A stretch of 62,325 nt of DNA, the filler included, from Squatina squatina (Eukaryota): the NCBI GenBank assembly GCA_031763465.1. It is 4 parts of 4 records of this genome, joined end to end, with 100 filler letters (N's around TTAATTAATTAA, not from the genome) between each part and the next. Parts side by side here need not be neighbours in the genome. Positions count along the whole stretch, not along the records: positions 1 to 18,636 come from JARFOE010313528.1; 3 more parts are not named here. One strand, given 5' to 3'. Each line of letters begins with the position of its first letter. Position 1 is the stretch's first letter. Below the pieces are notes generated by a model. That model saw only the letters and a program-made list of their open reading frames with translations. It made no database searches and had not been told where the DNA came from. A program made the position numbers and the translations under genes. Below, piece by piece: positions 1-62,325 of this stretch.

Positions 1-149
1 ATGCATGGCTGGCCGAGATGTGCAAACGGCATCGCTTTCAGGTAAATGCACCAAAATAAATGTTCATCCAGTACCGAGAGAGAAAAACCATAGAAAAGCC
101 CAGAAGGATGTGCTTCTGCGAGCAGAGAATAGTTTGGGACTAGTGTTGG

Positions 150-1080
150 TGTTGGAACTTCTGGAAGTGGTGTGCAGGGTGGGATTAGAACAAGTGCGAC
201 AGTTAATGGGAGAAAAATCCACGTTGTTAATGGAGGATATGGAATATTCACGGAATAGTTTGGAGGACAGAATGGACTGATTCACTAATGCAGTGACTGC
301 ATTGTGATTGTGTCAGTGCAAACTTCTGTACAATCTGGACTTTCAGCCTAAAGTTGTGCTCTTGTCCATCACTGTGTAATTGTGCAGAATAATCGTTCAT
401 TTGCAACAACGCAACGAATTTTTCTGACTGAAAATCATACCACATTTTTGCAGAACGAATCGGCGCATGGAATTCTTCTTAGTCTAAACGTTGCAGCTAG
501 TGACTCAACTTTCTCACACTTCTCAATCGCAATATTTTGCTCTTTCTCTGCCATGTCCTTCTGATCCCTCATTTCTCTCACAATGACATGTTGTTTTTTA
601 TATTTTTACTCCAAACTGTCACACTCCTTTCTGAGATGCTTTTTGGTATTGGAGTGAACGTGAACCACGTAAAACATTCCTGGTAATACTAGAACCTTGG
701 TTCCATCCTTCCCCGGGATCTGGGCTAACACACTCAGGGTTCTGCATTTCCCATGATATCACCAACTTTCAGAATTATCTCACCACGTTGCGTCGAATAG
801 GCATGTATATATTCGCGCAATTCCTCAATATTCGTCGAATTTACACTGTATGTGTCTATTTGACAAGAGATGGACAGTCACCAGGACTCTGCAGGAGCTT
901 GGACTATCACACAATCATGTTGCAGTCACTGCATTAGTGAATCAGTCCATTCTGCCTGAAGGATTTGCTTATTCCCTGAATCTTTCCTGTCCTCCATTAT
1001 CCACGTGCACTTTATCTGCTGTTAACTCTCGCAACTGTTCCAATCCCACCCTGCACACTGCTTCCAGAAATTCCAACATT
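150..1080. repeat. Diverged inverted repeat pair (arms ~150-330 and ~890-1080) around a ~560-bp spacer
   Basis: 268-301 (CAGAATGGACTGATTCACTAATGCAGTGACTGCA) is the exact reverse complement of 921-954. Looser similarity extends over ~180 bp (GTTGGAA.TTCTGGAAG..GTGTGCAGGGTGGGATT). Confidence 0.85.
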
Positions 1081-1159
1081 CCAGACATTGATGCTCTTAA
1101 ATATTCCTCGTCCTGTTACAACCTCAAATTATGTTGGGTTTCTGGGATAGTCAATTATA

Positions 1160-3135
1160 CATGGAAACATGGAGACATAGAAAATAGGAGCAGGGGTAGG
1201 CATTTTGGCACCTCGAGCCTGCTCTGCCATTCAACATGATGAAGGTTGATCCTTCCTCTCAACACCACTTTGCCGTGCTCCCTCCATCACTAAATGTCTT
1301 TAATATCTGGGAATCTATCCATCTCTGTCTTGACCATCCTCATTGAGTGAGCCTCCACAGCCTTAGTAGGTAGAGAATTCCAAAGATTCACCATCTTTCA
1401 TTGAAACGGTTACGTCTCACCTACATGCTGAATGGCTTACTCCTTACTCTGAGACTGTGACCCCCTGGTTCTGGACTCCTCAGCCACTGGAAACATCCTC
1501 CCTGCATCGAGCCTATCGAACCCTGTAAAATATCTATACGGTTCAATGACGCCGACTCCTTATCTTCTGAACACTAGATTATACCCAATCTGTCCTCTTA
1601 GGACAATCCAGACATCCAAAGACTCAGTCTGGTGAACCTTCGTTACACTCTCTCGCTGGCAAGTACATCATTTCTCAGGTCAGGACATCAAAACTATACA
1701 CAGTAATCCAGATGCGGTCTCACCAATGCCGGAAATAATTGAAGTAAGACATCCTTCCTCCTGTACTCAAATCCTCCTGTAATAAAGGTAAACATATCAT
1801 TCGCCTTCCTAACTGCCTGCTGAACTTGCATGTTAGGTTTCAGTGACTGGAGTATGTGGACTTCCAGATCCATTTGCACATCAATATTTCCTAACATATC
1901 ATCAATTATAAACTACTCTGCCTTTTGTTTTTCCAAACAAAGTGGACAACTTCAAGTTTTTTGACATTATACGGCATCTGTCATGTTTTTGCCCACTCGC
2001 TTAGCATGTCTATAATCGCCTGGAAGCCACTTTACATTTTCCTCACAGCTCACATTCACAACTAGCTCTGTGTCATCAGCAAACATGCTAATGTTATATT
2101 TGGTTGCATCATCTAAATCATTGATACTGATTGTGAATAGCTGGGGCCCAAGCACCGATCCCTGACGCACCCCACCAGTCAATGCCTATCAACCTGAAAC
2201 TAAACCATTTATTCCTACACTCTGTAGCCTGTTTTTTAACCAATCCTTAATCCATGCAAGTAAATTACTCCCAATCCCATGTGTTCTGATTTTGAGCACA
2301 AACCTTTTATGTGGGGCCTGATGGAAAGCGTTCTGGAAATCCAAATACACCACATCCACTTGTTCCCCCGTATCTACTCTGCTATTTAAATCCTCAAATA
2401 ACTCCAGGAAATTGGTCATACATGATTTCCCTTTCAGAAATCCATGTTGGCTCTTTCTCATCCTATTATTGTGATTTAACTGTCATGTTATTGCATTCTC
2501 TATAATCGTCTCCAGCATTTTCCCAACTACTGATATCAGGCTACCGGGTCTGTGATTCCCTGTTTTGTCTCTCCCAGCTTTCATAAATAGTGGGGTTACA
2601 CGTGCAACTCCCCAATCTGCAGGGGCCATTCCAGAATCTATGGAATGTTGGAACATGACAACCAATTCATCCACTATTTCTAGCGCCACCTCTTTCAGGA
2701 CCCTGGGATGTAGATTATCAGGTGGTGGGCACTTATCGAATTCCAGTACCTTTTTTTTAGGGTTAGGGTTACTAATTTCCTTCAGTTCTTCATTCTCACT
2801 AGACCCTTGGTTCTCTGGTATTTAGAGGAGGTTTTATCGTGTCTCCTTCCGTGAAGATAGATCCAAAGTATTCATTCAAATGCTCTGCCAGTTCCCTATT
2901 CACCATTATAAATTCTTCCGTCTCTGCCTGCAAGGGGCTCACACTTGTCTTCACTAATCTTTTCCATTTACACGCATGAAGAAAATGTTACAGTCCATTT
3001 TTATGTAGCTTGCTAGTTCAGTCTCCGAATCTATTTTCCATTTCTACATCAATTACTTGGTTCTCCTTTTCTGAATTCTAAACAGCTCCCAACTGCTTAT
3101 TGTTATTTCTGGCCATTTCATCTGACTCTTCCTGA
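1160..3135 (-). mobile_element. CR1-type LINE, 5'-truncated, decayed ORF2 reverse transcriptase
   Basis: ORF fragments QHGFLKGKSCMTNFLE, VYLDFQNAF, GVRQGSVLGPQLF, FADDTEL and LVRPHLDYCV. 3' tail (ACATAGAAA-like) at ~1160-1185. Confidence 0.95.
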
Positions 3136-3712
3136 TATTTAAACTGAATACAGGTTAGAGGATTCGGAACACTGATTATTATTTTTAACTTCACAAATAA
3201 TCCATTCACCTTTTACTTGCCCTGTCCATTGGACTGCTACCCAAAAGTATTCATGTGCAACAGACTCATCTGGTTTTGTTCGCATGTGGCGTTGCCTGCT
3301 TGCGTGAGTTTAAGTTGTTATTGGCAAAAGGTGTTTGACTGACTTGAATGAGTTTGTTGACAATGTTTATGAAGGTAATGCATTTGCTGTTGAGCTTAAG
3401 GACTTTCAAATGGCGTTTGATGAAGTCAAAAGTGCTGACAAATGCATGATAAGCCCGATTGCCTGATTCAGTGCTATATGATTACATGAATGGAATATTG
3501 GGTGTTGTAAGAGTATGGTCATGACAGCTCATGCTACCTCAGTCAAAGGCACAGAAGGATTTTGGTGTGTTGTATAACTTATCAGTTTTATTATATCTAC
3601 ATAATGTGATGCTATTATGTCAATGTGTGCTATGTCTGTTCAATACGTGAATGCTTCAGAATTCAATGAAATAGAACTGAGTTCACTTGGGGAAATTCTT
3701 AAATTCTTCTTA

Positions 3713-4596
3713 TCATTTAATAAATTTAACAATTCGAACAAATGGAAATTTCATCGGATTCTTCAACTGCTCGCTGAACTTACTCTGGGTCACAGCATAA
3801 ATACAAGTGTTAGTGCTGCCACTCAGGAGCTGGTGCATGAATCCTATTTTTTGTAGAAAAGAAGGGAGAAATATTGTATCATATCCTAAAAGTGACATCC
3901 GATTCCATATAGAAAACAAGGTAAACACCGCCCATTACAGAATGAAATTCCCCGAGATAACAAGCAGTAAGATTATGGATTTCCTTCATCGGCTGATCTC
4001 TGTCACTGAGAGTCTCCTCACTGCTGTGACTCCGGAGTCTACTGCGAGCTCTGCTGGCCAGCAAAATATGTCTGATAGTTAAAGCATTGAGCAGGAGAAT
4101 CAGGACAAATGGGATGCACGGTGTTACATTAAAATAAAGAAACTCAATTGCTGCTCACAAATCAGAAACCATAACAAAAACATTCACATAACAGAACCAG
4201 GGTGTATTGCTCAACCTGTACCAAGGTACATACATAAAGTGACAAAAATATTATTCAAACATCTCAGCACCGTCACTGTCCCGAGAAACCCAGCTGCAGT
4301 TTTCTCAGTGCAATATTTATTTTTCAACTTCAGACAGCAAATTGCCATAAATCGATCAATGGTGAAAGCGACGGTGAACCAGACAGAACAGTCTGTGAAT
4401 ACATAAAGCAGGACAGCGTGGAGATTACACTCGGGGATGACCACACATATCGTAGATGATAAGCAATAGGAATCTGCCGAAATATCGCTGATAATCACCA
4501 GTAGATCCGGCGCTGTCATGGCCACCAGGAAGCTAGTGACACGTTGGGGGAGACCGCAATTTCCCCGAGACAAGATCAAAATCGCCACTATGTTAA
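3713..4596 (-). pseudogene. GPR139-like class A GPCR pseudogene, exon 2 (TM1 end to C-terminus)
   Basis: Acceptor TTCCCTTCCTCACAG| then VNIVAILILSRGNCGL, LVAMTAPDLLVII, DCSVWFTVAFTIDRFMAICC, KYCTEKTAA, LLNALTIRHILLASRAR and LLSGSTNTCIYAVTQSKF. These lie in different frames, with a premature stop at 4211. Confidence 0.88.
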
Positions 4597-5202
4597 CTGT
4601 GAGGAAGGGAAATTAACAGACAGATTAACACAACGGGATGAGAGTGAAATGAGCCAGATGATGGAGTTGAGGTGAAATTTCAGCATCTGTCTCTTCTTTC
4701 AGTGATGCAGTTTAATAATATCCCTGAGAAAGGGCTTTTGATGCAGACACGATTTACAATGAAAGCTGTATAACTCACTAATCAATTCATGGATTGTGAA
4801 CTGAAACCGGGAATGGAACTTTGTAATAAAAGAGGAAAGTGCGATCGAGAATAAGCATCATGAGATCAATAAAGATGTGAAATTAGCTCTTCTGTTGCAA
4901 TTTGTTCAATCTTTGCCCAGGGTTGCAGGAATCCTGGAAACTTGGACAGTCGAGGATTCCGGTCCGAGCCTGTTCTCAATCTGCTTTTAACGTGGGACAA
5001 ACGGAATTTGCCAGAAATTTCTGTGAGGGTTCAGCTTAGTTTCAAATGAACCAGCATATTGTGTAGGGCAATCGGGAGAGTCACAGCCATTATAGGAGTG
5101 CGTCCAGGGCGAGTGAGTCAGTGAAAAGGGGAGAGAGTCAATAACTGGTGAAAGTGAGTCATTTCCTGCACAGAGTGAGTCAGTGATCGAGGACAGTGAG
5201 TT

Positions 5203-5290
5203 GAAACATAGAAACATAGAAAAAAAGGTGCAGTATAGGCCATTCGGCCCTTCGAGCCTGCACCGCCATTCAGTATGATAATGGCTGATC
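5203..5290 (-). mobile_element. Short CR1 3'-end fragment in the GPCR intron
   Basis: GAAACATAGAAACATAGAA...GGCCATTCGGCCCTTCGAGCCTGCACCGCCATTCA matches the CR1 tails at 17952 and 47050. Confidence 0.85.
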
Positions 5291-5984
5291 AGTAATGAGC
5301 AGAGAGAGCGAGTCTTTTATCCTTGTTATAGAATCTGGAAGATTATGATCACAATAAGCCCGAGGAACAAGATTGCGGATATTGGGTGAGTCTCGGTCAA
5401 AATGGTCTTTGATCCCCACTATGAAGAATGAAAGTCTCTGTGGGATCAGGGCCCCGAGAGAGTGGCTGTCTGAGGTGAGAAATGGACAACTATTTGACAT
5501 TTTAATAAGATTAATAAAGACGACACAAAACAGAACAATGTTTCCACTTTGGCTGAACTCCGAAATGTTACATCCACTGCAATTAACACGTTATTGAAAA
5601 TATTTTTGAAGTACTTTCCAGTCACAAATCTAAAATTAGTTCAAAAAACCTTGATTTGAAATTGTTCAGTAATATGATCAGCCATGCTTTGGGAAGGGCC
5701 CGCACTGAAAACAGTGAGTATTCCTTCTCTCCGCTGAAGCTCGGTCCATTTATAACAATTTATGTTGCTGTAAAGTGTATAACATCGAACCATTGGGCCA
5801 TTATCCATCCCGGATTAATGTAAAGGTGATCAGGTGTGGTGTATAACCGGCTTACATTTCGATTTGCTCTTTTACAACATCGCCCAAAATGCAAACTGTC
5901 CATTGCTGTGTGACTGGAGATTTTTCTGATTGTGCTTAATATGACATCAATTAAATTAGTCACTTTGGCTTTCCGAAAATCGCT

Positions 5985-6240
5985 GCATCCAACTAAATCA
6001 ACACTAACCTGGATTTCTGCATCTGTCGGTGAGATTTAATCACGTATGTGAACAACACTCCATCAGCATTTACCTGGAAGTCTATAGGTTTTGGTGAGAT
6101 TTAATTCAGTATCTGAACCCAAATCAATCTGCGCTAAAATGGAGTTATGTATCTGTCAGTGAGATTTAATTTAGTACCTGACCCCTACTCAATCAGTGCT
6201 AACAAGGAGTTCTGTAGGTGATGGTGGGATTTCATGTGCA
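5985..6240. repeat. Degenerate 65-bp tandem repeat, ~4 copies
   Basis: GTGAGATTTAA recurs at 6029, 6094 and 6159, and GTGGGATTTCA at 6224. Confidence 0.75.
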
Positions 6241-6800
6241 CTCCAATTGATTCAGGAAATTTGCATCAATAAACTGACCTCACGGATCATTGTTCTTAGT
6301 GACAATCAACAAGAATAATTTACATAGAGTTAGAGCAGTATATTGAAGACTGTTAGAAACGGTTTCAAGGAGAGATTCTACTGAGGTTTAGTTTATGGGC
6401 CCGGAGTGAAAGGACTTGTTTCAGTCACATATACATCATGGAAACAGATGGACACATCTGCTCAAAAGGATGCAAGTGCTCAATGCAGACCCAGACTCAA
6501 AATTCTTTTCAGAGCATCATCCAGTCACATTGTTTTTGTAGGAAATTTACAGAATATCCGTATAGCTAGCAGATGTGTACACATGGAGAATATAGTAAAA
6601 GGGGAGAATTCCTTCCCATTGCAGTCAGACCAGTGAACGGGTGAATTCGACCCAATCACCATGAGAACCATCGGAACATTATCAAACCCACAGTTACAGT
6701 GAAGGGCCGAGTTCAAGTAAATATCGTGGCCTGGATGAGAAACTAGAGGTACACTGCTAAGCATGATGTACAACATGTATTGGTGGATATATTGACTTAC

Positions 6801-6885
6801 CAGGCAGTCCGACAGCAGCGAAAATTGGGTAGTATATTTTTTCTATCGTACAAAAGACCTAAAATATGCGAAGCTCAAGAAACAT
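6801..6885 (-). pseudogene. GPR139-like GPCR pseudogene, coding exon 1
   Basis: Reads MFLELRIF*VFCTIEKIYYPIFAAVGLP followed by G|GTAAGT. The phase-1 donor joins exon 2 as G+TT (Val). In-frame TAG at 6859-6861. The start ATG is inferred. Confidence 0.82.
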
Positions 6886-7542
6886 TGCTCTCCTCTCGGT
6901 GGAGCCTCTGATTCCTGTTGGTGCCGGGGGTGATGCTCTCACTGACAGTGTGGTGCAACACATTGAACTGATTCCTGTATTAATAGAAGGGACAAACTCT
7001 AGAGCGACAGAATTAGTGTCCGTGGAGAGTGACGTGAATGCCAATCACTGAGCAAACACATTCAGTTCATCCCTGTAGACTGACGTGAATTAAAGTCACT
7101 GTACAAACACATTCAGTTAACCCCTTTCAAATCAAAACTCCTTACACCATTAAATATGTATAAGGAAATGTAACATGGCTGTACAGTCGAACTGCCCACA
7201 GACCTGAGAGGTATTTCAATACGGTTGGGTAAGGACAAACAATGTGAAACCTAGTGTCGGAGCACAAAGGTTGACACCATGATTTCTTGAAACTTGTCAT
7301 CCCCGTCGTGTCTCTCCTCTCATTTTCTCGATCACAATAAAAAGGACATTTCTGACAATATCAGTAATCCCTCCCCATCCACATCCCCCATTGATTTCCA
7401 TCCCTTCTTCTTACTGCGACCACACATCTGAATTAATCACTCCCAAAGTCAATTCCGACCGTCAAGGCCAGTCTGGTCCATTTTCACAAGATATTTCAAC
7501 AGATCTGGTCGTGCACTGCCAATTCCTCGCCTACATATTTGA

Positions 7543-9490
7543 TGTCAAGGAAAATATTAAAACCAGAGGAATGATATAATGTTGCCAGAAAATACCAGCA
7601 AGCCTGAGGTTTGGATAAGGGTTCGGTTTAGGGTTCAGCAAAGAAGGACAAAGAGATTCATTAAGCTAGGAATACAAAAACAGATTGCAAATGCTTCTTC
7701 AAATATGTAAAGATTAAAAGATTAGTGAGCAGAAATGTTGGTCCCTTACAGTCAGAAAAGGAGTAATATAAAATGAGGAACAAAAAAAATGTTGGAGCAA
7801 TTAAACACATACATTGAATCTGTCTTCACAAAGGAGGACATAAGTTACCGCCCAGAAATGTTAAGGAACCAAGGGCTTAATGAGAGCGAGGAACTGAAGG
7901 AAATCAGTATTAGTAGAAAAACAGAGCTGGGGAAAATAATGGGACTGAAAATCAACAAATACCCCGGGCCTGATAATCTACATCCCAGAGTACTAAACGA
8001 GCTGGCCATGGAAAGGGTGGGTGCATTGGTGGTCATCATGCAGAATTCTACAGACTCTGGATTGGTTTCTGGTGAGTGGCTCATATAACCACACTATTTT
8101 TAAAAAGGAGGGAGAGAGAAAATCGGGAATTTCACATCTGTTATTCTGAAATCAGTAGTGGGGAAAATGCTAGATTCTATCAAAGAGCACGTGATAACAG
8201 ACCACTTGCAAAGCATCAATGGGATTGGAAATAGTCAGCATGGATTTATGAACTGGAAGTCATGTTGACAAACCTACTGGAGTTTTTTTGACGAAGTAAC
8301 TTGTGGATTGGATAAGAGAGAACCAGTGGCTGTGATGCATTTTGATTTTAAGATGGCTTTTGATGAGGTCCCACGTAACAGGTTAGTAAGCAAAATTAAA
8401 GCAGAGGGGATTGGGAGTAATATACTGGCATCGATTGATAGCTGGTTGACGGACAGGAAACAGAGTAGGAATAAAGGGTTATTTTCGTGTGGCGGGTGGT
8501 GACTAGTGCAGGATTCGGTGCTTTTGACCCAGCTGTTCACAATATATATTTATGGCTTGGATAGGGGAAACTAATGTAGTATGTATAAATTTGTAGATGA
8601 CACAAAATTAGGGGGAAGGTGCGTTGTGAGAAGGAAGCAAAAAGGCTTCAATGCGATCTAGACAAGTTGAGTTAGTCGGCTATTACATGGCAGTTGCAGT
8701 ATAACGTGCATAAATGTGAGGTTATCAATATTGATTGCAAAAAGAGAAAGGCAGATTATTATCTCAATGGTGATAGATTGGGAAATGGGAAGGTGCAAGG
8801 AGACCACGGTGTCTTTGGACAGCAGTCACTAAAAGAAAACATACAGGTGCACCAAGCTGATAGGAAGGCAAATGCTATGTTGGCCTTCATTGCGAGAGGA
8901 TTTCAGTACAGGAGAAAGGACAAGTTACTGCAATTATATGGAGCCTTGGTGTGGCCACACCTGGACTTTTGTGTGTAGTTTTGGTCCCCTTATCTGAGGA
9001 AGGATATTCTTGCATTAAGGTTCACCAGCCTGATTCCTGGCATGACAGAACTGACGTAAGAGGAGAGATTAGGGCGATAAGACCTGTATTCACTAGAGTT
9101 GATATGAATGAGAGGGTACCTCATTGAACGTTATACAATTCTGACAGGACTCTACAGCATGCCACTGACTAGGGAGCCTAGCAGAGGTAAAAAAAACTTC
9201 AGGATACGGGGCATGCTATTTATGACTGTGATGAGGAGAAATTTGTTCACTCAAAGAGCGGTGAACCTTTGACTCCTTACCACAAAGGCCTTGGCGGCCA
9301 AGTCACTAAATATATTTCAGAAAGAAGTGGGTATATTTCGTGACACTAAAGGGATTAAGGGACATGTGGAGAAAGCGAGACCATGGTATTGAGTTAAATG
9401 ATCAGCCATGATCATACTGAATGGTGGAGGTGGCCCGAAAGTAAATGGCCTACTCCTGCTCCGATGTTCTGTGTTTCTATGTTTCTATGT
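7543..9490 (+). mobile_element. CR1-type LINE, 5'-truncated, decayed ORF2
   Basis: ESVFTKED, PGPDNLHPRVL, DFKMAFDEVP and LYGALVWPHLDFCV. 3' tail TTTCTATGTTTCTATGT at ~9475-9490. Confidence 0.95.
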
Positions 9491-12173
9491 CCTTGTTCCC
9501 AGCAAAACGCTTACCCATTCCTAAAATAGCTGTTTCCCTATCTATGCATCTGATTCTAGCTGCCGTAGATCCAATGTAAATATTTGAACCTATCTGACCA
9601 ACAACTGTTTTTGCCATTCACCACAAATTCTGTCTCGCCTCCTCAAGCCCTCTCCAGTCCTGCTTCCCTTTGACATAATTGTGCCAGTATTGTGGAATGT
9701 AGCCCGAGGCTTCTTTTTTTTTTAACTGACGACCATATCGTTAAATAGCTCTGCCCAGTGCCTTCAACACACACCTCCAACAACTCCAAGAAACTGGGGG
9801 ATATTTGTTCAGTGATAATGAAAGTATCTATTCACATTCTTTTGCCCCTTCTCCTTCCCCAACTCCAACATGGAAAACTCCCCCCTCCCGCGCTCTAACT
9901 CCGAATTATAATATTTCTCTAGATTCCCTCATATACCCTCTGATGCCCTTCCAGATCTCATGGTATCCAAGAGACAAACTTGCTTCGTTTTGAAACTATT
10001 CCCAACATACTGTGACATTACAAGTTCACTTCCTGCTCCGTATTTTAACTATCCATTTCAAGAAAAGACCCACCATCACCACGACGATTTCCCGGTTGAA
10101 GGGAAAGCCTCCTTCAGCTCAAGTCCCTCCCACTTAAAGGATGGGCCCAGCATTAAGTTAAGGCCTGCCAGTTTAAAGAGAAAGCCCGTAAGCTCCCCCA
10201 CAGTTAAAAAGAAGTTTCCTGTCACCTCAAGGCACGCCCTGTTAAGGAGAACGCCCTGCATCACCTCAAGGCCCGCCTTTTCAAAGGGAACGCTCACATT
10301 AAACTCAAGGAATGCCCGGTGTTAGCCTTTTTGGGACTGTCTATTCAGTCGTTTAACATTGGCATTTTATACGTTATCGTTATATGGCTTCATTTGGCAT
10401 AATAAAGAATTAATACATTACAGTCTTCAGGCAGTAGTCAATGTAGTGAATTTGAGTATTTTTAACAGTTCAGTCCATTAGGTGGAAGACAACACTCAAT
10501 CCCCATAATTGCGAATTACTAACACATGTTGACCTGTCTGTTAACCTCCGTGGATCTTCGACACTGAGTGAGAAACAAAGCCTCTTGGGCAGACCCCAGA
10601 AACGGAACTGTTGAAAAATCCATCCAACCAGAGCAATTGGCCGCGGGCCTGCCAAGTCTGTCTTTCTCCACTAGCTTTTCCTGTTTCCTGTTCCTACATT
10701 TGATGATGAACTCTGTGGATGTTGAAGGCAACAAGAGTTCCAACTGCAAATAAAACATAGGTCCAACATGATTATGTCCCCTAATTTTCAAAACGGAGAA
10801 AGAAAACTAAAGTTATAAAACTGTAGGCGAGCAAAAATAAGACTACTCTGCAATGTAGATAAAGGTAATGCTGAAGAATTGTAACAGGGTATTACAATTG
10901 ATTATACTTCACAATAACAGAAGTTCACAGTGGACCTATCCACGATCAATTAGAGATATGAGAGAACTATATATATATAGCTTCAATTCTCAAACTGTTT
11001 CCCCCTCCCTTCCAGCAATAATAAGAATGAGCGTGGCCGTCAATCGTGTTCCACTTTCCAAAAGTCAGCCTGAGTGTGCAAATGCCATCCTATTTTGCAG
11101 AAAAGCAGTTCTAGCCAATTGATACCCTATTCTGAAACAAGTATATATAGACGATGAACATTTGGTATAATCTCATATGTCTAAAGGTCCTGTTTTTTTT
11201 AATGTAATTGTTGATTTTGATGCTGCAAGAAATGATGAAATGTTTAAAATTTGCTCATTCCAAGGACGCTTTAAGGTTTCAAGTGTCAGGGCACATTTTA
11301 GCTGACTGTGCTGTTTAGCTTTTGCTGAATTTGAGGCTGTGCGATTTGCTTCTGGCGACTTATTTTTAGGCCACTCTGTGACACGAAATTGTCAAGGAAG
11401 TCTTGAGATAGGAGGTGCGACCATGGAGCTCAGCATGATTCGTTATCGTCCTAAATGTTACACAAGTAGATATGAGGAGTTTTGAGTAGATAACAAATTT
11501 CAGGATGTCTTTTCACAATATCACTTGCCATGCTGAAATGAATCAGCAAGGGCAATATACGTGAAAGGAGGCCGAGAATGATATTTAGCTCTCTTAACCA
11601 GTCGCAGAGAGGGTGAACATTGATAGTATGGACAAAGGTTACAAGCCTATCCAGTGAAAGTCTGATAACATTGTTTATTTCTCTCTATATCTACTGTTGA
11701 TCACACTTCAGCAAGTAACAAAAGTTACTGTGGGCCTCGACTTGGTCAAAAACAATTAACATATATTTTGTTGAAAGCATATTTGGTGTTCGATAATAGC
11801 GGCTTACATACTTGGTGACCTCGGCGGGGTCGAACCAGAAACTGACCTCATTGTTTGATACCAAGTGCCTTGGGACAATCAGCAATTGTGAAGTCGATTT
11901 CGTTCTGGTGGGTAATTGTGTCGGTGGGTATCTGGGTTTATCTCTACAGAATTTCGAGTAATCATGGCAACTGTCAGGGAAGTTCTTCAAAAGAGGTTTA
12001 TTGATATAGCTGGGAGTGAGAGGCTGGTCATCGTAATGACAAACAGGATGAGCAAAATGTGATGGTGAAGACACATAGAGATGGCATGGTGAATAGAAAA
12101 AGATCAGAGTAAAAGCAGCGAAACATTTTCTAAGATAGAGGGCTCACTATTGCACACAGGTAAGTGAAAATAA

Positions 12174-13553
12174 GGGCCCTGAAATTGTGATCTCCCCGTC
12201 TGGGAACGATGTCGGTTATGGGGCTGTTCACCATAAGCCCGCATAACTGGCATTTGCGGTCTGTCAAGAATCATCTTGACAGATGAGACGTTCAGCTGCA
12301 CAGCTGATCCCAGCGCTGAGTTTTGAAATACATTTGCAAAATTTTTGCTGAGGATCTCTTTCAAGTTGCTTCATACCTGTTAAAATCGAGCGTCTCTGCT
12401 TGGTTTTACCTGCGTAAGAAATGTTAAGAAGCTTTTAATCAAGAAATTAATGGACATTATTTAAAACCATGTAAACCCAACATGGCCTCGAAATTGCGAT
12501 CGGAGGCTTCCTGTGTGTGAACTTATCTAAAGCTACTGGATCCACAGGACCATGCGATATTCAGCCCCCACCCTAGTTGGGGATTCAGAGTGGGGCTATC
12601 GACTTTCCCGGGCAATCCAACGAAGCGGCTGGGTCGTCCCATGGGAGAGTCGAGCCAATCAGATAGGTGCATTTTGTCATTGAACTTTTTGCAGTTCAAA
12701 GCGATCTGCCAAGAACTGTCAAACGTTAAATAAAAGATGAAAACAACACTAATACATCCCAAAACATTTTTAAAACTATCATAACATGAAAATGTAATAA
12801 AAAGGAGAAAAATAACAAACCTTTGTTTTTTACCTTTTAAAAACTTACTTAACTCACTATGTATGGTTTTAAAGTAATGCCAATTTATTTTTTTTGAATT
12901 AAAACATTTTAACCTTTCTTACACTGGTAAAACCAAGCAGATACTCTTGGTTTTACCGTGCGTAAAAAAATTGAAGAAATCCCCAGCTGAAAATTTGGCT
13001 AAAATATCGCAAAACTCAGGTCTATGGATGGACTTCGCAGCAGCAGCGATGGATCTGCCCAGAAGATTCTTACCATGTAGAGCCCCATTCCCGGCTTTTG
13101 CGATGTCTCCTCATGTGTGTGGGAACATCCTTCACACCTGGGGAGATCGCAATTTCAGGTCCCTATGCTTTTTAAACATTTTAAGTTTTGTTTGAAGATT
13201 TCAAACAATGTGTTATTTAGCCTTATAAAATTTTAATGTTGTAAATAGTTTTACTGTTTTGTATTGTTTTTCATCTTTCATTGAACTTTTGCCAGATCTT
13301 GACAGAGCACTGAGAGCTGTCAAAAGGCCAATGAAAAATATACCTACCTGATTGGCTGGGGCATCCCACCTGACGTCTCCAACCCCTTGGCTCAAATTCC
13401 CCGGGAATCTACAGAGCCGCACTCTGAATGTCCAAATTGGTGGGGCTGAACATAAAATGGTTGCGTCGATTCAGGCTCATTAGGTAAGAACGGAACTTTT
13501 TTTGCAACTGGACGCATCCACAAGCAGGAAGCCTCCAATCGCAATTTCAGGGC
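12174..13553 (+). mobile_element. Non-autonomous DNA transposon (MITE-like), outer copy
   Basis: Terminal inverted repeats GGGCCCTGAAATTGTGAT ... ATCGCAATTTCAGGGC. The body matches the uninterrupted copy at 42798-43523. Confidence 0.85.
12484..13163 (-). mobile_element. Same MITE family, nested in reverse orientation inside the outer copy
   Basis: Starts GGCCTCGAAATTGCGATCGGAGGCTTCCTG (reverse complement of the outer right end) and ends GGGAGATCGCAATTTCAGGTCCC (reverse complement of the outer left end). Confidence 0.85.
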
Positions 13554-14784
13554 TGAAGTTATTGTTCTGTTATAACAGAAAGAGCAGAGTGAGACGACAC
13601 ATCAGCAACGATTGTCGGATACATCGGTTATGCTGGCTCAGTGAAAACTGGCAGCTACCACCGCTCTACCACATGGGAGTCTGCAGGATCTATGTGAACT
13701 GGATAATTCACAAACAGAGAGCGGCAAATTAACCAAGCCTCAGAAGATCTGTACAGCATCCTGAGCTTGGGAACCAGCCAATTAAGTCGGTGGATCACAA
13801 CTGATGTGAATTAAATATTTATGAACAGTAGGGACCTCTGTATAAACAGGGTTAGGATCTCTAATGTCACTTACAGCAATAGTCTGGACAGAAAAGACGG
13901 GTACCAGAAGAATGATGCAAATTGGGATATTTTGAACTGAGAAGTTATATTCAACCATGATCCATGGTGAGATGAGTGGTGGTCTGGGAAAGTGCTGCCA
14001 GTGGCCAACATTGTGACCACTACTCGACATAATGCAAACTGAGCAGGCAATACTCGCATCTACGATGATATATGTTTGTTGGCTCAAGGTATTGGTGCAC
14101 TGTTACCCGAGATAAGGATGGTAAATGATGGGTATCACCTGGTTGATGTCCAGAGGTGTTATGCAGCCATTGTGTGGTTTCACAAGGCATTGAATGGTGC
14201 GGAATATAAGGTCCTTCCGGCTGCTTGTGAGCCAGGAATGCATTCCTCTTTCAAACCTTACATCCACCATCCAGCAACGAAACCAGCAGAATACACAATA
14301 GATATTATGCAGTGACTGGTTATGGCAAGATGGCGGCCTGAGGAAGGTGAGTAGCCTGGCCCGTCCTGCAGGAGCCTGAGAAGCCCAGCCCAGGGCGCAT
14401 TTCATAAAACGCTGCACTTAATACAACTTCAGTGTTGGCATTGCTGTCAAAAGCTGCTTTTTAATATAATGTTAATATTGTATAATATAAATGAGGAGAG
14501 GGGATGCGATGGAGTGGGTGTGAGAGGACTTGAGGGATTGAGTTAACGGGAGTATCTCTGTCTGTATGTGTGTGCTTGTTTGTGTGTTTATGTGTGTCTG
14601 CATAGGTCCATCCAGCAGAACCTGGTCTCCAATTGTCTTGAGTCTCCTTTCCATTGGGCCAAGAATTTGCTCTTTCAACATCTTGTGGTAGCTGCTGTGC
14701 AACGACCACCTCACATCAAATTCTTTCACGCACTGGTATTTTACATCAATCAATATGAAGTTTTGCACCTAGTACTTCAGTCCC

Positions 14785-17700
14785 CTCATGGCTAACCTCA
14801 ATAGCGACAGATCTGAAAGGTGCACCGCTGTCATAGGCCTGGAAGTCAGATGATTCGACATTGACATTGATGCCCGAACAGGAGAAGGTGGTGCATACAC
14901 CTTCAACTGGCAAGGAAGGCCAGAAAAAGAACGCTGTCTCGATGGTTTGGGAATTGCCATCGAAAGTTAGATAATTAGTTGTCTAAGTGAGTGGACATTT
15001 AGGGTAAACGAATGTCTCATGACCGGAACAATGACGCTATGGAATCATTATGCTATGGTCGTAAGTGTGTACGCCCCAACCCTAGAAGCTATGGGCGAGA
15101 CCAACGAAGAATTCTAATCAAGCCTTGAACAATCCTTGACCTGAGTTCCAACGGGAGATAAGCTGATCCTCCTGGAGAAATCAATGTCTGAGTTGCAAAG
15201 GACGCAACTCTCTGGAAAGGTGTGTTTGACAGGGAAGGAGTTGGGAAAGCAAACTCCAACGGAGCCCTCCTCCTGGTGACATGCTTAGAACATGGTCTTG
15301 TCATAACCAACACACTGTTTAATCAGAGAGATAAATACAAGTCCTCATGGCAAAACGCTCGGGCCAGGCATTGACGCCTATTGGACTACATCATAGTCCG
15401 ATTGAGGAACCGCGTGGATGTCTGCATCACGTGTGCCAGAACAGGGGTCACTGACTGGGTAGCGACCACCGCCTAATCCATTGGGTTATTTCCATCAACC
15501 TAGCTCCAAAACTGCAGCAGCAAGAGAAACGCTGTCACAGAAAGATCAACGTCCTAGGCCACAAATACCCTGCAAAGAGAATCCAATTCAGTCAATTCCT
15601 CACAGCCAGCCTGACTGTCCCAATGAACCGGAGCTGCAGAGAGTCCACATTGCCTGGTCTACCCTTAATACAACAATATTCACACTTGGGAAGAGATTCT
15701 TTGTTTTACTGCCAGAAAACATCAAGACTGGTGTGATGAGAATGACCAGGTGATCCAGCGGCTACTGACCGTTAATGCAAGGTGTGCTTGAATTGGAAAA
15801 ACCATCACAACTGGAGAGAAATAAATCAGTTCGACAGACAACTGAAGGTCGAGGTCCAACACATAACTCGCGCTCCAAAAAAAGATGGGGTTTGGTAACG
15901 GCGCAGGAGATCCAACAACTAACCAACAACCATGACCTGCGTGGATTCTTTAGCGCAGCCAACACCGGCTATGGCTCAGACAGCCAGGGATATTCCTCGC
16001 TGAGAGCTAAGAATGGAAACGTGCTCATGGAGACAGAGAGACATTCAGCGCCCTGTGGAAGGAGCACTTTGAATAACTCCGCAACCAAGGCTCAGTCTTC
16101 AACATGAGTGGTCTTGATTTCAATACACAGCAAGCTACCCACCACGATCAGGGCACAACCCTTGCTGGTCATTCGGATGAAAAGGCCAACAAACAGCTGC
16201 AAAACGACAATGCCTCAGGAGCAGATGAAGTCCCCGCCAAAGTATAAAAGCATGCCAGAGAAGTACTATTGTCGCGAATCTATAACCTCATCTCCCTTAT
16301 CTTGAAGGAGGAAAGCATGACAGCGAATCTCAGAGTCGTCAAAATCAAGACCATCATCAAAAAACGAGGCAAGTCTTCATGTGTTAATTATAGAGGGGTC
16401 TCTCTGCTGTTTGTCACAAGATACCTTATGATATGAAGCCTCCTGAACTGGCTCTTTCCATTGAGTGAAGTGCTCCTCTCAGGGTCATAATGCAGATTCT
16501 GCCCATTCAGATGTGCAACAGACATGACCTTCACTGGGTGACAAGTCCAAGCGAAATGTGGACAGCAGCATTAACTTCTATACATGGACTGCTTTGACCG
16601 TGAGGGATCCTTGTCTGTCCTTCTCAAATTAGTCTGCTCTCAAAATTCGTCACCACCCGACTATGACAAGTGAGACGTGGTCTTCTCCAATGAATCCATC
16701 ACAGACACAACAGAAGTGCAGACTGGAGTCACTCAAATCTGTGTCATGGCAACAATTGTTTTCTTAATCTTCCGTTCTGTAACACTTAACCTCAACTCTA
16801 ACAACTGCCCTGCTTGATTCGATTTAAACTAGAGGACGAAAGGAAAGTTGATCAAACTCCATTTCCTCCTCTCCAGAAGCAATAACACTCCAACCTCTGT
16901 TATTGAGTTGCGGGATGCAGACGACACTTGCATGTGGGCAGACCCTGAGGCTGAGATCCAATCCTCCCAGAGTAACAAAGCATATTCTGCCCATTAAGAA
17001 GGACAATGGACACGATCTTTACCAGGCAACAATTCAAAGAAAAATGTAGGGAGCAGCATTAAGCTCTGCATGTGGCCTTCTTTGACCTAACCAAGTCCTT
17101 CGAATATTTCAACCGTGAGCGATGATAGAGTCTCCTCTAACTTGGCTGCCCTCAGAATTTTTCACAAAACTTTGCTTGCTCCAGGATAAAGAGTTGTGAT
17201 CCTTACCAACCCATCCACCTCCTGGCCAATCTAGGTGCAAACTGAGGTTCAACAAGCCTGCGTCATCGCACCAATGCTCTTCTCAATGTTCCTTTCTGTA
17301 ACACATCAACTCACCTCGAACAAGCTCATCGCTGGATTGGATTTCATGAACAGGGCGAGCGGGAAATTATTCAATCTTCATCCTCTTCAGTGAAGAATCA
17401 CGACCACATCAACCTCTGTCATCGAGTTGCAGAAGGCAGTCGACGCTTGCGTGTGTGCACACTCGGAGGCAGAGTCCCAAATCATATTGATTCCTTCACT
17501 GAACAGTACAAGAGAATGGGCATTACGTTAAACCTCGGAAAGTCAAAGGTTCTTCAACAACCTGCCCCTGCCTCACAACAACGCCCAACGAATAGCAACA
17601 ACCATGACAAGATCTTGGACAATATTGATCAGTTTCCATATCTTGGGAGCATTCTCTCAGTAATGGCGAACATCGATGACGGAATCCAACACCGCCTCCA

Positions 17701-17951
17701 GTGTGCCAGTACAGCCTTTGGCCACCTGAGGAAAAGAGTGTTCGAAGATCAAGACCTCAAACCGGGCACAAAGTTCATGGTCTAACGTGCAGCAGTGATA
17801 ATCACCGTGTGTATGCAGTGGAGACTTGGACAATGTATAGTGCACACCACAAAACACTAGAGAATTACCAACAACATTGCTTCCTCAAAATTCTGCACAT
17901 ACACTTGCAGGTTAGGTGCAGCAACTTCAGTGGGTTCGCTTCAGCCAACAT
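14785..17951 (+). mobile_element. RTE-clade LINE, decayed endonuclease and RT, with the RT core present twice
   Basis: Decayed N-terminal endonuclease segments (NSDRSERCTA, VSVYAPT, NSNGALLL, LVITNT, LLDYII) and RT C-terminal motifs (FPYLGSIL, RLQCASTAFGHLRKRVF, ETWT). Cut at the right by a CR1. Confidence 0.88.
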
Positions 17952-18636
17952 CATAGAAACATAGAAACATAGAAAACAGGTGCAGGAGTAGACCATTCGG
18001 CGCTTTGAGCCTGCACCGCCATTCAATATGATCATGGCTGATCATCCAACTCAGTAGCCTGTAGCTGCTTTCTCTCCATATCCCCTGATCCCTTTAGCCA
18101 CAAGGCCCACAACTAACTCCCTCTTAAATATAGCCAATGAACTAGCCTCAACAATTTCCTGTGGCAGAGAATTCCACAGATTCACCACTCGCTGTGTGAA
18201 GAAATTTTTCCTCATCTCGGTCCAAAAAGACATCCCCCTTATCCTTAACTGTGACCACTGGTTCTGGACTTCCCCAACATCGGGAACAATTTTCCTGCAT
18301 CTAGCCTGTCCAACCCATTAAGAATTTTACATGTTTCTGTAAGATCCCACCTCAATCTTCTAAATTCGAGCGAATATAAGCCCAGTCGATCCAATTTTTC
18401 TTCATATGAAAGTCCTGCCATCCCAGGGAACAATCTGGTGAACCTTCTCTGTGCTGCCTCTATGGCAAGAATGTCTTTCCTCAGATTAGGAGAAAAAAAC
18501 TGTACACAATACTCCAGGTGTGGTCTCACCAAGGCCCTGTACAACTGCAGTAGAACCTACCTGCTCCTATACTCAAATCCTCTTGCTATGAATGCTAACA
18601 TACCATTCGCTTTCTTCACTGCCTGCTGCACCTGCA
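17952..18636 (-). mobile_element. Young CR1 LINE 3' end, truncated by the scaffold end
   Basis: YRALVRPHLEYCVQF, QRRFTRL and FFTQRVVNLWNSLP, with a (CATAGAAA)n tail. Confidence 0.95.
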
Positions 18637-18736
18637 NNNNNNNNNNNNNNNNNNNNNNNNNNNNNNNNNNNNNNNNNNNNTTAATTAATTAANNNNNNNN
18701 NNNNNNNNNNNNNNNNNNNNNNNNNNNNNNNNNNNN
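18637..18736. other. Artificial scaffold-concatenation linker
   Basis: N44-TTAATTAATTAA-N44 (stops in all six frames), identical at three positions. Confidence 0.95.
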
Positions 18737-18829
18737 GGTCCAGCACTACCAGGGGTCTAACGCAGCCAATTGGGCCCCCAATACTCCTTAACGTTGAGAT
18801 CAGTGCCAGAGCTTTTTTTTTGTCAACAG

Positions 18830-18941
18830 GTGACAGAAGACCCAGTGGAAATCATTGAATCTCGGGCGGAGGTTCGCTCTTTTGAAAGATCTGACGATGT
18901 GATCAAATTGATCGGATATTTTAAAAGTGGAGTTTCTGAAC
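18830..18941 (+). CDS. CASQ2: Calsequestrin internal exon (equivalent to human exon 4)
   Basis: TTTTTTTTGTCAACAG| [37 protein letters not shown] |GTGAGT, 112 bp. Matches calsequestrin EDPVE..KLIG.FKS. CASQ2 rather than CASQ1 is inferred from adjacency to VANGL1. Confidence 0.88.
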
Positions 18942-20058
18942 GTGAGTTACCACCAATCATAACCTCCAGTCTGTTTTGCCACTGTAACTTTAGATGGAAA
19001 GGCATCACTTTGAAAGCTTCACTTTAAGTATGAAAGATTTTGTAACCTCGGAAAACCTTTGCTTAACAATATAAAATGTTGTGATATTTAAAAAATCGAA
19101 TTTATGAGCTGTGCCTACATTATGGCTATTGCTAAAGTACTGTGAATGTATCTAAACACACTAGGAAGCTCACAGTGGACCTCCTGAATCTGTGATTTGT
19201 ATAAACTTGCTCTGTGTGTAAAATTTAAAACATCTTTAAACTTGGGGAGGATTAGAATGACAATTTAATAAAAAAATTGAGGTTGGAAATTACTGTCAGA
19301 TCTTATCATTAGACAAGAATTAACTTGCTCGCAATTATCTGTTCCATGGAATGCTAGGAAGTGTTGTATTCAGTGTACTAAGTTAATAATGAACATGCGA
19401 TATTGCTGCACCGATAATTTGTTTAAAAGGGTCAACTCTTCTGTTAAAATAGCGGGCAAAGAAATATGTACAAGGATATAAGGCTGACTGCAATTTATAC
19501 CTGATGTTCTGAAAATTTACACAGAACAAATATAACCTTATGTTTTCAAAAGTTTTAAAACATCTTATGAACATCAAACCTGCTTTTCATACCTCTCTAC
19601 AAAAAAATTCTCAGTACTCGATTAGTGTTAAAATATCAACTTATATCTTAGCTGAGAAGAAAGTTCTAAAAAGGAACTGGTCTGACTGGCTATCTGACTT
19701 TGAAATAGAAGCAAAATCCCATTGTTTGGACACTTCGAATTGGAGAAATGGTCACTGCTGATAGGTTAAGCAGCTGCAAGTTATATGATAGCCTGCTTTT
19801 TTATTGCACATAACATTTCATCCATTATCAGTCTGGATTACAGAGGCAGGCCCACACAGACTGTCAGGGGAATTTTAATAGTGATGACTAATATGATTCT
19901 CAAATGAAAAAAATAGCAGCAATTTATAACACTTTGGTAGATCAAGGCTTACTTTTCANNNNNNNNNNNNNNNNNNNNNNNNNNNNNNNNNNNNNNNNNN
20001 NNNNNNNNNNNNNNNNNNNNNNNNNNNNNNNNNNNNNNNNNNNNNNNNNNNNNNNNNN

Positions 20059-20248
20059 AATATCCTTCTTCACCATTGCATTGATTCCCTCCTTTACTAA
20101 CAATGCTAACCCACCTCCTTTCCCTTTTTGCCTCTCCTTCCTAAATATTGAATACCCCTGGATGTTCAATCCCCATCCTTGGTTACCCTGCAGCCATGTC
20201 TCCGTAATTGCAACAATATCATAACCGTTTATATTTATTTGCACTGTT
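20059..20248 (-). mobile_element. CR1 ORF2 endonuclease fragment
   Basis: YDIVAITETWLQG...GKGGGLALLVKE. Confidence 0.9.
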
Positions 20249-20250
20249 AG

Positions 20251-20560
20251 GGGTGCCATCTTTTTTCTGAGATGTTAAACTAACGTCCCGACTGCCTGCT
20301 CAGGTGGATGCAAAAGATCCCATGGTACGACTTAAAGAAGAGCAGGGGAGTTGTTCAAGCTAATATTTATTCCTCCACCAAAAACAGGTTAATTTATCAT
20401 TTATCTCCTTGCTGTTTGTGGGACCTTGCTGTGTGCAAATTGGCTGCTGCAATTGTCTACATTTCAACAGTGACTCCACTTCAAAAAATAATTTGTTGGC
20501 TATAACATACTTTGGGATGCTCCGAAGATGTGAAAGAAACTATAATTGCAAGTTCTTTCT
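20251..20560 (+). mobile_element. DeuSINE-type SINE (SacSINE1/AmnSINE1-like Deu domain), 5' part missing
   Basis: GAGATGTTAAAC...CTCAGGTGGATGCAAAAGATCCCATGG...AAGAAGAGCAGGGGAGTT matches the Deu core. It is the reverse complement of the copy at 61288-61560. Confidence 0.8.
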
Positions 20561-20637
20561 TTCTTTTAGCATTTAGAAATATTCATAAGTCTCTCACAAT
20601 GTAACGCAAATTTTTGATTTTTTTTTCTTCTGTATAG

Positions 20638-20692
20638 GAGGACGACATGGATGGGATCCAAATTGTTGCTTTTGCTGAAGAAGAAGATCCTG
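20638..20692 (+). CDS. CASQ2: Calsequestrin internal exon (equivalent to human exon 8)
   Basis: TTTTTTCTTCTGTATAG| EDDMDGIQIVAFAEEEDP+G |GTAATT, 55 bp. Matches calsequestrin EDD..GI.IVAFAE..DP. Confidence 0.88.
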
Positions 20693-21734
20693 GTAATTTC
20701 CATTAAAGTTGATCCTAAAATCACAGGATATGGCACAGAAAAAGGCCCTTCAGCCCACCACATATTTTTCTCCTCATGTCGAATCTCCTAGGTTAATCTC
20801 ACTCCCCTGCTTGTTCCCCATACTCTTTAATGTCCCTTTTTTAAGGTAGCTATCTAATTCCCTTTTAAAATAATTTATGGACTCCTCTTCAACAAGGATT
20901 TGTGGCAGAGCATTGCACACTCTAACTATAACCTATACAAAGAAATTGTCATTTTAATTCTTATGTTAATTTAGNNNNNNNNNNNNNNNNNNNNNNNNNN
21001 NNNNNNNNNNNNNNNNNNNNNNNNNNNNNNNNNNNNNNNNNNNNNNNNNNNNNNNNNNNNNNNNNNNNNNNNNNGTATGTGCAAGATGACTGCCATTTTA
21101 CTTGTATGTCACTGTACTTCACATACTATGAATTACTTTGAAGTGTTTATTTAATCTCAGAAATGTATCTAAAGAGCTGCACCCGTCAGCTGGGACAATT
21201 GCCTCTGAGCACTGTCACTGGCAAATGCCTAGTCTTCACTTGACATTACCTCAATATCACGTGTTTCCAGTCGCACCATTCACAGATCAGTACAGACCTG
21301 CAATGTACTACTCCATTGTAAAGCATTGTAATTATCCGCTGTATTATTTCCCATTGTTGATGTTCACTGGCATTCATTGAGCAACCAGACAGAGCTTAGA
21401 TGTGACAAAAGCATGGATAAGGATTTTACTGGTGGTAGGTAAGCTAAGGGCAGAGGCAGGTGGTGCTCCAGGAGGTGAAAGTAAGCAATGCTGGTAACAA
21501 ATAGGAAGTTCCGCTCTGGGTTGTGAAGGGTGCCAAGATTTTCCCTACCTAACGCAATCGTGGGCCTATTGCAAGGACCACAGTGGTGCAAAGCTGCAGC
21601 TGAGCATCGCTTTCTCAGGGCTACAATGAGTAGGCAACAAATGCAGCCTTGATAAGTGTTGCCAACATCCTGAGGACAAATGAAACAAAAGCATTTTACT
21701 GACAAACAGAGGCAGGCCAGCTCTAGTTTTCCTC

Positions 21735-21740
21735 TTTATT
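21735..21740 (-). terminator. Candidate VANGL1 polyadenylation signal (AATAAA)
   Basis: The minus strand reads TTTTGTACATGG...AATAAA...TGTTTGTC...TTTTGTTTCATTTGT: UGUA upstream and a GU/U-rich tract downstream. Confidence 0.5.
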
Positions 21741-24700
21741 TTCAGGAGACTCCATGTACAAAACCTGATGTGGAAAAAACATTTTGCAGTTTGTTACAAA
21801 AATGTAAAATTTAGAGAATGATTCCAAAAAGAAATAAATTACTAAGGCTACATACACACACAATTGTTAGTGTCTATCATGCACCTATTCAATTGAAGAT
21901 TAAAAATCCAAATAATGTCCCTAAAATCCACAAATTCTGTTTCAGTACAAGGTGCAGAAGCTGGTAGTTACAGTCCTTGGCTCTGTTACAAGGATATTCG
22001 ATAGAAATCATTTAAAAATCAGTTCCTTTATAAAATTGTGTACAGTAGTTATAATGACACTTCAGTAACACTTTCACAAGACTAGAAACCTCACAAGTGA
22101 GCTTACCAATCAATCTTACAGCAATGACTTTGGCTGCTAGAATCCTATAGGATATTGTTTCCAACAATACGTTTTTTTTTGCTTTACAGTGATACTGCTA
22201 AATATGATGCATTTTACATTCAGAGACCACAATGGAATCAAGTTGCATGGCAAATAAACATTTGTGGTGATATCCCAGTTAGTCAAGGAGGCCAGCTTCT
22301 TAGTGCTAAAACATTCTGACCCAGGTTATAAACAGAATAGAGAACTACAATATCAGCAATCTGCCAGTCCCTGGTAATGTCAGTAAATTCTTACTGAAAA
22401 ATAGGGGCTTCACTCTCAAGGAAAAATACCAGGTAGGACTGAGATTATGTGACTTATACGGGTCACCACCTAAGCATTCAACAAATCATAGCTGATGTTT
22501 TCCATTAAGTATTCGGTTTATAAGTTCCCTGTGAAAAGAAATAAAGATTTGATTATGGTCTCTCCTCCCCATTGATTCACAGAGTGGGATGCAGAAGGAC
22601 TATCTTTGGCAATGGTGCAATGGTTTCTGAATAAGTGCCAGCCTAAAAATCTCAGGGGGTAAAGTCATCATTAATAGATGAAGAGCACAACAGGAAATGA
22701 AAGGGAAAGCAGTAGCACAAGCATCAGAGACTGTTCTATGGAGTGTGTTCCTTCAGAGATCACACTGGATTTTCAGCGCTCAGAGTGGGACCTGCGTGCC
22801 TGAAGATGGTCAATGTTATCTGGCACCTGAAGATTTCCAGCAGAACTAAGGGTCATTTTTGTCTTGTCACACAGGACTAAACACCAACAGAAGTTTACTT
22901 TATTAAAATGCACACAAAAACTTTTTAAATTAAGCCATTTGGACTCTCAGGAGTTTTCCATGAAATTTATAGCTAGCATTAGTATTTTCACTTTTTGCAT
23001 TTGTGATTACATTTCAAGTGATAAGAATAAGGCCAATTTAATAAACAATCTGTTCAGAGGAATGCTACATGAAATTTGAGGTAGTGGTGGCAGAGATGAT
23101 GCATAAAGAAATGCATTTCCTATCCACTTGGTAATAGAACAGCTACTCTTGACTCAGCAATTACACTGCTTCTGTAATTAAAGTATGTTAAGAAACTTTG
23201 TGTGCAAATGTTCCAGTCATATTGTATTTGTTCAACAATTCTTTAAGGCTACATCTGGCAGACAAGTCCTTTTCTGTTATAGCAAGATTAGTCTGTACCT
23301 GTTTCAATGTCACTGCGCCTAGCTCCTACAGAGAAATCTTTTGGTCCCAGGCAATGCATTCAGCGCAATTACATTCTAGTAGAGAAGTGATGTACCACGA
23401 CAGGANNNNNNNNNNAGGACATCAACTTTGTAGGCCATTTTTCCAGTTCTCTTTCCACCCCTGTACATTTTCACTTCAACTGTGGGAAGTATGACCACAC
23501 ATTTCTGCGCACAGCTACCATGGACTTGTTCATGGCCGATGTCACTTGCAAAATGGTACTTTGCAACTGACTACATAGTAGAAGCATGAATCAGTTTACA
23601 TCAGATCTAATTTCCATCCCAAAAGGGAGCATCTAGCTTTTATGAGATGCTTCATCCAGTGGCCTAGCTGAAAGCTGACATAGTTCAACCAAATGAGACT
23701 AATTAGATTGACAGGCAGTCCTGATAAATTTGAGTTAAGGAGTCAACTCTACTCCTCAAGCTACTGGGTTGCCACACTTGTGGGTTTATTTTGCACATTG
23801 CCATTCTGCTGTTGTACTAATTATTCTGCAATTAAAAAATATTAAATAAAACTAAGCAAGGAGACAGAGAAAGATGTCCTGACACATCCCATCAATCAAT
23901 ACATAAAATCCTCTAATGTACCAATTAACTTTAGGGCAAAGTCAAAAGATACTAAAATTAAACAACAGAAATCAAACTTTGCTGTAAGATCGATCAGTAA
24001 ATTCAGTCATAGAACATCTGACTTTAGGTAAAAACAAGCCAAAATTATTTCCTGTTGCAACCAGTAGGTTTAGATGGTTCCTTGGCTCGGTCCGATATAC
24101 ATATTGGACAAATACTGTACTCTGCTCCTGATCTGATAAAACATTCTTTACACAAGAAATGTCAATTTAAAAAATTGCTTAAAACAAAGTTATCTGTTAA
24201 AAAATAAAAATAGAAGATTCAAAGGCCACAACCGTTAAAAAAAGTAAAAAAAAGTAAATTATTTCTCAAACAGAATTCTGACAGCAAATATTTCTGTATA
24301 AAAATTCCTTAAGTGGGAGTGCAGTGCATTGTGGGCAAGAGGTGAGCCAGCAGGGCACATTCTGCATTGCACTATGAGAGGTAAGTGTGAAGAAAACATG
24401 AGTTACAGAGTCCTCAGTTAAAGAATGCAGTTCCTACTGGGCAGATCCCAAGATATTAGACAAAATGAAATATGGAGTATTTTACATGCCTTAACCTTTC
24501 AGAAATACATGTGTCACTGATATCAGTGTGCATGATTTAAAAACACGTGAAAGACAAAATTAATGCTCATTCTTTGCTGTACAAATGTGCTCTAGTGTCC
24601 CAAACGACCACCTCATGTGTCTTAGTGTTTCTTTATTCAAGCACTTCTCAAGCCCTCTTAAAGTGATATAGCTGAAATGATTTCCAATTTAGTGTTGGTT

Positions 24701-25378
24701 TTGGGGTGGGGGTGGAAAGGGAAGCTCTTCCCTATCTTTACATTACCTGCCTAAGGTAATACATCTACATAAACTTCACATATTGGATAAAACACTATCT
24801 ACTCTGTAACAAGGCTTACACTGTGCAAGTCTACATTCGTGAACCAAATTTTCCAAGCATATTATCTGGGAAAAGCTGGTTCTCTAGAACACTAGGACTG
24901 GAAAGATGGGATCTATCTACATCTTCATTTGCAGAACAGTTTTCTAGAAATCGCCATCGACAGCCAGTGTCACCAATCTTCTCAAAGGAAGCCTCAAATC
25001 TCTAGAAACACACAATTAGGGTTTCCAAAGAACTTTCTCCAGAGAGTGAGATGGTCTACATGCAAAAGAACAGAGTCTCTAGAAACAAGTAGAAAGACAG
25101 TGCACTTCTCTCAATACGCAAAATGTTCAGGTTTCTAGAGGTCCATTGCTATAATGCTGGTATCTGGAAGCAGGCTGATACAGTCCTCATCAATCGGAGG
25201 AATATAGGCAAGCCCATGATAGGTGGAGTACTTTATCTTGAAGATTTATACCAGAAAGTTTAGGTCTCCAGTATTTAGGAAAAAATCTAAACATGGTCAA
25301 AAGATAACACCCTTCCCCATCCAAAGTGCAGTTGGATTATCCGACTGATCTGCCACGTGTGTCCTTGGCATTAACAGC

Positions 25379-25547
25379 TTATACCGATGTCTCGGACTGA
25401 AGGCGCAACACAAACTTGTGAGATTTTGGGTCGATGAACTCCTCAGAGAGTTTGATGAAAGGGATCTTTTTCACTACCACTATCAGACTGAAGTCAAGAC
25501 ATTTCAGTGTGAAAACCAAGCCATCCTTCAGGCCATTAGTCACCGCC
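25379..25547 (-). CDS. VANGL1: VANGL1 last coding exon (3' part; 5' part lies in the N gap 25548-26013)
   Basis: [55 protein letters not shown], ending in the PDZ-binding motif ETSV. Confidence 0.96.
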
Positions 25548-26371
25548 NNNNNNNNNNNNNNNNNNNNNNNNNNNNNNNNNNNNNNNNNNNNNNNNNNNNN
25601 NNNNNNNNNNNNNNNNNNNNNNNNNNNNNNNNNNNNNNNNNNNNNNNNNNNNNNNNNNNNNNNNNNNNNNNNNNNNNNNNNNNNNNNNNNNNNNNNNNNN
25701 NNNNNNNNNNNNNNNNNNNNNNNNNNNNNNNNNNNNNNNNNNNNNNNNNNNNNNNNNNNNNNNNNNNNNNNNNNNNNNNNNNNNNNNNNNNNNNNNNNNN
25801 NNNNNNNNNNNNNNNNNNNNNNNNNNNNNNNNNNNNNNNNNNNNNNNNNNNNNNNNNNNNNNNNNNNNNNNNNNNNNNNNNNNNNNNNNNNNNNNNNNNN
25901 NNNNNNNNNNNNNNNNNNNNNNNNNNNNNNNNNNNNNNNNNNNNNNNNNNNNNNNNNNNNNNNNNNNNNNNNNNNNNNNNNNNNNNNNNNNNNNNNNNNN
26001 NNNNNNNNNNNNNATAGAAGAATAATGTAAACTTAAATAAAAGGGAGGGATCCTCTTACGTATGGATTTTCTCCTTCATCTCTTTTATTGGGCTGAATTA
26101 CAGACAAGAGCCAGTTATTCATCTTGCGTTCTTAAGCTACAACTAGAAAGCCAGGATCAGATAGGTTTGATGGGTCACTAACTGCACTGTGCAGCCTGGA
26201 AAGTGACTACGTGGTTTACAAGCTTCGCCATTTAAAATTATACGGCCTGGAAGCAATTTATATATTGATCAAATTATGAATTTCTGATGAGGGATTTGTA
26301 TTATAAGTAATTTCTGGGTATGTTGATTTTGTTCTGATCAGCAATCGCTATTTTAATAGATTTTGAAATAC

Positions 26372-26606
26372 CTTTGGCGTCATGTTGTTGGTAACACAGA
26401 ATGCCAGGTGCTGCAGGATGCTCTCCATGGTGTGGTAGTGTTGCTGTCTGGTAGTACGGAGATATTTCTGCAACGCTCTTGCCATTGAAGGAAAGATAGA
26501 CTGTGCTGCATTCAAAGGGTCCATCACCTCTCCAGGAGCTTTCTGCTGCTCGTCATCCTGAAGCCGCCTGATGTGAGTAAAAGCCTCTTCAACTGCTACC
26601 ACCAAC
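26372..26606 (-). CDS. VANGL1: VANGL1 penultimate coding exon
   Basis: TTTCTCCAG| [30 protein letters not shown]...[18 protein letters not shown] |GTATTT, 235 bp. Confidence 0.96.
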
Positions 26607-26929
26607 CTGGAGAAACAACACAAGACAAAGAGAAAGCAGAAGTGATCAGTTTCCTCAACCTTTCCCTCTGACATAGCTGTCTCCTTCCACACTTTATTCC
26701 TTTGAGTGAAGTGTAGCAGAATGAATATCAGCCATGTCTTATATCCATATTAGGAATTATGATCAGAATGTCAAGCTTAATCACTGGGGTGCTGGTTAAA
26801 ATAGCTGCTGTGTACTGTGCAATAGCAAGAAATAATTAGGTTACCTGCAAAGTAGTTTTAGTTAAATGTTGTGTAGATTCCCTGTTATCAGCGGAAGCAG
26901 GACACTTCATAATGTTTCAGGCCATCTAG

Positions 26930-27231
26930 TCAGGTGAATATTGGGAAGACCGAAGCCATTGTTTTCGGTCCCCACCACAAACTCCATTCCCCAGCCACTG
27001 ACTCCATCCCTCTCCCCAACTTCTGTCTAAGGCTGAACCACATTGTTCACAACCCTGGTGTCATATTTGGCCCCGAAATGAGCTTTTGACTACATATCTG
27101 CAGCATAACTAAGACCACCTATTTCCATCTCTGTAACATCGCCCCTCTCCACCCTTGCCTCAGCTCATCCACTGCTGAAGCCCTCATCCATGCTTTTGTT
27201 ACCTCTAGACTGGACTATTCCAACACACTCC
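26930..27231 (+). mobile_element. L2-clade LINE RT fragment (intronic)
   Basis: Encodes NIGKTEAIVFG, KTTYFHLCNIA and LIHAFVTSRLDYSN. Confidence 0.85.
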
Positions 27232-28292
27232 NNNNNNNNNNNNNNNNNNNNNNNNNNNNNNNNNNNNNNNNNNNNNNNNNNNNNNNNNNNNNNNNNNNNN
27301 NNNNNNNNNNNNNNNNNNNNNNNNNNNNNNNAGTCTTTAAATTGCTATTGCCCACTACAACCACTTTGACACTGCACCAATTTCACATAGGGCCTTTACA
27401 ACCAATAGAGAAGAGAGACTTTCATACCACAACCTGAGCCGGATGTAAAAGCCAACGCTTAACCCATTGTGCCATTCAGTCCCTGAAAACATGATTTTCA
27501 ATGTGACTTCAAATATAGATGCTGAATAAAGATCAAGCAATTCTGCACGGAGAGAAGGGGAAAGTTAGAGAGAGTGCCATGCAAAATCTCTGTCGTTTGC
27601 ATCATAGCTGGCAATTATTGAGTGACAATAGTGGATTCTTGGTCTCGATCAGGGCAAGGATGTAACAAATTTGAGTTTTTTAAAAAAGTCAGTTACTGAT
27701 ATGCTCTGGATCCACGGCGGCCCACTCTATTTGCAATTGCCATGGAGACCATAGCTCTGACCTGATTTATGAGCCTCTTCATTGTGGCAGAGAGATTGTT
27801 TCTAATTTGACCCTTTCAGAATTCGAGCCTGGGTAACTGGAAGATAATAGTGTTTCATTTTGCAGGGTTGTGTGTTTAATTGTCACAAAATGAGTATTCC
27901 ATTGTTTCATGTGCTGCTGATTTGNNNNNNNNNNGATTGGCAATGAGGAATGACTGTGAATGGCTCAATGGGCTTCTTATTTACAACAAATACCCTGGGC
28001 TGCATATCAAAAGAGTATTTTTTAATTAAAAGGAATCCACCAAGATCTCCAATAATTTTGCCTTTTGGCTAAATTAAGAATTTTACAGTACACCATATGT
28101 AGGCCAAGGCTGCAGTGATTCCTCCCATTCAAAAGGATTTGCATTTATATAATGCTTTGTCATGCCTCTTCGAAAAATCTTAAAGCATTGCATTTATGTA
28201 ATGCTCGTTATATTGGAGACACATCTCAGGGCAGATGGGAGAAGCAAATGGACACCAAGTGGGAGGAAAAATAATAGGCAGATGAAAAACTA

Positions 28293-29052
<760 letters not shown>

Positions 29053-30839
29053 CTGCAAGGTAAAATGTAATGGTCAAAATTACACTTTACAAAACTTTTA
29101 CTGAAATCAACAACTAAATCAAGAACCCAATAATTTATTTTTAAAGCTTTTAACCTGCCCCAGAATGTTTTGATATATATTCTGGTTCAATGCCAATATT
29201 GCACCGGGTTTTTATCAAATCTTCCAACAACTCCCCAAACCAGCACTGACATAGAGGTCAGCATTGAGAAGCACAGAACCCCCCCAACCCACAAATAAAC
29301 TCAAGATATACTAAAATCAAATGGTTATTTTCTTAAATGTTTTATATCTATGCTATTGCAATACTTTTGATCACTCAGATCCTATATAGCTCTGCAAAAT
29401 TATTTAAAGCTACCATTTGAGAGACCAAAATTACACTTTCAATGGGATTATTTTAATCAAATCTACCAGAGAAATTACACTCTTAATTATTAGGCAAGTG
29501 CGTGAATCGCAGTATGTAATTCTGCAGAATAAGAGGACACATGGCAAAATTTAGCCATGATTTTTCTTCAAAAAGACACTTTTTCTTGAACTAGCAGCCA
29601 GAGGAAATCTTTTCACATTTGTTTACAATGTCCTTACACAGTGACTAGAGGAAATCATCCCCGTAATTACACTATTGTACCCCTTCTTACATTACAACAG
29701 TGACTACACTTTAGTCTGACACTTCCGCTATTGCTAGTGTTCTTCACAGATGGTCTTGCTCACAACTGCTACGATGTACAGGTCAGTAATTTAATCTAGT
29801 TTTGGGGAATAATTTAAATCAAAACCCCTTTTAACCATGTGTGATTTGAAGGCTGCAGNNNNNNNNNNNNNNNNNNNNNNNNNNNNNNNNNNNNNNNNNN
29901 NNNNNNNNNNNNNNNNNNNNNNNNNNNNNNNNNNNNNNNNNNNNNNNNNNNNNNNNNNNNNNNNNNNNNNNNNNNNNNNNNNNNNNNNNNNNNNNNNNNN
30001 NNNNNNNNNNNNNNNNNNNNNNNNNNNNNNNNNNNNNNNNNNNNNNNNNNNNNNNNNNNNNNNNNNNNNNNNNNNNNNNNNNNNNNNNNNNNNNNNNNNN
30101 NNNNNNNNNNNNNNNNNNNNNNNNNNNNNNNNNNNNNNNNNNNNNNNNNNNNNNNNNNNNNNNNNNNNNNNNNNNNNNNNNNNNNNNNNNNNNNNNNNNN
30201 NNNNNNNNNNNNNNNNNNNNNNNNNNNNNNNNNNNNNNNNNNNNNNNNNNNNNNNNNNNNNNNNNNNNNNNNNNNNNNNNNNNNNNNNNNNNNNNNNNNN
30301 NNNNNNNNNNNNNNNNNNNNNNNNNNNACTGTACATAGTTCCAAGTCATCCTCTAACTGCCCTCAGCTGCCCAAACTGCAGCAGGATTGAAAAAAAAAAC
30401 ATTGATTTGGTAAACCTTCGGCCTCATTAGCCAAAGTTCAACCCTTCAGTGCTGCAATGGGTGTGCAAGTTACTCTGGGCTGGGCCACGTTTAGGTTATT
30501 TGTGGTAGGTAAGAAAGCTTGGCTGTTTTTTTTTTGTTACCTTCTCACTGAGGAAATTTACACAAACTCACAGTTTGCCTTTTAAAAACAAACATTATAA
30601 AGTTTACTGAACAAATTATTTTTTAAAAAAATGACCACAACCATGAACTTTAGTGAATGCTTTCCCATTCCATTAAAAGAGAACTCCCACGATGACAAAC
30701 ATTATGATTGAACACGGAGACCAAAACTGAGACAAACAAAGTTGTCAGCAGAAAAGGTTAGGGGGTGGAGCAAAGGTTACACAGACCCACAGCGCAAGTA
30801 TAAACAGCCCGTCCTAACAAATTCTACTTCAACCACCGA

Positions 30840-31320
30840 TAACAACAACTTGCATTTAGATAAGCTAGAAACCCCCCAAGGTGTTTTAAAGAGGGGAAAA
30901 AAGATAAATGGGAATAGATTTAGGAAAGGACCCTGAGGCATGCATTGAAATTAGGAGGGGCAACCAAAAGGATGCTTTTAATTAGATCTTTAAAAATGAA
31001 GAGGTGAAGGCATTTAGGGGAGAACTGATAGTTCTGCCAAAGGTTGGGTGAAGGGAGATGATCCACAAAAGGCCAAGAATTGGAGTATCAAAAGAAACAA
31101 AAAGGGTTGTGAGAGGAGGGGGAGGACATTGCAAACAAAGTGGGGTAAGGCCATGTAGAGATTTGAAAACAAGGGTAAGGATTGTAAGTTTAATATGTAC
31201 GGGGTGGGGGGGGAGTAACTGTAGGTCATCAAGTACAGGGTTAATGGCTGACCAAGACTTAGTGCAGGATAGGCCATTGAGTTTTGGGCAAGTTGGACAA
31301 GAAGGGTATTAGGTATGTCA
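30840..31320 (-). mobile_element. Old L2 LINE 3' remnant
   Basis: AACAACAACTTGCATTT tail, plus decayed similarity to the L2 RT C-terminus. Confidence 0.6.
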
Positions 31321-31339
31321 CAGTAAATAACAGCAGGGG

Positions 31340-31610
31340 CTGGGGGGAACAATGTTAAAATTAGGGCTAGGCCATTCAGGAGTGAAATCAGGAAGGACTT
31401 TTTCAAACAATGGGTAGTGGAAATCTGGAACCCCCAAAAAGCTGTGAATGCTGGGTCAATTTAAATTTTCAAGACTGAGATCGCCAGATTTTTATTAGGC
31501 AAGGTTATCAAGAGATATAGATCAGAGATGGGTAAATGGAATTAGGTACAGATCAACATGATCTAATTGAATGACAGCACAGGCTGAGTGCCCTATTACT
31601 GTTCCTTTGT
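31340..31610 (+). mobile_element. CR1 3' fragment
   Basis: AAAATTAGGGCTAGGCCATTCAGGAGTGAAATCAGGAAG...GTGGAAATCTGGAAC...TTCAAGACTGAGATCG. Confidence 0.75.
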
Positions 31611-32791
31611 CACAAAATGTTATGTAACAGGTGTGTGCAACATTCCCTACTTAACATGGCTGACAGTGAATTTGACTGTCTGGCAAGTTCCAAGACTAGG
31701 CACATCGGCACTGGCAACGAAAAAAAATTGGGAGACAATTCACCTCAGTTTGCTCTAATATAGAGACAGAAGCAAAAAAGCAGAGACAAAGAGATACAGC
31801 AATAAAAATACAAGAGTCAGTGCGAGAGAGTACAGTAGTCTCGAACTGTGTGCAAAGCAATGGGAAATAGACTAGTATACAAGATTAAAGCTTACAGATT
31901 TGAGATTGGAGAGGAGAACAGTTTGAACAAAAAAGACCTAGACGCTCTCCCCTTTAGCAATTTAGCTTGAGGCCTCACTAACAGAACATTACAGTTGAAG
32001 AATGGAATGTATGCAAGTTCAGGGATCTCACCTCTGAAGAGGGCAAGTAGGAAAGAGGGCTGCTGAGCTAGGTTGTGGCGCAGGGTTGGGTCCAAGTAAA
32101 CCAGTTTCCTCAAAACAGCAAGACATGGCAACACCAAGCACTGCATGCTCTAGTCAGCAGAAAAAGAAAATACACAAATACTGTTAATTTTGAATAAACA
32201 TTCAAATTTTAACCAATGCAGCCTCGGAGCTAGGAATAACTGTAGTTCAAAGCAAGCAGCCAAATATGGCATTCTTGCGTATGTTTCTTCTTTTGGGATT
32301 CACCTTGTCTATTCTTGGCCGAATAATCAGGCCTGTAGTTTCCTGCAGCTTCTTGCATAGTTTTACACGCTCTTAAAATTTAGGAAGTTCATGATCTGGC
32401 AGAGATAGTGGTCCTCGGCATAACAACATAACAAGAGAAACATCTATATGGTCCATAATTTATGGAGTCCAGTTAACACATTATAATTGAGCATTTAGGA
32501 TATTGAATGCTACAACATGATAAATATTTTATACTAACAACAGCAATATCTATGTGCAGTACAAAGAAGAAGAAACCCTCCCCAAAAAATCAGGAATTCT
32601 CCAAAAAATTTCCAATGTCTCCTGAATGCAGCAAAAGGAATAAACTATTTGGTGAAGATTCTGAGGTAAGTTGGAAAGTCTTACCTTTGCTGGCTTTTTG
32701 TCTGATGATCTGGAGACTATGCTTTTCTTTTACCTAGCTATGCAATAATTGCAGTGCAGGAAAAAAATGAATGATTTGATCAGGGCATAGC

Positions 32792-33011
32792 ATCATAGGA
32801 ACAGGAGTAGACCATTCAGCCCTTCAAGCCTGTTCCACCATTCAATCAGATCATGGCTGATCTGCGACCTAACTCCAGATACCTGCCCTTGGCCCATATC
32901 CCTCAATGCCTTTGGTTAACAGAAAGCTGTCAATCCCTGAATTAAAATTAACAATTGATCTAGCATCAATTGCCATTTGCAGAAGAGAGTTCCTTTTGTG
33001 TGTAGAAGTGT
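32792..33011 (-). mobile_element. CR1 3' end, truncated by the scaffold end
   Basis: CATAGGAACAGGAGTAGACCATTCAGCCCTTCAAGCCTGTTCCACCATTCAA tail. Confidence 0.85.
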
Positions 33012-33111
33012 NNNNNNNNNNNNNNNNNNNNNNNNNNNNNNNNNNNNNNNNNNNNTTAATTAATTAANNNNNNNNNNNNNNNNNNNNNNNNNNNNNNNNN
33101 NNNNNNNNNNN
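33012..33111. other. Artificial scaffold-concatenation linker
   Basis: N44-TTAATTAATTAA-N44. Confidence 0.95.
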
Positions 33112-33839
33112 CTGCATTTCCATGAGTCTGACCCCATCTCTCCACAGTTCCAACACTCTCTAGCTTCTCCCTATTCCATCCCCACAAGCTCTTATCAGAT
33201 TCATCTCCTATATGAGACTCACTTATTGCTCCCTCAACCTTTCCCAACTCAGGTCCTGACTACTCAACTTCTACTCCTTGACTCAGTGGTTGCTGTCATC
33301 ATAAGCAGCTGATTTTCCACAGGCATTGTTACCCCCACTTCAGAACTGCTCCCATTATGCCCTTCCTCAACATTGATGGGAAAAGTGCATGGCAGACAAC
33401 ATGAAATGGCAAGCCTGCCCTTCAAGCCCCAACTTTTTGGCATGTCTGCTTACAAAGATACAGGGGATTGAGTAAGTCATGCACCTGCAGCTGCAATAAG
33501 ATGGTCAACAGATGCATTTGATCTTTAGTTGCAGGGCAAATGAAAGCAAACAAATGTACAATCTCCAAGAGAATTTTAAATTACATGAGAATACACTGAC
33601 GTTAACAACACTAACACTGATTTGTTCCTTTTCCCAGCTTCCTGCTCGTGTTGGATTTCATTGGCATCAATCTAGCAATCCTGAACTCCTGTATAAACCC
33701 CATCGCCCTGTATTTTGTTTGCCTTTAACTCTTTATTCAATTACCTTTTGAAAGTTATTATTGAATCTCCTCCCATTACTCTTTCAGGCAGTGCTTTCCA
33801 GATCACATGTTTGCTCATGTTGCCTCTGGTAATTGTGTG

Positions 33840-34560
33840 CTACATACACAACACGCGATGCCAACTCCATTTTTTTGGAACACTGAATCTTCTTTTCAAA
33901 CCAAGTGACTTCATTTCCTATTGCTGCAATAACTCCTTTTTCGGTTAATAACTTTGCACTATAACAAAAATCCTTTTAACTCCACTCGTTCGTCTCAGAT
34001 CCGGATATTTTTTACCCTCCATTCATATTTGCTGATACGCTTCCACTGCTCCATTTACTTTTTCTGTTAACCCATTGTTGGTCTGTTCAGAACGTGGCCG
34101 CCCCCTCCCTTCTCCCTGAACTCACTCTAGTGCTCCAAGAATGTGAACCCTTCCCTCCTGCACTAGTTGCACATTGATCTGGCCCATAATTCCCTCAATG
34201 ATCGGTTCAGTGCAAAACAATCCGGAGATCACACCTTGAGGCCTTGTTTTTCAGACTGGAGCCCAAGTTTAATATTTCTTCTATAAAAGTGTTTTTAAAA
34301 TCGGTGTCACTGGTTCCGGACACGGGTATTTTCTGCTCTCCTTTCCTTCCCAGAGATGGCCCCACCTGTTCCAAGATGCTCTTCCCTCCAGCACCGGGAA
34401 GGCAACGGGACCTGCGTTGGGTTGCAGGAGAGTCTGCTTATTCCCTTGATGAAACAATCGCCCACCAGTATCGTTTCTTATTCCTGTGCCCCACCTGTCT
34501 CTCACCCGCTCCCCTCAGGGTGGCCTCCAGATCCATTGTGACCCTCCTCAAATGCGTGTC
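33840..34560 (-). mobile_element. Old CR1 ORF1 (SGNH esterase-like) and start of ORF2 remnant
   Basis: Frameshifted ILVGDCFIKGI, CLPGA and LGSSLKNKAS..ISGL, resembling the ORF1 at 51170-51450. Confidence 0.6.
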
Positions 34561-34784
34561 TCTATCAACCTTACAGTCCTGAAGACCAGGTATCTTTGGG
34601 GCAGTTCCAGTAAACTGGGGCTCCCTTCACCTGTAAATGTGGTGCCCCTCTAAATGGTCAGCCACTTCCCTCTTTCGCTCAGCCCCTTTCCTGTTTCTCG
34701 TCCTGTGAGAGCTGCAGGTTTTTGCATGTGAACCAGCCCCTTTATCAGGAGAGATGTTGGATTTAAAAGAATTTGTGAAGCTAC

Positions 34785-34880
34785 CTGTGTCCATCTTCAT
34801 TCTCATTGAAGATGTTGGATCTTCTCTGCTGTTTGGACCTGCAGCCATGGTGGTGACTGGCGTTGCCAGACTTTGATGCT
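34785..34880 (-). other. Candidate first coding exon of an unidentified gene (MAAGPNSREDPTSSMRMKMDT)
   Basis: TTTATTGCAG| acceptor, strong Kozak CACCACCATGG (ATG at 34848-34846), and a weak phase-1 donor G|GTAGCT. Confidence 0.35.
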
Positions 34881-35869
34881 CTGCAATAAATATTACCATC
34901 ATAGGAGGGTTAGACAGAAATATTAAATTGATAAGGAGAACATTGCCTTATTAAACATGGTACCAAATCCCTCCTCCCCTATCAGTACTGCAACTGTTAG
35001 CCCCGGGATTGAGCATTTCCAGAGTGTTATGATCAACATTCCACATCGGATGGGACACAAACATCGTTCCAGTGAAATCCAGCAAGTACCGCTGATTTCC
35101 ACAACCGAGATCCAGACGGGCTCCCCTCAGATGAGACTCTGACTGGGAGCGCTCATTGGTAAGATTGTCAGAAAGTGCAAGGCCAAAGCAAAGCTAATCC
35201 TGGAAGAAAATATCGCGCGGGAAATCAGTGATGAACTAAATGAACCGTCACTCGGTTTTACACAGTCTCCCAGTATTGTATTATTTTTATTCACAGATTT
35301 GTGTTGAATATTTTTCAGTTGATGAGTTTTTATGTTAATTTCTGTTATTTTATGAATGTGATATCCAGCCAGGTGCATAATATATGGCTGTGTGTGATTG
35401 CTCTACTCCCGGTGGGTTTTGACAGTGTCCGTGTGTTCATGGAGATGTGTCCTGGCTGTTGCTTCTATTTGAATATATTTACCATATCTGTCATGGTGTC
35501 AGCACCTGACTAGCAAGCACCGTCGGAGGTGAAGATAGTTACCGCTGTTAACTAACATTAACACTAATATTATTCAATAAATCATGTAACTTTAAACATT
35601 GAGGTGATGCACAATATATATATTTGTAATTTATTAAGAGTTCTTGCAGTTTTAGAAATGGCCATTTATATAGAAGTGGTAGATTTGACTGATATTTTAC
35701 TGATGTCTCGCTGTGTGCGCAGTCTCGCACATTCGATCACTCAAACTACCAGTCACCATCGTTTATTTTCCCCACGGTGGAAATGTAAAAGTGATTAAGT
35801 CACTAACTATGTAAGATTCAGTTATCTGCCATTTCAATCAAGCTGGCAAGTTTAACAAACATGCAAAAG

Positions 35870-36260
35870 CAACAACAACGTGCATTCGCAGAATACCTTC
35901 AACATCGAAAAATATCCCAAGGCACTTCCCGGTACCTTATTCGGAAAGAACATGGGCACTAAACAAAAGGAGATCGAAGGAGGGTGAAAACAAAAGGTTG
36001 GCGAAAGAGTGTGTTTTAAGCAGTATCCTAAAGGAGGAGCGGGAAGTGGAGAGGCTTAGCTGGGGAATGGCAGAGCAGAGATCTGAAGAGACTGCAGCCA
36101 TAGACGAGTTGAGGAAAGGGTGAAATGCACAACAAGCCAGAGTTGATGAATGGAGTGTTCACAGCGCTGGGGTCTTGTGGTACTGGAAGAGGTTGGAGAG
36201 AGAGGGAGAGACAAGGCGACGAAAGCATTTTAGCACAAGGAAGAGCACATTTGATTGTAA
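35870..36260 (-). mobile_element. Old L2 LINE 3' remnant
   Basis: AACAACAACGTGCATT tail, followed by TAAAGGAGGAGCGGGAAGTGGAGAGGC. Confidence 0.6.
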
Positions 36261-36266
36261 ACACTA

Positions 36267-36990
36267 ATGATGGGACTCATCTACCTGTTGACAATTTCAG
36301 TAATTACTTTTTATGCAAATATTGGTGATGGACCCTCTCACCTATTGGTAATTTCAGTAATTACATTTTATATAAAGATTGGCGATGGGCCCCCCTACCT
36401 GCTGGTAATTTCAGTAATTACATTTTATATAAAGATTGGCGATGGTCCCCCCTACCTGCTGGTAATTTCAGTAATTACATTTTATATAAAGATTGGCGAT
36501 GGGCCCCCCGACCTGCTGGTAATTTCAGTAATTACATTTTATATAAAGATTGGTGATGGGCCCCTCTACCTGTTGGTAATTTCAGTAGTTACATTTTATA
36601 TAAAGATTGGTGATGGGCCCCCCTACCTGCTGGTAATTTCAGTAATTACCTTTTATATAAAGATTGGTGATGGGCCCCTCTACCTGTTGGTAATTTCAGT
36701 AATTACATTTTATATAAAGATTGGTGATGGGCTCTCCTACCTGCTGGTAATTTCAGTAGTTACATTTTATATAAAGATTGGTGATGGGCCCTCCTACCTG
36801 CTGGTAATTTCAGTAATTACATTTTATTTAAACATTGGCGATGTGTCCTCCTACCGGTTGGTAATTCCAGGAATTACTTTTTTGTGTAAAGATTGGTGAT
36901 GGAACCTCCTACCTGTTGATGATTTCAGTCATTACATTTTATATAAAGAATTGTGATGCTCCTTTTTACCTGTTCGTAATTTCAGTAGTT
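36267..36990. repeat. 57-bp minisatellite, ~12.5 copies
   Basis: Unit GGTGATGGGCCCCTCTACCTGYTGGTAATTTCAGTAATTACATTTTATATAAAGATT, starting at 36381, 36438, 36495, 36552 and so on. Confidence 0.97.
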
Positions 36991-37984
36991 CCTTATTTAC
37001 TCTCGACTGCTCAGTATCCTCCTCTCTGTGTTAAATATGTTTTGTGCCCTGTGGTCGTTTTCATCTTAAGCATTCCTGAAGTGATTTTCTCTCTAAAGGG
37101 AGCGGACCCTGTTTTTTTCAGGTAGTTTGACAATAAACCTCATTAAGGTGAACTTATTTCAGCTGAAACACAAGTTTCTGCCCCATTCCTCCCTGACAAA
37201 TTGATATTGCTACGTTAATCAATTGTTAATTATTTGCATTAATCAGGGATAAGTTTTATCTCCGAAGTTGTTCTGATCCTGTGACTGGATCGAGTTCATT
37301 CCGGCCTCAGCTAAACAGAGCCTGTTTTTCCAGATGCTCGGCAGAGAGCGATAATTGGTAGTGTTAACCCTTTACTGAGCTGAACTGTGTGTTCAGTCTG
37401 ACCTGTTGGTCCCACCTTTTATCAGGTAAATAAAAATGTGGGGGGCAAAATACGGTTCAGGGAGCGAAGCGCCATGCTCGCGCGTTACTATGAAAAAAAT
37501 AAAAGCTCATGCAAGGCGAAAGCATCATATTTCAAGCCCAGTTTACTGGATTGGCTATTTTAACATGAACTGTAGGTTAAATGACGAGGATGGGATAAAT
37601 CGCCAGAGTCCGTGTTCCCGCTTTCCATCTCGCAACCGCAACCAGGTGCGGGTCTCGCCCTGAACTCCCTGTGTGATAGGGACTGTTCTCAGTTCTGAGC
37701 CCACACTCACAAAATAGCTGCATCGCCGGTGCTGGGGATCATATCACACGGTGACAAACAGGCCTTAGAGAGGAAGAGCAAAGGGTGAAATGCAAAAATA
37801 AACACAGAAATGAAGTTACCTTAAAACCTCTATCCCGCAAGCATTGCTGGATATAGAAAGTGCCATTCCAGTGCTGTAGTTGGTATAAAGGTTGGATTTT
37901 CGTTATTTTCAGGGTGATTATCGGATGGTAATAAGCAAAAACGTCCCACATCAGAATGCAACTATTTATTTCTAATCATGTTTC

Positions 37985-38125
37985 TGTTTTATTTTGTTCT
38001 GATGAAGCTTCTTCAACCTGAAACGTTATCTCTGTTTCTGTCTCCACAGAGGTTGCCTGACCCGCTGAGTATTTCGAGCATTCTGTTTTTGTCTCCGATT
38101 CCAGGATCTGCAGTATTTTGTTTCT
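37985..38125 (+). mobile_element. Penelope-like element terminal fragment
   Basis: TTCTGATGAAG...ACCTGAAACGTT..CTCTGTTTCT..CTCCACAGAGGTTGCCTGACCCGCTGAGTATTTC. Confidence 0.65.
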
Positions 38126-38547
38126 GTAGTAATAAATATCCCCACCCTGGTATAGATGTGTCTGAAGAGAAACTGTTTGAGGACAGATTGTGCTGGCAAT
38201 TTCTAGGGGAACATCACGATTGTTACACTCTCTCTCATTTCCTTCTTACTTTAACTAGGATAAAAGATTCACTCTGATGGGAGGCACAGCCTGAAGAGGA
38301 GGCCACAAACATCGCCCAGTACTGGTCTTCCTTTGAGGTCCCCCACAATAAATCTTCCATTTCTTCCTTATTTCAATCTTTCGTTAGTTTAAGCTGTGAG
38401 CTTTATATTGCAACAAAACATTGATGCCAATAAGTCTATGTCAGTAATTTTACTGTCAAATGAACAGTGTGGGTAATTGTGGTGTTTAAAGCGATAGAAG
38501 TAGGTGTAGTACTGATACAGATATTTTGTCTGGTGGGAGTATCCAGA

Positions 38548-39600
38548 TTCACAGTGCAACTGCAACCTGCCAGTTGTATGTAAGGATTCACAGTGTATCA
38601 GGATCCTGCCAGGTGTGTCTGGGGTTTCACAGTGTATCAGGATCCTGCCAGGTGTGTCTGGGGTTTCACAGTGTATCAGGATCCTGCCTAGTGTGTCTGG
38701 GGTTTACACAGTGTATCAGGATCCTGCCAGTTGTATGTGAGGATTCACAGTGTATCAGGATCCTGCCAGGTGTGTCTGGGGTTTACACAGTGTATCAGGA
38801 TCCTGCCAGTTGTACATGGGGCTTCATAGTTTTTCAGGAACCAACCAGGAATGTCGGGAGTTTCAAAGAGTATCAGGATCCTGCCAGGTGTGTATGGGGT
38901 TTAACAGTGTGTGTGGATTTTTCCAGGATTGTCTGGAGTTTCACAGTGTATCAGGATCCTGCGGTGTGTGTACGGGGTTTCACAGCGTACCAAGGTTCTG
39001 CCAGGTATGTAAGGGGTTTCACAGTTTATCAGGAGGCTGCCCAGTGTTTTTGGTGTTATACAGCATACCAGGAACATGCAAGGTTTTTATGGGCTTTCGC
39101 AGTGTATCACGTTCCTGCCAGTTGTGTCTGCAGTTTCAGTGTCTCAGGATCCTGCCGCGCGTGTGTGGGTTTTCACAGTATATCAGGATCTTGCCTGGTG
39201 TGTCTGGGGTTCCTCAGTGTATCAGGAACCTGCCAGGTGTGTCTGCGGTTTCACAGTGTAACAGTATCATGCCTTATATGCATGGGGTTCCACACTGTAT
39301 CAGGATGCTGCCAGGAGTGTCTGAGCTTTCACAGTATATCAGGATCCTGTCGTCTGTGTATAGTGCCTCACAGTATATCAGGATCCTGCCAGGTGTGTAT
39401 GGGCTTTCACAGGATGTCAGGATCCTCCCTCGTGTTCATGGCCTTTCACTGATTTTCAGGATCGAACCAGGAATGTCTGCATGTTCACAGTGTCTCGGGA
39501 ACCCGCCTCCATTGTATGGAGTTTCACAGTGTATCAGGATCCTGTGAGCAGTGTATCGGGTTTCAAACTCTATCAGGTTCCATCCAGGTGTGTATGGGTT
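38548..39600. repeat. 39-bp tandem repeat, left arm (~27 units)
   Basis: Unit CAGTGTATCAGGATCCTGCCAGGTGTGTCTGGGGTTTCA (38591, 38630, ...), more diverged towards the right. Confidence 0.95.
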
Positions 39601-39602
39601 TT

Positions 39603-39735
39603 GATAGATTTCTGGATATTAAAGACATCAGGAAAATGACGTGAGGTAGAAGATCAGCCATGATGTAGTTGAATGGCAGAGCAGGCTCGAGGGGCCGAAT
39701 GGCCTTCTCCTGCCCTTATTTCTTATGTTCTTATT
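39603..39735 (+). mobile_element. CR1 3' tail inserted into the tandem array
   Basis: GATCAGCCATGAT...GAATGGCAGAGCAGGCTCGAGGGGCCGAATGGCCT...TTTCTTATGTTCTTAT. Confidence 0.88.
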
Positions 39736-39746
39736 TTCGTACGTTA

Positions 39747-40590
39747 TCAGTGTATCAGAATCCTACCAGGAGTGTCTGGAGTTTCACAGTGTCTCTGGAT
39801 CCTGCCAGGTGTCTCTGGGGTTTCAGTGTCTCTGGATCCTGCCAGGTGTCTCTGGGGTTTCAGTGTCTCGGGATACTGCCAGGTGTCTCTGGGGTTTCAG
39901 TGTCTTTGGATTCTCCAGGTGTCTCTGTGGTTTCAGTGTCTCTGGGGTTTCACAGTGTATCAGAATCCTGCCAGGTGTCTCTGGGGTTTCAGTGTCTCTG
40001 GATACTGCCAGGTGTCTCTGCGGTTTCAGTGTCTCTGGATCCTGTCAGGTGTCTCTGGGGTTTCAGTGTCTCTGGATCCTGCCAGGTGTCTCCGGGGTTT
40101 CAGTGTCTCTGGATCCTGCCAGGTGTCTCTGGGGTTTCACAATGTCCCTGGATCCTGCCAGGTGTCTCTGGGGTTTCAGTGTCTCTGGGGTTTCACAGTG
40201 TCTCTGAGGTTTCAGTGTCTCTGGTGTTTCACAATGTCTCTGCATCCTGCCAGGTGTCTCTGGGGTTTCAGTGTCTTTGGATCCTGCCAGGTGTCTCTGG
40301 GGTTTCACAGTGTCCCTGGATCCTGCCAGATGTCTCTGGGGTTTCAGTGTCTCTGGGGTTTCAGTGTCTATGGGGTTTCACAGTTTCTCTGCATCATGCC
40401 AGGTGTGTCTGGGGTTTCACAGTGTCTCTGGATCCTGCCAGGTGTGTCTGGGGTTTCACAGTGTCTCTGGATCCTGCCAGGTGTGTCTGGGGTTTCACAG
40501 TGTCTCGGGATACTGCCAGGTGTGTCTGGGGTTTCAGTGTCTCTGGATCCTGCCAAGTGTGTCTGTGGTTTCAGTGTATCAGATCATGCT
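39747..40590. repeat. 37/39-bp tandem repeat, right arm (variant unit)
   Basis: Unit CAGTGTCTCTGGATCCTGCCAGGTGTCTCTGGGGTTT(CA), with interspersed half-units. Confidence 0.95.
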
Positions 40591-40639
40591 AGATGTTTGT
40601 GTGACAATACCACCAATTAAGATTTTCTCCTGCACTGCA

Positions 40640-42760
40640 GTTTAAATCGTCTAATCCCGTTGATACTTTCTAAGTGTCCTGTTATTACATCCTTTATAGC
40701 ATTTTCCCTACTACTGTTGTTACGTTAACTGGTCTGTCACTCCGTTTTCTCTCTCCCTCCTTTTTTAAATCGTGGGGTTACATTTGCCATCCTCCAATCT
40801 GCAGGAACTGTTCCAGAATCTACAGGATTTTAGAAGATGACAACCAATGCATCCACTATTTCCATGGCCACCTCCTTTTGTACTCTTGTGTGTAGATTAT
40901 CAGGCCCTGGGGATTTGTCGGCTTTCAGTCCTATTAATTTCCCCAGCACTTTTTTTGCTCATATTGGTTTCCTTCAGTTCTTCCCTCTCACTAGACCCTT
41001 TGTTTCCTAAAATTTCTGGGAAGTTATTTGTGTCCTCTTTTGTGAAGGCAGGACCAAAGTATATATTTAATTGCTCAGCCATTTCCTTGTTCCCGATTAT
41101 AAATTCCCCCGTTTCTGACTGTAAGGGACCTACATTTGTCTTCACTAATCTTTCTCTTTTAACATATTTGTACAAGCTTCTACAATCCGCTTTTATGTTC
41201 CTTGCAAGTTTACTCTCATACTCTCTTTTTCCCCTCTTAATCTCTTGGCCCTCCTTTGCTGAAATCCAAACCTGCTCCCAATCCTCAGACTTGCTGCTTT
41301 TTCTGGTCACTTTATATGACTACTCTTTGGACCTAATACGATCCTTAATTTATTTTGTAAGCTACGGTTGAGCCACCTTTCCTGTTTCGTTTTTGTGCCA
41401 GACAGGAATGCATAATTTTTGCAATTCATGCATACGATCTTTAATTATTTGCTATTGCCTATCCACCATCGTCTCTTAATAAATTTCCCCATCATAGCCA
41501 ACTCGCCCCTCATCCCTTTGTAACTTCCTTTATTTAGATGTAGGACTCTAGTTTCTGATTCAACAACTTCATGACATTATAGAATTCTACGTTAAGATGG
41601 AAAGTGGTCACTCTTCCCTAAAGGACCCCGCACAACAAGATTGTTAATTAACCCCTTCTCATTGTACAGTACCAAGTCTAGGATAGCCTGTTCCCTCGTT
41701 GGTTCCTCAACGTATTGGTCTAATAAATCATCTCATACACACTTCAGGAATTCATCCTCCACAGTATTATTGCTAATTTGGCTGGGCCAATCTATATGTA
41801 AATTAAAGTCACCCATGATTACTGTTGGACCCTTATTAAATGCATCTCTAATTCCCTGTATAATGCCATCCCCTAGATTCCCACTGCTGTTTAGAGGCCT
41901 ATAAATAACTCCGACCAACGTTTTCTGCCCTTTGGTGCTTCTTAGCTCCACCCAGACTGATTCTACATCTTGATTTTCTGAGCCAATATCGTTTCTCACT
42001 ATTGCACTGATTCCATCTTTCACACACAATGCCACCCTTTTCCTTTTTGCCTGTCCTTCTTAAATATCGAATACCCTTGGCTATTCAGCTCCCTGCTTTG
42101 GTCACCCTGCAGCCATGTCTCCGTAATCGCAACTATATCATACCCGTTTACATTTATTTGCGCTGTTACTTCATCTACCTTATTGCAAATGCTTCGTGCA
42201 TTAAGGCACACTACCTTTAGACTAGTCTTTAACATTTTTAAAATTCTAAACTTTTTTGTACTAAAACCCTATTTGCTCCTCTCCCTTGTTTCCCCTTTTG
42301 CTTTCTACTTTTCTGTCTTTTATTTCTCTCCTTGTTTCCCTCTCCTCTCCTCGGTCTCCCTTCTCCAGTTACCATCCCCCTGCCATTCTCGTTTGAACCC
42401 TCAACAGTGCTAGCAAACACCCCCCCGCGAGGATATCGGTCCCAGTCCTGCTTGGGTGTATTCCCTCCAGCTTGTACAGGTTCCTCCTTCCCAGAACCGG
42501 TCCCAATGCCTCAGGATACTAAATCCCTCCCTCCTACACCATCTCTCCAGCCACACATTCATCTGATCTATCTTCCTATTTCTGCTCTCACTAGCACATG
42601 GAACTGGAAGTAATCCTTAGCTTACTACCTTTGAGGTCATGCTTTTTAATTTATCTCCTAATTCAGCATGCAGGACCTCATCCCTTTTTTAACTACCTCG
42701 TTGGTGCCGATATGTACCATGATCACTGGCTGTTCCTCCTCCCCATCCAGAATGCCCTGG
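40640..42760 (-). mobile_element. CR1 LINE: end of ORF1, endonuclease and start of RT
   Basis: LNARSICNK, YDIVAITETWL, VGVIYRP, VIMGDFNLHIDW and KTNVGPLQSETGE. Confidence 0.93.
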
Positions 42761-42797
42761 AGTTCAACTTCCGCTAATATTAAGAGCAATATCTAAT

Positions 42798-43523
42798 GTC
42801 CCTAAAATTGCAATCTCCCTGGGTGGGAACGATGTTCCCACGCACCAGGGTAGAAATCGCAAAAGCCTGTTATGGGCCTGTTCATCGTACACCTGTATAA
42901 CTGGCATAAACTTCTGGACAGATCCAACGCTGAGGCTGCGAAGCCCATCCCAAGTGCTGAGATTTGAGACATTTTTGCAATACTTGCACTGGGGATCTCT
43001 TCAAAAATTTTTTACACATGGTAAAACCGAACAGATCTCCTTGGCTTTACCACTGTAATAAATGTTAAATTTTAATTCAAAAAAATTAATGAGACATTAC
43101 TTTAAAAACATACTGGGAATGGTTTGAAACATTAAAAGATCGGTTATTAAATTTCAAAAAGTGTTATTTATCTCCCTTTTTATTGAATTTTCATGTTAGA
43201 ATAGTTTTTAAAATGTTGTGATGTTTGTTTTTCATCTTTTATTGAAGTTTTAACAGTTCTTTACAGATCGCTGTGAACTTTCAAAACTTCAATAAAATAT
43301 ACACCTACCTGATTGGCTGGGGGCTCCCACGTGGCCTCTCCAGACTCTTAGATTGACTTGCCCGGGAAACAAGAGAGCCCCGCTCCGAATTTCCAACTGC
43401 GGGGGGAGGCGGTGTGGCTGAAGATCAAACTCCCGTGGATCCAGGATGCTTAGGTAAGTGTGTAACCTTTTTGTGATTGGAGGCATCCGCACGCAGGAAG
43501 CCTCCAATCGCAATTTCAGGGCC
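42798..43523 (+). mobile_element. Full-length ~725-bp MITE of the same family as 12174-13553
   Basis: Ends GTCCCTAAAATTGCAATCTCCC and GCAGGAAGCCTCCAATCGCAATTTCAGGGCC. Shares the internal ACCTACCTGATTGGCTGGGG. Confidence 0.85.
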
Positions 43524-43924
43524 AGTATTTTGAATGATGGAACTTTAAACAGCATGTATTTTTGGAATATCTTTGCAAACTTACAATCTCAGTTAACGCC
43601 ATCAATATACAAGTGGCAGATTTTTCTGCTGTTTTGCAATTATAATTCTCCACTTGTGCGCATGTCTCGCTGTGTGAGTGCCCACGCCTGTGCGTCCAAT
43701 CAGATTATCAGTCAGCGACCTTTCCTTCCCCCACTGGATATGTAAAAGCGATTCAGTCCCAGATCAATAATTTAAACCATAGTTCATTTTTTTCACTGGG
43801 GTTAGTTTATAACCAAGTTTGTGACTTTGCAAATGTAATTATCTGCTCTTAGTGATAGTAGCATAATAAACATAACAAGAACTTGCCTTTATATAGTGCT
43901 TTAACATTGTAAAATATTTGGGTA

Positions 43925-45085
43925 GCAGGTTAACTGAAACAGGACGAAGATGGATTCAACAGAAATTGTTGGAAATAATTAGCTGGTCAGACAGCATATG
44001 TGGATTATGAGAAATAAATAGAGTTAATGTTTTAGGTCCATGGCCCTTAGTCAGAGCTGGAAAAGGTTTTAAAGCAAGTACAGAGACAAGGCAAGAGAGA
44101 GGGGAAAAGAACAAAAGGGAAGGTCAGCAGAATCAGTATCAGCAGCTGCCGCCTGAAAAAAATGGAACAGCAGTAATCTTCAGAAATTGTTCAACTCAGT
44201 GTTGGGTCCAGCAGGCTGCAACGTGCGTACTCAAAAGGTGAAGTACTGTTTATTGAGCTTCATTGGAACAGTGGAGGACGGCAAGTACAGAAAATTCAGA
44301 GTGAGTGGGGCAGACAATTAAAATGAGAGGCGATCAGAAGCTTAGGTTTAAGGTTGCTCACTCAATGTGAGCAGCAAAGACAGCCTACTAAATGGAAAGA
44401 AGTGCAAGGAAATCGTTGTTTTACCTGGAAGTAGTGTTTGGCACTCCGGCATGTGGGAAGGGAAGATGTAAAAGTGCAGGTTTGCATCTCCTGCACTTGC
44501 ACGGGAAGTTACCGTGGGTTGTGAAAGAGAAGGTTGGGATGATTGGAATGTGGGCCAGGGTGTCCGCAAGGGACTCTCCCTATGGAATGCTGAAAGTGGA
44601 GGGGAGCGGTCAATGTGTTGGGCAGTGGCATCACGCTGAAGGTGGCGGAAGATGATCTGTTGAGTGTGGAGGCTGGTGGGGTGGAAGGTGGAAGGAGGAC
44701 ATGAGAAACCCGATCGTGGTTCTAGGAGCGAGGATAATTCGTGATGGGAGAACTGCAGGAAATGGGACAGGCACAGTGGAGGGCCCTGTCAACCACGGTA
44801 GAGGGGAATCCTAAGCTTATAAAAAAGGAAGACATGTCAGAAGCATTGGTGTGGAAGGTGGCATTGTCAGAAAAGATTGCGTTGGATAAGAAATAACAGG
44901 GAGAATGGAATAGATTCCATACAGGAAGCGGGGTAGGAAGAAGTGTAGTCAAGGAAGCTGTGGGAGTCAGTGTGTTTATAGAAGACATTGGTCGATAGAC
45001 TATGTCCAAAAATGTGGATTGAGAAATCGAGGAAGGGAAGCAAAGAGGGAGAGATGGCAGGAGAGAGAAGGGTGCAAGTTGGAAG
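43925..45085 (-). mobile_element. Penelope-like retroelement (RT C-terminus and GIY-YIG region, decayed)
   Basis: LPFLDFSI...YKHTDSHSFLDYTSSYPASCMESIPFS and FHTNASDMSSFF...GFPSTVVDRAL. Confidence 0.85.
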
Positions 45086-45089
45086 CAAG

Positions 45090-45780
45090 GAAGATGGATA
45101 AATTTATGGCAGTGGAAGTGATCAGGCTTGGGGATGGAGAGAATGTGGTTTCAGAATCTCAGGTTGGGGTCATTGAGTGAGGTTATGAAAATTTGTGCAA
45201 CCTCAGACATTGTCTGAGACGGGAATGGAATCACTCGCGAGGGAGCAGAGTTTGCACTGGGAACCAAATACGTGGCTTTGGTCTTGGCAATGTTTAACTG
45301 CAGGATTCTAGGTCATGCAAGACTGTTTCTTTGATAAGCAGGCTTACAATGGAGGACGTGGAGCGATCGGAGGAGGCAGTGGTGATGTAGAGCAGAGATT
45401 TACCATCATTGTCAAACCTGACCACGTCTGTTGCCGGGGGGCAGGATGGCGATGAGGAGGAGGATCAATGGGGGTCTCTAGAGGTAATGGTGCGGTGGCG
45501 GCAAGAGATGTCATTGCCACATACGCTCTGGCTACGACTGGATTGGTAAAAGTGGAATCAAGAGAAGGGCAGCCCACAGAGCGGGACAATGGCTGAGCGA
45601 CATTGGTGGAGGATGGTTTTGGTCAATGGTGTCAAAGGATTCAGAGATGTGAAAAGGTCAAGGAGGGACAGTTTACGACTGAGGGTGATAATAGTGACTT
45701 GGTTAATAAAATTTCACTGCAGTTCTAGGGGAAAATCTGATTGAAATATGGTGTCATAAAGAATATTAAGCAGGAAATTG
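45090..45780 (-). mobile_element. Old L2-type LINE RT remnant
   Basis: Weak decayed similarity, e.g. reverse complement CCTTGACC...CCTTTGACACCATTGACCA (LD...FDTID). Confidence 0.5.
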
Positions 45781-46149
45781 GTAGTAGAGAAAACAGAGAT
45801 AATAACAGATTGGCGATGGAGATACAGATGTCTAATTCTCCATCCAAGTGTCATTCACCAAAAGCTCTCCTGAAATGCACACTCCTCATTTGTGATTTCT
45901 TGTAGGCACAGTTAAATTCATTTCACTTTTACAGACGACGCCGTGGGCTCAGGCTGGTTAATAATTGCAAGGCGTCTGGAAACCTCCTGCTCTACCCGTG
46001 GAGTTCTCTTTCTGCAGACTACAGAATTATTGAAATGCATCCAATATTTATCTCTACAGTACAGCTTCAGATTAGGTGGCATGGTCATCATCGCTTTCTC
46101 AGCAGTGGAGTTCTGTGAGCTTGAGTTAACCCTCTCAGGCCTGGCACTG

Positions 46150-47049
46150 TTGGCTCACTGATGTTCCTTCATTCCAGTGACCCACTCATTCAGCGAAATC
46201 TCATTGACACAGTTCCAAAGCAGCTTCCCACTGACCCACACCAAAGCAAAGAGCCCACTGACCCAGCTGCTCACCAACACCCCACTGGCACAGCCCTACA
46301 GAAATACCCCATTGACCGAGCCCCATACTAACATCAAACTGACCCAGACATACAAAAACATCCGACTGACACAGCACTGCACCTCACCTCACTGAACCAG
46401 ACTTCCACCAAAACCTCACTGACCCTGACCTACACCGAAACCTCAATAACCCAGACCTACTCTGATACCCCTCTGATCCAGTCCCACACCTCACTTTCCG
46501 TACCCTTTACAATACTGACCCAGCCCCACATTCCACTGACACAGGCCTACATCACACTGGTTTAGTCCTACACCACGCTGACCCATCTCCACACTCCGCT
46601 GACCCAGCACCGCACCCCATAGACAGAACCCCGCCCCCCAGTGACCCAGCCCCGTCCCCCCAACTGAACCAGCATTGCACCACAGGGACCTAGCCCCTCA
46701 TCACACTGACCCAGTCGTACACGGACACTCCATAGATTCAGCCCTTCACACCACTGCCCCAGCCCTACTCCGACACCCCACTGATCCCACCCAACAGCCT
46801 ACTGAACAACCCCAGTATTTCACTGAATCTACCCTATACCTCCATGAACCAGCCCCACAAATCCTTCGTCCCAGTCCGACACCGGCACCCCAGCGACACA
46901 CCATACTCACCACTGACAAGCCAAACATCGAAACCCCACGACCCAGTCACACACTCAGCTGAGTCAGACCCACAGACCCGGCCCCAATCAGACAACGCAC
47001 AGACCCACACTCCACTGACATAGCCCCACACTCCACTGACACTCCATTG
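46150..47049. repeat. Degenerate C/A-rich tandem repeat
   Basis: Recurrent CACTGACCCAG-like motif at roughly 20-27-bp spacing. Confidence 0.8.
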
Positions 47050-48292
47050 ACATAGAAACATAGAAAATCGGAGCAGGACTCGGCCATTCAGCTCTTCAAG
47101 CCTGCTCTGCCATTCAATAGGATCATGGCTCGTCATCCAAATTCAATACCCTGTTCCTGCTTTCTCTCCATATCCTTTGATTTCTTTAGCCAAAATAACT
47201 ATATCTAACTCCCTCTTGAATATATTTAATGATTTGGCCTGAACTGCTTTCTGTGGTAGAGCATTCCACAGGTTCACTACCCTCTGTGTGAAAAAATTCC
47301 TCTTCATCTCAGCCCTAAATGGCCCAGCTCGTATCCTTAGACTGTGGCCCCTGTTTCTGGATTTTCCCACCATCGGCAACAGCCTTCCTGCACCTAGTCT
47401 GTCCAGTCCTGTCAGAATTTTATAAGTTTCAATGAGATCCCCTCTCATTCTTCTAAATTCTAGTGAATACAAGCCTAATGGACCCAATCTCTGTACATAC
47501 GTCAGTCCTGCAATCCAAGGAATCAGTCTGGTGAACCTTCGTTGCACTCCCTCCATAGCAACAACATCCTTCCTCAGATAAGGAGACCAAAGCTCTGCTC
47601 CATAGTCAAGGTGTGGCCTCACCAAGGCCCTGTATAATTGCAGTAAGACATCCCTGCTCCTGTACTCGAATCCTTTCGTGCCATTTGCCTTCTTAACCGC
47701 CTGCTGCACCTGTATGCCTACTTTCAGCGACTGGCGTACAAAGACACCCAGGTCTCATTGCACCTCCCCCTTTCCTAATATATCTCCGTTCAGATAGTAA
47801 TCTGCCTTCCTATTTTTGCATCACATTTATCCACATTATAATGCATCTGCCATGCATTTGCCCACTCACTCAATCTGTCCGAATCACCTTGGAGCGTCTT
47901 TGTGTCCTCCTCACATCTCACACTCCCACCCAGCTTTGTGTCGTCTGAAAACTTGGAGAGATTACATTTAATTCCCTCATCTAAAATCATTAATATATAT
48001 TGTAAATAACTGAGGTCATAGCACTGAACCCTGTGGTACCCCACTAGTCACTGCCTGCCATTCGGAATAGGACCCATTTATTCCTACTCTTTGTTTCATG
48101 TCTGCCAACCATGTCCATATGAATATATTACCCCCGATCCCATGGGATTTAATTTTGCACGCTAATCTCTTATGTGGGACCTTGTCGAAAGCCTTCTGAA
48201 AGTCCAAATACACCGCATCCACTGGTTCTCCCTTATCCACTCTACTAGTTACATCCTCAAAAAATTCCAGTAGATTTGTCAAGCATGATTTC
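47050..48292 (-). mobile_element. Young CR1 LINE RT and 3' end, truncated by the scaffold end
   Basis: VYLDFQKAFDKVPH, SGVPQGSVL, FSDDTKL and FFTQRVVNLWNALP, with a CATAGAAACATAGAAA tail. Confidence 0.96.
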
Positions 48293-48392
48293 NNNNNNNN
48301 NNNNNNNNNNNNNNNNNNNNNNNNNNNNNNNNNNNNTTAATTAATTAANNNNNNNNNNNNNNNNNNNNNNNNNNNNNNNNNNNNNNNNNNNN
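48293..48392. other. Artificial scaffold-concatenation linker
   Basis: N44-TTAATTAATTAA-N44. Confidence 0.95.
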
Positions 48393-50589
48393 CCTGTGCA
48401 TGTTTGACAAAACTCAGGAATATGAAAATGGAAGTCTGTATATAACGCTCTCCAGATCATCTACTATTCTTTATTTAGTGAACTTTGTTAGAACAAAATA
48501 TTTACAATGAAACTTTCCAAGTGTCCCGGTGCAATTACAGACATTCTGATAATGCCTATTATAACGAAAATGCTGAAATAGTGTTTCAAGATAAAGAGAT
48601 TCCATTGTAAGCTAATGTTTCTCTTGTAGACCTGTACAATCTGGGAAAATAGAAAGCCTGTTCTTGTAATGTTATTTTGAACCACTCTCACAACTCTGAC
48701 CCTTATAATCAGCAACTGAGCCATTNNNNNNNNNNAGTAGTAATACCATCTACAGCACCAAGTGCCTTCAATTTAGTCACCAACTGTTGAGTCCGAGACA
48801 GTCAAATAAAAAGGGGGTAATGACATTAATATCACAAGATAATACATAAACTTCAACCTAACTCAGAAAATATATCAATCAAATCAACAGGTGGCTTACA
48901 TTAAAGTCTCTGGTGAAGCCTCGTCTAATAAAAATATTGAGCCTGCATTACATCAACAATATGTTATATACATTGACACTGAGTACAATCCCAGTCTGCT
49001 TTTATTTTTATAATATATACAGATTTCCAACTACCTTCCCCCTTTAATCTCATACAGATGAGTTAAAGATNNNNNNNNNNNNNNNNNNNNNNNNNNNNNN
49101 NNNNNNNNNNNNNNNNNNNNNNNNNNNNNNNNNNNNNNNNNNNNNNNNNNNNNNNNNNNNNNNNNNNNNNATACCTGAATCAACTTAAACCCCATAACTA
49201 CTAACCCTTAATTACCATATTCTCACTCGTCTCCAACTTATTCTAATGCTCACGCCACACTGAATAGTTTCTTGGCCTAAGCCACTTTAAAGGGATTTTG
49301 ATGTCTCCTTTGGGAGTTTTTTTTTTGCAGGCTGACTTCTTTCATGAAACATTTAATAACAGCCCACTGCAAATCTGACATGATGTACTTATTGCAGTAG
49401 TTGCCAATTTTAGTTGAATTTTTAAAATGTGTTCAGGGCCCACATGATTTCTGATGAGTTGACATCATTTCAGACTGATATTGGCATTGCAGACATTGAA
49501 AGTTTCTCCAGGTCTAATTTCAATTGCCTAGAGGGATGCGGGAGGAATATTCCAGATATTTTTCCCTCAATTTGCCTTGGGTTTTTGATCTGATTTTTGC
49601 CACTCCCAGGAGACTGCATGGCACCTCGAGGGTAAGGAGTCTCTTGATGCGAAGCTTATGGCATCACAACTGAACGAGACAGGCTAGATGGACCAGATGG
49701 TCTTTTCCTGTCCGTTTTTTTTCATATGTTCATATTCCGTAATTTATTTGGTCTGAACGTAAGGCCTGCTCCACTCAGGGTTACTTGATCTACATATGGC
49801 CCAATCAGCGGTCCTTAAAGGGCCCTTAAGAGACTGCCACCAAAAAGTATTAAAAAAAAACATTTTTCTTAATGTGGAGCTGAGAGGAGCAGCAGTGTTT
49901 TGGAATATTCTCCAGACAAGGTAGTGGAGACAAAAATATTACAGCTGCTCAAAATGCAGCTGGATGATATTGTGGGAGAATTATAGCACTGGAGGGATAT
50001 ATTTGATGGGTCAAATGCATTTTTCTTGTCCTTAACTTTTCTAATGTTCTTACAAATAAAGCCCTCCTATACAACGGCAAGATTCTTGTGTGACACAAGA
50101 CATTGTTCCATGCCCGTTTGTAACACAAATTGGCCATACAAGCACATCCGACATTTCAACAAAGCAACTCTAGTCATGTTATGTATCTCATCCTCCAACT
50201 TTATTACTTAATCAAAACAAAGAAAATTATCCAACAAGATTCTGAGCACGCATTCAAAATTTTTACATTTGTATTCGTTATCTTAGGCCTTTCTCCTATC
50301 AAGGCATCCTTCTTTACTGCCTCCCACATTTCAACCAGCATCCTATTATAAATCTTCATTCTCCCTGGTGTTGCATTGTAATTCTTTCCAGGTGAACCAC
50401 ACCATAAATACTGTCATCTATTGTCAGAATCTTGGCGCATCTGATTTTTCCAGGACAGAGCAGTGAGCTTTGCCAACTGAATGACTAGAAAATATCAGAT
50501 GTTTTGAACCTTTTCCAAAATATGTTCCTTCAGGACATAAAATGTATCATGAATACGCTTTCGTTACGCTTCCAAATCTGGACACCCCC

Positions 50590-51709
50590 CCAGAGCAGAG
50601 CAGTGAGAGCAGAGCACAGGCAGAGTTTGATAAGTGATGTCAGGAATCAAAAAGTGACGTCGGCACAGAGGAAGGAGCTGATTGGTGAGTAGCTGGTGAG
50701 TATTTCTACTTGCTTGTCTCTAGTTTATAGTAAATATTCTGTAAAGTAAAGTTAAGGCATGGCAGGGCAGCTCAGCTGCATGGAATGAACATCCTGTGCC
50801 ATGTGGGAAGTTGTGGACACTTTCAGTGACCTAGACGAACACTGTGCAGGAAGTGCCGCCAGCTGCAGCAACTTGAACTCCGAGTTTCGGAGCTGGAGCG
50901 GCGGCTGGAGTCACTGTGGTGCATCCACGAACTTCGTGGATATCACGTTTAGGGAGGTGATCACACCGCAGCTTAAGAGTGTGCAGGCAGAGGGGGAATG
51001 GGTGACCGCCAGACAGACTAGGAGGACCAGACAGGTAGTGCAGGAGTCCAGAGACCAACTCGCTCATTAACCAGTTTTCTGTGATGGTTCCTCAGGAGAG
51101 TGCAGCCAGAGTCAACTCCATGGCACCACGGGTGGCTCAGCTGCACAGGAGGGAGGAAGAAGAGTGGAAGAGCAATAGTGATAGGGGATTCGATAGTTAG
51201 GGGAAAAGACAGGCATTTCTGCGGCCGTAGACATGACTCTTCCTGGTGCCAAGGACAAGGATGTCACTGAGCGGCCGCAGGACATTCTTAGAGGGGAGGG
51301 TGAACAGGCAGAGGTTGTTGTGCATATCTGTACCAATGATATAGGTAGAAAGAGGGATGAGGTCATGCAAGCAGATTTGAGAGAGCTAGGAAAGAGATTA
51401 AAAAGCAGAACCTCAAAGGTAGTAATCTCAGGATTACTCCCAGTGCCACGTGCTAGTGAGTACAGAAATAGGAGAATAGAGCAGATGAATGAGATGGTGC
51501 AGGAGGGAGGCCTTTAGATTCCTGAGGCATTGGGACCGTTTCTGGGGCAGGTGGGACTTGTACAAACCAGACGGGCTACACCTCAGCAGGACCGGGAACA
51601 ATATCCTCACAGGAGAACTTGCTTGTGCTGTTGGGGAGGGTTTAAACTAACAATGCAGGGGAATGGGAACCTGAGAGGCGATTCAGAAGGGAGAGAAACA
51701 AAGCTGGAA
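50590..51709 (+). mobile_element. CR1 LINE 5' UTR and decayed ORF1 (Cys-rich N-terminus plus SGNH esterase-like domain)
   Basis: MAGQLSCME*TSCAMWE, AIVIGDSIVRG, LPGAKDKDV, VVVHICTNDIG and KVVISGLLPVP. Confidence 0.88.
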
Positions 51710-51809
51710 NNNNNNNNNNNNNNNNNNNNNNNNNNNNNNNNNNNNNNNNNNNNNNNNNNNNNNNNNNNNNNNNNNNNNNNNNNNNNNNNNNNNNNNNNNN
51801 NNNNNNNNN

Positions 51810-52160
51810 GAAATGCTACAAGGACGTCCTCAAAGCCTCACTGAAAAATGCAACATCCCCACCGACTCATGGGAATCCTTGGCTCAAGATCGCCGCAATG
51901 GAGAAGCATCCGTGAAGACGCCAACCGCTTCGAGTTTCTCCGGTGGGAGCACGCGGAGGCCAAGCGCAGGCTGTGGAAGGAGCACGCGGAAACATGAGCA
52001 TCCCACCCTCTCGCCCCACCAAATACCACCTGCCCCACCTGCGGTCGTGTCTGCGGATCCTGCATTGAACTTTTTAGCCACCTCAGAACCCACAACTCCG
52101 GAGTGGAAGCAAGTCATCCTTGAACCCGAGGGACTGCCTAATGGATGAATGAATGAATGG
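51810..52160 (+). mobile_element. RTE-clade LINE 3' end
   Basis: YKDVLKASL, IPTDSWESLAQDR and CPTCGRVCGS...SHLRTH, with a (GAAT)n tail. Confidence 0.85.
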
Positions 52161-54200
52161 TTAGAGGTGAGTAACTAATAGATGTGTGGCTCTTGTTCTG
52201 AATGACTTTACCTTTGAGCTAAAACCCTGTGGTCAACTAACTTGGCCCTCAACATGTGTTATTTCATATAAAGTACAGATTGTGCTTTCCATTATTGTTT
52301 CAGTTGTAAAAAAAATACAGAAGGGTGACTGACTTTACACAGAAGGCAGCTTTGACTGAGCAATGATGGATAGAGTGAAATCACACATGCAGGAGAGCAA
52401 TGGCACTCTGACAGTGGAGTTGCAAAAACATGACAGAAACAATAATTAACATTCACTTTAGTGGGATAGATTTTCATGTAATATAAGCGAAAAGAATACC
52501 TTTTTATGATGAGGAAGACATCAATCAGGGGCACAGAGTGCCCCAGTGAAGGGGCTGTGTTTGGAGGGGAGAGTATCTCGGCAGTCTCTGCTACCTCCTG
52601 TCGGCTACAGAGGATATTGGTGCTGACCAAGGAGAACATGATCTGTTTACTTTCACCACAGGCATCAGACCGAGGATGGAGAAAGCAGGACAAACAACAC
52701 AAAATAAAGGAGGTAAACCTACCCAAATACCTCAATTAAAATAAAGTTAAAAACTGATGTCTTCTAAATCTAATTTTTTTTATGAATCTATTCATAAAAA
52801 TGAAAAACATTTGGGGAAAGGAATAAGAATAATAAGTTATCATTTCTTCACAGGTCCGGACAGTGTTGAGATAAACAATTAACTAAAAGGAATTTTGTAA
52901 GAAAGCTGCACGGCATTAAAGGGTCAGCATATACATTTTGTTTTTAATACTTTTGACATAGAGTCTGGTCTACATTGACTGTGCATGGCATTCCCTTTCT
53001 TTAAAGCACAGATTAATAATAACCAATTTGCAGGTTATAAAGTATAAAACATCCCTTCACTACCTTTCAAACATTGCACCAAGCCAGAAGACAACAAAAA
53101 GAAGTTAAACATTTCCAGGTCACACATGTGTCATCTTGTATATATCTTTATATTTTATCTCTCATTCTCTGGCTCCTTTTGGACCAGCGTCCATTAAGGC
53201 AGTGTGTTTGTTTTAATAAACACAAAAGTCAGANNNNNNNNNNNNNNNNNNNNNNNNNNNNNNNNNNNNNNNNNNNNNNNNNNNNNNNNNNNNNNNNNNN
53301 NNNNNNNNNNNNNNNNNNNNNNNNNNNNNNNNNAAAGAATAGCGATATTCCAAACCATATCTTGTAATAAATAAGAAATCGGTAGAGCTCACATTAAGCG
53401 GCTAAGTGAATTCGCAAGGAATCTTCCATGACCAGGGTCAAGTAAAAGTGTATTTTTAGTTTAATTTATGAGGAGATTGTCACTGCAGTGTAAACACTCT
53501 GCTGAGTTAGCCTGTGGAGGAGTGCTCAATAACATCAGGGACCCACCCTGAACCCTACTGAAATACTGTCCCTATCAAGACTGAAATTTACCAGGCTTCA
53601 CTGACTCTAATGAAAATATCCTCAAGTCATCTGACTACTGTCACATGCCCAATAATTAAAGATAATTTTACATTAGAAAAAAAGCTATCCCTTTAATGGT
53701 GCTGCGAGTCTATGCAATAATTAGCTGAACCATATTGGCCCCAGTTCCATCCTCAGGTCTGTGCTGAGTTAACTGCTGAAGAGCAGAAGGGATGCTAAAA
53801 TTAGCCTCAATGTTCTTTGGTTAGGGTGGGAAAATCTGCTAAAGCTTCCACTCCTAACTGCTACTCAGCAACTTCTGCTGGAAATAATGTCTAGACATTG
53901 GTTGCACACAGGCTTGGCTGTGATGCCCCCTGCAATTGAATGGTTTGCCACTTCTCATTGTCGAGGCTTGGGCATGACAAATAACCAGTTGAGCAAGGTA
54001 CTGAAGTGTGACCTTAGGTATGAAGCTAAACCCCCAGCAAGGTGCCAATATCTTCAGAAGACAGGAGGGAAGAAAGTTGGTGAGAAATTTAGCAAAGAAA
54101 AGTGCGATAACTAAGCTCTCAGGACTTTCTGGAGCACGCAGTTTTAGCTGTTCCATAACAATAAAATATTTACTTTTGTGACTATCAAGCGAGGGATGTA

Positions 54201-54891
54201 GGGCTAGAAATTCATCTTGGTCCATTTTCAAGCCTGAAATAGGCAGCGCGCTGGGAATAAGAGGCCCAAGGCTCACCCGATATTGGACCTTGGGCCTCAT
54301 CAGCATATTGCCTGCGAGCTGTAGACACCAATAGGGCATCCAGAGGCAGCTCGCCTATTCCGTGAGCATGAAGTTGGGCCGGCTGTCTCCCTGCCATTGG
54401 CCCTCAGATAGGTCCTGGGCAGAGTGAGGTGACCAGGAGGGAGGGATGGAGGCGATCGGGATAGGCGGGAGGTGATCAGGAGGGGGCCGGCAGTGGAACC
54501 GGGAGGGGCACAGATAGGATGCTATCATGGAGGCCAAGCACTCCTGCTCATCCCAGCTCCACATTCAGATAAGTGTTTTTTTTTTATTTAACTTTCTGGT
54601 GGTGGCCTCCAGTGATCCCTTTAAAGACCACTGGAAAGGTCACATATGGACATGCTTATCCTGAATGCAATAGACTTGGCACCAGTTGCGTTCAGGCAGC
54701 CCAATTTCAGGAAGGGGTCTCAAACTGCTGTTAGGCCCCCTATTTGCAATGCAAAGAGTCTAATGCATGTTTCAAGTACAAGCCCTGGATGCCTATTCTG
54801 GAGCCTTGCACATGTCACATGCCATATTGAATGCTTAAGAATCCATTTTACACCTGTAAAATTGGCACAGCATGAACAAATTTCTAGGTCG
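54201..54891. mobile_element. MITE-like element with imperfect TIRs and TA flanks
   Basis: TA|GGGCTAGAAATT ... AATTTCTAGGTCG|TA, with weaker inverted similarity continuing ~45 bp inward. Confidence 0.65.
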
Positions 54892-57800
54892 TAATCTCTG
54901 AGAATGGAGCACTTTTCCGTTTGTTACATTTTGTGTCAACATTGAGCACTTTCAGGAGAGATTGGATGGAAAAAGAAGGTCCTTGTACCCTCCCTCAAAA
55001 ATGTGCCTTCACCCAAACCTTAGACATGCATTTCCNNNNNNNNNNNNNNNNNNNNNNNNNNNNNNNNNNNNNNNNNNNNNNNNNNNNNNNNNNNNNNNNN
55101 NNNNNNNNNNNNNNNNNNNNNNNNNNNNNNNNNNNAGCTGCTAAAGAAGCAAATAAAATAATCAAGTGGTTTTCTGGTCATTTATCCGTACATTTTATTT
55201 GTTTTGAAATTTACCCTATTATTCAATAGGATTAAAGTGTATCCTTTTTATTATTAGTATTCTTCATATTTAATTTGTCAGAAGAGTGAATACAAAACAC
55301 AAAGTATGGATTTCATATTGTTATTGCTTTATACAAGAAGACAGAGGCATATGCAAGCCAATAAGTAAGTGGTTTAAGAAAACCAAGAACATAGCATGTA
55401 ACAAACCATTCATGTCACCTTATAACATTATGCCATCCAGTATTTCATAGAAGCTATAGGTTGAAAGCCAATAAATAAAGCTGGGCTTTTTGGTTTCTGC
55501 AGAATCACACCTAGATTGAAATTGCTACTTTACATTCTGACATGTGTTATTGCTGCTGTAAGTTACAGCATGTATGTTGTCTTTAATGTTCTTGCATCAA
55601 CAAGCTTTCCTTGATTTTAAGGAAAATATTTCTTCCCTTATTAATATTATCCTTTATTCTGTTTTTAAAAAAGATGTCCTCCCCTGACTTTATATAACTG
55701 CTGCCCTAATTTTTGTTAACAATGAGTTTATCTTTACTGTCCTAATCACCTGTATATTGTTTATGGATTCCAGCATAGGTATTTGGTCTATGCATGTATC
55801 TTTATGGGTGGGTTGAAGTGGAGCAGAATAATCTTTCCAAATGTAAGTGAAACATCTTTCTGCAGCTATACACATTCCACACAGTGAAAAGCTTGTCCTT
55901 CAACATTTCAGTCTGCAAAATTTCCTTTTAAAGAAATGCAACGCAATGTAATGAGGAACAGATTGGCAAATAGCCAATTTAAATGATTGAGTGCGATATA
56001 GGACTATGTTATACTACACCTAGACATCGTTTATTAAGCACCAGCGCTCTCGGCAAAAGTTGAATACTTGTAGGCAAAGCTGGTTGGAATAAACAGACTG
56101 CTTCATATGCAAGTGAACTGCAAGGATGTTTGACAAATTTTTACGTGTGTATGGATGAAGTACAGCTTTATTCGTGTCATTTTTGTCACTGAGGTAATGG
56201 AATAAAGTATTTCAGCACAAGCTACATTTATACGGTATGTGTTTTCAGATGGACTTTTTCATGAAGAGCACGCCTCTTTAAAGAGTGTCGAAATGGCCTG
56301 GGTTTAATTTACCACGTGGCAGGAATGCAAACACTATTTGTCCCACAGCACAATATGCGGTATTTTGCTCTCAGCAGAGAGTTTATGTTCTGCTACGCAA
56401 GGGGGAGGGGAACATTCAGCTCCTGGATCTTCTGCTAGTTTACGCAATTCACATCAGCTGGGAGTTGCCATTAGCTTAATTCAAAAAGTATAAAACATTT
56501 TTTTAAAGTTTTGTTGACTTCTCTCTTCCAGCCTGACAGCAGTCTAGTTAGATGATTCTCGGTTTTCTCTTCTGAGCTTAAAAATATATATTTAGTTTAA
56601 GAAAACACAAAACTTGAGTGGTCAATAAGCTTTTTCTCTGTCAGTGATGTTTGACGTTCTTCTGCCATCAACTGTGGCTAAGACACTGGAGTTCAGCAAA
56701 AGCTCATGTAATTCTTTGAACACATTTACATTGCAGACTGAGGCCAGCACTTGTACCATTTCTGTGGAAAATTCAGCTCCGTATTAAGCAGAACAAGAGA
56801 GCCTGAGATGAACAAATCATAACTGCATTAGTCTTGGCAGTTAAAGCACTGCTATCTCCACAGCAGAATCTGCTAGACCAATAATCATTTTTCCTGTGTT
56901 ATGGCATTCAGTTGACAGGAGTTGTTCACAAATGAGTCCTTGTGGATGAGAAAGGCAGTAGCCATGTGACTGCAGGGTGATCGATTGGTGGTTTGTTTAC
57001 TGAAACACATCCTCATTGAGGTTTGCCAGAACATTGGAAATGAGCAGAAAGGAGGACTGCAGCTGTCGCACTGTCCCGTGAGTCTCTTGGCCCAAGTTCT
57101 AATAGGCACATGAGTAATCTGGTATTACCTTGACATAAACAATGAGGTCCAATTAACACACTGTGACTGAGGCCTAGCAGGTGTACAGCTGGAAGATGAG
57201 CACAGATGCAACTCAACAACAACAACAAAAATCACTGATCCCATATCCATTCATACTTTTAAAAAGATGACTTTTCCCTGTCCCTCTCCAGTTTTCTCTG
57301 AAGGCATGCTGGAATATGGTTCCATGGTGCCAGCCATCTCCCACTACCTTACCGTGAGCATAGGCAGTGACCACCTGCAGGGATTTCAACCATAAGGCAC
57401 ATTAAAGCCAAGCCTGTTCCAGTTGTCATCCAATGTCCACATATACTTTTTCCAGCTGGAGNNNNNNNNNNNNNNNNNNNNNNNNNNNNNNNNNNNNNNN
57501 NNNNNNNNNNNNNNNNNNNNNNNNNNNNNNNNNNNNNNNNNNNNNNNNNNNNNNNNNNNNNATGTAAAATAAGATACAATAGCTATTTTAAACATGCATT
57601 GGCATTGTCCTACCTGCCCCCTCACCCACAAAAAAATGTAACATAAGATCCAAATGATAGCACATAGAAAGTTAAACAACGTATTCTGTAGCTTTGAAAT
57701 AAAAATTAAGCCTACACAGGTCCTAGAAAGAATTAAAAGCAGAAGTCATGTGACAACACACAAGACTGAAGACTGAGTCGCAGTCGCAACATCACAGTGT

Positions 57801-59206
57801 GGTTTATTTCCCAGTAAACCACTGCTCACTGTTTATCTAGTCCTTAGTACAGTCAGTGAGCGCATCCAGCACTGACTCCAGGGAGAAATAAACTACCAAA
57901 ATTAATTAACTGCTGGAACCACTGAATGGCAGTATAAAAAAATACAATATACATTAGGGAGAAGTGCCTCAGAACAAAGAATCTATGTAAACCACCTGCA
58001 GCAACTGACTTGCGCCCTCTGCGAAAATCATTAGAAGCTCGGGTTTCTTGTGAATTAGAAGGGCTTCTTTAAGTAGCAAATTGAGAAAAATCTAAAGAAT
58101 AAAAAAATGCAAGTTTTTAAAAGGACAAAAAAAGCGCTGTGTGTGCATGTCACTGACTAAAAGAGGAAGAATGGGAGAAACATGTGGCTTAAAACCAGCA
58201 CCTTATATGTTGTAGATTTCTAACTGTCTGTGAGGCAGTTGGAGGCAGGTGGTTGGTCAGCATTTTAAGCAACTGCTGAAGCTGTTCACAGAAATACTGT
58301 TTTTTTCCCCAGAGAGAGTTTAGCAATAATAATAAATGAAGTATCTCAATGCATGGTGAACTTCCTATTTTTATGGCTTATTTTCCCCTTTCACAATTTG
58401 GTACCACTGCATCAGCTATTTTCACTTCTTTTAAAATTATAGAAATATCACCCCTCCCCCTCCTCCACCCAAATCCAGTCTCNNNNNNNNNNNNNNNNNN
58501 NNNNNNNNNNNNNNNNNNNNNNNNNNNNNNNNNNNNNNNNNNNNNNNNNNNNNNNNNNNNNNCCCAAATCCATTCTCAGCTGTTTGGGACGTAGACATAC
58601 AAGCACGTAACACTGCTGTGCACTGCAAAGAATTGGAGAACACCGCAGCTGGAGTTGAATACAATGATAGGGAACTGAATTAATATTGGCAGAGATAAGT
58701 CATTGACCTTAAGTACTTCAGTGAGCTTGTCATCAGCTAGATTAGTTATTTCAGCTCATTCAGTCCAATGGGCTTGGTAAATCCTCAAAGCCAAATCTCC
58801 AATGAGTTGATTAAAACCTATTGTGTATCTAACAAAAAAAACTCAGAAGTATAGGTGGAAACAGAAATGAAGGATGTTAGTTACTAACTCCTTGTAAGTG
58901 TTTTTCTTTAATAGAAGTCCTAACCACAATGGTTGATACTTTTCAAGGATCATTTAAATGCTTCATGCCAATAAAAGTTTATAAAATAGACCAGTATAAT
59001 TTGCTATTTCATTTTTAATAAAGTAGTTTATGTTTTATCTGATTAAGGCAGTGTTCAGCTGGAAAAACTCTTTCATTTTAAAACCTCAATTTAGAACTTT
59101 TACAAGCGATTAATGGCACCGTAATCAAAAGTGCCTCAAAAGCAAAGACATTAAACTTGTAATCATTTATCCGAAGAAACAGTTCTCCTTCTGTCATTCT
59201 TCACTC

Positions 59207-59336
59207 CTACTGCTCAACAATCATGTACACAGGATCCCCTACTCGAATCACTCCTGGTTTGTCAATCCCATAGTGTGAGCCAAACACAGGGACAGTGCTG
59301 TAAATGTGTTTCTCAGCTGGGTCGCACTGGCGGTAC
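59207..59336 (-). CDS. MTARC2: Mitochondrial amidoxime-reducing component (mARC, MOSC domain), last coding exon
   Basis: CTCTGTTCTTTCAG|G then YRQCDPAEKHIYSTVPVFGSHYGIDKPGVIRVGDPVYMIVEQ*. Matches the mARC C-terminus YR.CDP...P.FG...VGDPVY. The paralogue (MTARC1 or MTARC2) cannot be resolved. Confidence 0.88.
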
Positions 59337-61287
59337 CTGAAAGAACAGAGAGTTGCTGACATAGGCAATACTCACAATCTCCTTCATACCAAAAAAAGTG
59401 ACATAAAATACACCAATCCATTTTTAGATACAAACAAAATTCATCCAGACAGCATTAGTGTAAATAGTAAAGGCAACTCGTATGAACATCTGTTATAAGA
59501 ACTAATTTATAAGACAATCCCATTTTTGGTAATAGTTTTAAATCCTAGGACCACAATAATTAATCTATATACCATATGTTTCTTTGTTCAACCCCACCAC
59601 AGCAATGTGTTCATGAACTTTCCATACTTGTTGCAATACTTCAGTTGCGCTGTCGATGGCAGGCTAATACAGTCCGGGTTCCACAGCACTAAGATATCTA
59701 CTTTATTTGGCAGCATGAGGCAGAAGTTAGCACCACCAAATGAATATAGATAAAAATTAAATGCCTTTCCAACACACTTTCACAATGGTACCATAGTGAT
59801 TACAACAAAGTACCAGGAAGGACTGTGCTAACATGGGAAGTCAAAGGGACTATTTCATCCAGATTAAAGGGCGGCATTGTTAATTCTGACAAATTGCATT
59901 AAAAGTAAGAGTCCACAAAAAGATGTGTTTTTAAATGGATTGAATGTCAGCATACTACTACTTTTCTGATGCTTCTCAGTGGGTCAAGTTTTTTTAAATT
60001 CTGTGGCAGCGCTTCACATGCTACAATAATAGAGAACAGCCTGTTCCTAAGCCACTCTAATGGCACTGCAAACATGTGCCACAGGGGAAAGGTGAATAAA
60101 TTCCAAACTACATTTACCCCATAATCCCTAAGGTGCCACCAATCAGAAAACTCATTCTGGTCGTGCCTGCTCTGCTGGGTAACCTCATTAACTTATGAGC
60201 TATTGGAGAACCAGATGTTATGCAAAAAATGTCATAAGTTTAACCGAGGCACTTTAATGACAGAACCAGCCTAATGCCCTATGATTTGATTGGCTAAGAA
60301 ATATGACTCAATTTTTAGCAAGTCAACTCCTTCATAGTTCAGAATGCCTTGGCATCCTTTGATCAAGACCAAGCTATAAGGTGGATTTGTGGCAAAAAGT
60401 GGAAACAGTTGCAGGAAGGGCTGTATCCAGGACTCAGTATCTACCATCAATGTGTTGGAGAGAAGAAAGAAGTTATTGCTGAAGTCCTACATCTCTGTTG
60501 GGCGGAACCACATTCGATGAATATGGTATGTGTCTGTGCTGTGATCAGGAGGATGGTGATAATAAACTTAAACATCTTATATGTTATGCTGCTCACCAGG
60601 GCACTTATGAAGAGTTCCTGGTTACTGCTATCAATCTAGTGAGTGCTCAACCCCCTTACAACCAATTAACTGAATATTGTCCAGCAGGGGGAGGGGGTCA
60701 TAACTCCAAGATGTTTCTCCTCACTTGGCTCCAGATAACCCTGCAAACCAATTCTTTTATGGGTTGGGTGATCCCGACTGGACAAGCAGCAGAAAGCTGG
60801 CCAATGCTCTGTGATGGTAAGCTGCATAGTTTTATTTGGCTAAACGCCAGCTGTATTTCTAGCAGGGTTTAGCACCTGAATTCATGAGGATTATGATAAT
60901 ACACTCTCACATCTCAGGTTTGCAGCAGTGGTAATGGCCGCCAGCTGAGGAGTCTTCTGGCTTCTGTCCAAAAACTAAAGGCACCTAACTTTTTGGGCCC
61001 TCCATATCCTTACTGCTTTCTCCTTGCACATGCTATGAGCTGAGCAGGGTTGAATGCAAGCCTGAAGCCTACTTCTTCCCAGGTGCACTTCCTTATGGGC
61101 ACTCAATCACTCGAGGTTGAGGCAGGAGAATAAGTCAGGACACGGCGGCATGTCCTCTGCCTCTGCATAATTTCCATTCTTGCTCTTNNNNNNNNNNNNN
61201 NNNNNNNNNNNNNNNNNNNNNNNNNNNNNNNNNNNNNNNNNNNNNNNNNNNNNNNNNNNNNNNNNNNNNNNNNNNNNNNNNNNNNNN

Positions 61288-61560
61288 ATGCTGCTTTATG
61301 GATAAACATTGGCCAGGGCACCAGGGAGAACGCCCCTGCTCTTCTTCAAAGGGTGCTACGGATCTTTTACGTTCACCTCAGAGAGCAGACGGGGCCTCAG
61401 TTTAATGTCTCATCCGAAGGACGGCACTTCCGCCAGTGCAGCGCTCCCTCAGTTCTGCACTGAAGTGTCAGCCCAGATTTTGCGCTCAAGTTTCCAGAAT
61501 GGGATATGAACCCATGACCTTTTGATTCAGAGGCAAGAGTGCTTCCACTGAGCCACAGCT
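61288..61560 (-). mobile_element. tRNA-headed DeuSINE (SacSINE1-like)
   Basis: Minus strand shows box A TGGCTCAGTGG and box B GGTTCATATCC, then the Deu core GTGCCGTCCTTCGGATGAGACATTAAAC...GTAAAAGATCC. Confidence 0.85.
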
Positions 61561-61725
61561 CTACATGCCTTATACTGGTTAGGGTGTAACCCCAAAATGA
61601 TCCACTTTACACATCACTATATTCTCTGCAAGATTCTCTGGGCACCCATGATTGATTCTAAAACATGAAGTACAAACTACATTAATTTCTGTTCATTTCC
61701 CTGCAAAAGTAAGTAAACTCTTTAC

Positions 61726-61866
61726 CTCTGCATATGGTTTGCAATCCTTCACTACTACCACAGGCCTGAAATTCTCCATCTTAACTTTTTTCACCAACTT
61801 GGTGTTAAAATCTTCTACAGTCGCCTCAGACATCATCATGCAGGAACTGGTATCATTGTAGACAGT
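61726..61866 (-). CDS. MTARC2: mARC internal exon (equivalent to human exon 4)
   Basis: CTAACTTTTCTATTCCCTGTTGTAG| TVYNDTSSCMMMSEATVEDFNTKLVKKVKMENFRPVVVVKDCKPYAE |GTAAAG, 141 bp, phase 0-0. Aligns without gaps to mARC Y.D..P...SEAS..DLN..L.KK....NFRPNIV...C..YAE. Not present in the supplied ORF track. Confidence 0.88.
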
Positions 61867-62325
61867 CTACAACAGGGAATAGAAAAGTTAGACCCTGTTT
61901 CAGCGAAGGATTTCTACAGCAGTTGCATTAGAGAAACAAAGAGATTTACAGGAGCAGGATATCAGTTAAATCTTACATTCAAATTAGCAATGCATCATCA
62001 ATATCCTTGGATGTATGGTAAAAACCAGTGTAGAGCAATGAGAAGCATACAGCCTCTTAAAAAATACATTTACTCAATACTATTACTGACCAAGATATTT
62101 ATTTCTATTTCAAACTAGCTAATTTCCCCTAGGGTTTCCCATAGATAGTCTGGAGTCAGGAGCACAGTTGCATCTAGCTATGTTTAACCTGGCCTGTCCC
62201 TTTAAGCCCATTGGTTACCTGAGCAAAGGTTGTCTAAATAGGCACATACTGAAATGAACTAAAGGTTCATTACGGATTTTTTTTGTAGATGGGCAGCAGT
62301 AGGGGTAAATCTTGGGAAGAGGACA

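Follow-up and report, generated by a model that had tools for sequence, protein, structure and literature searches.

A dead, probably once spliced coding sequence of Squatina squatina with no detected relative

Two decayed coding blocks around a nested MITE

Analysis of a 62,325-nt stretch of Squatina squatina DNA (hereafter the window) revealed two decayed protein-coding blocks with strong splice-site sequences at their edges and a nested transposon insert between them. Although the scaffold is interrupted by many N gaps, the locus lies in a gap-free stretch (1–18636) together with a GPCR pseudogene, LINE fossils and a host MITE, and is thereby joined to host chromosomal DNA. The exon-like block A (11016–12159, plus strand, 1144 nt) is interrupted by 15 internal stops and shifts frame at least once, near 11597, and an ATG 11 nt into it (11027–11029) is a candidate start codon judged from the sequence. 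The exon-like block B (13579–14346, plus strand), whose 768 nt make 256 codons, carries eight internal stops and can be read without a frameshift. The fossil frame comprises 632 codons with 18 TGA, five TAA and no TAG stops (five TGA and one TAA in 11027–11596, seven and two in 11598–12158, and six and two in 13581–14345 respectively), and six intact CGA codons remain, in agreement with the sequence-only reading, which had described a hidden frame of ~640 codons with these stop counts and several surviving CGA codons. The exact frameshift site and the frame across ~11600–11950 are ambiguous, another plus frame there being also stop-poor. If the last donor were read through, a TAG at 14352–14354 would close the frame.

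The insert between the blocks was found to be one MITE nested, inverted, within another. The outer MITE-like element (12174–13555, plus strand) has short terminal inverted repeats and is 69–81% identical, in pieces, to a free same-orientation copy at 42794–43524. The inner copy of the same family (12485–13164, minus strand) was recognized by its similarity to that free copy (12521–13159 against 43459–42801, 72% identity).

Shuffle tests were carried out on the best path with one free frameshift allowed. The path held five TAA and TAG codons compared with 12.9±2.2 in dinucleotide shuffles (five or fewer in 1/1000) and 21 stops of all types compared with 27.7±3.2 (21 or fewer in 32/1000), values uncorrected for the region having been picked from 62 kb. 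Block B in its fixed frame had two TAA and TAG codons against 7.2 (34/2000 shuffles), and the distribution of bases by codon position in the fossil frame gave a chi-square p=0.001, both likewise uncorrected for the choice of region. An amino-acid score blind to stops was 1.5 for block A against -5.7±3.5 in shuffles and 12.0 for block B against 2.2±3.4 (1/60 each), while the MITE and upstream controls stayed at the shuffle level. The inferred frame ranked first of six in all three segments. Among the top 190-codon windows of the 62 kb, the best one from block B came only 10th and the best from block A 20th. A decayed coding sequence, as proposed earlier, was upheld by TAA/TAG depletion, codon-position bias and the stop-blind score. 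The stop-free antisense frame in the register of the fossil frame was also recovered (11691–12143, minus strand, 150 codons stop to stop); the 127 residues given for it previously are counted from a GTG at 12074 with the register unchanged, and it is likely to be a by-product of coding bias.

Splice-site sequences and stop types

Candidate splice sites were ranked with a simple matrix among the plus-strand AG (n=3931) and GT (n=3235) sites. The acceptor-like polypyrimidine tract and AG at 10996–11015 ranked 7/3931, confirming the strong acceptor that had been noted ahead of the ATG. Added to the earlier description are a consensus GTAAGT donor after 12159 (12160–12165, rank 1/3235), an acceptor-like intron end (13556–13578, rank 75/3931) and a consensus GTGAGT donor after 14346 (14347–14352, rank 2/3235). 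All four plus-strand sites are in phase 1, and joining the blocks across the insert preserves the frame. The rank 1 donor stands 14 nt before the insert and the rank 2 donor 8 nt before the frame end, and the chance of these two donors falling exactly at the block ends was put, as a rough and post hoc figure, at ~2e-7. The putative intron (12160–13578, plus strand) retains ~37 nt when the MITEs are removed (34–39 nt depending on the MITE ends), with a GC content of 0.24 compared with 0.40 and 0.45 in the blocks. It may have been longer prior to the MITE insertions. Vertebrate introns are usually longer than this residue of ~37 nt; host genes, on the other hand, typically show symmetric phase 1 exons and a long polypyrimidine tract. 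No coding exon was identified downstream of the 14347 donor, where weak acceptors are present at 14371 and 14605. A possible phase 1 donor lies at 10864, upstream of block A.

The sequence-only reading had taken the gene to be intronless. Since the two exon-like blocks end at the best two donors and all four sites share phase 1, this is unsupported, and blocks A and B are likely to be exons of a formerly spliced gene. An exon–intron structure with frame-compatible splice sites is present at the locus at the level of sequence.

The comparison of stop types with shuffles and other frames, suggested earlier as a check, gave TAA/TAG depletion (1/1000; Fisher p=0.019). In-frame TGA, at 18, showed no excess over the remaining plus frames (16 and 26); the signal in the stops is the loss of TAA and TAG. 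TGA and CGA together account for 24/632 codons (3.8%), several times the CGA share of vertebrate genes (~0.6%). When LINE and GPCR fossils from this contig were read in approximate frames, best-path TGA fell under the shuffle mean (10 versus 15.8, 4 versus 8.9 and 3 versus 5.0), whereas in the fossil frame it did not (11 versus 7.1 and 6 versus 5.4). In-frame TGN codons numbered 46 and CAN codons only 38, a count close to the normal share of His plus Gln, and thus symmetric simple CpG decay fits poorly. Of the CGA-to-TGA decay signature claimed before, what holds is a pattern compatible with methyl-CpG decay, but TGA is not in excess over other frames. The CpG-rich origin claimed with it stays conjectural, the present CpG observed/expected ratio of the fossil region (0.51) being not above that of its neighbours (LINE fossil 0.55, GPCR pseudogene 0.62 and MITE 0.65).

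Searches for relatives and the flanking DNA

Neither Pfam nor NCBIfam returned a family for any of the three fossil segments (stops as X); in a Pfam control one of four LINE-like fossil fragments was recognized, indicating limited power on decayed sequence. With the same limit, the family searches gave the segments no match to helicases, transposases, recombinases or capsid proteins. One PHROGs match, at E=0.097, was rejected. Word-index searches were blank for block B (longer proteins) and for the first half of block A (longer and near), as were the metagenome and prokaryote contigs and the phage search, each with block B as the sole query. phmmer with 11598–14351 (the intron read in frame being included and 11027–11596 left out) gave no match at E<=0.001 among 1,835,955,588 representatives. 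All three segments were without match in viral contigs, and the PDB sequence search yielded none, none and one match at E=1.5 (baculovirus AC142), which is chance level. Rfam over 9400–15100 gave no match, and the idea that the two blocks arose by internal duplication was rejected (best E=5.5). Two single-sequence AlphaFold2 models reached a pLDDT of 30.2 and 32.6 with no confident fold; a viral fold search with the first found nothing at E<=0.001, which is uninformative at a pLDDT of ~30. No title among the papers found concerned the locus, which the supplementary EVE (endogenous viral element) tables of PMC11089739, PMC11521997 and PMC4982594 could list. The lack of a recognizable RT, DDE transposase or host-protein match, remarked on earlier, agrees with these searches within their limited power. 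The non-retroviral virus origin then thought plausible likewise gained no match in any search, power on decayed sequence being limited.

AATAAA and ATTAAA are absent from 14341–15100, no terminal repeats or target duplication were found around the region (no flanking repeat >14 nt), the window holds no second copy of the fossil gene, and no neighbouring replication or capsid gene was found. An upstream partner gene in 9480–11015 was rejected, with scores at the shuffle level (9–29/60) and Pfam and atlas searches blank. Calsequestrin exons were rejected as an identity for the blocks, since the calsequestrin exon at 18830 is separated from them by a gap, begins in phase 0 and gave no match, and the idea that the frame is the ORF1 belonging to the downstream LINE was rejected on the splice sites and the lack of a family match. 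A supposed likeness to orthomyxovirus termini or to a baculovirus late promoter just ahead of the ATG was also set aside, the motifs being too short to carry meaning. The four phase 1 splice sites, the missing polyA signal and the lack of a flanking duplication are not those of an mRNA-derived retrocopy, and the retained splice signals together with the absence of AATAAA/ATTAAA point to entry as DNA.

Origin of the fossil gene

The sequence itself shows the frame with its stop bias, the four phase 1 splice-site sequences and the MITE nest; the window holds one copy, and no homologue was detected. The source of the dead gene is likely to have been a mobile element or nuclear DNA virus without a sequenced relative, and the best reading, which we favour tentatively, is that the gene was spliced and belonged to such an element or virus with a compact, CpG-rich genome. 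A foreign rather than host source is suggested by the lack of detected homologues, the 3.8% of TGA plus CGA, the behaviour of TGA relative to the control fossils and the short residual intron; with no homologue detected, the label of virus or mobile element is drawn from codon use and absence. Counting against this reading are the lack of detected termini, target duplication, a second copy in the window and a replication or capsid neighbour, the host-like symmetric phase 1 exons and long polypyrimidine tract, and the poor fit of symmetric CpG decay.

The two blocks may instead derive from the interior of a lineage-specific host gene that died (a unitary pseudogene), the other exons having been lost or lying in assembly gaps. 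This explanation fits the phase 1-1 symmetry of both blocks, their splice signals of vertebrate consensus, the open donor after 14346, the possible phase 1 donor at 10864, another dead host gene (the GPCR) on the same contig and the many N gaps of the scaffold. We consider it possible but on the unlikely side: protein searches found no relative, although an intact relative from other fishes would be expected to score very high if present in the library, TGA plus CGA is high, and exons of 1144 and 768 nt with a 37-nt residual intron are unusual, with no further exon identified. An intronless non-retroviral virus gene, broken by the MITE and with splice-like sites arising by chance or by later skipping of the insert, would account for a frame bracketed by the ATG at 11027 and the TAG at 14352, and the 34–39-nt leftover between the blocks could be a multiple of three. 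Splice-site gain is described for EVEs in PMC4982594, and non-retroviral EVEs in cartilaginous fish in PMC11089739 and PMC11521997. This origin is nevertheless unlikely given the two best donors exactly at the block ends, the common phase of all sites, an AT-rich leftover with stops, and the lack of a polyA signal, terminal duplication or viral match.

That the blocks are not coding at all, the frame being an artefact of path choice in lncRNA or UTR exons or in chance sequence, would agree with the lack of a homologue and of a confident fold, the modest depletion of total stops (32/1000) and the 10th and 20th places of the best windows. It is improbable in view of the TAA/TAG depletion (1/1000, and 34/2000 for block B), the codon-position bias, a frame that is best of six in all segments, the whole codon number of block B and stop-blind scores that the controls do not share. 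A source organism decoding TGA as an amino acid, in which most stops would be original, accords with in-frame TGA at the chance level, depleted TAA/TAG and no matching excess of CAN. It would require 4.9% Trp or 5.2% Cys, far over the usual shares, the spliceosomal signals rule out bacteria and mitochondria, and prokaryote genomes and metagenomes were blank, leaving it very improbable.

Intron-containing genes occur in nuclear DNA viruses (parvovirus, polyomavirus and adomavirus) and DNA transposons (Zisupton and Harbinger), which the fossil resembles in its compact gene, short intron, consensus donors and lack of CpG avoidance, but no family match, termini, second gene or second copy in the window was found for it. 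It shares phase-symmetric exons, intact GT/AG and many disabling changes with unitary pseudogenes; unlike them, it gave no intact paralogue or orthologue in the searches, and its codon use is non-vertebrate-looking. Surveys (PMC11089739 and PMC11521997) report hepadnavirus, paramyxovirus and benyvirus-like EVEs from cartilaginous fish. Like these and other non-retroviral vertebrate EVEs, the locus is one decayed coding sequence, broken by stops and a frameshift, among host repeats, whereas those are defined by virus-protein similarity and here none was detected and exon-like boundaries are present. The afrotherian EBLNs (PMC4982594) are similar in being possibly foreign coding sequence with host-type donors and acceptors, but they keep a selected open frame and a recognizable bornavirus N, whereas 23 stops interrupt the fossil frame and it has no recognized source.

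If the gene did come from a mobile element or nuclear DNA virus, it would have arrived in the genome as DNA. Host polymerase II would have transcribed the ancestral gene, and splicing through the acceptor at 11015, the short intron after 12159 and the additional donor after 14346 would have yielded a protein of at least 640 residues. After insertion the gene may have been methylated and then lost constraint, with methyl-CpG deamination producing most of the TGA stops and ordinary substitutions only the five TAA; a MITE would then have landed within the short intron, followed by another copy inside that MITE. The present-day locus most likely yields no protein. A more specific proposal, rather doubtful, is that this spliced gene fossil stems from a lineage of nuclear DNA viruses or mobile elements of cartilaginous fishes that is extinct or unsampled, its protein family being absent from 1.8 billion representatives; the locus would then be a palaeovirus record that EVE screens based on homology cannot see, recognized only through its decay signature and splice sites.

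As a single dead locus with no assigned function, the fossil carries limited weight. Published EVE surveys reach as far as likenesses of known viruses, and a 630-codon fossil without a detected relative, found through stop-codon bias and splice-site phase, offers a homology-free route to lost protein families. A host origin would make it the remnant of a vertebrate gene family since lost, and a viral or mobile origin would make it the record of an unsampled lineage.

A decayed reading frame with a probable coding past

Translation of three segments (11027–11596, 11598–12158 and 13581–14345) reproduced the decayed plus-strand frame at 11027–14354 (the fossil frame) that a sequence-only reading had proposed, with its single frame change near 11597 and, on recount, the same 18 TGA, five TAA and no TAG inside 632 codons. 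Six intact CGA codons were counted, and a TAG at 14352–14354 closes the frame. The antisense open frame also claimed shares the register of the fossil frame and is best explained as a by-product of it.

The stop-type bias, for which a comparison with shuffled sequence had been suggested, was tested against dinucleotide shuffles given equal freedom (any start frame, one frameshift). In values that, like all the stop-bias and composition statistics, are uncorrected for the choice of this region out of 62 kb, TAA plus TAG numbered 5 against 12.9±2.2 in the shuffles (reached by 1/1000), and all stops in the same free-path test 21 against 27.7±3.2 (32/1000). With the frame fixed, block B, the second of two exon-like blocks (A, 11016–12159; B, 13579–14346), held two TAA or TAG against 7.2 expected (34/2000 shuffles). 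The codon positions differed in base usage (p=0.001), G making up 30% at the first and 21% at the third, and the composition score of the inferred frame beat the other five frames in all three segments. By a stop-blind composition score, each block exceeded 59 of 60 shuffles, with MITE and upstream control DNA at shuffle level. This test is conservative because it also failed to lift known fossils, namely a GPCR pseudogene (34/60) and a CR1-like fossil (8/60). In a window-wide scan the blocks ranked 10th and 20th among the top windows, the others of which were not checked individually. The fossil frame was very probably once coding.

The stop pattern is compatible with the proposed CGA-to-TGA decay. 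TAA and TAG were depleted (5 versus 22 and 19 in the other plus frames; Fisher p=0.019), and TpG and CpA were in excess (observed/expected 1.33 and 1.41; CpG 0.51). TGA, with 18 codons in frame, was no commoner than in the other plus frames (16 and 26). TAA/TAG depletion with TGA at other-frame level therefore indicates only moderate divergence at ordinary sites, with TGA gained freely. Methyl-CpG deamination is the established route to such gain. It demands that at least 24 of the 632 codons (3.8%) were originally of that one CpG-bearing type, which is several times vertebrate use. In other fossils of the same contig TGA was not at shuffle level on the best paths, whose frames are approximate. 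Two points speak against a simple deamination model: the 38 CAN codons showed no matching excess over 46 TGN, and CpG is today no more frequent here than in the neighbouring LINE, GPCR pseudogene or MITE.

Splice-site sequences and the nested insert

Splice sites were ranked with a simple vertebrate matrix over the plus-strand GT (3235) and AG (3931) sites. The donors after 12159 and 14346 ranked 1 and 2; of the acceptors, the one that ends at 11015 ranked 7 and the one that ends at 13578 ranked 75. Read in the fossil frame, each of the four sites is phase 1. The gene had been read as intronless, which these bounding sequences do not support. Block B is exactly 256 codons long, and the predicted splice across 12160–13578 preserves the frame. 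That interval, which interrupts the frame, holds an outer MITE-like element (12174–13555) with a second copy of the family nested inverted within it (12485–13164), and without them ~37 nt (GC 0.24) remain between the blocks. The family (~730 bp) carries long inverted arms internally, and a free copy lies at 42794–43524.

No coding exon was found beyond 14346, where the scan gave weak acceptors at 14371 and 14605; neither was a polyA signal in 14341–15100, nor terminal repeats around the region. A TATATA run lies at 10968–10979, ~40 nt ahead of block A, and a candidate donor at 10864, in phase 1, would give a 151-nt intron; these features may point to a promoter or one more exon at the 5′ end.

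Setting of the locus

The fossil, single-copy in the window, lies within the gap-free stretch 1–18636 of a gappy scaffold. Its neighbours are a minus-strand, two-exon rhodopsin-family GPCR pseudogene with frameshifts (6858–3782; 7tm_1 E=0.0013), labelled here GPR139-like, a CR1-like LINE fossil with an RVT_1 match, and a LINE fossil (15000–17900), judged RTE-like by eye, that contains a ~500 bp tandem duplication (16474–16961 versus 16962–17480). Features of these repeats and of the GPCR suggest a shark or ray as host. A degenerate 39-nt repeat of about five units (10090–10330), 700 nt upstream, is open on both strands; its composition scores were at shuffle level and an atlas search was blank, and it may represent a minisatellite or belong to the same element as the fossil.

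The gaps at 18637–18736, 33012–33111 and 48293–48392 carry N runs separated by a 12-nt TTAA-repeat marker and are an assembly join artefact; genes on either side may not be truly linked. A calsequestrin exon (18830–18941; Pfam E=3.5e-10) lies beyond such a gap, its linkage to the fossil uncertain. A second was recognised by eye (20638–20692); the intervening and flanking exons were not found and are probably in assembly gaps. Minus-strand candidates were a MOSC-domain exon (61866–61726; atlas score 0.95, of low recognition value) and an open exon (32149–32032) that has strong splice sites and reads like protein. Long minisatellite arrays at 36159–36956 and 38546–40600 (units 57 nt and 37/39 nt) account for the window's longest open frames.

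Relatives and possible origin

The homology, fold and viral searches suggested by the sequence-only reading were run in part, with stops read as X, and gave no known-transposon, host or virus match. No family was found in Pfam, NCBIfam or PHROGs, and no relative by word-index protein searches of block B and the first half of block A, in PDB sequences, in viral collections or, for block B, in metagenome, prokaryote and phage collections. Family scans are low-powered on fossils of this kind: Pfam recognised only one of four LINE-like fragments. The phmmer search of 11598–14351 (11027–11596 being outside the query) against 1.84 billion representatives was also blank; this stronger result makes a close intact relative less likely, provided that the library includes fish proteomes. 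Two single-sequence structure models failed, making the fold search uninformative. At the level of literature listings, no prior description of the locus appeared.

The frame, its stop bias, the splice-site sequences with their phases, the nested MITE and the blank searches are direct observations. The reading we tentatively favour, at somewhat below even chances, is a spliced gene, now dead, of a compact mobile element or nuclear DNA virus. A CpG-tolerant, compact gene of at least 640 codons would have entered the germ line as DNA, been methylated and died, and its short intron would afterwards have taken two MITE hits. Here splicing, foreign origin, the DNA route, methylation and the order of events are inferred steps. 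A dead host gene is a less probable source, though the leading rival. An intronless endogenous viral element (EVE) would need the splice sites to be chance or later features, and we consider it rather improbable. A non-coding origin is set against the stop-bias and composition tests and seems quite unlikely, and TGA as a sense codon in the source organism least likely of all, since it would need 4.9% Trp or 5.2% Cys.

In vertebrate surveys the EVEs of cartilaginous fish include hepadnavirus, paramyxovirus and benyvirus-like elements, and it is resemblance to known viruses that defines every one of them (PMC11089739, PMC11521997). The present locus showed no virus similarity in searches that are low-powered on decayed sequence. 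Afrotherian EBLNs show that EVEs can become spliced, but they remain intact (PMC4982594); this locus is decayed, and the likeness lies in its splice donor and acceptor sequences. The locus behaves as a decayed EVE or pseudogene would. Judged from sequence, the fossil frame is a real feature whose predicted anatomy is spliced rather than intronless, and it apparently cannot be filed under any named family. It may, at perhaps a one-in-several chance, be the fossil of a virus or mobile-element lineage without sampled relatives.
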